A DNA stretch of 64,000 bases from Macrostomum lignano (Eukaryota): NCBI GenBank assembly GCA_002269645.1, contig NIVC01000278.1, forward strand, positions 375,070 through 439,069, in the 5' to 3' direction. Of the stretch, positions 1 to 64,000 are shown piece by piece. The translations under genes and the position numbers were made by a program. The number at the start of each line of letters is the position of its first letter. Within the stretch, counting starts at the first letter, position 1. The notes under the pieces are model-generated. The model ran no database searches and was not told the DNA's origin. It was given only the letters and a program-made list of their open reading frames with translations.

Positions 1-174
1 TAGTATCTAGGCTAAGAAGCGTCCCAAGAGTCACTTTCGTTGTCTGAACGGTGTGTTTTTGAACGGTTATGCACAAACTACACTACTTTAAATTAGCTGG
101 TAAGTAGTAATCAATGCTTTTTATAGGAAAAAAATAATACAAAAGACGAAAAATTCCCCCCCTCTCTCTCTCAC

Positions 175-424
175 CCAGGCCGTCAACGTTGCGCATTCCG
201 TCAAAAAAATGAGGCGTCGCCACCCCAGCAATGAGCAGATTGAGCAGTGCCTGGCTGCCATTTCCGCTGCGCGGATCAACAAGGGATTCTTCTTCGTCTG
301 CCACCTGTTGGCGAACTTGATCTACGCCTAGCGTGAGCACGGCTGAGTACACCAGGGATAGCAGGCCCAGTTTGCCTAGTAGGCCTTGCAGTACTGACAT
401 GACCATCTGCTCCATGAGGTCGGG
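175..424 (-). CDS. MINDY3: MINDY3 coding exon 3 (gene continues left of the window)
   Basis: GLLSLVYSAVLTLGVDQVRQQVADEEESLVDPRSGNGSQALLNLLIAGVATPHFFDG aligns by eye to MINDY3 GVLLFLYSVLLTKGIENIKNEIEDASEPLIDPVYGHGSQSLINLLLTGHAVSNVWDG. Acceptor CGCAG|CCC at 425/424, donor G|GTGAGA at 175/174. Confidence 0.92.
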
Positions 425-446
425 CTGCGGTGCGGGGTGAGGGGGC

Positions 447-3400
447 GATGCTTAGTGAAGGGTCAGGGGACATGCTTAGTGAAGGATCAGGGGAGATGCT
501 TAGTGAAGGGTCAGGGGAGATGCTTAGTGAAGGATCAGGGGAGATGCTTAGTGAAGGATCAGGGGAGATGCTTAGTGAAGGGTCAGGGGAGATGCTTAGT
601 GAAGGATCAGGGGAGATGCTTAGTGAAGGATCAGGAGCGATGCTTAGTGAAGGGTCAGGAGCGATGCTTAGTGAAGGGTCAGGGAGATGCTTAGTGAAGG
701 ATCAGGGGAGATGCTTAGTGAAGGATCAGGGGAGATGCTTAGTGAAGGATCAGGGGAGATGCTTAGTGAAGGGTCAGGGAGATGCTTAGTGAAGGATCAG
801 GGGAGATGCTTAGTGAAGGGTCAGGGGAGATGCTTAGTGAAGGTCAGGGGAGATGCTTAGTGAAGGATCAGGGGAGATGCTTAGTGAAGGGTCAGGGAGA
901 TGCTTAGTGAAGGATCAGGGGAGATGCTTAGTGAAGGATCAGGGGAGATGCTTAGTGAAGGATCAGGGGAGATGCTTAGTGAAGGATCAGGGGAGATGCT
1001 TAGTGAAGGATCAGGGGAGATGCTTAGTGAAGGATCAGGGGAGATGCTTAGTGAAGGATCAGGGGAGATGCTTAGTGAAGGATCAGGGGAGATGCTTAGT
1101 GAAGGATCAGGGGAGATGCTTAGTGAAGGATCAGGGGAGATGCTTAGTGAAGGATCAGGGGAGATGCTTAGTGAAGGATCAGGGGAGATGCTTAGTGAAG
1201 GATCAGGGGAGATGCTTAGTGAAGGATCAGGGGAGATGCTTAGTGAAGGATCAGGGGAGATGCTTAGTGAAGGATCAGGGGAGATGCTTAGTGAAGGGTC
1301 AGGGGAGATGCTTAGTGAAGGATCAGGAGCGATGCTTAGTGAAGGGTCAGGGGCGATGCTTAGTGAAGGGTCAGGGGAGATGCTTAGTGAAGGATCAGGG
1401 GAGATGCTTAGTGAAGGATCAGGGGAGATGCTTAGTGAAGGATCAGGGGAGATGCTTAGTGAAGGATCAGGGGAGATGCTTAGTGAAGGATCAGGGGAGA
1501 TGCTTAGTGAAGGATCAGGGGAGATGCTTAGTGAAGGATCAGGGGAGATGCTTAGTGAAGGATCAGGGGAGATGCTTAGTGAAGGATCAGGGGAGATGCT
1601 TAGTGAAGGATCAGGGGAGATGCTTAGTGAAGGATCAGGGGAGATGCTTAGTGAAGGGTCAGGGGAGATGCTTAGTGAAGGATCAGGAGCGATGCTTAGT
1701 GAAGGGTCAGGGGCGATGCTTAGTGAAGGGTCAGGGGAGATGCTTAGTGAAGGATCAGGGGAGATGCTTAGTGAAGGATCAGGGGAGATGCTTAGTGAAG
1801 GATCAGGGGAGATGCTTAGTGAAGGATCAGGGGAGATGCTTAGTGAAGGGTCAGGGGAGATGCTTAGTGAAGGATCAGGGGAGATGCTTAGTGAAGGATC
1901 AGGGGAGATGCTTAGTGAAGGATCAGGGGAGATGCTTAGTGAAGGGTCAGGGGAGATGCTTAGTGAAGGGTCAGGGGAGATGCTTAGTGAAGGGTCAGGG
2001 GAGATGCTTAGTGAAGGGTCAGGGGAGATGCTTAGTGAAGGGTCAGGGGAGATGCTTAGTGAAGGGTCAGGGGAGATGCTTAGTGAAGGGTCAGGGGAGA
2101 TGCTTAGTGAAGGATCAGGAGCGATGCTTAGTGAAGGGACAGGAGCGATGCTTAGTGAAGGGTCAGGGGAGATGCTTAGTGAAGGGTCAGGGGAGATGCT
2201 TAGTGAAGGGTCAGGGGAGATGCTTAGTGAAGGATCAGGAGCGATGCTTAGTGAAGGGTCAGGGGAGATGCTTAGTGAAGGGTCAGGAGCGATGCTTAGT
2301 GAAGTGTCAGGAGCGATGCTTAGTGAAGGGTCAGGGGAGATGCTTAGTGAAGGGTCAGGAGCGATGCTTAGTGAAGGGTCAGGGGAGATGCTTAGTGAAG
2401 GGTCAGAGAGATGCTTAGTGAAGGGTCAGGGGAGATGCTTAGTGAAGGGTCAGGAGCGATGCTTAGTGAAGGGTCAGGAGCGATGCTTAGTGAAGGGTCA
2501 GGGGAGATGCTTAGTGAAGGGTCAGGGGAGATGCTTAGTGAAGGGTCAGGGGAGATGCTTAGTGAAGGGTCAGGGGAGATGCTTAGTGAAGGGTCAGGGG
2601 AGATGCTTAGTGAAGGGTCAGGGGAGATGCTTAGTGAAGGATCAGGGGAGATGCTTAGTGAAGGATCAGGGGAGATGCTTAGTGAAGGATCAGGAGCGAT
2701 GCTTAGTGAAGGGTCAGGAGCAATGCTTAGTGAAGGGTCAGGGGAGATGCTTAGTGAAGGGTCAGGGGAGATGCTTAGTGAAGGATCAGGGGAGATGCTT
2801 AGTGAAGGATCAGGGGAGATGCTTAGTGAAGGATCAGGGGAGATGCTTAGTGAAGGGTCAGGGGAGATGCTTAGTGAAGGATCAGGGGAGATGCTTAGTG
2901 AAGGGTCAGGAGCGATGCTTAGTGAAGGGTCAGGAGCGATGCTTAGTGAAGGGTCAGGGGAGATGCTTAGTGAAGGGTCAGGGGAGATGCTTAGTGAAGG
3001 GTAAGGAGCGATGCTTAGTGAAGGATCAGGAGCGATGCTTAGTGAAGGATCAGGGGACATGCTTAGTGAAGGATCAGGAGCGATGCTTAGTGAAGGGTCA
3101 GGAGCGATGCTTAGTGAAGGATCAGGGGAGATGCTTAGTGAAGGGTCAGGAGCGATGCTTAGTGAAGGGTCAGGAGCGATGCTTAGTGAAGGGTCAGGGG
3201 AGATGCTTAGTGAAGGATCAGGGGAGATGCTTAGTGAAGGATCAGGGGAGATGCTTAGTGAAGGATCAGGGGAGATGCTTAGTGAAGGATCAGGAGCGAT
3301 GCTTAGTGAAGGGTCAGGAGCGATGCTTAGTGAAGGGGCAGGGGAGATGCTTAGTGAAGGTCAGGGGCGATGCTTAGTGAAGGGTCAGGGGAGATGCTTA

Positions 3401-6352
3401 GTGAAGGGTCAGGAGCGATGCTTAGTGAAGGGTCAGGGGAGATGCTTAGTGAAGGGTCAGGGGACATGCTTAGTGAAGGATCAGGGGAGATGCTTAGTGA
3501 AGGATCAGGAGCGATGCTTAGTGAAGGGTCAGGAGCGATGCTTAGTGAAGGTCAGGGGCGATGCTTAGTGAAGGATCAGGGGAGATGCTTAGTGAAGGAT
3601 CAGGGGAGATGCTTAGTGAAGGATCAGGGGAGATGCTTAGTGAAGGATCAGGGGAGATGCTTAGTGAAGGATCAGGGGAGATGCTTAGTGAAGGATCAGG
3701 GGAGATGCTTAGTGAAGGATCAGGGGAGATGCTTAGTGAAGGATCAGGGGAGATGCTTAGTGAAGGATCAGGGGAGATGCTTAGTGAAGGATCAGGGGAG
3801 ATGCTTAGTGAAGGATCAGGGGAGATGCTTAGTGAAGGATCAGGGGAGATGCTTAGTGAAGGATCAGGGGAGATGCTTAGTGAAGGATCAGGGGAGATGC
3901 TTAGTGAAGGGTCAGGGGCGATGCTTAGTGAAGGGTCAGGGGAGATGCTTAGTGAAGGATCAGGGGAGATGCTTAGTGAAGGATCAGGGGAGATGCTTAG
4001 TGAAGGATCAGGGGAGATGCTTAGTGAAGGATCAGGGGAGATGCTTAGTGAAGGATCAGGGGAGATGCTTAGTGAAGGATCAGGGGAGATGCTTAGTGAA
4101 GGATCAGGGGAGATGCTTAGTGAAGGATCAGGGGAGATGCTTAGTGAAGGATCAGGGGAGATGCTTAGTGAAGGATCAGGGGAGATGCTTAGTGAAGGAT
4201 CAGGGGAGATGCTTAGTGAAGGATCAGGGGAGATGCTTAGTGAAGGATCAGGGGAGATGCTTAGTGAAGGATCAGGGGAGATGCTTAGTGAAGGATCAGG
4301 GGAGATGCTTAGTGAAGGATCAGGGGAGATGCTTAGTGAAGGATCAGGGGAGATGCTTAGTGAAGGATCAGGGGAGATGCTTAGTGAAGGGTCAGGGGAG
4401 ATGCTTAGTGAAGGGTCAGGGGAGATGCTTAGTGAAGGGTCAGGGGAGATGCTTAGTGAAGGGTCAGGGGAGATGCTTAGTGAAGGGTCAGGGGAGATGC
4501 TTAGTGAAGGATCAGGGGAGATGCTTAGTGAAGGATCAGGGGAGATGCTTAGTGAAGGATCAGGAGCGATGCTTAGTGAAGGGTCAGGAGCGATGCTTAG
4601 TGAAGGGTCAGGGGAGATGCTTAGTGAAGGGTCAGGAGCGATGCTTAGTGAAGGGTCAGGGGATGCTTAGTGAAGGGTCAGGAGCGATGCTTAGTGAAGG
4701 GTCAGGAGCGATGCTTAGTGAAGGGTCAGGGGAGATGCTTAGTGAAGGGTCAGGGGAGATGCTTAGTGAAGGGTCAGGGGAGATGCTTAGTGAAGGATCA
4801 GGGGAGATGCTTAGTGAAGGATCAGGGGAGATGCTTAGTGAAGGATCAGGGGAGATGCTTAGTGAAGGATCAGGGGAGATGCTTAGTGAAGGGTCAGGAG
4901 CGATGCTTAGTGAAGGGTCAGGAGCGATGCTTAGTGAAGGGTCAGGGGAGATGCTTAGTGAAGGGTCAGGGGATGCTTAGTGAAGGGTCAGGAGCGATGC
5001 TTAGTGAAGGATCAGGAGCGATGCTTAGTGAAGGATCAGGAGCGATGCTTAGTGAAGGGTCAGGAGCGATGCTTAGTGAAGGATCAGGAGGATGCTTAGT
5101 GAAGGGTCAGGAGCGATGCTTAGTGAAGGGTCAGGAGCGATGCTTAGTGAAGGGTCAGGAGCGATGCTTAGTGAAGGGTCAGGGGAGATGCTTAGTGAAG
5201 GATCAGGGGAGATGCTTAGTGAAGGATCAGGGGAGATGCTTAGTGTAGGATCAGGAGCGATGCTTAGTGAAGGGTCAGTAGCGATGCTTAGTGAAGGGGC
5301 AGGGGAGATGCTTAGTGAAGGATCAGGAGCGATGCTTAGTGAAGGGTCAGGGGAGATGCTTAGTGAAGGGTCAGGGGAGATGCTTAGTGAAGGGTCAGGG
5401 GAGATGCTTAGTGAAGGATCAGGAGCGATGCTTAGTGAAGGGTCAGGGGAGATGCTTAGTGAAGGTCAGGGCGATGCTTAGTGAAGGGTCAGGGGAGATG
5501 CTTAGTGAAGGTCAGGGGCGATGCTTAGTGAAGGGTCAGGGGAGATGCTTAGTGAAGGGTCAGGAGCGATGCTTAGTGAAGGGTCAGGGGAGATGCTTAG
5601 TGAAGGGTCAGGGGAGATGCTTAGTGAAGGGTCAGGGGAGATGCTTAGTGAAGGATCAGGAGCGATGCTTAGTGAAGGGTCAGGGGAGATGCTTAGTGAA
5701 GGTCAGGGGCGATGCTTAGTGAAGGGTCAGGGAGATGCTTAGTGAAGGTCAGGGGCGATGCTTAGTGAAGGATCAGGAGCGATGCTTAGTGAAGGATCAG
5801 GAGCGATGCTTAGTGAAGGATCAGGGGAGATGCTTAGTGAAGGATCAGGGGAGATGCTTAGTGAAGGATCAGGGGAGATGCTTAGTGAAGGATCAGGGGA
5901 GATGCTTAGTGAAGGGTCAGGGGAGATGCTTAGTGAAGGGTCAGGGGAGATGCTTAGTGAAGGGTCAGGGGAGATGCTTAGTGAAGGATCAGGGGAGATG
6001 CTTAGTGAAGGATCAGGGGAGATGCTTAGTGAAGGATCAGGGGAGATGCTTAGTGAAGGATCAGGGGAGATGCTTAGTGAAGGATCAGGGAAGATGCTTA
6101 GTGAAGGGTCAGGGGAGATGCTTAGTGAAGGGTCAGGGGCGATTGTTAGTGAAGGATCAGGGGAGATGCTTAGTGAAGGGTCAGGGGAGATGCTTAGTGA
6201 AGGATCAGGGGAGATGCTTAGTGAAGGGTCAGGGGAGATGCTTAGTGAAGGGTCAGGGGAGATGCTTAGTGAAGGATCAGGGGAGATGCTTAGTGAAGGG
6301 TCAGGGGAGATGCTTAGTGAAGGGTCAGGGGCGATTCTTAGTGAAGAACTAG
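447..6352. repeat. 24-bp minisatellite (ATGCTTAGTGAAGGRTCAGGGGAG)n, ~245 units, filling MINDY3 intron 2
   Basis: Uninterrupted tandem units with few variants (GGA/GGG, GGAG/AGCG) and occasional 23-bp units. Confidence 0.99.
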
Positions 6353-6401
6353 GAGCCGATTTAAATAGGTATAAATATAAATAATGCGGTCTTCAACCAA
6401 C

Positions 6402-6593
6402 CTGTACAGGTGGGGGAACCTCGGACTTTCGCAGACTCTGTCGAATCTCTTCAATACTGATCACTGTAGAGCCGTCTTCTTCGCTGAGGAGCTCTTCGGG
6501 TTGGAAAACCAGCACGCAGCAGCCGCCGTTGCTGTCAGCCAGCTGCTGCATAACGGCTGCGATTGCTTGGGTAAGCAGCACTGTGGAATCGCC
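6402..6593 (-). CDS. MINDY3: MINDY3 coding exon 2
   Basis: Acceptor CACAG|GGC at 6594/6593 and donor CAG|GTTGGT at 6402/6401, both phase 0 and in frame with exons 1 and 3; GDSTVLLTQAIAAVMQQLADSNGGCCVLVF...EEIRQSLRKSEVPPPVQ. Confidence 0.8.
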
Positions 6594-6599
6594 CTGTGG

Positions 6600-7330
6600 G
6601 GATAAGGAATATGGGAGATGGGATAAGGGATATGAAAGATGATAAGGGAGATGGGAGATGGGAGATAGGAGATGGGATAAGGGAGATGGGATAAGGGAGA
6701 TGGGATAAGGGTGATGGGAGATGGGATAAGGGGGGTGGGAGATGGGATAAGGGGGATGGGATAAGGGAGATGGGATAAGGGTGATGGGAGATGGGATAAG
6801 GGGGTGGGAGATGGGATAAGGGTGATGGGAGATGGGATAAGGGGGGTGGGAGATGGGATAAGGGAGATGGGATAAGGGAGATGGGATAAGGGTGATGGGA
6901 GATGGGATAAGGGGGTGGGAGATGGGATAAGGGAGATGGGATAAGGGAGATGGGATAAGGGAGATGGGATAAGGGTGATGGGAGATGGGATAAGGGAGAT
7001 GGGATAAGGGAGATGGATAAGGGTGATGGGAGATGGGATAAGGGGGTGGGAGATGGGATAAGGGAGATGGGATAAGGGAGATGGGATAAGGGAGATGGGA
7101 TAAGGGTGATGGGAGATGGGATAAGGGGGTGGGAGATGGGATAAGGGAGATGGGATAAGGGAGATGGGATAAGGGTGATGGGAGATGGGATAAGGGGGGT
7201 GGGAGATGGGATAAGGGAGATGGGATAAGGGGGATGGGAGATGGGATAAGGGGGGTGGGAGATGGGATAAGGGAGATGGGATAAGGAAGATGGGAGATGG
7301 AATAAGGAAGATAGAGATGGGAAATAGGAT
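6600..7330. repeat. G-rich ~14-bp minisatellite (GGGAGATGGGATAA)n in MINDY3 intron 1
   Basis: Directly visible tandem units alternating GGGAGAT and GGGATAA. Confidence 0.97.
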
Positions 7331-7412
7331 AAAAGAGAGGAAAGGATAGAGTTGGAGAAAAGGTACTCACAAATTAACCAGACACACATTAAACAGCATT
7401 GCCCTAGCATAC

Positions 7413-7649
7413 CTTAAAGTCCTGAGGCTGCAGACAGCCATGTTTGAATATGGCCAATTGGATCATGTGTGCCTGAATAGCAGCAACCACAGCACAGGGT
7501 CCACCCTGCAACTGCAGCAAAGCTGTGGGCTCATCCTCGCTAAACTGGAATCCCTGAAGCCAGCGAGCCAGGGTGTCTGGCGAAGGCTCTGCAGGGCCCC
7601 ACACCAGCTTGTTGCAGGCTGACCATTCTGATTCATCTAGGATGGACAT
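7413..7649 (-). CDS. MINDY3: MINDY3/FAM188A deubiquitinase, coding exon 1
   Basis: MSILDESEWSACNKLVWG...RWLQGFQFSEDEPTALLQLQGGPCAVVAAIQA matches the MINDY3 N-terminus (human LVWG...RWTQGFVFSESEGSALEQFEGGPCAVIAPVQA), including the catalytic Cys in GGPCAV. Phase-0 donor AAG|GTATGC at 7413/7412. Confidence 0.93.
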
Positions 7650-8169
7650 GATCCACTGTTGCAGCGTTGGGTGGACTAAGGAATGGAAGACAGTTTCTAG
7701 GCTAGATTTAGAGCTGTTGCATGAATTGTATTTTTATTAGACTTTAATTGTTAAAATAATCATTTTTAAAGATCTTAAAAATAAATTGAAACACATTATA
7801 TATATAAGAAATTAAACATGAAGAAAATTATTTATTGCACAATGAATATACTAATTGGTGCCCTTTGGCTTCAATTTCAATTCAATATAACAAAATGATA
7901 CATTGATATCCCTTGAAATATTAATCTTCATATAAGGTCAAATATTACTTATACTTTTTTAAATTAAAGAATATTGATTCTTTAATATAAAATTTTTATT
8001 CTAATTCTACACTGACTTAAAAAAGGTGGCAAACAAAATTGATATTATTTTGAAAGAAATTATTGATTGTATTATATTAAATAAATCCAAATTAAAAAAA
8101 TCATGGAATAGGCCAAAATAAATAGTCCAATTAGAGTTTGGAGTCTAAAAGTTGAAAGTTACATTTTAA

Positions 8170-8335
8170 TCTCTACCTATAAAAATCCTAACTCTGTCTG
8201 TCTGTGTATGTACAATTTTGATCGCTTTGGACTCCTAAACTGCTCAACTAAATTACACCAAATTTTGCACTCACCCTGAAATCACTAGGGAGAATGTCTT
8301 TGGCTACCTTTAAATTTCTTAAATTTGAGCCTTCC
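8170..8335 (+). mobile_element. 5' end of non-autonomous Helitron-type element with (CTGT)n
   Basis: A|TCTCTACCTATAAAAATC start followed by CTGT microsatellite; inverted homologous copy at ~11870-12047. Confidence 0.6.
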
Positions 8336-8382
8336 TACCTAAAAGTGCAAAAAACTTATCAAAATACATAGTTTTTTACTAA

Positions 8383-8897
8383 GGCAGTGCTTATCCCCAC
8401 GGTACCGTAGGAATAATTTCTGTCTTATTCCAATGGTACCGTGCGAATAATTTTCTGCTTATCCGCATGGCACACTGACGAGATAGCTGCCCTATACGTC
8501 CTCTGTTTTATTCCCTCTGCTTTACTAGCTGCCCTATCTGCTACAATATGCTGTGCGTGAATAGTTTATAGCTTATTGAAAGGGAATTTGAACTGAGGAT
8601 ACTAAGAAGCTGTTGATCTTGATGTATAAACTCGAATCAGTTCTAGACTAGTATATGCATGTGTAAATGCGTGTTATTCTGCTTTACTGATACCCTTCTG
8701 TATACTTATTCAATAATAATTCAACAAAGTTGTTATACTGCACTCAAATCGTATGTACTAAACTTCCCACGGCATATGTAGAAGATAAGGCAGCTATCTT
8801 GTCAGTGTGCCGTGCGGATAAGCAGAAAATTATTCACACGGTACCGTTGGAATAAGACAGAAATTATTCCTACGGTACCGTGGGGATAAGCACTGCC
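8383..8897. mobile_element. Mutator-like MITE
   Basis: ~110-bp TIRs starting GGCAGTGCTTATCCCCACGGTACC; 9-bp TSD TTTTACTAA at 8374-8382 and 8898-8906. Confidence 0.9.
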
Positions 8898-9329
8898 TTT
8901 TACTAAATCTTTCAAAGTGCCACTGGCTCATCCCATATAAGCATGGTCGTAACATGACAGGTTATTTTTACTTATAAAATGAAATCTAATAATAGAATAT
9001 ACTAAACCAATATTTTAAATGAAAGACAAGCTGTTGAAACCCGCGGATTTTGAACCCGGGGAATTCTAATCTCCGGAACTACTTTTGCATGTATTCTGAA
9101 ATCTAAGGCCATACACTAACAAATTAATAGTAGGATAGAGGTAGACATAAAATGGAGCACATTCGTGTAAAATTAGGGTTTGAGGCAAACGTTGATATTG
9201 TTGGCTGGGGTACTGCGCAGAATGTCAGGCAATGTCTGTCTGACTCTAAAACATATATTGCTAAACTCTGGTCTCTCCCTGACTCTCCCTACGTCCCTTG
9301 GATCCTTTAAAATTTCTATCGTCTCTTTG

Positions 9330-9717
9330 TTTCCTTTCTTCTCTCTCATCCCTCGTCTCTCCTCTCTCTTCTCTCCTCTCTTCTCTTGTATCTTCCCTCA
9401 TCTCTCTTCCCTATTCTTTTCTCTCTCCTCTTCTCTCTCCTTTCTACTTTTCGTTTTCTCTCTGCTCTTCTCTCTCCTCTCTACTCTTTCGTTTTCTCTC
9501 TCCTCTCCTCTCTCCTCTCTCCCCCTCTTCTCTCGTCTCTCCCCTCACATCTTTCCTCTCTCTCTTTCCACTCATCTCTTTTCTTGTTTTATATCTTCTC
9601 TCTCCCCTCGTCGCCCGTCTCTTCCCTCACCTCTCTTCTCTCTCGTCTGCTCTTTCATCTCTCCTTTCTCTTCTTTTATCTTTTCTCTCTTATCTCTTCT
9701 CGTTTCTATCTGCTCTG

Positions 9718-9802
<85 letters not shown>

Positions 9803-10810
9803 CCCTCTTTATTCTCCTATTTCCTCTTCTCTCTCCCTGTCTCTCCTCTCTCCTCTAGTCTCTGTAATCTCTTCTCTCCCATCTTTCTTCTCCTCTCTAC
9901 TCTCTCCCCTCCATTCTCCTCTTTTCTCTCCTCTCGCCTCACTCACTTCTCTCTCCCTTTGTCTCTCCTCTCGTCTCTGTAATCTCTTCTCTCTTATCTC
10001 TCTTCTGTTCTCTCTATTCTCCCATCTCTCGTCTGTTCATTTTCGTCTCTGCTCTCAGCTCATCCCCCCTCTTTCATCTGTCATCTTTACTGTCTTAATG
10101 TTCTTTCATTTTGTCCTCTGTACTCTTTTCTTTCACCTCTTTTGTCTCCTCACTTTCCTTTCTCCTTTCTTCTCTTCTCTTCTCTTCCCTCTTCTATATA
10201 CTCTCTCCATCTCTTGTCTCGTCTCTTCTCTCTCCACTCTCCTCCTTTATCTCTCATCTCTCATTTCTCATCTCTCCTTACACCTCTCTCATCTGTACAA
10301 CTTTATCTCTTCTCTCTTCCATTCTCTCTCTTATCTCTCCTTTCTCCTCTTTACTAACTCCTCTCTACTCGCTCCTCTACACTCTCCTCTCCACTCGCTA
10401 CTCTACTGTCTACTCTCTCCTATCTACTCTACTGTCTACTCTCTCCTATCTACTCGCTCCTCTACTCGCTCCTCTACTCTCTCCTCTCTACTCGCCCCTC
10501 TACTCGCTCTTCTACTCTCTCCTCTCTACTCGCTCCTCTCTACTCTTTCCTCTCCACTCGCTACTCTACTCTCTACTCTCTCCTCTCTACTCGCTACTCT
10601 ACTCTCTCCTCTCTACTCGCTCCTCTCTACTCTTTCCTCTCTACTCGCTCCTCTACTCTCTCCTCTCTACTCGCTCCTCTACTCTCTCCTCTCTACTCTC
10701 TCCTCTCATCGTCCTCACTCCCTCATCTCTCCTATTATCTTTTATCTTTTCTCTTATTCCCTCTCTCACCTCTCCTCTCTTTTCGAATAGTCTATTCCTT
10801 CTTCTCCCCA
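9330..10810. repeat. CT-rich low-complexity tract including (CT)n at ~9722-9802 and CTCTACT-type repeats
   Basis: Nearly purine-free plus strand; the long ORFs are L/S/F-rich artefacts. Confidence 0.95.
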
Positions 10811-10879
10811 CTCTCAACTGCCCCTCAGCCATAAGCTGGATTCTTTTCTGGACTTAGAGGTAAAAGTCTGCCCATTCCT

Positions 10880-11790
10880 GCTTAGAAAGCCAGTTTGTGG
10901 GACGTAGTACTCTCATGGCTGTTCTCATGCTTTGATCATGTCACCTTTCTTGCCAATTTGCAAGCCCTGAAAAGAATTTTTGTATCTTCAGCTCCACTGC
11001 AGTCTGCATCAGTCTAACAACCAAGGAAATACGCATTTCTTAGGAGGCCATTTAAAATTTACACAGTACCTTTAAAAGAAACCTAAAATTTCCATGGTGT
11101 GCCTAATTTAGTAGGGTTATATTGCATTGCATCGCATCGCCTTTTCATAAATCTTTCGCTTTTACAAACCATGCTGGATTCCCTCGATTTGCCAATTGCC
11201 ATCCAGTGTTAAACTGCTGCAGAGTTTGCCAATACAGAGGGGAGGGCAGTGGTTAGAATTCTCACTAAACTGTTATGGCTAAACGTAGCCTCTCCACTCT
11301 CGGGGTGCAGAGAAGGTTATAAATAAAGCTATTCCAAAACACTGTACATTCGCTATGTACATTGAGCCCTATCGCCTGACCCTTCGTCTGGACTGCGGGA
11401 ATGAGTGAGTTGAGCGCCACAAACAACAGAAAAAGCAGACAAACTTCACATGCTTACAGTTTCTGTTCTGATTGAGTTACAGAGTTAAGACTTAACATTT
11501 AGACAGAGAATGAGTCAATGAAGAATTGTGTCAAGTTTGAAGTCAATCGCTTCACGTGGAGCAAACTTATGGCAGCCGAAAGTTAGTCATTTTAAACCCC
11601 TTTTTCACATCTGGGCCCAGATCGGGAAAGAGAGGCAGGCGGGCGGAGGTTGGGGTGGCTGCCTCGCTGAAAAAACAGCCTAACTTTAAAAGTGCACAGC
11701 GGCTTTCAGGAGTAACTTTGAGATTTGAAATTTTACACAATTGTGTCAAAATAGTTGAAAATTGCCTGTGTCAAATTTGAAGAGAATCGG
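10880..11790 (+). repeat. Dispersed repeat family (probable non-autonomous transposon); other copies at ~12745-12910 (inverted), ~21470-21660 (inverted), ~30720-31512 (inverted, internally duplicated) and ~32620-33040 (direct)
   Basis: Shared blocks such as GCAGACAAACTTCACATGCTTACAGTTTCT and GTACTCTCATGGCTGTTCTCATGCTTTGATCATG found in both orientations. Confidence 0.8.
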
Positions 11791-11869
11791 TAGAAGTGGA
11801 GCGGCGCTATGGAGGATTTAGTTAAAAAATCGCGCATTTTGAGCAGTTTTTTGTACTTTTAGGTAGGAA

Positions 11870-11991
11870 GACTTGAGTCTAGGAAATTAAAAGGTAGCCT
11901 AAGACATTCTCCGTAGTAAGTTTAGGGTGGGTGTAAAGTTTGGTGTAATTTGGTTGAGCGGTTTGGGAGTCCATAGCGAAGTAATTTGTCC

Positions 11992-12024
<33 letters not shown>

Positions 12025-12047
12025 GTTTTGATTTTTATAGGTAGAGA
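11870..12047 (-). mobile_element. 5' end of non-autonomous Helitron-type element (second copy)
   Basis: Minus strand A|TCTCTACCTATAAAAATCAAAACTCTGTCTG; homologous to 8170-8335. Confidence 0.6.
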
Positions 12048-13808
12048 TTATTTTGTCTAGAATATATTTATAGAGTTTCATATAGATATCATCATTAGTA
12101 TAGATGCTATTAAACCTTAAATGACACTTATGGTCGTAACGACAGGATTTTTGACATATAGAAACTAAAAGGTAAAAGTCTTATAACATTTTACATTTTT
12201 GATATTTTGCAATACATTTTTTAAATTTGACTAAGAACATCTTTAGAAATCATACTCTTTTATTAGAATATATAAACTCAAAAGGCAACAAAGATACAAA
12301 AGAAAAGGCAGCCTTATGGTCGTAACATTATGGTCGTAAGATATTTTTTTCTGTCAATTCAGTAACTTTGAGGTACTAATACATTAAAAATATAATAGAT
12401 TATTTGGTCACCAATGCTTTTATCTGATGATGCAAGTACTATACTTTTATCTATAGTTTGTTTCAACCTTCAAAAGCTTTCTATTTGTTTTTAAAAGGTA
12501 CAAAATCTTAATGATGTCTTTTGCTTCGAAAAATGTCCAAATTTTTACAAAAATGACTTTTTGCCAATTGATAACATACTAATCCAACATTTTACCATTC
12601 TTTTATTCTTAGATTGTATATATTGCACAATATAAACATTTGGTAAAAAAATAGGCTAATTAGGCAATGGCAAGCAAAAATATTGACTTTTTTCTATTTT
12701 CCAAATATGTCCATCTTATATGGAATGAGCCCACTCCATTTCTACCAATTCTCTTCAAATTTGACACAATCAATTTTCAACTATTTTGACACAATCATGT
12801 AAATTTCAAGTTTTAAAGTTAATCCTAAAAGGCGCTGTGCACTTTTAAAGTTAGGCTCTCTTTTTGTCAACAAGACAGCCACCCCAACCTCCACCTCTCT
12901 CTTTCCCTTATCTGGCAAGATATGAAACTATGATATGAAACTAATGAAAAACTAGTGTACGTCTTTTAGGGTTTATACCAAATTATGCTGAATTGCATAC
13001 ACATATCAGACATATGTGCTTTGCAAACTACTTGAACTTTAGCCTTGCCCTTAAGGTATATAAAATACTTCCAATTTTCCTATTTTTCTGAAACTTTCGC
13101 TACAGTCTTAGAGTAGTCTTCAGTTTTCAGTTTTCGCTTCAGTTTACAGTCTTCAGTTTTTCAGAGGCCATCCAAAATAATAATAAAGCAAAGAAAATTG
13201 CTAAAAATTACCTTCAGAGTTAACAGGAGCTTGATTTGTTAACCCTCTATGTAATTAGTGATAACTTGATGCAAGTAGTTTCGGAGAATTATGTTTGAAA
13301 ATTAACTTTTTTAGAATCATGACTTTCAAAGGTTAATATTTTCCAGTTTAATGATTTCATTCTAAAAAAACATTAAGAGGGTTAGATCCTTAACCCCAAT
13401 AAAGAGTGTCTATCTATTCTAACTTTTTTCACTCAGTTTGTTATACTTATATTAGGCCTAGTGCAGCAAGAGTGCCACATGTCTAATTAGTATTCCCTGG
13501 AGCCTGGAGGTGTTTGATATCTTGCTGAATTTTTAATTTAAGCTACATTACAATTTTCTCCCTGGACCCCCTTAGTCTTAGAGTTTATCTGCCTAATCTA
13601 CAATAGATCCCCATGCTTCTATTGAAGTTTAGATACATAAAATCAATCCCTATGAAGATTCTCCCTACCCCAAAACCCCATGCCCTGGTGGTTGGCTTTA
13701 AGCTACAAAAAATAAAGCTTAACTTTAAAATCAGCACTATAAAAACACAGACTCCGGAAGGTTACAAGTACGCCGGAAAATTCCGGCGTACAAATGACCT
13801 CTTTAAAG

Positions 13809-14603
13809 TGTTGTGTTGTGCACTTTTGCGGTGCCTGTGCACCTAGTCTTAGCAGGCTGAGTCACCTCTTGGCCTATGGGTTTTTTTGTTATTCCCCCCT
13901 TTTTTGCATTGCCGCAGCCAGAGGCTTAAGTTTTGGCATTTGTTCGCTCGCCCTGCGTGGCGATTGGTCGCAGCCAGCCGATCGGGCTTGGAGCTGCCGT
14001 CCCCAGGGGGGGGGGTTGGCTAGGGGCGTTGGTGGGGTGGTGGGATGGAGAGCGCGTGGCCCTCTCCCCTCCGCGGGCGTGTGCTATTTAACATTGCTCG
14101 CGGCGGGTTGGAGCGATGCGCGTCTCGGCCATCCACCTCTCCATGAACTCTGCTTTCCGACGGCGCTAGACAGCCATAGTTACTATCATGCTACGAGTAC
14201 TTGAAACAGAAATACATCAATAAGGCCACCTATGTGCACTGGCCCTGAGTGACAGCTGCCAGCTAAGTAAGTGCGCATTCTGCCTTTTTTCTCTCGGTTG
14301 CCTAGGGGGGCAGAGAGTCCGTGTGTCCGGACGCCGACTCAGCTAGTTGGGAGGGAGACGTCAGAAGGATACCTACCGTACATCTCTACGCCTCTACGCC
14401 AGCCAGTGCGTCCCGACGCCTCGCTGAAGGTGGCTCGCACCACTGCGTCCCGACGCGTGGGAAGGCTGCGTGGGTACGTCCTGATGCCCCAGACTGTCAG
14501 GGGAAGTGCTCACCTTAGCGCCCGCGCGCAGGCTTAGCAAGGACCCGCTTGTAGGGTGGTAGGACCACCCTATTGCCGGGCCGGGGGCTGCAGGGATACA
14601 ACA
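13809..14603 (+). mobile_element. 5' LTR of a Ty3/Gypsy-like retrotransposon
   Basis: TGTTGT...ACAACA termini, followed after 3 nt by a primer-binding site and a gag-like ORF. The left boundary may be 13809 or 13814. Confidence 0.7.
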
Positions 14604-14606
14604 AAT

Positions 14607-14624
14607 TGGCGCCCAAATAGGGAC
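14607..14624 (+). promoter_or_regulatory. Primer-binding site (tRNA-Lys type)
   Basis: TGGCGCCCAAATAGGGAC versus the known tRNA-Lys(UUU) PBS TGGCGCCCGAACAGGGAC (2 mismatches). Confidence 0.75.
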
Positions 14625-14754
14625 CTGCTTTGCCTGTGGTTTTTCTGGGTGTGTTGTATTGAGGGTAGAGAGTGCTTCGTGTCGAGTTCTGGATCGAGCT
14701 TCGAGTCGAGTTGCTTAATTGTGCCAGTGCAGTTGGCGGCTTGTAGTTTTACTA

Positions 14755-15310
14755 TGACCCATGGCGGGTATCGATGACTTGATTGGTGCGCTGACGGACA
14801 GGCTGCGCGAGAATTTGAACCATGGGCCTCCAAGAGTTGCAAAGCCGGTGAAGTATGTGACTGGAATGAATTTTCGCCTGTGCTTGAGGAGTTTCAACAG
14901 ATTTTGTGAGGTGACTGGGATTGAAGAAGCGGATTGAAGGCCACATCTGATGAGTCTGCTGGATCTCAACACAGCTTATATCGCGGTGGACAACCTTAAT
15001 CTGGCGGATGATCTGGAGTATGAGGAGTTTACTGAGCAGCTGCTGAATAGGTTCACGCAGCATCGGACTCCGCAGGACTTCAGGTTGGAGCTGGTAGGTC
15101 GGGACCAAGACCAGAAGGAGTCGATGGAGGCCTACGGGGATGCCCTGCTCGAGATAGTCCGGAACGCCTATCCGACGATTGATCAGGACGCGAGGTCGGA
15201 GCTGGCCAAAGACCGGTTCATGAAAGGTGTGCAAGTAGCTGAGCCAGTCCGGGAGAAATTATTTCTTAGCCAGCCAGAGAGTCTGGCTGCTGCAATCAGG
15301 AGTGCCCTGA
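14755..15310 (+). pseudogene. Gypsy gag (capsid) fragment with stops, 3'-truncated
   Basis: FRLELVGRDQDQKESMEAYGDALLEIVRNAYP...LAKDRFMKGV...VREKLFLSQPESLAAAI is a retrotransposon gag capsid pattern; in-frame stops upstream; no pol downstream. Confidence 0.8.
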
Positions 15311-16834
15311 GCAGCACCGATGGAGACTACTTTCTGCGCGGCTGAGTCTGCAGTTGCTAAAAACAATATTAAATGTGCTCCACAACTATATAGTACACTC
15401 GTACATGTAGAGCCACTGGGAGTATGAAAGACTATAAAAGTAGCTTCTTACTTTTAATAATTCTTTGCCAAATAAAGAGCCTCAAAAGTTTAAAGGAAAG
15501 AAAGCAAGAAACGTTTTGTATAGTATTTGTTCTTGGCTCTGAACAAGCTCAAGATGAATCTGAATGGGACTCACTGTGTTTTAACTTGCATGGTGCTCAC
15601 ACAAAAAATATCAATTCTTCATCTGAAATTAAAGGTGCTCTAAAAACAGTGATTAAAAGACAAAACTCTTAACTTTATTTTAAGGTACGGCATAGTTGTA
15701 CTTAATTCTAATCAATATTTATTGTATAACTACATATGTTTTAACGCAAGCGTAATTTAAACAGTACATGTAATTTTTACTCCAGTAGCTATAGCTGTAG
15801 TCTTTACTATCGACCGTGGCATAACAAAAATTTGTTTAAAAATTGTCAAGTTAAAGACACGTGGTTCTACTGAGACAATCATTAATGAAATGCAAACATC
15901 AATGGTGCTTGTGGGCTTATCGATAGATGATGGGTTTGGGCCTTTTCAGCTCCTTTGGGGAAGCCTTCGGGCCTCAGGTCTCAGAAATAAATCAATTAGA
16001 GTCCTGGCCCCCCACTCCTGTCAGATGGTCAGCCCCAAGGTAGCTTGATCTTGTGCGAGCAGTCTAGGTCCTATAGCTAAGAGAGGGACAGCGAGAGACA
16101 AGCAGAGAGAATTTTGAAGGTAGAGATCAGCTAATCCGCAGATTAACTAACCCGCTGCCACCAGCCCGTGCGTTCTGGCTCACCAAGCCGGAACTTTCGA
16201 AATCGGTTTTTTTGGGATTTAAAAAAGGACCTCACCGCTTTCAGTTTTCTCAGTATATGGTGCCCCGATCCTCTATGGCCCCTTCCTAGGTGGTACAGTG
16301 TATATGGCACCCCCTATAGTGTTATACTTGGCGCGCCCCCACTCTAATGGTAACGTGATCGGCATGATGAAACGGCCCCAAACTGACTGCAAAACATTTT
16401 ACACATATTTTTTGCATGTATACAAAATGGAGTTAAAATCCTTTTATTAAGGAACGTCGATAGACTATAAGGAATATAAATTATGTGCAAGCTATACTAC
16501 TCGCAGCTGGGAAGATTAAAACACGGTTCTACTAACTAGCTAAGATAAGTAAAAGGGCGCCTCAGTCATTGAAAGGCTCTGACGCCACTAAGAGAAATTT
16601 GGGTTCCAGATTGGGAGTGTACTATAATGTACACAAGGCTTCTAAGCTAGGCTAAAAGAGACTGTGACCATCAAGCCGAGCAGGCGACACCAGTCGGGCT
16701 GAGGGCGGGCCCGGTCTACCCCCGATTCGCCTATTCCCGATTTGTCGAAATTCCTCATTTGCCGAATCCCGATTTGCCGATTTGCCGACTCGCCGAATTC
16801 ACTATTCGGCCAATTCGTACTACGTCGAATCTCT

Positions 16835-17670
<836 letters not shown>

Positions 17671-17869
17671 TAGTTGAATTTCATAAATAAATGCTGATTT
17701 TTACTGTGAGAAAAGAAACGTTCTACCCATGCACAACGGAAGCATTTTAAGCTGAGAAGATTTTAATTAACATTCCAGTGCTTTCTCATCCCACCCCCAC
17801 CCCATGCACCTTGTGACCCGTTATGAAAATCAGTAATTTATAGCTTCAGGGCAAATAGCATCTCTCGCA

Positions 17870-18395
17870 CCAAAATGAGTGCCTGTGGCACCAAAAAGAG
17901 TGCTTGCGGCGCCAAAAAGAGTGCCTGCGGCGCCAAAAAGAGTGCCAGCGGCGCCTAAATGAGTGCCTGCGGCGCCAAAAAGAGTGCCAGCGGCGCCTAA
18001 ATGAGTGCCAGCGGCGCCTAAATGAGTGCCTGCGGCGCATAAGAGTGGCCTGTGGCACCAAAAAGAGTGCCAGCGGCGCCTAAATGAGTGCCTGCGGCGC
18101 ATAAGAGTGGCCTGTGGCACCAAAAAGAGTGCCAGCGGCGCCTAAATGAGTGCCTGCGGCGCCAAAAAGAGTGCTTGCGGCGCCAAAAAGAGTGCCAGCG
18201 GCGCCGAAATGAGTGTCTGCGGCGCCTAAATGAGTGCCTGCGGCGCCTAAATGAGTGCCTGCGGCGCCTAAATGAGTGCCTGCGGTGCCTAAATGAGTGC
18301 CTGCGGCACCAGAGGCACCAAAAAGCATTGCGGCACCTAAAATGAGTGCCTGCGGCGCCAAAATGAGTGTCTGCGGCTCTAAAACGAGCGCTGCC
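17870..18395. repeat. ~21-bp GC-rich minisatellite (AAATGAGTGCCTGCGGCGCCT)n
   Basis: Tandem units visible; related inverted array at 28300-28530. Confidence 0.95.
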
Positions 18396-20377
18396 AACAC
18401 TGATTTTCAAAATAATGTACATGTAGGAATTTAGTCATATACATGTACATGTAGAACTCTTGGCTTAACCTGCCCCCCCATCCACAAAATCCTCGATCGA
18501 CAGTTTATATATGCAATTTTCGAGCTGTGTACGAGCGTAAAGTGCAGTTGCAATTTTTTCATTACCACGTATGTTGTAGCTATACCGTGGTTTTCTGTTA
18601 AATAAACAATTATAATGCTTGCAATCTCTAGACTGTACTAAACAATCTGCACATTAACGGTGAACAAAAACGTACAGTACAAGTACTCGTAGAAAGGCCT
18701 TGGGCCTTAGACTGGTAAAAGACGTGTGCGTCTTAATTTATACTACTTGTTACATGTACATGTACATATATATTAAGGCTGTTTTTAATTTACCACTATA
18801 TGCATTGTAATTTGAAATTAAGTACACTCAGTTTTTAAAATGTTGCTACATCAGTTTCTTTGAGTACTTCCCTTTCCCATTCTTCTCGGGGATCCTGAAG
18901 GCCCAAAACAATTCCCCGGGGAGAGTTGATGAAAATTCTCCCCCCCCCCCAGGGGTACCCGGGGGAGTGTCCCTGGGGATTGAATTTCCTAGTGCCAGCC
19001 ACAAACGGACGCTATTTTACTACGAGTATTTAGCCTGTGTTCTTGAATTTTGTGTACCTGCATTGCTCCGCAGAGCAATTTAAAAGCAAAGTAAATATTA
19101 AAACGGCCCTTTTAAGGCCACAGCATAAATTCTTACTTGGCGAATGGAGATCCTGGATTTTACTTAATTTTTCTTCGAACACCTTAAAACTCTTAATTTA
19201 CTATATACTACTACTGGTGTTTTAGAGCCTATTAATTTTGAATTCGCTGTCAAATATAAATGATTAATTAGATATGATTACTGTTACCAAGGCTCGCCAC
19301 TCGCCAGCAACAGGCTTGTGAGAGCCGGCACCGTAGTGCACAACAAAAGTTTAGTTTAGTCCGTTTTCTTGAATTTATGTGCCATTGCTCCGTTTCGTTA
19401 TAGAGCAAATAGAAAATCTTCAAAACGGCCCTTTTTAGGGTAACCTAACAGTTATCTACTTTGGCGAACCATTGGGGAACTAAAAATATTCAATTAAAAA
19501 GGCTTCATTAAAAAAGACTGTAATAAATTTGCTAGTGGGAATTGTGTTAGTACGAAAAATTATTTATTATTTAATTTGGGTTAGTTTTAATAACTGCGGA
19601 ATGTTTAAAGCTCAATAAAAATAGATATGAGAAAATTTGTAGAGTAACATAACTTGGCATTTCTTACTATGAGTAGCCAGTAACGTGAGTGACATGGAAT
19701 CACAATTAGCAATAAGAGGTATTTTTGCCGCGTCCAATAGAAATTGTCCGCTCTCGTTTTTTAAATTATCGATTAGTGAGTTTTTTGTACTTGGTAAATT
19801 CAACTCCATTTAACTTGGTACTATACATGTAATCGGCGCCAGCGAAGGGTCTTTGGACGTGATTCGACGTTGCGTTGCTGAGATAAGATTAAATCTAGTC
19901 AATATAGACTACACTCATCTTGGAAGTTAAAGCTTTGGATTTGACGGTAAGTTAAGTTTGATTTCTGTGTGCCATTTCTAGATGCTTTATGGATAGTATG
20001 GAAGCTTTATTCGCGAAGGCATTCCATTTTTACAGTGGACACAGTATAAATTACTTTATATAGTATGCAGCATGAACTCTAGGAATAGAAATGCATGAAA
20101 ATTAATGCATCTTTTTGTCTTAGACTTAAGTGCCCTAGGCTATTTAATTTATGGCTTTTAAGCACCAAAGCAAAGCAAGAATTGTTTTTATTTAAGCAGC
20201 CTTGTTAAAGCCAATAAAGGGGCTAGGTTATGACTTATGGTATGTATTATAGCTAACAAACCATAATTTAATTTTTATTCAATAGGTTTAATAATTGTTT
20301 CTTTGAAAATAAATAAACATTTATAGGTGTGCTAGGCCTGTTAGCTCTGTCTTCTTAATTGTTAGCCTTTGCTTAGT

Positions 20378-20674
20378 GGCAATGGCTAGAGTTTTAGGAC
20401 TAGAACCCATTTTCTAACAGCTATGGATCCGGCAGACAGCAGTGCCATTATAATATAGATAGAACATTATATTTTTCTTTCTACAGGTGGCTGATATTGA
20501 GATTTTGTTCTAAATTAAAATTTAAGACGATATGATAAGATTCGGGACAAGATGCTTCTAACATTCAGACTTCTTAAGATATGTTTTTAGCAGTCTTTAT
20601 ATGCTTCTATACGGCACTGCCGGATCCCTAACTGTTAGAAAATGGGTTCCGGTGCCGGAACTCTAGCCATTACC
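20378..20674. mobile_element. Mutator-like MITE
   Basis: Imperfect ~80-bp TIRs starting GG(C/T)AATGGCTAGAGTT; 9-bp TSD TTGCTTAGT at 20369-20377 and 20675-20683. Confidence 0.88.
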
Positions 20675-23419
20675 TTGCTTAGTCACTTATCTTATAGGAA
20701 GTGGTTATTTTTACGGCTGAGCTGTAGATATAGCCCAAATTCTAATTTTTACGGCTGGCCATAAAAATGTCAAAAATTGTTATTATTACAGCTGAGCCGT
20801 AAGTATAATTAATTTGTCTATTTTATGGCTAAACCATAGATATAACTTAGAACTACTATTTTTACGGCTGTCTGTCTATAATTTATTCCTAATAGCCATT
20901 TCAATAGTTTGCATTTGATTTCATGACAGTTTTTTGAACTATTTTTTTACTACTAAAATCATGCTACCCATATTTAATGATTCAATTGATACTGTTTTCA
21001 CTATAGTACAAGTACAGTACAGTACTCTACACTACTCAAGTACTACTCGAGACAACTCGAGCAATGCGAGTGTACAATGTACACATTGTCACTGGATTTT
21101 CTGTCGCCACTTTGACCATATGTCATTGGATCGATCTTGTCACTAGTTTGGCACGGGTTACATCTGAAATGTATATTTTTATGGCAAAAAACATTTTTGT
21201 TATTATCTCTACACATGTACTGGGAAGTTCTAACCACTGTCCTCTGTATAGACAACTCTGTAGAACAGTGAATGAGGAAGATAAAAATTAATACATAAGA
21301 CAATTGGCATGGTTTTTTTAAAGTAAAAAATTTATATAAAAGCCATATACATGTAGATCACAATTTCTACTATATTTGTCACATCATGGAAATTTTAACT
21401 TTTACATGTACCTCAAGGGGTCAAGGCACATTAAATTTAAATGCCTCTCTAAGACAAGCGTAATAGGTTTTTAGACTGCTGCAGTAACATGAAGCTGCAG
21501 AGCTACACAAATTCTTCTCAGGGCTGCAAATTAGCAAGAAATTAAGATGACATGATCAAAGTAGTCATATGCAGCAAATAGCCGACGGAATGAAACAACC
21601 ATGAGAGTACTACATGTACTGTAACAAACTGGCTTTTGAAGCTAAGACTAGTAGGTGGGACCAAAATAGTGTTTCGCCATAGCCATAGCTACGGCTATGG
21701 GATCCTACGGCAAATACGGTAAAATAGGTGCCTATGGCAGCTACAGATACGCCTACGGTAGCTAGCTGCTCTTATGGCTACGACTATAGAAATATGGTAG
21801 TTGTTGTCACATTCCGTAGATTGCCATAGCCGTAGTTATTAAGGTGGGCATGGAGAAGAAAAATTTATGAATTGGGGGTATTTGAATTGTTAGTCAACAC
21901 TAGTGAAGTGGGGTGGATTTCACGTTTGAATCGCCGCCTGCATTGTCTTGACACTCGTAAAGCCAGAAAATTTCTCGAATTGATGCACTGATTCTTCTCC
22001 TTGGTTATTCCATTTTCCGGGTCCTCAATTCCGGGGGAGGGTAGTCGTGATCGTAGTCGCAGTCTTTTAGTGGCACGATCATTCAAATTGAGTCTTTAGA
22101 CACTGTAAATGTCATGATCTGTTGATGTACTTGGTTTTTTACTGTCAGCAGTCAAGTAGTGCTGCCACCACTGTAAATTTTGTTTTATGGAACATTAAGG
22201 CCAAGGGTCTCAAAGCTTTCTTTGAGTTGAGACTGATCGGTTATTTTATGCCCCACAGGCCCCACGAAAAAATTACATAGATCAACGGGTGAAACACCAT
22301 GGGGAACACCAGTGGGAAATCGGGACAAAAACCCGGGAGAAACGCAGTAAAACAAAGGTGGAGCCAAAGGAAGGGACAACAAATGGACCAAAGGTGGGAT
22401 CAACGAAGGGAAAATGCTCAATCAGCTGGGGGAGCAGCTCGTGACGTCAATCATCATACCAACAGATAGAGGCGTTGCGCAGTCGCCAATTGTTGCTGGA
22501 ACCCCAGTGGTAGACCAGCCTACCACATTATTAATGTTAAAAATTGAAAAAAATATTAGAAACAGGTAGAGTAAAACAAAGATTATTATCTTTTAACTTT
22601 TAAGTTTAACTTTTATTAAACTATATTATCAACATAGAAACTTATAAAATATGCCTAAAGAAGTACAATAAAACACTAGCAAACTAATTTTTATTAATGT
22701 GAAAAAGTTAAGCGTTAGTACTGTTATAGGCATTTTGGCTCTCTATGAAAATTCCATCGTTATGCCACTGGGATGGGCGTGGTTCGCGGTTAAGCTACTG
22801 GTTTGTATTGCTAAGGATTCTTACTAGTGGATTTTACTTCCTACTGGTTGAGACTTTTCGCTGCCACCAGGTTCCTGCTGTTCCCTAATTCTAGCTTTAG
22901 GTTTAAAGAACTGAGTCAGGACACCAATTTAGATTTAGTTAATATAATATAATATAATATAATAATAAAAAAAACGGAAATAGTTACTTGATTGTACAAA
23001 AGTTTGGTTTTACATTAGTTCCTATACTTAAGTTTTCTGTTGTGCGTTTGGCAAGACTCCCGGTTTATAGATTTAGAGGCAAGACTCCTCTGTGCACGCC
23101 TAAATTATAATTCTTTTATTTATTTCCCCTTCTTACCGCTTTTCTTGTGAATTTTCCAAGTTCGAAGACACTCCAACAACAAACTTTTCTTTCCCAAGAG
23201 CCCAACTACTCTGTAGTTCTAAAGGAACCCCAATTTTATCTACTTACCCCCGCTCTAATTATTTCCCCGGGTTGAAACTACTGATAGTAGGGTAAAAGCA
23301 TACTTAAACCTGCAAAATTTCCCGTTCCTAAAATAATGCCCTACTACACCACCAAAGTTGTTGCAGGCCTGTTAATTCTGTCTTTCTACTTAATGTACTT
23401 TCTGCATAAATGTACTAAT

Positions 23420-23530
23420 ATTGGTAGCGTCTACTTATTCACTTATATTGGTAGCGTCTACTTATCTACTTTTATTGGTAGCGTCTACTTATCTAATTAT
23501 ATTGGTAGCGTCTACTTATCTAATAGTAGC
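23420..23530. repeat. 27-bp tandem repeat x4 (ATTGGTAGCGTCTACTTAT core)
   Basis: Directly visible. Confidence 0.9.
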
Positions 23531-24399
23531 GGTTATACATGTACTGTACTTTTTGCCTGAGCGGTCTATTGGCACTGTCTACTCTTATCTCTCAGTCCTG
23601 GCGTTCCCGGGATCAGAGGGTCACAGCTTTATATTTTCCCTGCCCTGAGGCGATTTTCTCTCGCTCTGAGGTGGTTCTCCTGCCCTGAGGCAAATTTACT
23701 ATTATTGCCCTGAGGCGATTTCTCGCTTTTGGCGGATCTTAATATTACTCCCGATTTAGGGCTTCTACTATAGAAATTAATAAGACACTCTGAACAATTT
23801 TCTTATCAGGTTTTAGCTATTGCTAGAGCACACAAACAAGCAAGTAAGTTAAACGAGTTGGTCTTCCTGGCCCGCTCGGAGCCTCTATTTATAGTAAGAT
23901 TCAGCGTAAATTTTTAACAAAATTAATCGCAAGAATATTTTTACAACTCAAAACATTTAAACAAAGTTTTTAGTGCAAATTTAAAATTGACTTTTGACAA
24001 TTGACAATCCTGACCCTGGTACGCTAGCAATATTGCAAAAGTCAATAGTCAATAAATCTGCATCAAATCAAATCAAGTCAATAGCAGGTGGCCTCCCAAT
24101 GAAGCAGCAGTGTGAGGCCATTTTTTTTGCTTGTCAACGACCTTGCTTGTATAGTATTTAATAGAGCTATCCTTGAGCAATGCAGCAGTGTGAAGCCCTG
24201 TGGCTATCAGAATCATTCGATAGATCGCTCATGTGAGCAGCAGCAGAAAACCGAAACTGGTAGAATGCAGGTCCACCGGTCAACAGCTCCTGCATCTTGT
24301 CAGTGGTGACCAAATGTCCAGTAGAAAAGTTTCCAACACGGTTGGGATTCCTGGGAGATAGATTGTTAGTGCAAATAATATAATTTTTAAGTAGTAGTA

Positions 24400-26340
24400 G
24401 TAATAGTAGCACTTATTAAGTAACATAAGAAATACGTAACCTAAAGTCAACAAGTACGAGTGCGTAGTTCATATGAAAAAATACTCACATAAGTAGGTGC
24501 GCATCAGCAATGAAGAAATTTTTTGACAGTCGATATTAACGCTTCTGCAGATTAAACTCGAAACAGGGTTCGCAGTATACAATGGTACTCTCACCACTGG
24601 GTGCTGAACGTAGATATTGACAAGCCAGTAGCTCTGCCATATTTCGGGCTTGAATAATCGGGGTTGCCCGTTGCCGTGAATCGCTAGACTGGCCTTGGAG
24701 TGTAGCTTGCGAGACAGTAAAGTTAGTGAATAACTGTAGCAGTTTATCAATCTTTTGTTCGGCCTTGCCTTCGGACTTTAAATGGTCACAACAATTACAG
24801 TTGCAAGCTGGACCATCGACTCGACCATCAGATACTGCGGGTGTTGACATTGGAGCAGCGAAGCTCATGTCCAAACTCCCTAGCGAGATGTGCAGATTCT
24901 GCTGTTCCAAGAAACTGGAACCCGTTTAAGGCAACTGCTGGCGGCACCCGGATGTTAATGCAGTTGCTGCTGACTGCTGCAATAGAGTCCCGTCGGCTGG
25001 TGTCGCCATCTGCTTCAGCTGGTGGTGTTGCTGCAGCTACACCAGCTGGTGTTGCACTCGCTGTGTGCTGCGGCAGCCCTACACCAGCTGGTGTTGCACT
25101 CGCTGTCTGCTGCAGCAGCCCTACATCAGCTGGAGTTGCACTCGCTGTCTGCTGCGGCAGCCCTGCATCAGCTGGTGTTGCGCTCGCTGTCTCGCTTTGC
25201 CTTTGCCTCATTTGCCTCAAGACACATATTTGCGGCTCGGTTTGTCATAAATAACCATAGACTAATTTCCTTTTACAGTTCTTTCTGGCAGTTAAGTTTC
25301 TCGCCCAAGCCCTCTCGTCTTTAACTCATAAAATATATGCAATTCAAATCTAAGTTAAGTTGTAGTTTCACTACACTATCTTAGCAAGTAGCTAAGTTTG
25401 ACCTTTAACAGGCAAAAGTGAATAGATGGGGTATAATCAATTACCTGGACAAGTGACGTTTACGTGAATTAGCATCATTGCAAAATATTGTACAGTATTT
25501 CAGCTCCACACCAGCCTCCAGACAGGAAATGCAGTAGTGAGTGTCCTTTAAATTTCGGCCAGTATTGACGGCTTTAGCCTTTTGCTTAGGCTGCGTGCTA
25601 GCTCTCACTCTCAGTACTGCCAGTGCCATCGACATTTGGCTCTTAGGTGCAGCAGGTGCTAAAGACAACTGTCCAAGTCAAAGTGCATTCAAATTCCAAC
25701 CTGGTTTTGAATGTTCTGATGATGATTTGTCACCTTGACCTTTGTGACTAGTTAAAGTTGAAGCTCCTTATTGAAAATTAAATTAGAAATCCATAAGTTA
25801 GATTTTATCAGAAATTATATTTATACTTAACTTAAGATTCTTTCTAGACTAGACTTAGACTCATCACTCATTATGTCATATAAGTCATAAGTGTTAGACT
25901 TAACTTAAGCTAAGATAGATTAGTACTTAGTATAATAGTATTAGTATTTAGTAGGTAGACTTCAAATTTTACATTAATACTTTATCCCAATAACCCAATT
26001 AACTAATTAAAAATGAAATGTTTAGTGTTTAGGCATTAGGTCCCATTCCCAAACTTAACTTAAAAAATGTTTAAACTTACCTGTCGCTGTCACAACTACA
26101 TCATTATCTTCTTCAGCTGCTTCAGCAATACTATTAGCAATAGCAACTTCAGCAACTTCAGCCTGTTTAGAATCAGCTCCAGCTTCAAGATTTAAACTAA
26201 CGTTAAATTGAGGATTAGAAACAGTGGAGTCTAAGCTTTCGCTATCGCTATCGCTTTCAGTTTCAGTTTCAGCAGAGCTTGATGTTCAACTCGTGGTCTT
26301 TTTCTACTAGTAGACCTACTTGACATTGTGCTTTCAGCTT
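24400..26340 (-). pseudogene. Degenerate multi-exon gene with BED-like zinc finger, possibly transposase-derived
   Basis: Exon-like blocks MSSRSTSRKRPRVE...AEEDNDVVVTATG|GTAAGT, THYCISCLEAGVELKYCTIFCNDANSRKRHLSR|GTAATT, a 39-bp coding repeat (TASATPADxGLxQ), and GESTIVYCEPCFEF. Frameshifts are present. Confidence 0.4.
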
Positions 26341-26809
26341 TACAGAGTTTGACAGAAACTTTAACTTTTAACTTTAGTCTTAACTTTCATCTTAATGCCA
26401 GTCAGTTTCAGTTAGCAAATAATCAGTTAATAAGTTAGCATTAATCAGAAATCAGTTAATAGTTAACGAAAAATGGAGCATATCGCAATTTAAATAGTTA
26501 CACCTATGTTATATATATCCCTGTTATACTGCAAGCAAGTAAAATATATATTATGCCTCTAGCAGCAGGTTTTATTAGAATTTTTTAAATTATTCAATAG
26601 AACAATAGATAGGAGTATATTTTGTTGAAGTGAATGTATTTCTAACATAAATTCCATTTTTTAAATTATCGTGCAAGTTCCTAAAAATACCGATGTTTAT
26701 GTACATTACATTGCAAGTTGCAACAGCAACAGCGTGTACGCCACTCACGCCAATAGGTAGGGCCCAATTTTTTGGTTGTACGCCAATGTACGCCAATAGG
26801 GTTAGCAAG

Positions 26810-26940
26810 GGGGCCATGATCCGGACTATGGGCAGCATCCAGTGCAGCTTATTTCGCTGCTCCAGGGTGATGTTCTGGCCATCCTGCTGCTGTTAAGACC
26901 GCATTGTCGCATAGAACGACTCAACTATGGCCTCTAGGAT
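26810..26940 (-). pseudogene. Possible hAT-like transposase C-terminal fragment
   Basis: LEAIVESFYATMRS*QQQDGQNITLEQRNKLHWMLP; recalled resemblance only. Confidence 0.25.
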
Positions 26941-28289
26941 TAAAAAATAAAAATAAGTGTAAAAAAGATTTCAAAAAGTAAAAAATGTGTATGCCAAGTG
27001 TACGCCAAAAGTCGTGAGTGTATGCCGGATTAATCCGAGTATTTATCTGAGCATATGTCTAAGTATTTGGTCTGTGAATCTAGTGTCTCTAGTGTTTCTA
27101 GTGTCTCAAGTGTCTCTAGTGTTTTTAGCACCAATTCAAATTGCACTGAATGATCAATATTTAGGTTCCACACAAATAAATAACGCTAAAACAACTAGTC
27201 TCATATATTTCAATGTCCCAATGACAGGACTCAATGGTAGCAAATGGCCTAAGCGGCGCAGTCCTGGCACTGACAAATGTCTGCGCTTGAGCGTGTCTGA
27301 GTTTAGCTCTCAGAGAGCCCTAACTTCTACTAAACTAATAGCTATGTCTCGCGCAGATAAGCGTCGAGGAATAGGTCTACGTGCCTGAAGCAGCAATAGA
27401 CTCACGCTAACTAAGCTATCAGCTATTCCTTAGAATCGCGCACGAGTGCTGTGACTGCACACTCACTCTCACTTATTCGCGCCTGTGTCGCGAATAGACA
27501 TTAGCAGAATGGCTTCAGCCAACTGATTTCCTGCCAAAAGAGTAGGCTGGAAAAATCAGAGCTATAGCACTAGCAGTGCTCTACCAAAACCTGCTCAGGA
27601 GCGTGCTTTCTGCATCAGCGCTGCAATGCTCTTCCAAGACCTGCTCAGGAGCTTGCGGCTGCTTCTAGCGATGCTTTGCTCTACTCAAACCTGTTTAGGA
27701 GCTTTGCTTCGCTGTTAACTAGCACTAGAGCGCTTACTCGGAGATAGCTCTCAACGAGTCTGACCAGCGGTCAAAACGGTTCTGAGGAAAAATTGAGACA
27801 GACAGGCCTGCATTCGTTAATATAGAACGCGGAGGGTGGAGCGTTTTGGCATTCCGTGGCTTGACCATGGAACAGCAGCCCGAAAAGTGCGGATAATGAT
27901 GCACAACAGATATTAAACTATACAAGAACAAGAACAAGCCAAGAACTATACAGGCAGCAAGTTTAACGGAAAACCAATTTAAGTATTTATGCACTTTCTG
28001 CAGTCCGTCTAGACTGTGTTGTATATTGCAAAGGCATGCTAGTCTAAATAACGGCGGCAAGGAATGAGTAAGTTAGTAATCCTGAAGTACAAGTTCGTAG
28101 CAAGGTTTTACGAATTGTAGATACATCTAGACTGCGCATATCTCTAATTCCCCAATCCGGTATGTTCTGAACTTCTGTCCCAGTATACAGGTGGTATACA
28201 GTTACTACAGCAATCGTTAGGTAAGTACATGTAAGTGACTGCAGCAAGGTTTTTTAATGTTTTCAGTATGCCATTTGTTGTATTCCCGA

Positions 28290-28623
28290 ATGCAACAAAA
28301 TCAGTTTTAGCGCAGCAGACACTTATTTTAGCGCCGCAGGCAGTCATTTTAGCGCCGCAGTCACTCATTTTAGCGCCGCAGACACTTATTTTAGCGCAGC
28401 AGACACTCATTTTAGCGCAGCAGACACTCATTTTAGCGCAGCAGACACTCATTTTAGCGCCGCAGGCACTCCTTTTAGCGCCGCAGGCACTCCTTTTAGC
28501 TCCACAGGCACTCATTTTAGCACTAAAAGTAAGCACTGGTATTTTGGCCTTAGAAAAGAATACCGACAGGCAACTCATTTTTATTATATAAGATACAGAC
28601 AACTCATTTTTAGGATATATAGG
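28290..28623 (-). mobile_element. Non-autonomous Helitron-type 5' end carrying the 21-bp minisatellite
   Basis: Minus strand A|TCCTATATATCCTAAAAATGAGTTGTCTG, same terminus type as at 59291; followed by (CTAAAATGAGTGTCTGCTGCG)n. Confidence 0.55.
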
Positions 28624-29214
28624 ATGCCCGGCGCTTCAGCTTGGCCGGCTCTTACGCCACTATGTATTATTATATTTCAAATATTTTTACAGTATTGGTT
28701 ACAGTTTGTATATAATAGTGTGCGAGTAATAAAGCAGTGCATCAATATAAATAAATCGAAGTACAGTATAAAATAAATCGAATAAAAGTAGAGAATTGAT
28801 ATTTGAAAACTGATATGTATTGAATTGTGAAATAGGATTTGACATTATGGAATTAAAATATATCTCAGTTATTAGGCAATAAAATATTGATTACTATTGT
28901 GATGGATTTAAGTAGTAAAAATAGTTTACAGGTATTGTCATAAATACAGAGTAATAAGTGACTGTGGATATCAGTTAATTGCTCATTAATTGGTAACGTA
29001 TGTAAACAGTCAACATTCAATGTAAATTTATAGCGTAGCATGACTAGAGAGCTTTATGGTAGCTATAGCGAAGATATTAAAATTGTCAATGTTAGTCAGT
29101 TAAATCTGTTTTCACTGAACTAAAGTTACTAAACCAATAATTAAACTGGTTTTAAATAAGCATTCATATGCTTCTCACTTTCAACTCGTTTTGCTATGGT
29201 GACAAAAGTATCCA

Positions 29215-29377
29215 GGTATCCAGGTGCAGATTTGCGGTGCCCCTATGGCATCGCAGCGGCCAGGCCATAGGCGTTGAATATCCTGGGCCCCAGGTCCGGC
29301 TAGATTAAAAAGCCGGCAGCCCAGAGCTCCGGCAACGGCAGAGCGCGCTCGAAGCCCTCGTAGCGATCGGGCAGAAT
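29215..29377 (-). pseudogene. KDM3: KDM3/JMJD1-type JmjC histone demethylase pseudo-exon
   Basis: After acceptor CATTCAG|: ILPDRYEGFERALPLPE...*PDLGPRIFNAYG...(frameshift)GTANLHLD versus KDM3 MPTRFEDLMENLPLPEY...RPDLGPKMYNAYG...GTTNLHLD. Contains stops, a deletion and a frameshift. Confidence 0.8.
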
Positions 29378-30279
29378 CTGAATGAGAGTGCAAAATGTTT
29401 TTAACTGGTTAGTTTTGTCTTCGTTACATATTGCTGAAGATTCTGGAGGGTAAAGACCCAGGGTGGATTCTGGAGGGTATTTGCTTAAGACGAACGAGTC
29501 AATTGTGGATGGAATGTACTTATCTGTTGTAGTAGGATGCAATAACTCGTAGGATGGTAGGATGCAGTGCCGCCAAGTATCAGAACGTAGCCGAGTGGCC
29601 AAACCAAGGCTGCTGGGGTGCTGGAATTGAACTTAATTGGTTGCATTGAACAGCAGTCCTAAGTAATATTTTTTTTAATGTAAATCGTAACAGTGTGCAA
29701 TGCTTTTTTACTGATTACAACTTGCCAAGTTTATACTATGGTATGATCAATAAATAAGGAAGAAATTGAAGGCAAAGATTTTTAATCCAAAAAGGGGGCT
29801 GGGTAAGAACCCTCGGGGCGAACCATTTTTATTTAAATACTACAATACATATTCACAGCAAACCATTTCGCCCCGAGGGTTCATATCTGATTGTAGGGAA
29901 AGTTCTCGGAATTGTCTGTCTGTCTGTCCTTCTGTGTGTCTGTATGTATGTCTGTATCGGTTCGCCTGCCTGTCAGTCTGTCTGTCCTTCTGTATGTCTG
30001 TCTGTATCGGTCTGTCTGCCTGTCTGTCCTTCTGTATGTCTGTCTGTCCTTCTGTATGTCTGCCTGTCTCTCGGCCTGTCTGTCTGTCTGTCCATCCGTC
30101 TGCCTGCTAGCCTGTCTGTCTGAAATAGTGAAATAGTGATTTTTTGTGAATTGGTATTATTCTTTATTCCTTAGGGACATCTGTTTAAAAATGTTAAAAA
30201 ATTCCGAAAACTTTCCCCACAGTCAGATAGCCCAGCCCACCCAGCGCAATTTTACACAATTTTACAATTTTACGCAAAG

Positions 30280-30432
30280 TTTTTAAAGCCGCAGGCCGCT
30301 GCTGCGGAGGCGCCGAATGCGGCGGCGCTGAGCCAGCGGCGGCGGTGGTGGCGGTGGCGCCGGTGGTGGTGGCGGTGGCGCCGGCGGTGGTGGCGCCGGC
30401 GGCGGTGGCACTTGATCCTGATCCTGATCCAT
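30280..30432 (-). other. Possible isolated proline-rich exon (MDQDQDQVPPPPAPPPP...RRRIRRLR)
   Basis: Strong acceptor TTTCTTTTCCAG| directly before a GC-rich block; no homology recognised. Confidence 0.3.
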
Positions 30433-33044
30433 CTGGAAAAGAAACCAGAGTTGAGTGAAAAAAACCATTTTTCGCACCATCTTGAAACCATAATGATGAA
30501 TTGCGTCACTTAAAACATGATGCTAGTGTATGTCTAGAAACCATAGTGCACATGTCCTCCTCATACTAATTTTAGTAGCCTACTCTTCCTAGTTGTCTCG
30601 CAGGTCACTCAGATACTCAGGGTGAACCTCCTGGATTTAAAGGTCTGTGTTCAGTATATTGCTTGTGTATAGGAAAAATTTGTGTGCTTTGGGAGCACTA
30701 GAAACGGTGGGAAAGAAAAAGTGGATGGCTATGTAATCCTACTAAATTAGTTACGCCATGAAGATTTTAACATTAAGATTCGCATAAGGTAATTTTTTAA
30801 ATCTAAATGGCCTCCTAAAAATGCATGTTTCCTTGGTTGTTACACTGCCGCAGACTGTGATGGAGCTGGAGATACACAAATTCCTCTTAGGGCTGCTGAT
30901 TGATTAGTTTCAATATTTAAGTTTTAATTTCAAGTTGAAATAGGAAGTTTCAACTCTGTAACTCAACCGAAAAAGAAACTGTAAGCATGTGAAGTTTGTC
31001 TGCTTTTTCTGTTGTTTTTGCCACTCACTCACTCATTCCCCCAGCCCAGACGAAGGGTCAGGCGATAGGGCTGAATGTACATAGCAAATGTACCGTGTTT
31101 TAGAATAACTTTTTAATAGCCTTCTGTGTACCCCGCGCGTGGAAAGGCTACGTTTAGCCATGACAGTTTAGTGAGAAATTCTAACCACTGTCCTCTGTAT
31201 TGGCAAACTCTGCAGCAGTTTAACAGTGGATGGCAAATCGAGGGAATTCAGCATGGTTTGTAAAAGCGAAAGATTTATGAAAAGGCGATGCAATGCAATA
31301 CAACCCTACTAAATTAGTCACACCATGGAAATTTTAGGTTTCTCTTAAAAGTACTTTGAATTTTAAATTTCCTCCTAAGAAATGCGTATTTCCTTTGTTG
31401 TTAAACTGCTGCAGACTGCAGTGGAGATGAAAATACACAAATTCCTTTCAGGACTGCAAATTGGCAAGAAAGAAGACATGATCAAAGCATGAGAACAGCC
31501 ATGAGAGTACTAAGAGAGGAAAGAAGACGGGAGAGAGAGCAGAGGAGAGACAACGGGAGAGAAGTGGAGTAAGACAGACACTAAGAAAGACATTGGGACA
31601 GACACTAAGATAGACACTAGGATAGATAACAGATATGACAGAAATAACTATATATAGCTTATTACTAAATATATATATATAGCTTATTATGAACTGTAAA
31701 TATCCACCTATAATAAATGTCTAAGTCTGTTATAACTAAATGCGCATAGCTTAAAACTCACTATATATGCTTATAACTAAGCAAATATTGGTTATTATGA
31801 AGCGTATTATCAGAGTAAGACTCTAGGAAGTCGAACAATTTTAAAGTTCAAAATGCCATCCACAATTTGTGCAAGCGAAAATCACAATCAAAAAAACGTG
31901 GCGCCAAGTCTTATGACGCTCGTTAAAAGATTAATCTAATATATTCCATTGAAAAAACTTGATATCGTGCGCTTGCAGCAAAACTGAATTTTACTAAGAA
32001 TTATTCAAACAGTGGCATTTTCGCTTTAAAATTATTCGATTCCTTGAACTTACCTGTATTTAAAGACAAATTAAAAATAACCAAGTATAGCCGTTAAGCT
32101 TGCGCTCAAATATTTATACTCTATGCAGGCCTATGCTTAAAATGAGACAAGGATAGAATTTTCTTTCCAGCTCTTTATATAAGCTCCTTGATACTGGTGA
32201 ATAAAGCCACAAATTAACTTACACCGTGGGTGGTGGCCGTCGTTGAATCAAAAAGCGAGAGGCTCATTAATCAAAGGGAGGGGTTGGCTTGCCTAACTCA
32301 CCGTGGGAGAATTCTCATTGGCCCGCGTGCTCAGTTTTGGGGTGGGTGTAGAACGGTGGCCCTCTCTCAATGTACGATAACTCCTAGTAGGCTGCTTGCA
32401 AGTCAGCGTTCAAACTTTTATGGGAAAACTATTCGACTATATATAATATACTAGAATTTAGAATTAGAATTTATAATGTATATTAGTACATATAGAATAT
32501 ATACGAGCGTATGGTCAGACACACAAGACAGGCAAATCTGCTGACTCATCAGTTCAAGTGCTTGGAAGGTCAGTTTGTCATTGTGGGGGGACAGAATACT
32601 CTCAAGTCGCAATCAGATAGCTCGTAGTAGGACAGTGGTTGAATTCCTTACTGTACTGTCATGGCTTAACGTTACCAGAGAAGGCTATAAAAAGTTATTT
32701 TAACTTTCCCTCACAGTTATCCCTATCACCTGATCCTTGTCTGGGGGAATGAGTGAGTGCAGTAGCACAAACAACAAAAAGCAGACAAACTTCACATGCC
32801 TACAGTTTCTGTTCTAACTGAAGTACAAAGTTGAGACTTTATATTTAGACAGAGAATGAGTCAATAAAGAATTGTATAAAGTTTGAAGTCAATCGCTGTA
32901 TACGTGGAGCAAACTTGTGTCAGCTGAAAGTTATTCAATTTTAAACCCCTTTCACACATCTGTCTAGTGGCCAGGAAGGAGAGAGACGGAGGTTGGGGTG
33001 GCTGTCTTGCTGACGAAAAGCAGACTAACTTTAAAAGCTTTAAA

Positions 33045-33760
33045 AGCGCGGGAAAGCTCGAATTGGCGCCGGAAGCTAAATTTGGCGCCAGGATCCCCAA
33101 ATTGGCGCCAGGATCGCCGAATCAGCGCTGAAATGCTGAAATCAGCGCGAGAGGACCCAAACTAGCCCTGGAAAGCTCAAAATAGCGCTGGAAAGCTCAA
33201 ATTGGCGCGGGAAAGCTCGAATTGGCGCCGGAAGCTAAATTTGGCGCCAGGATCCCCAAATTGGCGCCAGGAACCCCAAATCAACTCAAGAAGGCTCAAA
33301 CCAGCCCTAGGAAGCTCAAACTAGCCCTGGAAAGCTCAAACTAGCGCTGGAAAGCTCAAATTGGCGCGGGAAAGCTCGAATTGGCGCCGGAAGCTAAATT
33401 TGGCGCCAGGATCCCCAAATTGGCGCCAGGATCGCCGAATCAGCGCTGAAATGCTGAAATCAGCGCGAGAGGACCCAAACTAGCCCTGGAAAGCTCAAAA
33501 TAGCGCTGGAAAGCTCAAATTGGCGCGGGAAAGCTCGAATTGGCGCCGGAAGCTAAATTTGGCGCCAGGATCCCCAAATTGGCGCCAGGAACCCCAAATC
33601 AACTCAAGAAGGCCCAAACCAGCCCTAGGAAGCTCAAACTAGCCCTGGAAAGCTCAAACTAGCGCTGGAAAGCTCAAATTGGCGCGGGAAAGCTCGAATT
33701 GGCGCCGGAAGCTAAATTTGGCGCCAGGATCCCCAAATTGGCGCCAGGATCGCCGAATCT
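33045..33760. repeat. ~20-bp satellite with 160/320-bp higher-order structure
   Basis: Units such as TTGGCGCGGGAAAGCTCGAA; 8-unit blocks recur about every 160 bp and alternate between two variants (ABABA). Confidence 0.92.
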
Positions 33761-33901
33761 GTCTGTCTGCCCGTTTATCTGTCCTTCTCCGTGTTTTTCT
33801 CTCTCCCTGTGTGTCTGTACAGGTGTCTGGACTGTACATGTATGTGTCCAAAAAATTAAATTTTGTGTGTTGAAAAACAAATGGTGTCCTATGGCAACTT
33901 A

Positions 33902-35445
33902 CCAATGATGGAAGGGCTGGCCGCCTCGCCCTCGTCCCCCGCCTCGCCCTCGTCCCCCGCCTCGCCCTCCGCCCCGCAAGCCGAATCCAGTATTTCTGTA
34001 AAGTTCAAAAGTCGCAATGTAAGTTTTTTTGAGAGGCGCGCAATTTGTTCTATCAAGATATTTCGGGTGGGGCGGGGATGGGACGTGAATAAGGTCTCTG
34101 ATAGCGAGAACATTAGAACCAGAGAACAAGTGTAAGTTTTACTCTGAGAACTGTTGTTTATTTCATTTATAGTAAATTGCTTATTAACTCTAAACTGCTC
34201 AGCTTTTGATGCACAGAGACGTTATACATAAACTATAGTTGTGTTGTGTATGAGGCTATTCTGAGATTAACATGAGGAAATCAGATAGGAAGATATGACA
34301 TTCAGGGATAAGGATGTGAGAATCAGGAAATCTGGAGATTCGGGGATGCCTTCTCTGACCAGCTACTCCAAGTAGACAGCTACGAAATGTGTCGATTTTA
34401 GATTTTAGATTTTGGGTTCTGAAGGGGCATCCACTGAAGGATCTGAGGGGGCACCCACTGAAGGACCTGAGGGACCAGCCAGTGCAGCCACTGAAGGAAC
34501 TGCTGGGCATCTAAAAGGTGTTTGACAGTGCTGAGAATTAATGAGGTCTTTAGCATAGAGGGGGAGGGATTTTACACCTGAAAATCTGAAATCTCCTACG
34601 ATCTGCCAGCAGCTTCACTTCTGATCCCTGCAGCCCTATAGCCTTCTTTTGCTAGCCTGCATATGTATAAGGTATCACCCCATGGACTGATTTATCTGGA
34701 CCACATACAAGACTGAGGACTGTGTTGATGGGCCGAGACGAAGCCGATCTAGTTACGATTTAAATCGTAAATGAAAGAAATTAGACTGCATATTTAGGAG
34801 TATACATTTTAGCATTCAATATTTGAAAAATATCTTACCCAGCCAGCTGGCCCAGCAGCTGGGCTTGCAGCAGCTGCAAGCGGGCGACGGTTTGCATCTG
34901 GAAATAAATTAATATTTACACAAATAAGCTTGCTGAATTTAATTCTGTGTAATGTAATGTCCTAGTGCCTGACCATCAATCTGAAAGCTCAGTAAAGCTT
35001 ATTCTAACTTGAGACTGTGTCTGGAATCTGAGATCTGGAACCTGAAATCTGGAATCTGAGATCTGGGATCTGGAACCTGAAATCTGGAATCTGAGATCTA
35101 GATAGCAAAGATATATATAGAAATGATTTAGGCAGCAAATGCACGTACTAATGTCTCTCTTTTGCGGACGCGGGCCCAGCGGCGGCCCGCCCGCCGTCTG
35201 GCAGCCGCCTCCGCCGGTGCTGCCTCCGCCGGTGCTGCCTCCGCCGGAGCCGCCGCCGGAGCCGCCGGAGCCGCCGCCGGAGCTGCCGGCGCTGCCTCCG
35301 CCGGAGCCGCCGCCGGAGCTGCCTCCGGAGCTGCCTCCGGAGCTGCCTCCGCCGCCGCCGGAGCTGCCTCCGCCGCAGCCTCCACCTCGGCGGCCCAGTC
35401 AACAGGGCCCCTTTTTGGGGCCCTCTTTTTATTTCTTTTTTCCAT
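33902..35445 (-). CDS. Putative small spliced low-complexity (Ala/Pro-rich) gene of unknown function
   Basis: GC-rich blocks bounded by canonical sites: 35445-35149 (MEKRNKKRAPKRGPVDWAAEVEAAAE...), 34897-34839, 34510-~34405, and a separate exon-like block 33996-33902. The first three can be spliced in frame. Confidence 0.3.
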
Positions 35446-37079
35446 TGCTGCAAATGATTACAGAAATTCTATTATATAAAATTCTAATCCTTTCGAAATT
35501 TATATTTTTATATACTAAATATGGGAGAAATGGAAGAAGTGACAGATAGGGTGAATAGGGAAAAATGGGAGAGAAGTGACCTATAGGGTGAATAGGGAAA
35601 AGAAATGGGAGAGAAGTGAGAGCTGGGGTGCATTGGGAGATTTAACTAGCTTTAACTAACTAGATTTAACTAGCTATATACTAACTGTGATTGTTAGCCA
35701 ACCGTGTTTTTGTGAACAGGGTTGTTGCCTCTCCTGCACCACGCAGAGGTCATCACAACGCAGGAGTGGGGATCTGGATGTATGCAAAGTGACAATAATT
35801 ACCCCAGCAAAGTATACAGAACTGATTTGCAAAGTGGGCAAAGTCACAGCAGTGAACCAGATCTTCTGCCACAGCATTTTCTGCAAAGCGGCCAGTCTTG
35901 CAAAGAGACTGAGGATTGCTTTACTGAGTATAACATCAGTTAAGTTTAAAACAGACAGTTTTTTGGCTCTTAATTCGAATAGATGCATGCTTAACTATAG
36001 CGAAAAGCAGCCGAGCGGCCAAATAAACTGATAGTAGTCGGATTGGCTCTCGTCTCTATAGCTGAATGAGACATACCTGTTTGATTACTGTTAACACTTG
36101 AGACGCAGGCGTTAGTCAGTACAATAGCAGCACCCTGCGGCTGCGCTTGCACTGTTGCACTGCTGTCTTCCATGTGAAAAAATTCTCGATAAGCACTGAT
36201 TCCAGATCCAAGCTCGTAGTTATCAAACTCATCAGGTTTGTCTGCCGGGATGTTCACTTCAGCACTCGTGGCTGGTGTTGCAGTAGCCGTGGCAGGTGTT
36301 GCAGTTGCAGCGGCCGTGGCAGGTGTAGCAGTTGCAGCGGCCGTGGCAGGTGTAGCAGTTGCAGCGGCCGTGGCAGGTGTAGCGGCGCTCGAATGCCCTG
36401 CACTTTCAATAAGATCAGAATGTTGGTAATTGACAAATACCAGATCCGTATTTTCCAACTTTTCAACCAACTGAACACATTCCGCCCTGTTTAAATGATG
36501 GGGTGACTTGAAATCGAGAGAAAATCTTCCGCGTGCAAATTTGGTTTTGTTTCGCTTGTCACTCTCCATTTGCTTCCATGGAATCGGGCCTCTGTTTCCA
36601 GCTCTCTTGAAAGCAGTCGTTGCTTTCTCCTGGATTGACAGTCTCAGCTTCTTCACATCACGAAAAGCGTTGGAAGGTCCGGTAGCTTCAGCTCGAACTG
36701 ATGCTTCTGTCGTAGCTTCCATTCGGGCTTGAGAGGCGATTTTTTCTTCTCGATGATATTCCTCTCCTTTCTTGATGATATCAGAAAGCTGTTTCACCGC
36801 TGCAGTTAATTCCTCTTGAACTCGGGAAGATACTCCATCAGATACGTAACATTCGGGCTTATCTGTTGGTATGGATGGAGGAATAACGACGCAGAAAGAG
36901 TTTTTAGCTCGTTTCAAGTCGACCAGAATGCTGCTTTTAAAATCTCTCGGACGATCTTTAGCCCTCTGCCTAAGAGCGTATTTCTCGTCCTGCGTTAGAG
37001 CCTGGTATTCAGCCTTGAGAGCAGGTGTCCATTCTAAAAGTAATTTTGGGATTTAGGGATATACAGACATCGGAGATTA

Positions 37080-40000
37080 AGATTCAGACGGAGAGTCAGA
37101 CAGACAGACACTAAGACATAGACAGACAGACAGAGAGACACTAAGACATACAGACAGACAGACAGAAAGACACTAAGACATAGACAGACAGACAGACACT
37201 AAGACATAGACAGACAGAGAGACACTAAGATATACAGAAGGACAGAAAAAGAGACTGACAGACAGACAGTGAGACACTAAGACATACAGACAGACAGTAA
37301 GACATAGACTGACAGACACAGACACTAAGACATACAGACAGACAGACAGACACTAAGACATAGACAGACAGACAGAGAGATACTAAGACATACAGACAGA
37401 CAGAGAGACACTAAGACATACAGACAGACAGACAGAAAGACACTAAGACATAGACAGACAGACAGACAGACACTAAGACATAGACAGACAGAGAGACACT
37501 AAGATATACAGACAGACAGAAAGAGAGACTGACAGACAGACAGTGAGACACTAAGACATACAGACAGACAGTAAGACATAGACTGACAGACACAGACACT
37601 AAGACATACAGACAGACAGACAGACACTAAGACATAGACAGACAGACAGAGGGACACTAAGACATACAGACAGACAGAGAGACACTAAGACATACAGACA
37701 GAAATACACTAAGATAGACAGGCAGGCAGGCAGACAGACAGACAGACAGACAGAGAGACACTAAGACATACCTCACATACAGACAGACAGACAGACAAAC
37801 AGAGAAACACTAATACATACAGACAGACAGACAGACACTAAGATATATATACAGACAGACAGACAGACACTAAAATATACAGACAGACAGGCAGATACTA
37901 AGACATACAGACAGACAGAGAGACACTAAGACATACAGACAGACAGACAGAAAGACACTAAGACATAGACAGACAGACAGACACTAAGACATAGACAGAC
38001 AGAGAGACACTAAGATATACAGACAGACAGAAAGAGAGACTGACAGACAGACAGAGAGACACTAAGACATACCTCACATACAGACAGACAGACAGACAGA
38101 GAGACACTAAGACATACAGACAGACAGACATACAGACAGACAGACACTCAGACATACAGACAGACAGACATACAGACAGACAGACACTAAGGATACATAC
38201 AGACAGACAGGCAGACCGACAAAAGACAGATAGACAGACACTAAGATATACAGATGGACAGGCAGACAGACAGAAAGACAGATAGACAGACACTAAGATA
38301 GGGATAGCGACATTTGCCTGCGGGACGTTTGCCAGCCGACGTTTGCCTGCGGGACGTTTGCCAGCCGACATTTGCCAGCCGACGTTTGCCAGCCGACGTT
38401 TGCCAGTGGGACGTTTGCCAGCCGAAGTTTGCCTGCGGGACGTTTGCCAGCCGACGTTTGCCTGCGGGACGTTTGCCAGCCGACGTTTGCCAGCCGACGT
38501 TTGCCAGCCGAAGTTTGCCAGCCGACGTTTGCCAGCCGACGTTTGCCTGCCGGAAGTTTGCCAGCCAAAATTTGCTAGCCAATATAAAGCCAGTCAGTGA
38601 AAAATGTGATACTGAAATATTCGCAGTTTAGCGGTTTGACAAAAACCGTTTTTACTCCAACTTTTTTACGGTTATTCGCATGTATACAAGTTTGAAAGCA
38701 AAATATATAAATTATGCAGTTCATCAGTCTAACGTCTAATATCTATTTTACCAACGATTTTGGCACAACATAACAAAAGATGAACACTGGGTTTGCCTCG
38801 TATGAAAGCAATAACAATTGTTGTGCTGAAAAGATGAAAACTTCCTATCTCCCTATGGCCTTCAAAACATTTTTCATAGATTTCGAGTGCTGCGTACTTC
38901 TACTTTAGTAGTCCTTGGCGTGACTAAGCTTTGCATACGTAGTGTCTAGCGCTTGCTATCCTACTAGCTTGCTACTGGCGGCTTGTCTGGCTATTCAGCT
39001 ATATAGCTTACTATAAAAACGTACCGCATTCGACTCGTCTACACATGTACGTTGAGATCGCGGTTTCCTGGCTTACTTGAGTAGTAATACAACAGAATTG
39101 GAATCCAATGCTTACTTTTGGATCTCCCAATGAACTGAGAAATATATGAGCCAGAATTACCGCTCAGCAGCTCTTTTTGTGTGCCTCATAACTTAATCGC
39201 TGGAGATTCCCGTTGTAATCTGCGCGTCTTCTTTCGCACATCAAAAATCAAACATCTCAAACTGGGAAAAACGATACACAATTGTCAAAAGTAAACAATA
39301 TTTTCACATTCAAAGAAAATCGTTGTTAAACTGGATATTAGATGTAAATCTATATAAATTGCATAATAATTTATATCTATATAAATTGCATAATTTATAT
39401 AGATTTTGCATAAATTGCTTAATTTATATAGATTTTGCATAAATTGCATAATTTTTATATTTTGCATTTCAAACTTGTATATATGCAAAATTGCGAATAA
39501 CCGTCAAAAAGTTGGAGTAAAAATGGTTTTTGTCAAACCGCTAAACTGCGAATATTTCAATATCAAATTTTTCACTGACTGGCTTTATATTGGCTGGAAA
39601 ACTTCCGGCAGGCAAACGTCGGCTGGCAAACGTCGGCTGGCAAACGTCCCGCAGGCAAACTTCCGACTGGCAAACGTCCCGCTGGCAAACGTCGGCTGGC
39701 AAACGTCGGCTGGCAAACGTCGACTGGCAAATGTCGGCTGGCAAACGTCCCGCAGGCAAACGTCCGGCAGGCAAACGTCCCGCAGGCAAACGTCGTAGAC
39801 CCACTAAGATATACAGACAGACAGAGAGACAGACAGAAATAGAGACAGACAGACAGACAGAGAGACAGTAAGACATACAGACAGAGAGACACTAAGACAT
39901 ACAGACAGAGAGACACTAAGACATACAGACAGACAGACATACAGACAGACAGACAGAGACAGTAAGACATACAGACAGACAGACAGACAGACAGACACTA

Positions 40001-40155
40001 AGACATACAGACAGACAGATACTAAGACATACAGACAGACAGACAGACAGACACTAAGACATACAGACAGACAGACAGAGAGACAGTAAGACATACAGAC
40101 AGACACTAAGACATACAGACAGACAGAGAGACAGTATAATAGACAGACAGACACA
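37080..40155. repeat. Compound GACA/(GACACTAAGACATA) satellite interrupted by a MULE-type element
   Basis: Same-orientation satellite at 37080-38300 and 39803-40155. Confidence 0.95.
38301..39802. mobile_element. Mutator/foldback-like non-autonomous element with long TIRs containing 14-bp arrays
   Basis: TIRs of ~350-420 bp (GGGATAGCGACATTTGCC / GGCAAACGTCGTAGACCC) containing (ACGTTTGCCAGCCG)n; 9-bp TSD ACTAAGATA at 38292-38300 and 39803-39811. Confidence 0.9.
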
Positions 40156-40728
40156 GGGATAACCAGAAATATTTGACCAGACTAAAAAACAAAGGGTTAC
40201 TCACTTGCAACTCCGTGCTCGCCCAAAAACTGTGTGGCTACCGTGTGAAGCATATCTGAGAGGAAAAGTAGGGAATAATTTATTTTCTTACGATTGTGCA
40301 ATAAACAACACGACACAAAAAACTGTTTTGAGCATGATTTTTACCCCTAGAATCCCTGTAATTATTTTTTACGCTAATCATAGAGTTCTAATCATAGTCT
40401 AATCTAATCTACTCTCTCCCCTCCTCTAAGATCTTCTCTACTCTCCTCAACTCTCCTCTCCCTTCTACTCTACTCTCCTTACCATACCTCTCCTCTCTAC
40501 TCTCTCCCCTTCTCTATCCTCTTCACTACTCTCCTCAACTCTCCTCTCTACTCTCTCCCCTCCTAGGTTTATTTTTTGTGCGTAGTGTGCGTATGCACCC
40601 TAAATTTTAAAATTGCAACCTGAAATAAAAAATTAAAAAATATAAAAATTAATTCAACGTGTAGTCGCATAACCTTTTTTTTCCATGAAGCCTTATTTGC
40701 ACTGCGTTTAAATAAGAAAAAGAGAAAT

Positions 40729-43700
40729 TCCTACCTATCTATCTATCTATAGGAACCTTCGTTTAACTTGACTTTGCGTGGTCGGAATTTCGTGGGGTTT
40801 GCTGCATTCGATGCGTATTGATGGTGCGCTGGTACACAAAATTTTGCTAAGAAATTACTTTAATTTTTAGGGATTAAATATTCGAAAAACTCGATTTTTG
40901 CCCCGTTTTTTTAAGTTTAAACAGTTTTTTTCGATTGAGAAGCATTCTGACTGCCGATGGAATTGTATTGCATCAAAACTAAGTGCCAACTATAGCATTG
41001 GTTCTCTACACTCGCGTGGAGAGCTACAAGCGTTGAAAGGTTGCGCAACAAATTTTAGCTATTGAAATTGAGGGGCGGGTGTTGCTATTCAATTAGTCCT
41101 GGGCATTGGCTTGGTTGTTAATTTTAATGCATCAACTTGCAGGCCTCTCACTGTAGCTGGCGCTGAATGTACACCTTTATAAATTTGACTGCTTTAAAGC
41201 AGGAATATCAAACCGTTGTTTGTGCTTCGAGTTTTTCACTTTCAGAAGAGAGCCTTGTATTGCTGGAAAGAGCTTGAAACGCTGAGTTCGGGAATATAAT
41301 TTCTTTGCTTAGATTCAAAAAATTAAAAGCACAGCATTAAAAAGAAGATTCCTATGAATTTTACTTTATATACTCATTGTACGCTCTCCAATATCGCAAA
41401 CCCCTATTTTATCGCAACTCCACAATTCAAGCCAGCGCCATTGAATTTAGATTTAGATGGCGTAATCATATTGGTGATTTTATTTGAAACTGATACAGAC
41501 TGGCTGTGAAATTTTGTCATAACTGCTTCGTGTGATTTACTCTGTGCGTGGAGTTTTGAAAGTGTTGAATTATGTAAGTGCTACAATTTATGTTATTAAA
41601 ACAATGAGAGATAGCCTAAAGCTCGAAAGGTAAACAGACTGACCTGTTAATGCAGCGACGTGGGTTCGAATTTTTAAATTGTAGAAGTTTTTTATAAAAA
41701 AAATTTATAATTTAAATTTAATAAAGTTTAATTTTAAACTTTTTAGCTAAAGAAAACTAAAAAAACGTCAGGTAAATCAGGCAGAAGAGAAGCTACGAGT
41801 ATTCATGTAGTATATTCAAAACTTTTTATTAAACTGAGATGCCAAGGCTAAGGGGAATTGCTGAGATATCAAGACGTGAGGGGAATTGCTGAGATGTCAA
41901 GACTTAGTGGGGGAATTACTGAGATATAAGGGCTTACTGAGAGAATTACTGAGATGCCAAGGCTTAAGAGTGAATTGCTGAGATGTCAAGGCTTGGAGGG
42001 AATTGCTGAGATGTCAAGGCTTAAGAGTGAATTGCTGAGATGTCAAGGCTTAAGAGTGAATTGCTGAGATGTCAAGGCTTGGAGGGAATTGCTGAGATGT
42101 CAAGGCTTAAGAGTGAATTGCTGAGATGCCAAGGCTTAAGAGTGAATTGCTGAGATGTCAAGGCTTGGAGGGAATTGCTGAGATGTCAAGGCTTGGAGGG
42201 AATTGCTGAGATGTCAAGGCTTAAGAGTGAATTGCTGAGATGTCAAGGCTTGGAGGGAATTGCTGAGATGTCAAGGCTTAAGAGTGAATTGCTGAGATGC
42301 CAAGGCTTAAGAGGGAATTGCTGAGATGTCAAGGCTTAAGAGTGAATTGCTGAGATGCCAAGGCTTGGAGGGAATTGCTGAGATGTCAAGGCTTAAGAGT
42401 GAATAGCTGAGATGCCAAGGCTTAAGAGTGAATTGCTGAGATGTCAAGGCTTAAGAGTGAATTGCTGAGATGCCAAGGCTTAAGAGTGAATTGCTGAGAT
42501 GCCAAGGCTTAAGAGGGAATTGCTGAGATGTCAAGGCTTAAGAGTGAATTGCTGAGATGCCAAGGCTTAAGAGTGAATTGCTGAGATGCCAAGGCTTGGA
42601 GGGAATTGCTGAGATGTCAAGGCTTAAGAGTGAATAGCTGAGATGCCAAGGCTTAAGAGTGAATTGCTGAGATGTCAAGGCTTAGAGGGAATTGTTGAGA
42701 TGTCAAGGCTTAAGAGTGAATTGCTGAGATGTCAAGGCTTGGAGGGAATTGCTGAGATGTCAAGGCTTAAGAGTGAATTGCTGAGATGTCAAATCTTGGA
42801 GGGAATTGCTGAGATGTTAAGTCTTGGGGAGGAATTCTATGGATTTAGGAATCTTTGAACGAGAGATGCTTCTAATGGATATCTCGAGGAGATGAGGGGA
42901 TTCTTTGGCCAAGAATTCTATTCATGGGCGGATTATTTGGATGAGAGATTCTTTGGATTCCTTGAATGGGGGATTCTGTTGATGGGGATTATTTGGACGT
43001 GGATTTTTTGAACGGGGGTTTTTTAGATGAGGGTATTCTTTGGCCAATTATTCTTTTGATGGGAGAATCAATGGATAATGTGGATGGAGATTCTGTGGAT
43101 GGGGATTCTTTGGACGTGGATTATTTGCATGAGGATTCTTTGGAGGGAGATTCTTTAGATAGGAATGGATGGGGATGGATAGGAGGATTCTTTGGATACG
43201 GATAAATAGGGGCATTTTTTCGCTAGGGATGGATGGGGGATTCTTTGGATATGGATGGGTGGGGGATTCTTGGGATATGGATGGATGGGGGGTGTGGCGG
43301 AAAGTGCAATTCATTATTTTCAATCAATTACTCCATCTCAATCTGCGCCGACTCTATTATGCCCGCACATTGATTTTCTCCAAATACGCCCGTATCGATT
43401 TAATGTACGCAAATGCGATGTACGCAAGCCAGGTGAACTTACTCTTTTTTACACGGCCTTCATTAACTATTTAATAAATAAACTGTAGCCCAGTGAGGCT
43501 CGGATCGTGGTTTTTTGTGCATAGCGCAGCGTCGCTAAAAGTTCAATCCAAATTAACTACAATTCAACTACAGGGGGATTCTTTGGATATGGATGGGTGG
43601 GGGATTCTTTCGATGGGAATTCTGTGAATGAGAGATTCTTTAAATAGGGATTCTTTTGAAGGGGATTCTTTGCATGTGAGATGTTATGGATGGGCAATGG

Positions 43701-45542
43701 ATTGGATGGGAAATTCTTCAGATAGGAAAATTCCTTGAATGGGGAATTCTTTGGATCCTGGATTCTATTGATAGGGGTTCTTTGGATGGGGATTCTATGC
43801 ATGTAAGATTCTATGGATGGGCAATTCTTCAGATAGGAGAATTCCTTGAATGGGGAATTCTTCGGATCGGTGATTCTATCGATGGGAGGTTTTTTGTTTT
43901 TTTGGATGGCGGATTCTTTGCATGTGAGATTCTTTGTATCGTGGATTCTATGGGTGGTGTATTCTTTGGATGAGGGATTCTTTGTATGGGAAATTCAGTT
44001 GGGTGAAATTTTATTGCGTGGAAAAACTGTGGCTGGAGTTTGGACGGAAAGCCCCAACGGGAGTTGGAATTGGCTAGCTGAGGAAATTGCTTCATTAATC
44101 TTGCTGGGGGTACTTTCTATCAGGGGTTGCTTGCTATCGGAAGGACGCTTGCTCTTGGGGGATGCTTGCTCGGAAGAGAATTTTAAGATGTCAAGATTTA
44201 CGAGGGGAATTATTGAGATACATGTATAAAATCTTACCTTGGGGAATTAATGACATGTGAAGGCTTAAGAGGGACTTGCTGAGGTGTCAAGTCTTGTTGG
44301 GGAATTGCTGAGATGCCAAGGCTTAAGAGGGAGTTCCTGAGATTTCAAGACTTGGGAAGGAGAATTACTCAGATGTCAAGGCTTAGGGGAATTTCTGAGA
44401 CGTCAAGGCTTGTGGGGGCAATCGCTGAGATGTCAAGGCTTGTGGGGGGAATTTGTTGAGGTGTGAAGGCTTAAAAAGGAATTGCTGAGATATAAAGGCT
44501 TACTGGGAGAATTACTAAGATATCAAGGCTTGGGGAGGGGAATTACTGAGATGTCAAGGCTTTGGACGGGGAGAAATTGGTAACATGTCAAGGTTTGCGC
44601 CGGAATTGCTTAGATGTCAATGCTTGGGGAAAATTTCTGAGGTGTCGAGGCTTGGGGGAATTGCTGAGATGTTAAGTCTTGGTGGAATTCTATGGATTGA
44701 TGATTCTTTGGATGAGGGATGCTTCTAATGGATAAATTTGGATAGGTGATTCATTGGGCAATTTCTTCGGAGGGGCATTGTTTCGATGGAGGGTTTTTTG
44801 AATGGGGGATTTTTTAGATGTATGATTCTTTAGATGGGGGTTATTTGAACGGGGGTTCTTTAGATGAGGGGATTCTGGGATTCTTTGGCCAATTATTTTT
44901 TTGATGTGGGATTATTTTAGGATGTGAATTCTTTGGAGGGGGGATTTTTCGGAGGAGCAATTTTTTGGATATGGATGGTTGAGGGGATTATTTAGATAGG
45001 AATGGATGGGGAAATTCTTTGGATAGGGATGAATTGGAGGATTCTTGGGATAGGGATGGATGGGCGATTCTTTAGATAGGGAAGTGTGGGGGATTCTTTG
45101 GATAGAGGGTTTCTGTGGATGAGGGATTTCTTGAATAAGGGATTCATTGGACGGGGAATTCTTCAGATGAGAGGATTCCTTCAATGGGGAATTCTTCGGA
45201 TCGGGGATTCTATCAATGGGATGGGATGGGGATGGGACGGGAAGGATTGGTATTCTTTGCATGTGAGATTCTATGGATGGGCGACTCATTAAATAGGGAA
45301 TTCTACAGATAGAGGATTCCTTGAATGGGGAATTCTTCGGATCGGGGATTCTGTCGATGGGGGGTTCTTTGTATGGGGATTCTTTGGATGAGGGTTTTTT
45401 GCATGTGGGATTATTTGCATCAGTGATTTTATGGATGAGAGATTCTTTGGATGAGGGGTTCAGTTGGGTGAATTTCTTTTGCATGGGAAAACTTTGGTAG
45501 GAGTTCTGACGGAAAGCCCCAACGGGGGTTGGAATTGGCTAG
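40729..45542 (+). mobile_element. Non-autonomous composite Helitron with two 3' termini
   Basis: The first ~700 bp are homologous to 45570-46300. Contains two [29-bp array + GGATTCTT block] modules, each ending in a hairpin plus CTAG (44074-44077 and 45539-45542). Confidence 0.7.
41826..42822. repeat. 29-bp minisatellite (GAATTGCTGAGATGTCAAGGCTTAAGAGT)n; degenerate second array at ~44190-44690
   Basis: Directly visible tandem units with GGAGG/AAGAGT variants. Confidence 0.97.
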
Positions 45543-45572
45543 TCCATTATACTAAAAATCAAAACTATGTAC

Positions 45573-45618
<46 letters not shown>

Positions 45619-47042
45619 GTCTATAGGAACCTTCGTTTAACTTGACTTTGCGTGGTCGGAATTTCGTGGGGTTTTCTGCATTCGATGCGTATTTTAGGTG
45701 CGCTAGTACACAAAATTTTTCTAAGAAATTGCTTCATTTTTTAGGGATTAAATATTCGAAAAACTCGATTTTTGGCCCGTTTTTTAAGTTCAAACAGTAA
45801 TTTCCGATTGAGAAGCATTCTGACTGCCAATGGAATTGTATTGCATCATAACTCAGTGCCAACTATAGCATTGGTTCTCTTCACTCGCGTGGAGAGCTAC
45901 AAGCGTTGAAAGGTTGCGCAACACATTTTAGTTATTGAATTGAGGGGCGGGTGTCACTATTCAATTAGTCCTGGGCATTGGCTTGGTTGTTAATTTCAAT
46001 GCATCAACTTGCAGGCTTCTCACTGTAGCTGGCGCTGAATGTACACCTTTATGAATTTGAATGCTTTAAAGCAGGAATGTTGAATCGTTGTTTGTGCTTC
46101 AAGTTTTTTACTTTCAGAAGAGAGCCTTGTATTGCTGGAAAGAGCTAGAAACGCTCAGATCGGGAATGCAATTTGTTTGCTGAGATTCGAAAAATTAAAA
46201 GCACAGCATTAAAAAAGAAGATTTCTATGCATTTTACTTTACATACTCATTGTACACTCTCTCATATCGCAACCCCTACCATCACTCAATCAAGCGCCAT
46301 TGATAAGCAAGGAGGGTCTGCTCACGGTGTTGCGCAATAAAGCTCAATACTATATGCTCTTGGTTGATATTGAATTCAACCGTAATTGAATGTACAGTTG
46401 TTGAAACCCCAAACACTGGAGTCACGAGCGCTCAATTCATTGAAGTTGCAGCGCACATTTAATTCACTTTGAATGTGCTGTTAAGGCAAGACTTTAGCCT
46501 GCCTTTTGAACTGGGTTTTCTATAAAGATTCATTTCATCAGCAAAATATCAGATTATAATCTTCTCACCTACCTTTATTAGTACACTGACAACTACTGGC
46601 TTAATTAAACAGTTTCTATCTACACAATTTGATACATAACTGAGATATCTGGTATATTCTGATACAAATTATTATCTACTGAATCGCCATCGAGTATTAC
46701 TTTTTTACATCAAATTATTCATTTCATACTTTAGTACCGCAAGTTGTATAATTATTTGTAAATTGTATAATTATTTTTAAAATGTAGCAACTACTATTGC
46801 AACTTTATTCATTCATACTTTAGTACCGCAGTTGCATAATTATTTGTAAATTGTATAATTATTTGTAAAACGTAGCAACTACTATTGCAACTTTATTCAT
46901 TCATTCTTTAGTACCGCAGTTGCATAATTATATTTGTAAAAAGTAGCAACTACTATTGCAACTATATTATACTTTTATTCCGCATTCTTTTTACCGTATT
47001 TTGTATATTTCTATCCGTACTTACTAAGTATCAATAATAGCT

Positions 47043-50000
47043 ATGGGTCGCCGTGGAGCAAGTCATTTAAAGAAAAGCCGTGAGGCAAAAAAAAGGCGAC
47101 GTGAAGAATCTAGCGCTGAACGCGAGGCCCGTTTGGAAACACGAAGGCAGCGGGACGCCGAGCGCCGAGCCCGTGAAACTGACGCCGAGAGAGCTGCTCG
47201 ACTCGAGGAGCTGCGACAGCGGGACGCAGAGCGCCGGGCTTGCGAGACTGACGCCGAGAGAGCTGCTCGACTCGAGGAGCTGCGGCAGCGGGACGCAGAG
47301 CGCCGGGCCTGCGAGACTGACGCAGAGAAAGCTGCTCGACTCGAGGAGCTGCGACAGCGGGACGCAGAGCGCCGGGCTTGCGAGACTGACGCCGAGAGAG
47401 CTGCTCGACTCGAGGAGCTGCGGCAGCGGGACGCAGAGCGCCGGTCTTGCGAGACTGACGCCGAGAGAGCTGCTCGACTCGAGGAGCTGCGACAGCGGGA
47501 CGCAGAGCGCCGAGCTTGCGAGACTGACGCCGAGAGAGCTGCTTGGATCGAGGAGCTGCGGCAGAGGATTGCTGCCAACCGAGCCTGCGAGACTGACGCC
47601 GAGAGAGCTGCCCGCCTGGAAGACATTCGGCAGCGAGAAGCTGACCGCCGTGCTTCCGAAACAGGATCTGAGCGTTTGGATCGTCTCGAGGCTGAGCTAT
47701 TACGTCGCCGGAGCATTTGGGCTTCGAGGTAAGTCTACTGATGTATGCCGGTTACTCTTCTGGTTTTGTTGATTTAAACTGCACCGTTTTTCTCTGGTCT
47801 CTTTTTCCTTATTGTATAGTTTATGATTGAGTATTTCTGCATTACCTTGAATTTTTGCATTTTGCATTTAGTTTTAGCAAATTTCATTAAGAATACTTAA
47901 GTAATAAGTAATACCTGTAAAATATAATTTACCTTTATCAGTTCAGCACCTGTACATATCTTTAGTCACTATTTGTGATCTGACTGACCATTTTCCCTCT
48001 TAATTTTAGACAGGAAAATAGTGAACCAGCAGCAGCGGCTCAGGTACCTTTTAATCAATTGAGAATAGTTCCCATAGCCGGTGATGGAAATTGTTTTTTT
48101 CACGCTGTTTCTGATCAGTTGCGAGGCACCGCACTTGAAACCGATGCTGCTTCATTGAGGCACAATTTGTCAAGCCGCGCGGCAGAGCTGTGCCACAGTT
48201 GATTGCCGAAGGCTTTGTTTTCCCAGAGAATGCGGATGCCATAATCGAAGCTTCATTTACAGAGGGAACTTATGTGCCCGATGAAATCGTGCCCCTGTTA
48301 AGCCGCTGTTTTCAGGTAGACCTGGTTATTTACCAGCGCAATGGAAGTGTGCTGCAGCACTTTATGTCCTTCGCGCAGCCTCCTCTGGCTGTTGTGCGCC
48401 TGGTTCTGAGCAATGAACACTATGAATCTCTGAGACTTCGAGATCCTTTGCAGGGAATAGAGCCTATGGAGGACCGGGAGTTTCCCGCTCCTGCTGCAAG
48501 CAGAGCACCTGCTGCAAGGACCAGAGTCAACTGGCGCAAGAGACCTGCTGGCTCAGCTGCTGCTACTTCTGCTCCTGGCGCTCGTGCGGAGACTCAAGCT
48601 GGAAACAAAGCGGAAGCTCAGCAGAGGTAATGTCTGAAAGGCGGCGATCATGCTAAACAAGTTTTTACTCTTTATAAATTAATAATCCCAATAAAGGACA
48701 GGGATCAGGCAAGTGAGCCACAAACGATACTTAAGCAGGCATGCTTATTGAGGCTTTTATAACAGTTTTTACATAGAAAATAATTGTTCCGTTCATTCTC
48801 AAATGAACGAATGCTTAAACCTCCCTGCGGCTAACTTGATTTTTTCGTCCGCAATTTTTTCTATGCGTAGTCTTAAAATTTTTAACTTTAATTTACTCTA
48901 AAGAGACGCTTTCAGTGGGTGGGAAAAACTTTTTAATTTAATTAACCGACGCTTTGCCGAAAATTTATTGCAGGAACTCCGACCAGCCAAGACCAGAAGT
49001 GCCGACCCATCAGTGTGGCCGCATGAATTCTGTGTGCAAGTTGTGCGGCGCATTGCGCTGGAACAAGGAAGCCGAGTTTTGCTGCGCCAAGGGCAAAGTG
49101 AAGCTGCCTGTCAGGACTGTTCCGCCAGTGTTGGCTGACCTGTACACCGGAAGGCATGAGAAGAGCAAGGAGTTCCTGGCCAACATCAGGAGCTATAACT
49201 CGGTTCTGCACCTGACGTCATTCGGTGCTGATCTGCGACCCACGCCTGGTGGGTGGAACCCGAGCTTTGTGATCAGCGGAAAGTTGTACCACAACACTGC
49301 GCCGCTGCTAGCTGATGCTCCGAATGCGCCTAGGGGCTGGCAGGTGTACTTTATGGACCGCGAGCTCGAAAGCCGCCTTAGCCTCAGCCAAAGAGTGAAG
49401 CCTGAGCTGCTGCAGTTGCTGCAAGGATTGCTTCACGAGTGCAATTCCTATGTGCGGAGTCTGCGGGCTGCAGCGCAGCGAATCAGCGAAGATCCTCAGC
49501 TGTGCGATGCGTGGATTGTGATTTACCCCGATCGACGCCCGGCTGGTGAACACATTCGGTAAGCTGCATTTTTCAAACATGGATATTTTAGTAGAATCTT
49601 CTAATATAGTATAATAAATTTGATTGAAACCCCATCTGTCCACAATAAGGCGGTACAATCTGCCCACGGCAAACGAGGTCGGAATCCTAATTGTCGGGGA
49701 TGCTGAGGAAGCACCGAACAGTCGTGAAATCGTCATCCAACTGCGAGGAGGTGACACCAAGCGCATTTCTGAGACGCACAGATCCTACGATCCGCTAGAG
49801 TACGTCCTTCTGTTTCCGAACGGAGAGAGCGGCTGGCATCCCGAGCTTCGCATGACCAATGGCCGCAAACTGACTCCCATGAAGTATTACGCCAGCGAGA
49901 TCATGGTGCGAGCCGACCAGTTCAACGTGCTGCACCACGGCCGGCGGCTGTTTCAGCAGTACCTGGTGGATCAGGCGGCCAAGATCGAGTCGGAGAGGCT

Positions 50001-53000
50001 TCTCTATTTGCGTACTCATCAGGACGACCTTCGCAGCGAGACCTACAGTGGGTTGCGTGATGCCCTGTTTGCAGCTGATGGACTGCACACTGGCAAGGAG
50101 CCGAAGGAAATTGGAAAGCAGGCGCCCGTGTTTCTCTCCTCAAGCTTCGTGGGCGGACCGCGATATCTAATGGAGCGGCTCCAGGACGCCATGACTTACG
50201 TTCAGAAATTCGGCAAGCCGGATCTGTTCGTGACGGCGACTTGCAATCCGAAGTGGCCAGAGATCACCGCTGAACTGTTGCCAGGACAGCGGCCAGAGGA
50301 TCGTCCTGACATCGTTACTCGTGTCTTCGAGCTTAAGAAGAAGGCCCTCGTGTCGGAGCTCAGACATCGCTTTGGAGTGGAAGCCGCGCACGTTTGTTCT
50401 CTGGAATACCAGAAGCGCGGTGAGTTCAGTTGATCAGAAATAACTTATTCATTACACTTTGCTTTCTGCTGAGTTCAAGCCTCACTGATGTTTTTACCTT
50501 GCTCTAGCATGCTCCCTTCCAGTAAATATTTTTTCTGATTTGACTTTCATTTTACTGAAGGACTTCCACATGTGCACTTTCTACTGTGGCTGGCCAGCGG
50601 ACACCGAGTAACTCCAGATCGGTACGACGCGCTTGTGTCTGCGGAGATCCCAGACCCACAGCTTGAGCCCGTGCTGCATGAGCTGGTCAAGACGCACCTC
50701 ATCCACGGACCATGTGGGGCGGATAACCCAGCCTGTCCCTGCATGGAGAAGGGGAAGTGTACCAAAGGCTTCCCGAAGGACTTCCAGTCGGTGACGATGT
50801 CTAGCGAAACCGGTTACCCGTTTTATCGGAGACTGTCACCAGAAATGGGCGGCTTCACCGTCGACAAATTATGCAAGGGCCGAACCATTCGTATGGACAA
50901 CAGGTGAGTGAAAAAGAGGATTTCCACATGAGTGAGCTGCCCGGCCGTCTTAGCACTATTTTAACAGCTAAGTTCTTACTATTCTGGTTCAGAAAATTCT
51001 AACATTGCTTCTTTCTTCTCAGCTGAAAAATTTACTATCTTGAATTTAAAGCATTCATTTAAAATTATTAACAAGCAACGAACCCGGAATTCCCTTCAAA
51101 ACGCAAGGTGGGTCGTGCCATATAATCGAGAGCTGTTGCTCATGTTCAACTGCCACCTGAACGTTGAAGTTTGCGCGACGGTTCGAGCCGTGAAGTACAT
51201 CATTAAATATTTACTCAAGAATGGCGACATGGCAACCTTCAAAGTTGACGCTGCTAAGAATTCAGCGAAACCCCAGGCGCCTGCAGCTGCAGCTGAAAGT
51301 CAGCCGATAGCTTCTAACAAGCAGCAGCGCACTGCCAATGAGAAGGCTGCCAAAGAGCCACGAGACGAAATTGATGAGTACCTGTCTGGTCGCTACATCG
51401 GGCCCATGAAGGCTGTGAATACCATTTTGGGCTTTGAAGTAATTATCTTTTTGACTGTGGCTTACAAACTTTCATCATAGTTATGCAGTGACAAAACTTA
51501 AGCTGTGTTTCTCGAGTGTTAACTTATTTACTTCCCAAAGCTCTTTTGCCATTTCCCACCATCTCCCAGGTGCACAACCGCTTCCCACCGGTCATTCGCC
51601 TCGGCGTACACAAGCCGGGAGAGCAGCTTGTCTACTTCAACGAGCAGACCGCGGCGGCCAAAGCAAGAGCGCCTCGAGATTCGACTCTGACAGCATTCTT
51701 CAAGTTGTGCCTCAGTGACGCTTTTGCTCGGCGTCTGCTCTACACGGAGGTGCCGTCCTATTTCGTCTGGCACCAAACTGAGCGCGCGTGGCGCCGAGGC
51801 AAGATGGGCGACGAAGTCGAAGGTCACCCTGGTGTGAAGCGCAGCAAGAACATCTCTCGGATGTACACGGTGAGCCCGAGGGCAGGGGACTTGTTTTACA
51901 TGCGCCTGCTTCTCCTGCATGTCCGAGGGCCCACCAGCTTCGAGTCGCTGCACACGGTGGATGGAGTGCTGCACACGGATGCCAAATCTGCCTGCATGGC
52001 ACTCGGTCTGCTGCATCGTGACGACCATTGGCAACGATGTCTGGCTGAGGCTGTCCAATCTCGCATGCCAAGAGCCCTCAGGCACCTACTCGCTGTCATT
52101 CTGATCTGGGGAGAGCCGGATAGCGGACTGGACCTGTGGAACGCATTCGCAGAGGACCTTGGCGAAGATCTACGCTACCACAACCGTGATCTAAGTACAG
52201 AAGAGGTCACCGACATGACGTTGCGCGAGCTGCAAAGCCTGCTGACCTCTATGGGCGGTCGCAGCTTGCGAGAGTACGGGCTGCCGGCCGCCTCTGCCAT
52301 GCCTCAAGTAGGCCCGATGCAATTCGACACGGACGAGCAGGCTGAGATAGCGAGGACGCGCCTGCCAACGCTGACCGACGAACAGAGGGCCGTGTACGAG
52401 GCAGTGACTGCCGATCTGATTGCCGGCTCTGGCGGACTGCATTTTCTGGACGCTCCAGCTGGCTCAGGGAAGACCTATTTGCTAGAGGTTTTGCTGGCGT
52501 TTGTAAGAAGCCGCGGAGAAGTCGCCCTGGCCGTAGCGTCATCTGGCATTGCAGCCACTTTGCTACCAGGTGGACAGACGGCGCATTCCACGTGAGTTTT
52601 AAACTTCATGGTTTTTAATTTTGCTACATTTAACTTTCTGCATGTATTGGTGCATAGTACATGCAATCTATCTATATAACGGCATGATTCGAGGTTTTGA
52701 TTTTTCTTTAAAATTAAATCAAAGAAAGAAATATAAAAGTTGATTGTAATTTTTTTCAGCTTCACAATCTGCCGAAACAATCTCAGAAAATCGATTGCTT
52801 ACATTCAAGAAAAAATTCTGATGGCCTGTGCACAATTTCATTCTCTCCAGTTTCAAGATCCCAGTTCGACTCGTTCGCTCGGAGAAGGACGTCTGCTCGA
52901 TTAGCTCGCAGTCAAAGCAAGCAGCGGTGTTGCGGACAGTTCGGCTCATCGTCTGGGATGAGATTTCAATGGCCAACCGGAAGGACCTGGAGACTGTCGA

Positions 53001-54212
53001 ACGAAGTCTGCGAGACGTACGAAGGCAAGATCGCCCTTTCGGTGGAGCTGTGATTGTGTGCTCCGGAGACTTTCGACAACTGCTGCCTGTCGAGAAAAGC
53101 GGAACGCGAGCCAACAACGTGTTTGCGTGCGTCAGCCGATCCAAGTTTTGGCCATTGTTTCAGCGGCATCGCCTGAGGACCAACATACGGCTGCTGAGGA
53201 GTTCCGATGCGGCACTGTATGAGCGCTACTCGAGACTTCTGATTCAGGTGGGATGTACTCTGTACTATTTATACCGTACTTTTGATTGCTGTAGGTTGTT
53301 TATTTTCTACCTGGCTTTTCTAATAATAGATTACGTAACCAGTGATTTTTGATATCTAAAACCAACTGTTATTTATGGTTATACTTATCAAGTCTTAATG
53401 TTGGAAACGTAATTTTGCTTTCTCTTTTATCCGTTTTTCGTTCACAGATCGGTTCTGGTTTGGTCCCAGAAGATTCGGGCGGAAACATTTCGCTGCCTTC
53501 CGAGATCTTCTTGCCAGCAGAGGCCAGCCTGACGGACCTTATCAAATTCGTTTATCTGTCATTTGAGGCCTCGGCGGAGAGAGACGTCTACTTTGCGAAT
53601 AGAGCCATCCTGGCACCCTACAATGACTCCGTCAATGCCATCAATGAGCAGTGTCTGGCCTTGTTCCCTGGGACACAGCGCGAATACCGATCAGTGGACA
53701 GCGTTGCAGACGAGGATTCGGCAACTCACTTCCCGCCAGAGTTGCTGAACCAGCTCGATGCGCCAAATTTTCCAACGCACCTGCTGAGACTCAAAGTCGG
53801 CATGCCAGTTGTGCTCCTGCGCAACCTCAACCCACCGCGGCTTTGCAACGGCACCCGACTCATTATCTTAGCGCTGGGCGAGAACGTGCTGCGCTGCAAA
53901 GTGGCTGCCGGCCAGTTCACCGGCGATGAGATCCTGCTGCCGCGGATCCCTCTGGTGCCGAACAACGCGGACCTGCCCGTCGCATTCAAACGTCTGCAGT
54001 TTCCGGTGAAGCCAAGCTTTTGCCTGACTATCCACAAGTCCCAGGGGCAGAGCTTGGAGACTGTCGGCATCGATCTGACTGTGGGATGCTTTGCTCACGG
54101 ACAGCTCTACACTGCTCTGTCTCGAGCCAAGAATGCAGCGAATGTCCGAGTCAGGATGCCGGGAACCACGACAAAAAATGTCGTTTATCCAGAGATTCTC
54201 ACACGAGATTAA
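47043..54212 (+). CDS. Helitron RepHel protein: STPR-like 23-aa repeats, OTU cysteine protease, zinc finger, HUH Rep, Pif1 (SF1B) helicase; 9 exons, ~1838 aa, one 1-bp frameshift near 48190
   Basis: Exons 47043-47728, 48010-48626, 48974-49558, 49650-50419, 50561-50903, 51108-51438, 51570-52591, 52851-53247, 53448-54212, all GT-AG with matching phases. Motifs: GDGNCFF/EHYESL (OTU), PDLFVTATCNPKW, EYQKRGLPHVHFLLW, VKYIIKYLLK (Rep), APAGSGKT, WDEISM, GDFRQLLPV, LCNGTR, TIHKSQGQS, HGQLYTALSR (Pif1). Confidence 0.95.
47150..47640 (+). repeat. 69-bp coding tandem repeat (~7 units) in RepHel exon 1
   Basis: Encodes (ETDAERAARLEELRQRDAERRAC)n. Confidence 0.97.
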
Positions 54213-54975
54213 ACCTGATTATACATGACTTATGAGTATGTCCGTTTAGTTCTATTAAAGTCTTATAGTGAAATGAAAAACTCAAAGTTTAGACAATAAT
54301 TTAAGCATAGAGGATTTACACGCCTAAAGCAAAAGCATGTAGCCATCACGTGCTAACACAAAGCTGACAGAAGGCCAGAAAAATTCAATGAACTGGTGTT
54401 GAACAACGGTTTCTGTTCTGTCGATTTTACAATCCTAAATTTTTTACAACCTCAAAATCAGTTTTTCATTTCACTATTACGATATGTATCATGATTTACT
54501 TACAGCCTGTGATATGTATGCTACTATTATACTCTTACCGTAAATCTGTATAGTATGCAGGGAATTTGTAAGCTATTCCATATTCATAAAGTATAAACTT
54601 ATTTTTAAATAGCTTATATTTAAGGCAATACCTTTATCAAATCCCCAACATGCTTAATACCAGTACAGCTGCAGTTATTGAGCTGTTATTAATTTCAATT
54701 AGTTTCAATAATGCTGGTGACCACCATCACAGCTTTTCACCCACCATCACAGTAAATGTGCGCCAGCAATATATGAAGAAAAATCCTACTATAATGCTAT
54801 ATTCCGCGAAAAGATCAGGCAATTCTTTCATCACAATATCTCTAAGATCTTCAATATATGATTCTGTAGAATAGAATACTAACTAGCTTATTCATACTTA
54901 TTTTTACTCTGGAAACCGTATTTTACCTGCTACTATGAGTACTTTATACGCATTTAGTTGATGTATTGATGTACA

Positions 54976-55112
54976 AGTATTCTACGAGACTCCAGCTCGT
55001 GGCGGGACTTTCCACTATGGCTAAATTTATAATATAGTAAAGTGCACGTTACATTCGCACTGAAGCCATGAAAAGAGTTAAACTGAAGTGGAAAGTCCTG
55101 AATGATGTCTTG
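54976..55112. repeat. Direct repeat copy 1 (partner at 57686-57807) with internal inverted motif GGACTTTCCACT...AGTGGAAAGTCC
   Basis: Both copies share AAGTATTCTRCGAGAC..CAGCTCGTGGCGGGACTTTCCACT and GCCATGAAAAGAGT...GAAGTGGAAAGTCCTGAAT. Confidence 0.85.
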
Positions 55113-55309
55113 CGTCTTTCTCATTTCAATAGCACCACTTATTTTACGAGTACAATATCGATTTAATTTTCCTTTCTTAATTATCATGACTAAGTGGAAA
55201 GTCTTAGAGCTCAGTAGGAGAGTCTTTAAATAAGTAGGAAATTATTGACTCACTGAGTTTACTGAATTAAGATACTGACTGATCTATTGCTTAACAGACT
55301 GAGTTGCGC

Positions 55310-56000
55310 TAATGTGGGAATGCTGCAGATGGGAAAACGCTGCTGCTAAGGGAATGCTGCTGATGGGCGAATGCTGCTGATGGGGGTATGCTGCTGATGG
55401 GGGAATGCTGCAGGATTGGGGAAAGCTGCATGATGGGGGAATGCTGTTGATGAGGGAACGCTGCTGCTAGGGGAATGCTGCTGATGGGGGAATGCTGCAG
55501 GATGGGGGAATGCTGCATGATGGGGGAATGCTGTTGATGGAGGAATGCTGCTGATGGGGGAATGCTGTTGATGGGGGAATGCTGCTGATGGAGGAATGCT
55601 GCATGATGGGGGAATGCTGTTGATGAGGGAACGCTGCTGCAAGGGGAATGCTGCTGATGGGGGGAATGCTGCTGATGGGGGAATGCTGCTGATGAGGGAA
55701 TGCTGCTGATGGGGGAATGCTGCAGGATGGGGGAATGCTGCATGATGGGGGAATGCTGCTGATGGGGGAATGCTGCAGGATGGGGGAATGCTGCATGATG
55801 GGGGAATGCTGCTGATGGGGGAATGCTGCTGATGGGGGAATGCTGCAGGATGGGGGAATGCTGCATGATGGGGGAATGCTGTTGATGAGGGAACGCTGCT
55901 GCTAGGGGAATGCTGCTGATGGGGGAATGCTGTTGATGAGGGAACGCTGCTGCTAGGGGAATGCTGCATGATGGGGGAATGCTGCTGATGGGGAAATTCT
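55310..56000. repeat. ~17-bp minisatellite (GGGGAATGCTGCTGATG)n
   Basis: Directly visible. Confidence 0.96.
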
Positions 56001-56751
56001 GTTGATTGTGAAATCTTCTAATGGAGGAATGTTGCTAATCGAGTTGGCAGGCAGATGGTAGAGAATTCGCAAAACAGATTGGAGTGACATTTATAAGCAC
56101 TAAAAAGCTGAGCAACAGGATTACTTTTAGAAATAAGAAGCACACTGAACCTGCTATTTTTTTGAGTATGATTATTTTCACTGTCTGTTCGGGAAAAAGA
56201 TTTTTCCTTTGAGAGAAGAAGTTCGATTTCTCACTTTTCAATTCACTACTTATTAGACAAAATTTTTACTGAATAATACTCGTATTGACAGAAGTCAAAT
56301 TAAGAATCAGAATAAAATTAAACTTAGATGGGTTGTATAGTCGGGCGTATGTATGTGACTCACGCCACACTATTAGTGCACGCGCCCTCGCAAGATCGAT
56401 TGTGATTGGCTGGACGATTGTTTGATTTCTGCCTTACCCCAAACCAGTCTGAGCTATGCTGGTGGTCGCTGATCGTGGCAAAGCGATCTTAATGTTGGTT
56501 TGGTAATGCCTAACTTTGAGAATTTTACAATTGCGTCACAGTTTCATACCTAATAGGGCTGGAATATTGATTACCAGACTTCTCACCCCTGTAAGTCCCT
56601 TGCGTTGCACTTTTTCAATCTCGCCATAAATAAAAGCTAATATAAATATGGAGTGCCAAGTGCGAGACAAAAGTAAAACAATTTTATTGAATAGAAGTTA
56701 TCTACTGTACCTCTACTACTTTTCTATTAACTTGAAGTTAAATATTTGAGA

Positions 56752-57297
56752 ATGTCACAACCGCCAAAGAAGCCCGATAGCTACATCGACATGTGGACTC
56801 GCGAAGCAAGAGCTATTGAGCAGCATATGAATGGCTTTCTCACCCGAATGAAGTCACGAGTACTGGAACCGCTTGAACGAGTCTGACAGCAGGAAGCGGA
56901 CCAGAAGCAGGCGCTGACTAGCCTTATTGCAGAGCAGCGCATTGAAATAGCCAAGCTGAGAGCTGACAACCAGCGACTTCAAGAGCAACTTCGGCGAGTC
57001 ACAGCTGATCGGGACTGACTGGAAGAGCAACTCGGTGTGCAGATTGCTGAGCTGGACGAAGGAGCTAACGCACCTGGCCAGATGAAGCGACTGCATCCAT
57101 CCGCGGCAAACTCTGCTGGTCCCAGTAAAGGTCGAGAACCAACTGCGGAGGACAGCGAAGACGCCGCTGATGACCATGGGACAGATCAAGAGATCGCCGA
57201 TGATGCTGATGCTCCTAGCCAGAAGAGGCGGCGACAACAAAGCGCTAGCCCAGCTGGTTCCAGCAGAAGCGAAGACCCCAGTGCAGAGAACAGCTAA
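56752..57297 (+). pseudogene. Intronless ~181-codon coiled-coil/acidic protein gene with two internal TGA stops
   Basis: MSQPPKKPDSYIDMWTREARAIEQHMNGFLTRMKSRVLEPLERV*QQEADQKQALTSLIAEQRIEIAKLRADNQRLQEQLRRVTADRD*LEEQLGVQ...; single frame from ATG 56752 to TAA 57297. Confidence 0.6.
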
Positions 57298-57685
57298 GAC
57301 CGGACGGTCACTGCACTCTTATATATGAGTAGGTACAGACTTACAATACAAAGTATTCATTTCATCAATTATATCAGCTCAGTTTACTGTATGTTTTTCA
57401 CATGTATGTTACAGTAAGCATACGTAAATATATGCTAATTTTGACCAAGTCTTGATGTGGAATGAAAAGCTCTTATTTAATACCCCTCGTACACTTTTAA
57501 AAACGATCCTTTCACGGCTTTTTTAGTTAGATTTCTTTTTTTCAAGGAAAATTTTGAGTATTTGAGTCTTTAATGCCATATAGATTAAAGCTATCTAAAT
57601 GGAGGCGTCAATAAAAAAATAATGCTTTTCATTTCACCATGACTTCTACGATACTATTAGTAAGTAGGCTACTTACCGTATATTA

Positions 57686-57807
57686 AGTATTCTGCGAGAC
57701 CAGCTCGTGGCGGGACTTTCCACTCTGGTTATATCTTACAATATAAAATACTTACTGTAAGCCATGAAAAGAGTGAACTTGAAGTGGAAAGTCCTGAATA
57801 ATGTCTT
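57686..57807. repeat. Direct repeat copy 2 (partner at 54976-55112)
   Basis: See copy 1. Confidence 0.85.
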
Positions 57808-59099
57808 TAATCTCTTTTATTTTGAACAACTTACGGTTGCCATTCTACGGCTAGAATGAACACTAGATTTGTACTTAAGTAGTGCGAGTCGACTGTTTGA
57901 TCATAAGAGAATAGAAAAAGTAAGAAGCTTCAGAGCTGCTTCAAGTAGTAAGACAAAGAAGTAAAAGCATTTCGAGTTAGTCTGAGCGCTCTATTTGACG
58001 TTTTTGGCAGAAGCCTACGTTTGATACAACTACAACTACAACTACAACTACAACATACTAATTAAAAATGGTCTTACAAGCAAGCAAGTATGATAATTTT
58101 TGTAGGTAGTTCTTTGAATTGCAGCCTTTTCGACTAGATAAAATTTATTAACTACTCAATGACTTTGTGGGATACTTCTAATATATCTCTACAATTGAGA
58201 CCAATTGGGACCGATTAAGAAATGCTCTTTTTGCGACAAAATAATGCAACGCAGCAAGTACACAAATACACGAGTATCTGGGCAGGCTCTGCTTTTAATT
58301 CTAAAATCAAGTCTCATAATTCCTTCCATAAATCATTCTCTCAGCATTGCACATTCGGCCTCTAATATCTATCGAAGATACAAAAAACTATGCGCCTGGG
58401 ATTGAGGGCGAAGAAACCGAGGGTATGCTTAAACAATGTTGGACAGTAGGAAACAAGATGCAGAAGGATGATTGAATAAATGAGTTATTTCCTAACATTG
58501 TTTCGGAGTTAAAGCGCGACTCTTAGACTAAGTGGGAATGGAATGAAGAATTTGGAAGGATGAATGCTTTTAATTTATTGAATGTAGAATTTAGAAATGT
58601 TGTATTGACAATTTTGTACTTGCCGCCAGGAGGCCAAGCCAGTTAGCACGAGGGGCGCCATGTTACAGGGATGCCGATCAAGGTCAATCCGGGGGTGCCA
58701 CAACTGCCCAAAAGGGCGCAAAAACCGTTAGAACAAACGCTAAAACGCAACCGCCAAGGGGCGCCAGTGTCTTAAGGGCGTTTTCGTAGTTTTCGAGGGG
58801 GCTGCTGCCCCCCCCCCGTCCCTCAAATAAGATAAGCCGGGACGCATGATTAAGCGCGCATTTAGTAACTGCTCTTAGTACAGCAAGCGCACATTTAAAA
58901 TGCATGAGTCTGGCACAAGCGCACATTCTAGACGCATCAATCTGAATGCTGCAACTTGAAGTTAGAATAGTAAGACCGGCGATTTCAGCTCTCCCGTGTC
59001 CCAGCTCTCCCAGCAGCCGGACCATCAGCTGCAGCCAGCGAAAGACCATCAAAACCCGGTCTCAGAATTGCGTAACTTGTAGTTCTATTCTTAGCTACT

Positions 59100-59292
59100 G
59101 AACGTTTTACCGTTTTAAATAAGAGCATTTTACCATTTTAATCGCAAAAATGTAAAATTTTAAGTCTAAGCATTATAACTTTGTGAAAAATAAATATAGT
59201 GAAAAAGTTTAAAGAAGCCATTTTTTCTGAAATCTATCGCACAGCTAGATAGATAGATAGATAGATACAGACAACTCATTTTTAGTATATTG
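59100..59292 (-). mobile_element. 5' end of non-autonomous Helitron-type element with (TATC)n
   Basis: Minus strand A|TCCAATATACTAAAAATGAGTTGTCTGTATCTATCTATC, similar to the termini at 45543 and 28623. Confidence 0.6.
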
Positions 59293-60291
59293 GATAAAGC
59301 TTCCTGACTTTGTGCTGACTTAGTCATAATACAAGAATTGGCTTGATATCCTTGCAAGCGTCTTGTAAGCGTCTTGCAAGCATCCTTGCAATGCGTCTTG
59401 TGTCCTGACTTAGTCATAAAAATTGCCTGCGCGCTATGTCTCAACTGTAAAAATTGCCTGCGCGCTAAAGTCACTGGGATTTTTGCGCCCTTGTGCCTGT
59501 GCGCGCCTATTTCCACACTTTCCAAAAAAATATATACTCAGCAACATTGAAAAGTCGCCACTCTATGCAATTTCTCTTGGACTATTCTGAAATAAAAGAT
59601 ACGAGAAAACTGAGGGGTAGCTTTAATCCGTCCAACCCTCACACACCGCTCCCCCCCCCCCAACTTCATTACTCAACTCATGTCTGCCGCGGCGTAGCTG
59701 AGTTGCGTCACTCGCAAACATTGAGAGACTTAAACTGCACTCTCAAAAGTCGCGACCACAGACGGAATTTTCTGTGATGGCGACTTTTCGATGTTGCTGA
59801 GTATAAATGCGCGCTTATGTCCACGCGCTTATTCAGCCCTCCCGATAAGCCTCACCCAAAGTTCGCGAGAGAATAGTAGGCGCAAATTTGCTGACCCACG
59901 GACAAGAAGTCCTGAGGTCAGCTCTGGAATGCCTGTCAACTGGGCCATATGTACCCAACTGGGTATATTGATTCAATTATACTGCCTAATAAAATCCCAT
60001 TTGATTCGTCAAAGGATTGAACAATTGTATATTCTGGCTTTAATTGTAAGACTTCGTACGAGCGTAATTACGATAAAAGAAAAAACTCAAGACAATTCAA
60101 ATCTCCTGTCTAAAAACTTCCAGATGACCAATCACAATTTGAAGGTTCCCATGTTACCAATCCTTCACTTAATATTAGTTTTGCATATAGTTGTTACTTA
60201 TAGATTGAGTTATTATTTAGTAGTAATAAGTTTAATTTAATTAATTAAACAGAAAGTAGTTCGCAAACAATTAACCAGTACAAGTACATTG

Positions 60292-60498
60292 CTATTCAAG
60301 CAATTCAACCGCAGCGACGCCGCTGTCATCAGTCGTCAGCAAATTTACGTCGTCAGCAGCGACCCCAGCGGGTTTAGTGGCTGGGTTGGCAGCAGTGGCC
60401 GTCGTGGCCCTTGAAGCAGCAGTGGCTGCGTTAGCAGCGCGCCGGCAGTCCGCTACCTTATGCCCTACTTTCAGGCAGTAGAAGCACATAGCACCTGC
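60292..60498 (-). pseudogene. CCHC zinc-knuckle fragment (gag-like or isolated exon)
   Basis: CFYCLKVGHKVADC matches C-x2-C-x4-H-x4-C; preceded by a possible acceptor TTTGCAG|. Confidence 0.55.
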
Positions 60499-61047
60499 AA
60501 ATTTTATATAAGTGTAATTCTTTCCCTTCTGCGGATACAAAATACTTTTTCAGCGACTGTAGTGAGTGAATAAATTCAAAGTCAGTAGAAGGCATGAGGG
60601 GGCTTTTGGGACAAAATTTTTCACGTCCTCCATAATCCCATTAAATCCATCCATATTATCCCTGACAGAATCAGAAAAAAGGGGGGTCGCACTCGCTCAC
60701 AAAACGTCCTCCATAATCCCATTAAATCCATCCATATTATCCCTGACAGAATCATGAAAAAGGGGAGGGGCCGCACTTGCTCTGAAAACTTCGAACATAA
60801 TCCTATTAAATCCATCCATATTATCCCCGACAGAATCAGACAGTGGACACCTGTTATGCTCACTGACACTGACATCATCCACCAACATCCACCCATAGCA
60901 TCTTCGAAACAATCAGAAAAAAAAATCTGCATTCTTCTCCCCATGGGGCCCACATTCAATCCGAAGCGGCGAAACCAGATCCCTAAAACTTTAAATCCCC
61001 TAACCCAGGGTCCTTACCCTTTGAAAAAAATTAAATTCTCAATAAAA

Positions 61048-61285
61048 ATGTTTCCAGTTGTCTCTCCAGGTTCTTATTATACTCAGCCTAATCCATTGTA
61101 CAAATCCAAGTACCAATGCAAACTTGAATGCAGCGAGTACATGAGAAAATATTGGCCCAACGTTGATATCAATGTCCCTAATATTAATCTAGCTCTCCAA
61201 AGACACTGGTTTTTATAAGTATGGAGTAGTCATTAACGATTACGACAGCTACTATAACTTTGCAGAAATCATTAAGCAATTGTGA
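61048..61285 (+). pseudogene. Small Maverick ORF convergent with the penton (one frameshift)
   Basis: AATAAAAATG start; MFPVVSPGSYYTQPNPLYKSKYQCKLECSEYMRKYWPNVDINVPNINLAL / FYKYGVVINDYDSYYNFAEIIKQL*, ending 4 nt from the penton stop. Confidence 0.45.
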
Positions 61286-61289
61286 TTTC

Positions 61290-62150
61290 TTACATTCTCT
61301 CAATGATCAACGTCAATACAAACTCTTCACCGTTGAAATCAACACCCACCCCATCTTCAGTCTCAAACTGTAGCACAATCTCGTGAATCTCCTTATTACT
61401 CAATACAACTCTTTTCACTGGATTTGGTTTCTCTACCACCATCTGTCCTCCAGCAACAGAGTTGGAGATGTACAAAATATTCGTTCGCTTTCCCTTAAAT
61501 ACCCAATCAAGACTGAGATTGCTTCTGATTAGAATATTCAAACCCTTTACAATGTCTGCAATATTGGGTGCTAAGAACAAACCGTTTACACTTTCCCGGA
61601 CCATTCTAACAGTCCCCGATGCTTGAGTGGCGGTCCGCGCCGCGGATTCTGCCTTATAAACTTTCTTCTCGAATCCCAGTTCCCTATACCAAGTGTCATC
61701 TTTAAACTCAACCTCCGCATCTTTGTGAACTTGCATGACCACTCTCATTACAGTGAGATCATAGGTTAGTTTGACAGGGAACAGTTTCTTCTCTGGCTTA
61801 CTCGCATCAGGTGTCTCAAAATGGCCTCTCTTAGTAAAGACATTTTCTAGAAAGTTATTGTAGGTATCCACACTTTGCGTGCTCACATGGAATACCACAG
61901 GGTCTGCTGCTGCACCTTTCCATTTGTAATAAAACTTATTATTTGCTGCCATCACATTGGGAACGTTTGACCAACCAGTGAAGTCGTTAAGATAGACATG
62001 GTAATTAGCGCCTGGATCCAGGCGAATCGCCTGCTCTAATTTTTCAACAAACATCCCGTTTGAGTCATTAATTCGCCCAGTTATTGTAATAGGAATGCTC
62101 TCCTTAGAGTGTGAAACAATGTTGTTTAGTCTTTCGGCTATAGCTTCCAT
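61290..62150 (-). CDS. Polinton minor capsid (penton, single jelly-roll) protein, 286 aa, intact
   Basis: SNVPNVMAANNKFYY...NILIRSNLSLDWVFKGKRTNILY...VVEKPNPVKRVVLSNKEIHEIVLQFETEDGVGVDFNGEEFVLTLIIER resembles the Maverick penton C-terminal pattern; lies directly downstream of the MCP. Confidence 0.82.
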   Translation of the reverse strand: MEAIAERLNNIVSHSKESIPITITGRINDSNGMFVEKLEQAIRLDPGANYHVYLNDFTGWSNVPNVMAANNKFYYKWKGAAADPVVFHVSTQSVDTYNNFLENVFTKRGHFETPDASKPEKKLFPVKLTYDLTVMRVVMQVHKDAEVEFKDDTWYRELGFEKKVYKAESAARTATQASGTVRMVRESVNGLFLAPNIADIVKGLNILIRSNLSLDWVFKGKRTNILYISNSVAGGQMVVEKPNPVKRVVLSNKEIHEIVLQFETEDGVGVDFNGEEFVLTLIIERM

Positions 62151-62168
62151 TTTTTGTCCTAAAAATAT

Positions 62169-63455
62169 TTAAACTTTACTGGACGAATTGTTGATCATGT
62201 TAAGCTTCACCTTCCTCTCAAATGCATAGACAATGTACAGGTCCACGGGTGTTGCGGCAGTCCTTTCAATGTTAGTCACGATATTCACAGGGCTGTTATC
62301 AGTAGGCATTTGTCTGGCAGACACATCAGCGCCAAACATCGGATATAGAGTTCCATATTGAAGAGCAGTGATAGCAATTCCATTGTTCTCTTTCACAGCC
62401 AAGTCGACCAACTCGCTGTAAAATTTGCTAATCTTGTTCTGACTGAAATTTCCATTTTGTGGCAGTGCAGGGTAAAGATTATCACTGATTTCATGCTGAA
62501 TGGACCGCACGTCTCCATGCATGTAGCGTATAATGCTATTTGGGTTTCTCATGTTAATAATAATATACCTTGGATTGCTGAATGATCCCTCTTTAATGCA
62601 GATGTTTGTTCTAGTTTCGTTTCGCTCATCTCGACACATGTAGGCTGTGTATGCAACATCAATGTCCTTCTCTATTGCCTTGAGATAATCCGCTTTTAGT
62701 GCAGTCTTTGGCTCAATGACTTCCAAATACAGCTCGATTCCGGTTAGCTTCACAGCCATCCCAGTGTGGTCCGCCCCAGTCCACAACACTCTACTGCGAT
62801 CATCTCTAGTCAGTCTAAATGTGTAGCTAAAGTTACTAGTCAGTCGATTAAATGTATTACAGAATCCACTCATGAATCTCAGTGGTACAAATACATCAAC
62901 AGACCGATACAGCGGGTTCTTAGCAGCATCATCACCACCTTGCAATGCATAGTTGTATCTCTTCTTCCTCTTTTTATAGCCACTGTCATTGATGTCTCCT
63001 TCTTTTTCATCTGCAATAAAACCCGCACCACTTCCTAATTGAATAAAATCAGGATTCTCGATCAAACAATGAGCGTCATAGACAATTCCAAAGTTGGCGA
63101 TTCGCTCCAACTCAGTGCTCCCATTCGATACACTAAACTCCTTGAACATGTACGCCAAAAGTTACTGATCAGAGCCACATCCGCATCATGCTTGTCAACG
63201 TTAGCACGAGCGCATCCGCACCACCCTTTGTCTTGAATTGAAATGTCATATGGAAGCCGCTCTTAAGACTGGTGCACACTAACCAAAGACGAACATCCAT
63301 TGTATGTAAATGTCAGTGTTTGACCAGGACCAAGATTAGTTTCATTCTGATTTTCCTGACTGGGAACTCTTACCTGAGTCGCTTTGATTGTGCTATCATC
63401 ACTCAAAATAGGCTTGTTAATTTTGTAGAAAACTTGGTGTCAGTGGGTCGTTCAT
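62169..63455 (-). pseudogene. Polinton major capsid (double jelly-roll) protein; N-terminal ~100 codons broken by about 3-4 frameshifts
   Basis: ATG at 63455; FYKINKPILSDDSTIKAT...LTFTYN..., then SNF/LAYMFKEFSV...VDVFVPLRFMSGFC...FRLTR...NPRYIII...LYP...YPMFGADVS, typical of Maverick MCP motifs. Confidence 0.82.
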
Positions 63456-63582
63456 TTTTTACTAAAAATAAAATAAAATAAGAAATGAAGCGAAAAAGTA
63501 CACAGCAGATATCTTAATTGGAGAAGCTAGCACAAGCAGAGAAACGAGTTACCGGCTAATAAATAAGGAGCAACAATCTACA

Positions 63583-64000
63583 ATGAGTTTGTCCAAGCAG
63601 CCACAGAGTTTCATAAACCCGGGTATGGAGAAGCTAAGAAAAATATTGATCAGGTCAAAGAAACTATCGACGACATACAGGAAACAAGTGCAAAAGGTTT
63701 TGGGCAAAATTCCAGAAGCACCACAGATACAGCCGCAACCACAACAAACCACAACCAGTATTCAATACTAAAAGTGACAGATAACATTTTTGGACCAGTA
63801 AGAGCGTGTCGAACATGATGCGGAATGTATTTGGAATAAGTTGTGGAGAAAAACATTTTAATGAACCAGTGGAATATTATATCGACATAAATAAGAAACA
63901 TATTTCTGTTGTCAAAGGCTCGGAAACTAAGAGCATTCCTTTCACAGAAACCTTACTGACTTTTATGACCAAGAACCAAGAGAAGAATCTCGGACAAACA
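63583..64000 (+). pseudogene. Divergent Maverick ORF fragment (frameshifted), truncated by the window edge
   Basis: MSLSKQPQSF...DNIFGPV...FNEPVEYYIDINKKHISVVKGSETKSIPFTETLLTFMTK; loosely resembles a conserved Maverick accessory ORF. Confidence 0.35.

Follow-up and report, generated by a model that had tools for sequence, protein, structure and literature searches.

Animal Mavericks (Polintons) are described as elements of about 16 kb (mean 16.9 kb in vertebrates) that end in terminal inverted repeats (TIRs) with an AG-rich 6-bp motif, are flanked by 6-bp target site duplications (TSDs), and carry intronless pPolB, integrase, ATPase, protease, major capsid protein (MCP) and penton genes (PMC8097293, PMC10748475). 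Their capsid genes are under purifying selection, which in fish has been read as spread via particles (PMC8097293), and in the top vertebrate cases their copy number reaches 172-287; Maverick virions were unobserved as of 2021 (PMC8097293). The Alpha and Beta adintoviruses encode adenain, a hexon-like MCP, a penton, an rve integrase, a packaging ATPase, a parvovirus-like PLA2 and a pX-like protein, with PLA2 as a marker of the Alpha module (PMC8502044). Among flatworms, Orthopolintovirales insertions are on record in Rhabditophora (bioRxiv 10.1101/2025.04.19.649669), and the Polintons of Schmidtea are silenced by piRNA (PMC8532177).

We analysed a stretch of 64,000 nucleotides from Macrostomum lignano (hereafter the window), which forms the last 64 kb of contig NIVC01000278.1 so that base 64000 is the contig end, and searched the genome assembly of 764 Mb in 5269 contigs. 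At its right-hand end the window contains the terminal part of a copy from an abundant Maverick family, a finding that is real but ordinary; the contig stops after 3.4 kb of this copy. Within the literature searched, no account of this family was found, though Repbase or supplementary files may catalogue it.

Every defining feature of Mavericks listed in PMC10748475 and PMC8097293 was found. TIRs, a TSD within the expected 5-8 bp and a length within the expected 13-25 kb are present at the level of the family, with one TIR in the window copy; pPolB, rve integrase, packaging ATPase and adenain are present in sister copies, outside the window; a single-jelly-roll minor capsid protein is seen in a model of the window penton and a double-jelly-roll MCP in a model from a sister copy. 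Size, end motif, intronless gene set, capsid gene constraint and a copy number near the top vertebrate cases are all shared with animal Mavericks, as the full protein list above is shared with adintoviruses. Gene order, in contrast, differs from that of animal Mavericks, penton and MCP lying inside one TIR and integrase and PLA2 by the other, and the AGTAGA end motif is intermediate in type to (AGT)2 and (AG)3. No fewer than 94 MCP genes are open here, whereas vertebrate genomes hold at most 38 fully intact elements, the two figures being different measures. Unlike the adintovirus arrangement, the PLA2 and pX matches have an ORF each, with the integrase lying between the two.

Capsid genes of the window copy and the gene set of its family

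The TIR of the window copy abuts the penton stop, contains tandem units of 81-84 bp and is 78-93% identical to both ends of paired sister copies (Table 1). Next to it lie the penton and MCP genes, neighbours that are both intronless, as the original prediction had stated when it proposed a Maverick/Polinton capsid module here; its description of the penton as fully open was equally accurate. Upstream of the open stretch of the MCP, about 100 codons are split among three frames as far as the ATG at 63455; the 330-aa part is 97% identical to a sister copy. The third gene, of about 400 aa, is open for 398-410 aa in most sister copies; in the window it has an early in-frame stop created by substitution, which lies in a private stretch, plus private indels. 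It has no family above cutoff among Pfam-type profiles, NCBIfam and PHROGs and no usable match in the ESM Atlas.

Table 1. Features of the element copy at the end of the window, in window positions
Feature	Position	Strand	Remarks
Terminal inverted repeat (TIR), ~700 bp	60584..61283		begins 5'-AGTAGA
81-84-bp tandem units inside TIR	60589-60837		
Penton (minor capsid protein)	61290..62150	-	open frame, 286 aa
MCP (double jelly roll)	62169..63455	-	open here for last 330 codons only; 428 aa in sister copies
Open stretch of MCP	62169-63161	-	330 codons
Four single-base indels in first ~100 MCP codons	63150..63440	-	private vs 19/19 paralogues
Ten further private 1-2-bp indels	63460-63983		
~400-aa element gene, 5' part	63485..64000	+	divergent from MCP; cut by contig end

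Structure prediction, one of the checks proposed at the outset, gave jelly-roll folds for the penton and the sister-copy MCP. An AlphaFold (AF2) model of the penton, built from the window copy with 13 sequences (pLDDT 66), matched the mavirus penton 6g41 (E 2.8e-6), adenovirus penton bases and Sputnik chain N in Foldseek, and viral minor capsid proteins in BFVD (top E 6.6e-10). The MCP model, made from a sister copy rather than the window copy (10 sequences, pLDDT 51), matched PBCV-1 VP54 (E 1.5e-9) and the MCPs of iridovirus and Sputnik (E about 1e-9) in Foldseek. In a VIA search, which is independent of Foldseek, it aligned to the faustovirus MCP with Z 11.7 and rmsd 6.2 over 313 residues, and 12 of the 12 top rows were double-jelly-roll capsid or scaffold proteins. 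Both models are of modest confidence, with TM-scores of 0.26-0.47, and all their top matches are concordant. At the level of profiles, the MCP matched PF21738 (double jelly roll-like) under the cutoff (E 7.5e-4), NCBIfam and PHROGs held no match for capsid or cargo ORFs, and the ESM Atlas neighbours of the MCP, at 0.97-0.98, had recognition under threshold and serve as a lead only. A 137-aa ATG ORF also runs antisense across the 5' portion of the MCP gene (window about 63070-63481, plus strand) and ends just before the ~400-aa gene. It is present at L003:3258-3992 and in most sister copies, has no family match, and may be a by-product of the MCP sense frame.

A DNA search yielded 47 matches among the 40 scored of 719 candidates, most of them near-complete and 92-97% identical. 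In 19 other copies that were fetched, which as best-scoring matches are biased to intact copies, the MCP frame was open for at least 429 codons in every case, with a 428-aa ATG frame in 18, and a 287-aa penton was present in 18. The search for intact paralogues that had been recommended was successful: across the genome, 94 of 98 scored MCP matches were full length and stop-free and four carried stops, a lower bound for intact genes, with 662 candidates found and 98 scored. Among ten copies chosen by their termini, the 428-aa ATG frame occurred in only three.

The family has about 175 copies; the terminal 20-mer occurs exactly 348 times in the genome (180 forward, 168 reverse), and its reversed control not once. 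The median element length was 16.1 kb for 20 hand-picked terminus pairs, which were taken from the first 100 occurrences at spacings of 11-22 kb, leaving aside shorter, longer and unpaired ends. An exact 6-bp TSD flanked 10 of 13 paired copies (3/3 and 7/10); of the remaining three, one agreed at five of six bases, one had a 4-bp match and one had no TSD. The TIRs of a pair were 91-100% identical over their best alignment, so the insertions differ in age, some of them being young.

Read from the capsid end, the gene order is penton, MCP, ~400-aa ORF, ~170-aa ORF, A32-type ATPase, coiled-coil ORF, membrane-like ORF, adenain, pPolB, pX-like ORF, rve integrase, parvovirus-like PLA2 and a variable cargo slot. 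In sister copies the integrase (PF00665, E 2-7e-9), pPolB (DNA_pol_B_2, PF03175, E 8e-14, with the motifs KxxxNxxYG and YxDTDS), packaging ATPase (Pox_A32, E 3e-6, with Walker A and B) and adenain (Peptidase_C5, E 1.6e-4) all scored above cutoff. PLA2 was found with E 6e-14 and no pX match within the same ORF, and an Adeno_PX match (E 3.8e-7) in a separate ORF of 147 aa. The pX-like ORF (L057:3769-4212) and the PLA2 ORF (L051:2616-3116) are separate genes flanking the integrase, with no fused PLA2X, the Alpha adintovirus form in which pX is C-terminal to the PLA2 domain. Extending the contig rightwards to core genes and a matching TIR, as had been suggested, fails at base 64000, but sister copies contain all of them. 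Given the jelly-roll folds, together with the core genes, TIRs and 6-bp TSDs of sister copies, the element is almost certainly a Maverick/Polinton with its penton and double-jelly-roll MCP genes at one end, as originally predicted.

The variable slot lies between TIR and PLA2 and was seen in 13 sister copies at the end nearest the integrase (e.g. L022:3565-4386, L051:1111-1788 and L041:834-1115). It holds an acidic-tailed ORF of 271-273 aa (clearly in two copies), a 225-aa ORF (two), a 93-aa ORF (two to three) or little. The cargo ORFs gave no family match above cutoff, no gasdermin-like match occurred in the ORFs scanned, and Rfam returned no matches for 14 loci of 10 kb, with no group I intron in those copies. 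On contig C633, two capsid modules (L006 and L007) face each other 6 kb apart with identical ORF patterns, either through an inverted duplication or as a palindrome made by the assembly.

Selection, relatives and proposed mode of life

Among same-length open copies, pN/pS was 0.113 for the MCP (17 distinct copies) and 0.192 for the penton (18). MCP variants shared between copies comprised 9 nonsynonymous and 32 synonymous changes versus 15 and 18 for singletons, shared variants being the more constrained (Fisher P 0.046); the corresponding difference for the penton was not significant (P 0.36). Across copies, both capsid genes show purifying selection, which suggests that lineages that spread needed working capsids.

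A word-indexed search found nine relatives of the MCP at 43-77% identity on short unnamed contigs, and a profile search gave 537 matches at E up to 0.001. The close clade, from ENA, Logan and JGI data (P0003-P0011, P0024), is 71-77% and 42-44% identical to this MCP and its members sit on contigs of 0.9-5.8 kb; outside it, identity drops to only 22-27% in the next tier. In a quick midpoint-rooted tree of 70 of the 98 length-filtered matches, this clade had an SH-aLRT of 100 and a long branch. Pattern matches in viral_contigs (170) and metagenome_contigs (210) included no confirmed relative, and a cluster look-up returned uninformative names. Twelve relatives of the penton were found at 55-64%.

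The polymerase was 38-46% identical to the 120 best of 526 matches, among which the named ones came from a sea slug, a leafhopper and a coral, and by its sequence is of an ordinary animal Polinton type. Its PF03175 match is weak (52 bits over about 345 positions), relatives scoring 46-65 bits or not at all. An endonuclease-VII-like domain was considered as a novelty and rejected as such, with PF02945 in 27 of the 120 best polymerase matches. The polymerase class of Beta adintoviruses and group 1 Polintons is an OTU-containing PolB that diverges from the pfam03175 type; Pfam gave no OTU match in the polymerase here, which has a Cys/His pattern that may be OTU-like. The weak PF03175 score and the endonuclease-VII-like zinc domain suggest a divergent, putatively Beta-like class. 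The MCP forms a distinct unnamed clade, and the new sequence adds to a clade without a named member in the searches made. The suggestion of an unsampled lineage therefore stands for the distinctness of the MCP, and is weakened by relatives in public data, the weak PF21738 match and the ordinary polymerase.

TSDs and selection are observed; the mode of life can be proposed from the genes present and from what is established for Polintons. Replication of a linear, TIR-bounded DNA would fall to the protein-primed polymerase, and its insertion, with duplication of 6 bp of target, to the rve integrase. MCP trimers with penton vertices would build the capsid, the A32-type ATPase would fill it and adenain would mature it, the PLA2 and pX-like proteins being likely entry and core proteins.

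A possible, if doubtful, extension is that the family is a young polintovirus of an invertebrate that has remained infectious, with a capsid clade of its own, a Beta-like polymerase combined with Alpha-type PLA2 and pX, and a swappable cargo slot. The open MCP genes under purifying selection and the TIR pairs that are 99-100% identical point in this direction. The combination would be the reverse of the chimeras described in PMC8502044. Joined to this proposal is the idea that capsid genes are kept intact more often than the polymerase, and that defective copies may act as a capsid reservoir. If the family is infectious, it would offer a tractable system for finding animal Maverick virions; as a high-copy family with many open, constrained capsid genes it is a reasonable target in that search.

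Reading frame breaks at the contig end

The frameshifts of the window MCP were predicted to be confined to its first ~100 codons, with some 330 remaining open, and this was confirmed: they are four single-base indels upstream of the 330-codon frame. Their net length change is zero, leaving the gene at 1287 nt as in paralogues. Between 61290 and 64000 the copy has 14 private indels of 1-2 bp, every one of them within the contig's final 850 bp (P about 9e-8 under uniformity, with a boundary chosen post hoc). The preceding 1.86 kb (61290 to 63150) shows no frameshifting private indel and one in-frame difference of 3 bp, and bins 61334-63333 contain only 8 private substitutions. Because all 14 lie at the end of the contig, assembly error is favoured, and we think it likely that the MCP frameshifts are consensus errors and not a biological state. 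Of the two causes first considered, early decay or assembly error, this clustering supports the second and disfavours the first.

The polymerase block of 12 copies contained 82 singleton frameshifting indels (65 of them 1-bp deletions) versus 117 substitutions, and some copies had 4-7 indels but 0-2 substitutions. Set against the ratio of indels to substitutions expected under neutrality, the singleton indel spectrum of sister copies is error-like. For a read-level check, public Logan contigs were aligned to the region. Perfectly matching contigs stop at several indel sites and then differ, for which paralogues alone suffice as an explanation. Over 62880-63620, none of the 16 matches listed (506 more exist) spans an indel. 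Near 63036, a private substitution falls inside a 57-bp Logan piece whose depth in X3 is flank-like; with fewer than 31 letters on each side, this piece does not count as bridging. A second private substitution near 62935 is uncovered among the matches listed.

The alternative that this same Maverick copy is an ordinary decaying provirus whose MCP was truly inactivated after insertion is unlikely. Real decay does exist in the family, as the stops in four of 98 MCP copies and TIR pairs 0-9% apart indicate; broken genes occur in most of the copies chosen by their termini, and vertebrate Mavericks are mostly degraded according to PMC8097293. The nonsense substitution in the adjacent ~400-aa gene is also what neutral decay would yield. 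Such decay, however, should be spread evenly and consist mainly of substitutions, whereas here 14 short indels fill 850 bp that end with the contig, none frameshifts the 1.86 kb before them, and private substitutions are few. Assembly error at the contig end thus remains the preferred explanation, under which the contrast between an intact penton and a frameshifted MCP most likely carries no biological message. Frameshifts in repeat copies at the contig ends of this assembly should be regarded as unreliable.

Capsid and polymerase genes also differ in intactness. A polymerase piece as long as the MCP ran its full length free of stops at 47 of the 100 places scored, versus 94 of 98 for the MCP, and the number of short indels per kb was 0.35-1.5 in the capsid genes, 1.2-3.2 in the polymerase and 0.9 near the integrase end. 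Three of the 100 scored polymerase matches lay inside open frames of at least 1250 aa. A conserved split of the polymerase was rejected, with break positions that vary and a hot spot at a six-base run in 4 of 12 copies. The gap may reflect either assembly accuracy near the flanks or a real retention of capsid genes. Carried further, the difference in stop-free genes and in indel density could be read as a host-domesticated or capsid-only unit that kept its capsid genes and lost those for replication, a very improbable reading: the window copy was truncated by the contig end and not by deletion, sister copies hold the whole gene set between TIRs, a few polymerases are in long open frames, and the low indel density near the integrase end better fits higher accuracy near unique flanks. 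The possibility that the MCP breaks are functional, controlling capsid production by programmed frameshifting, RNA editing or an intron, can be dismissed for practical purposes, since the zero net length that restores the original frame is outweighed by indels private to one copy (absent in 19/19 paralogues, 94/98 copies being open), by stops within the shifted frames and by similar indels that run on into the next gene.

Elsewhere in the window, long stretches of strong G- or C-skew with the look of tandem arrays and a repeated peptide occupy 1-7000, 9000-11000, 42000-46000 and 55300-56030. A Helitron Rep/PIF1 helicase gene lies in several pieces at 49624-54212 on the plus strand (Helitron_like_N, E 4e-46; PIF1, E 7e-33) and is probably split by introns.
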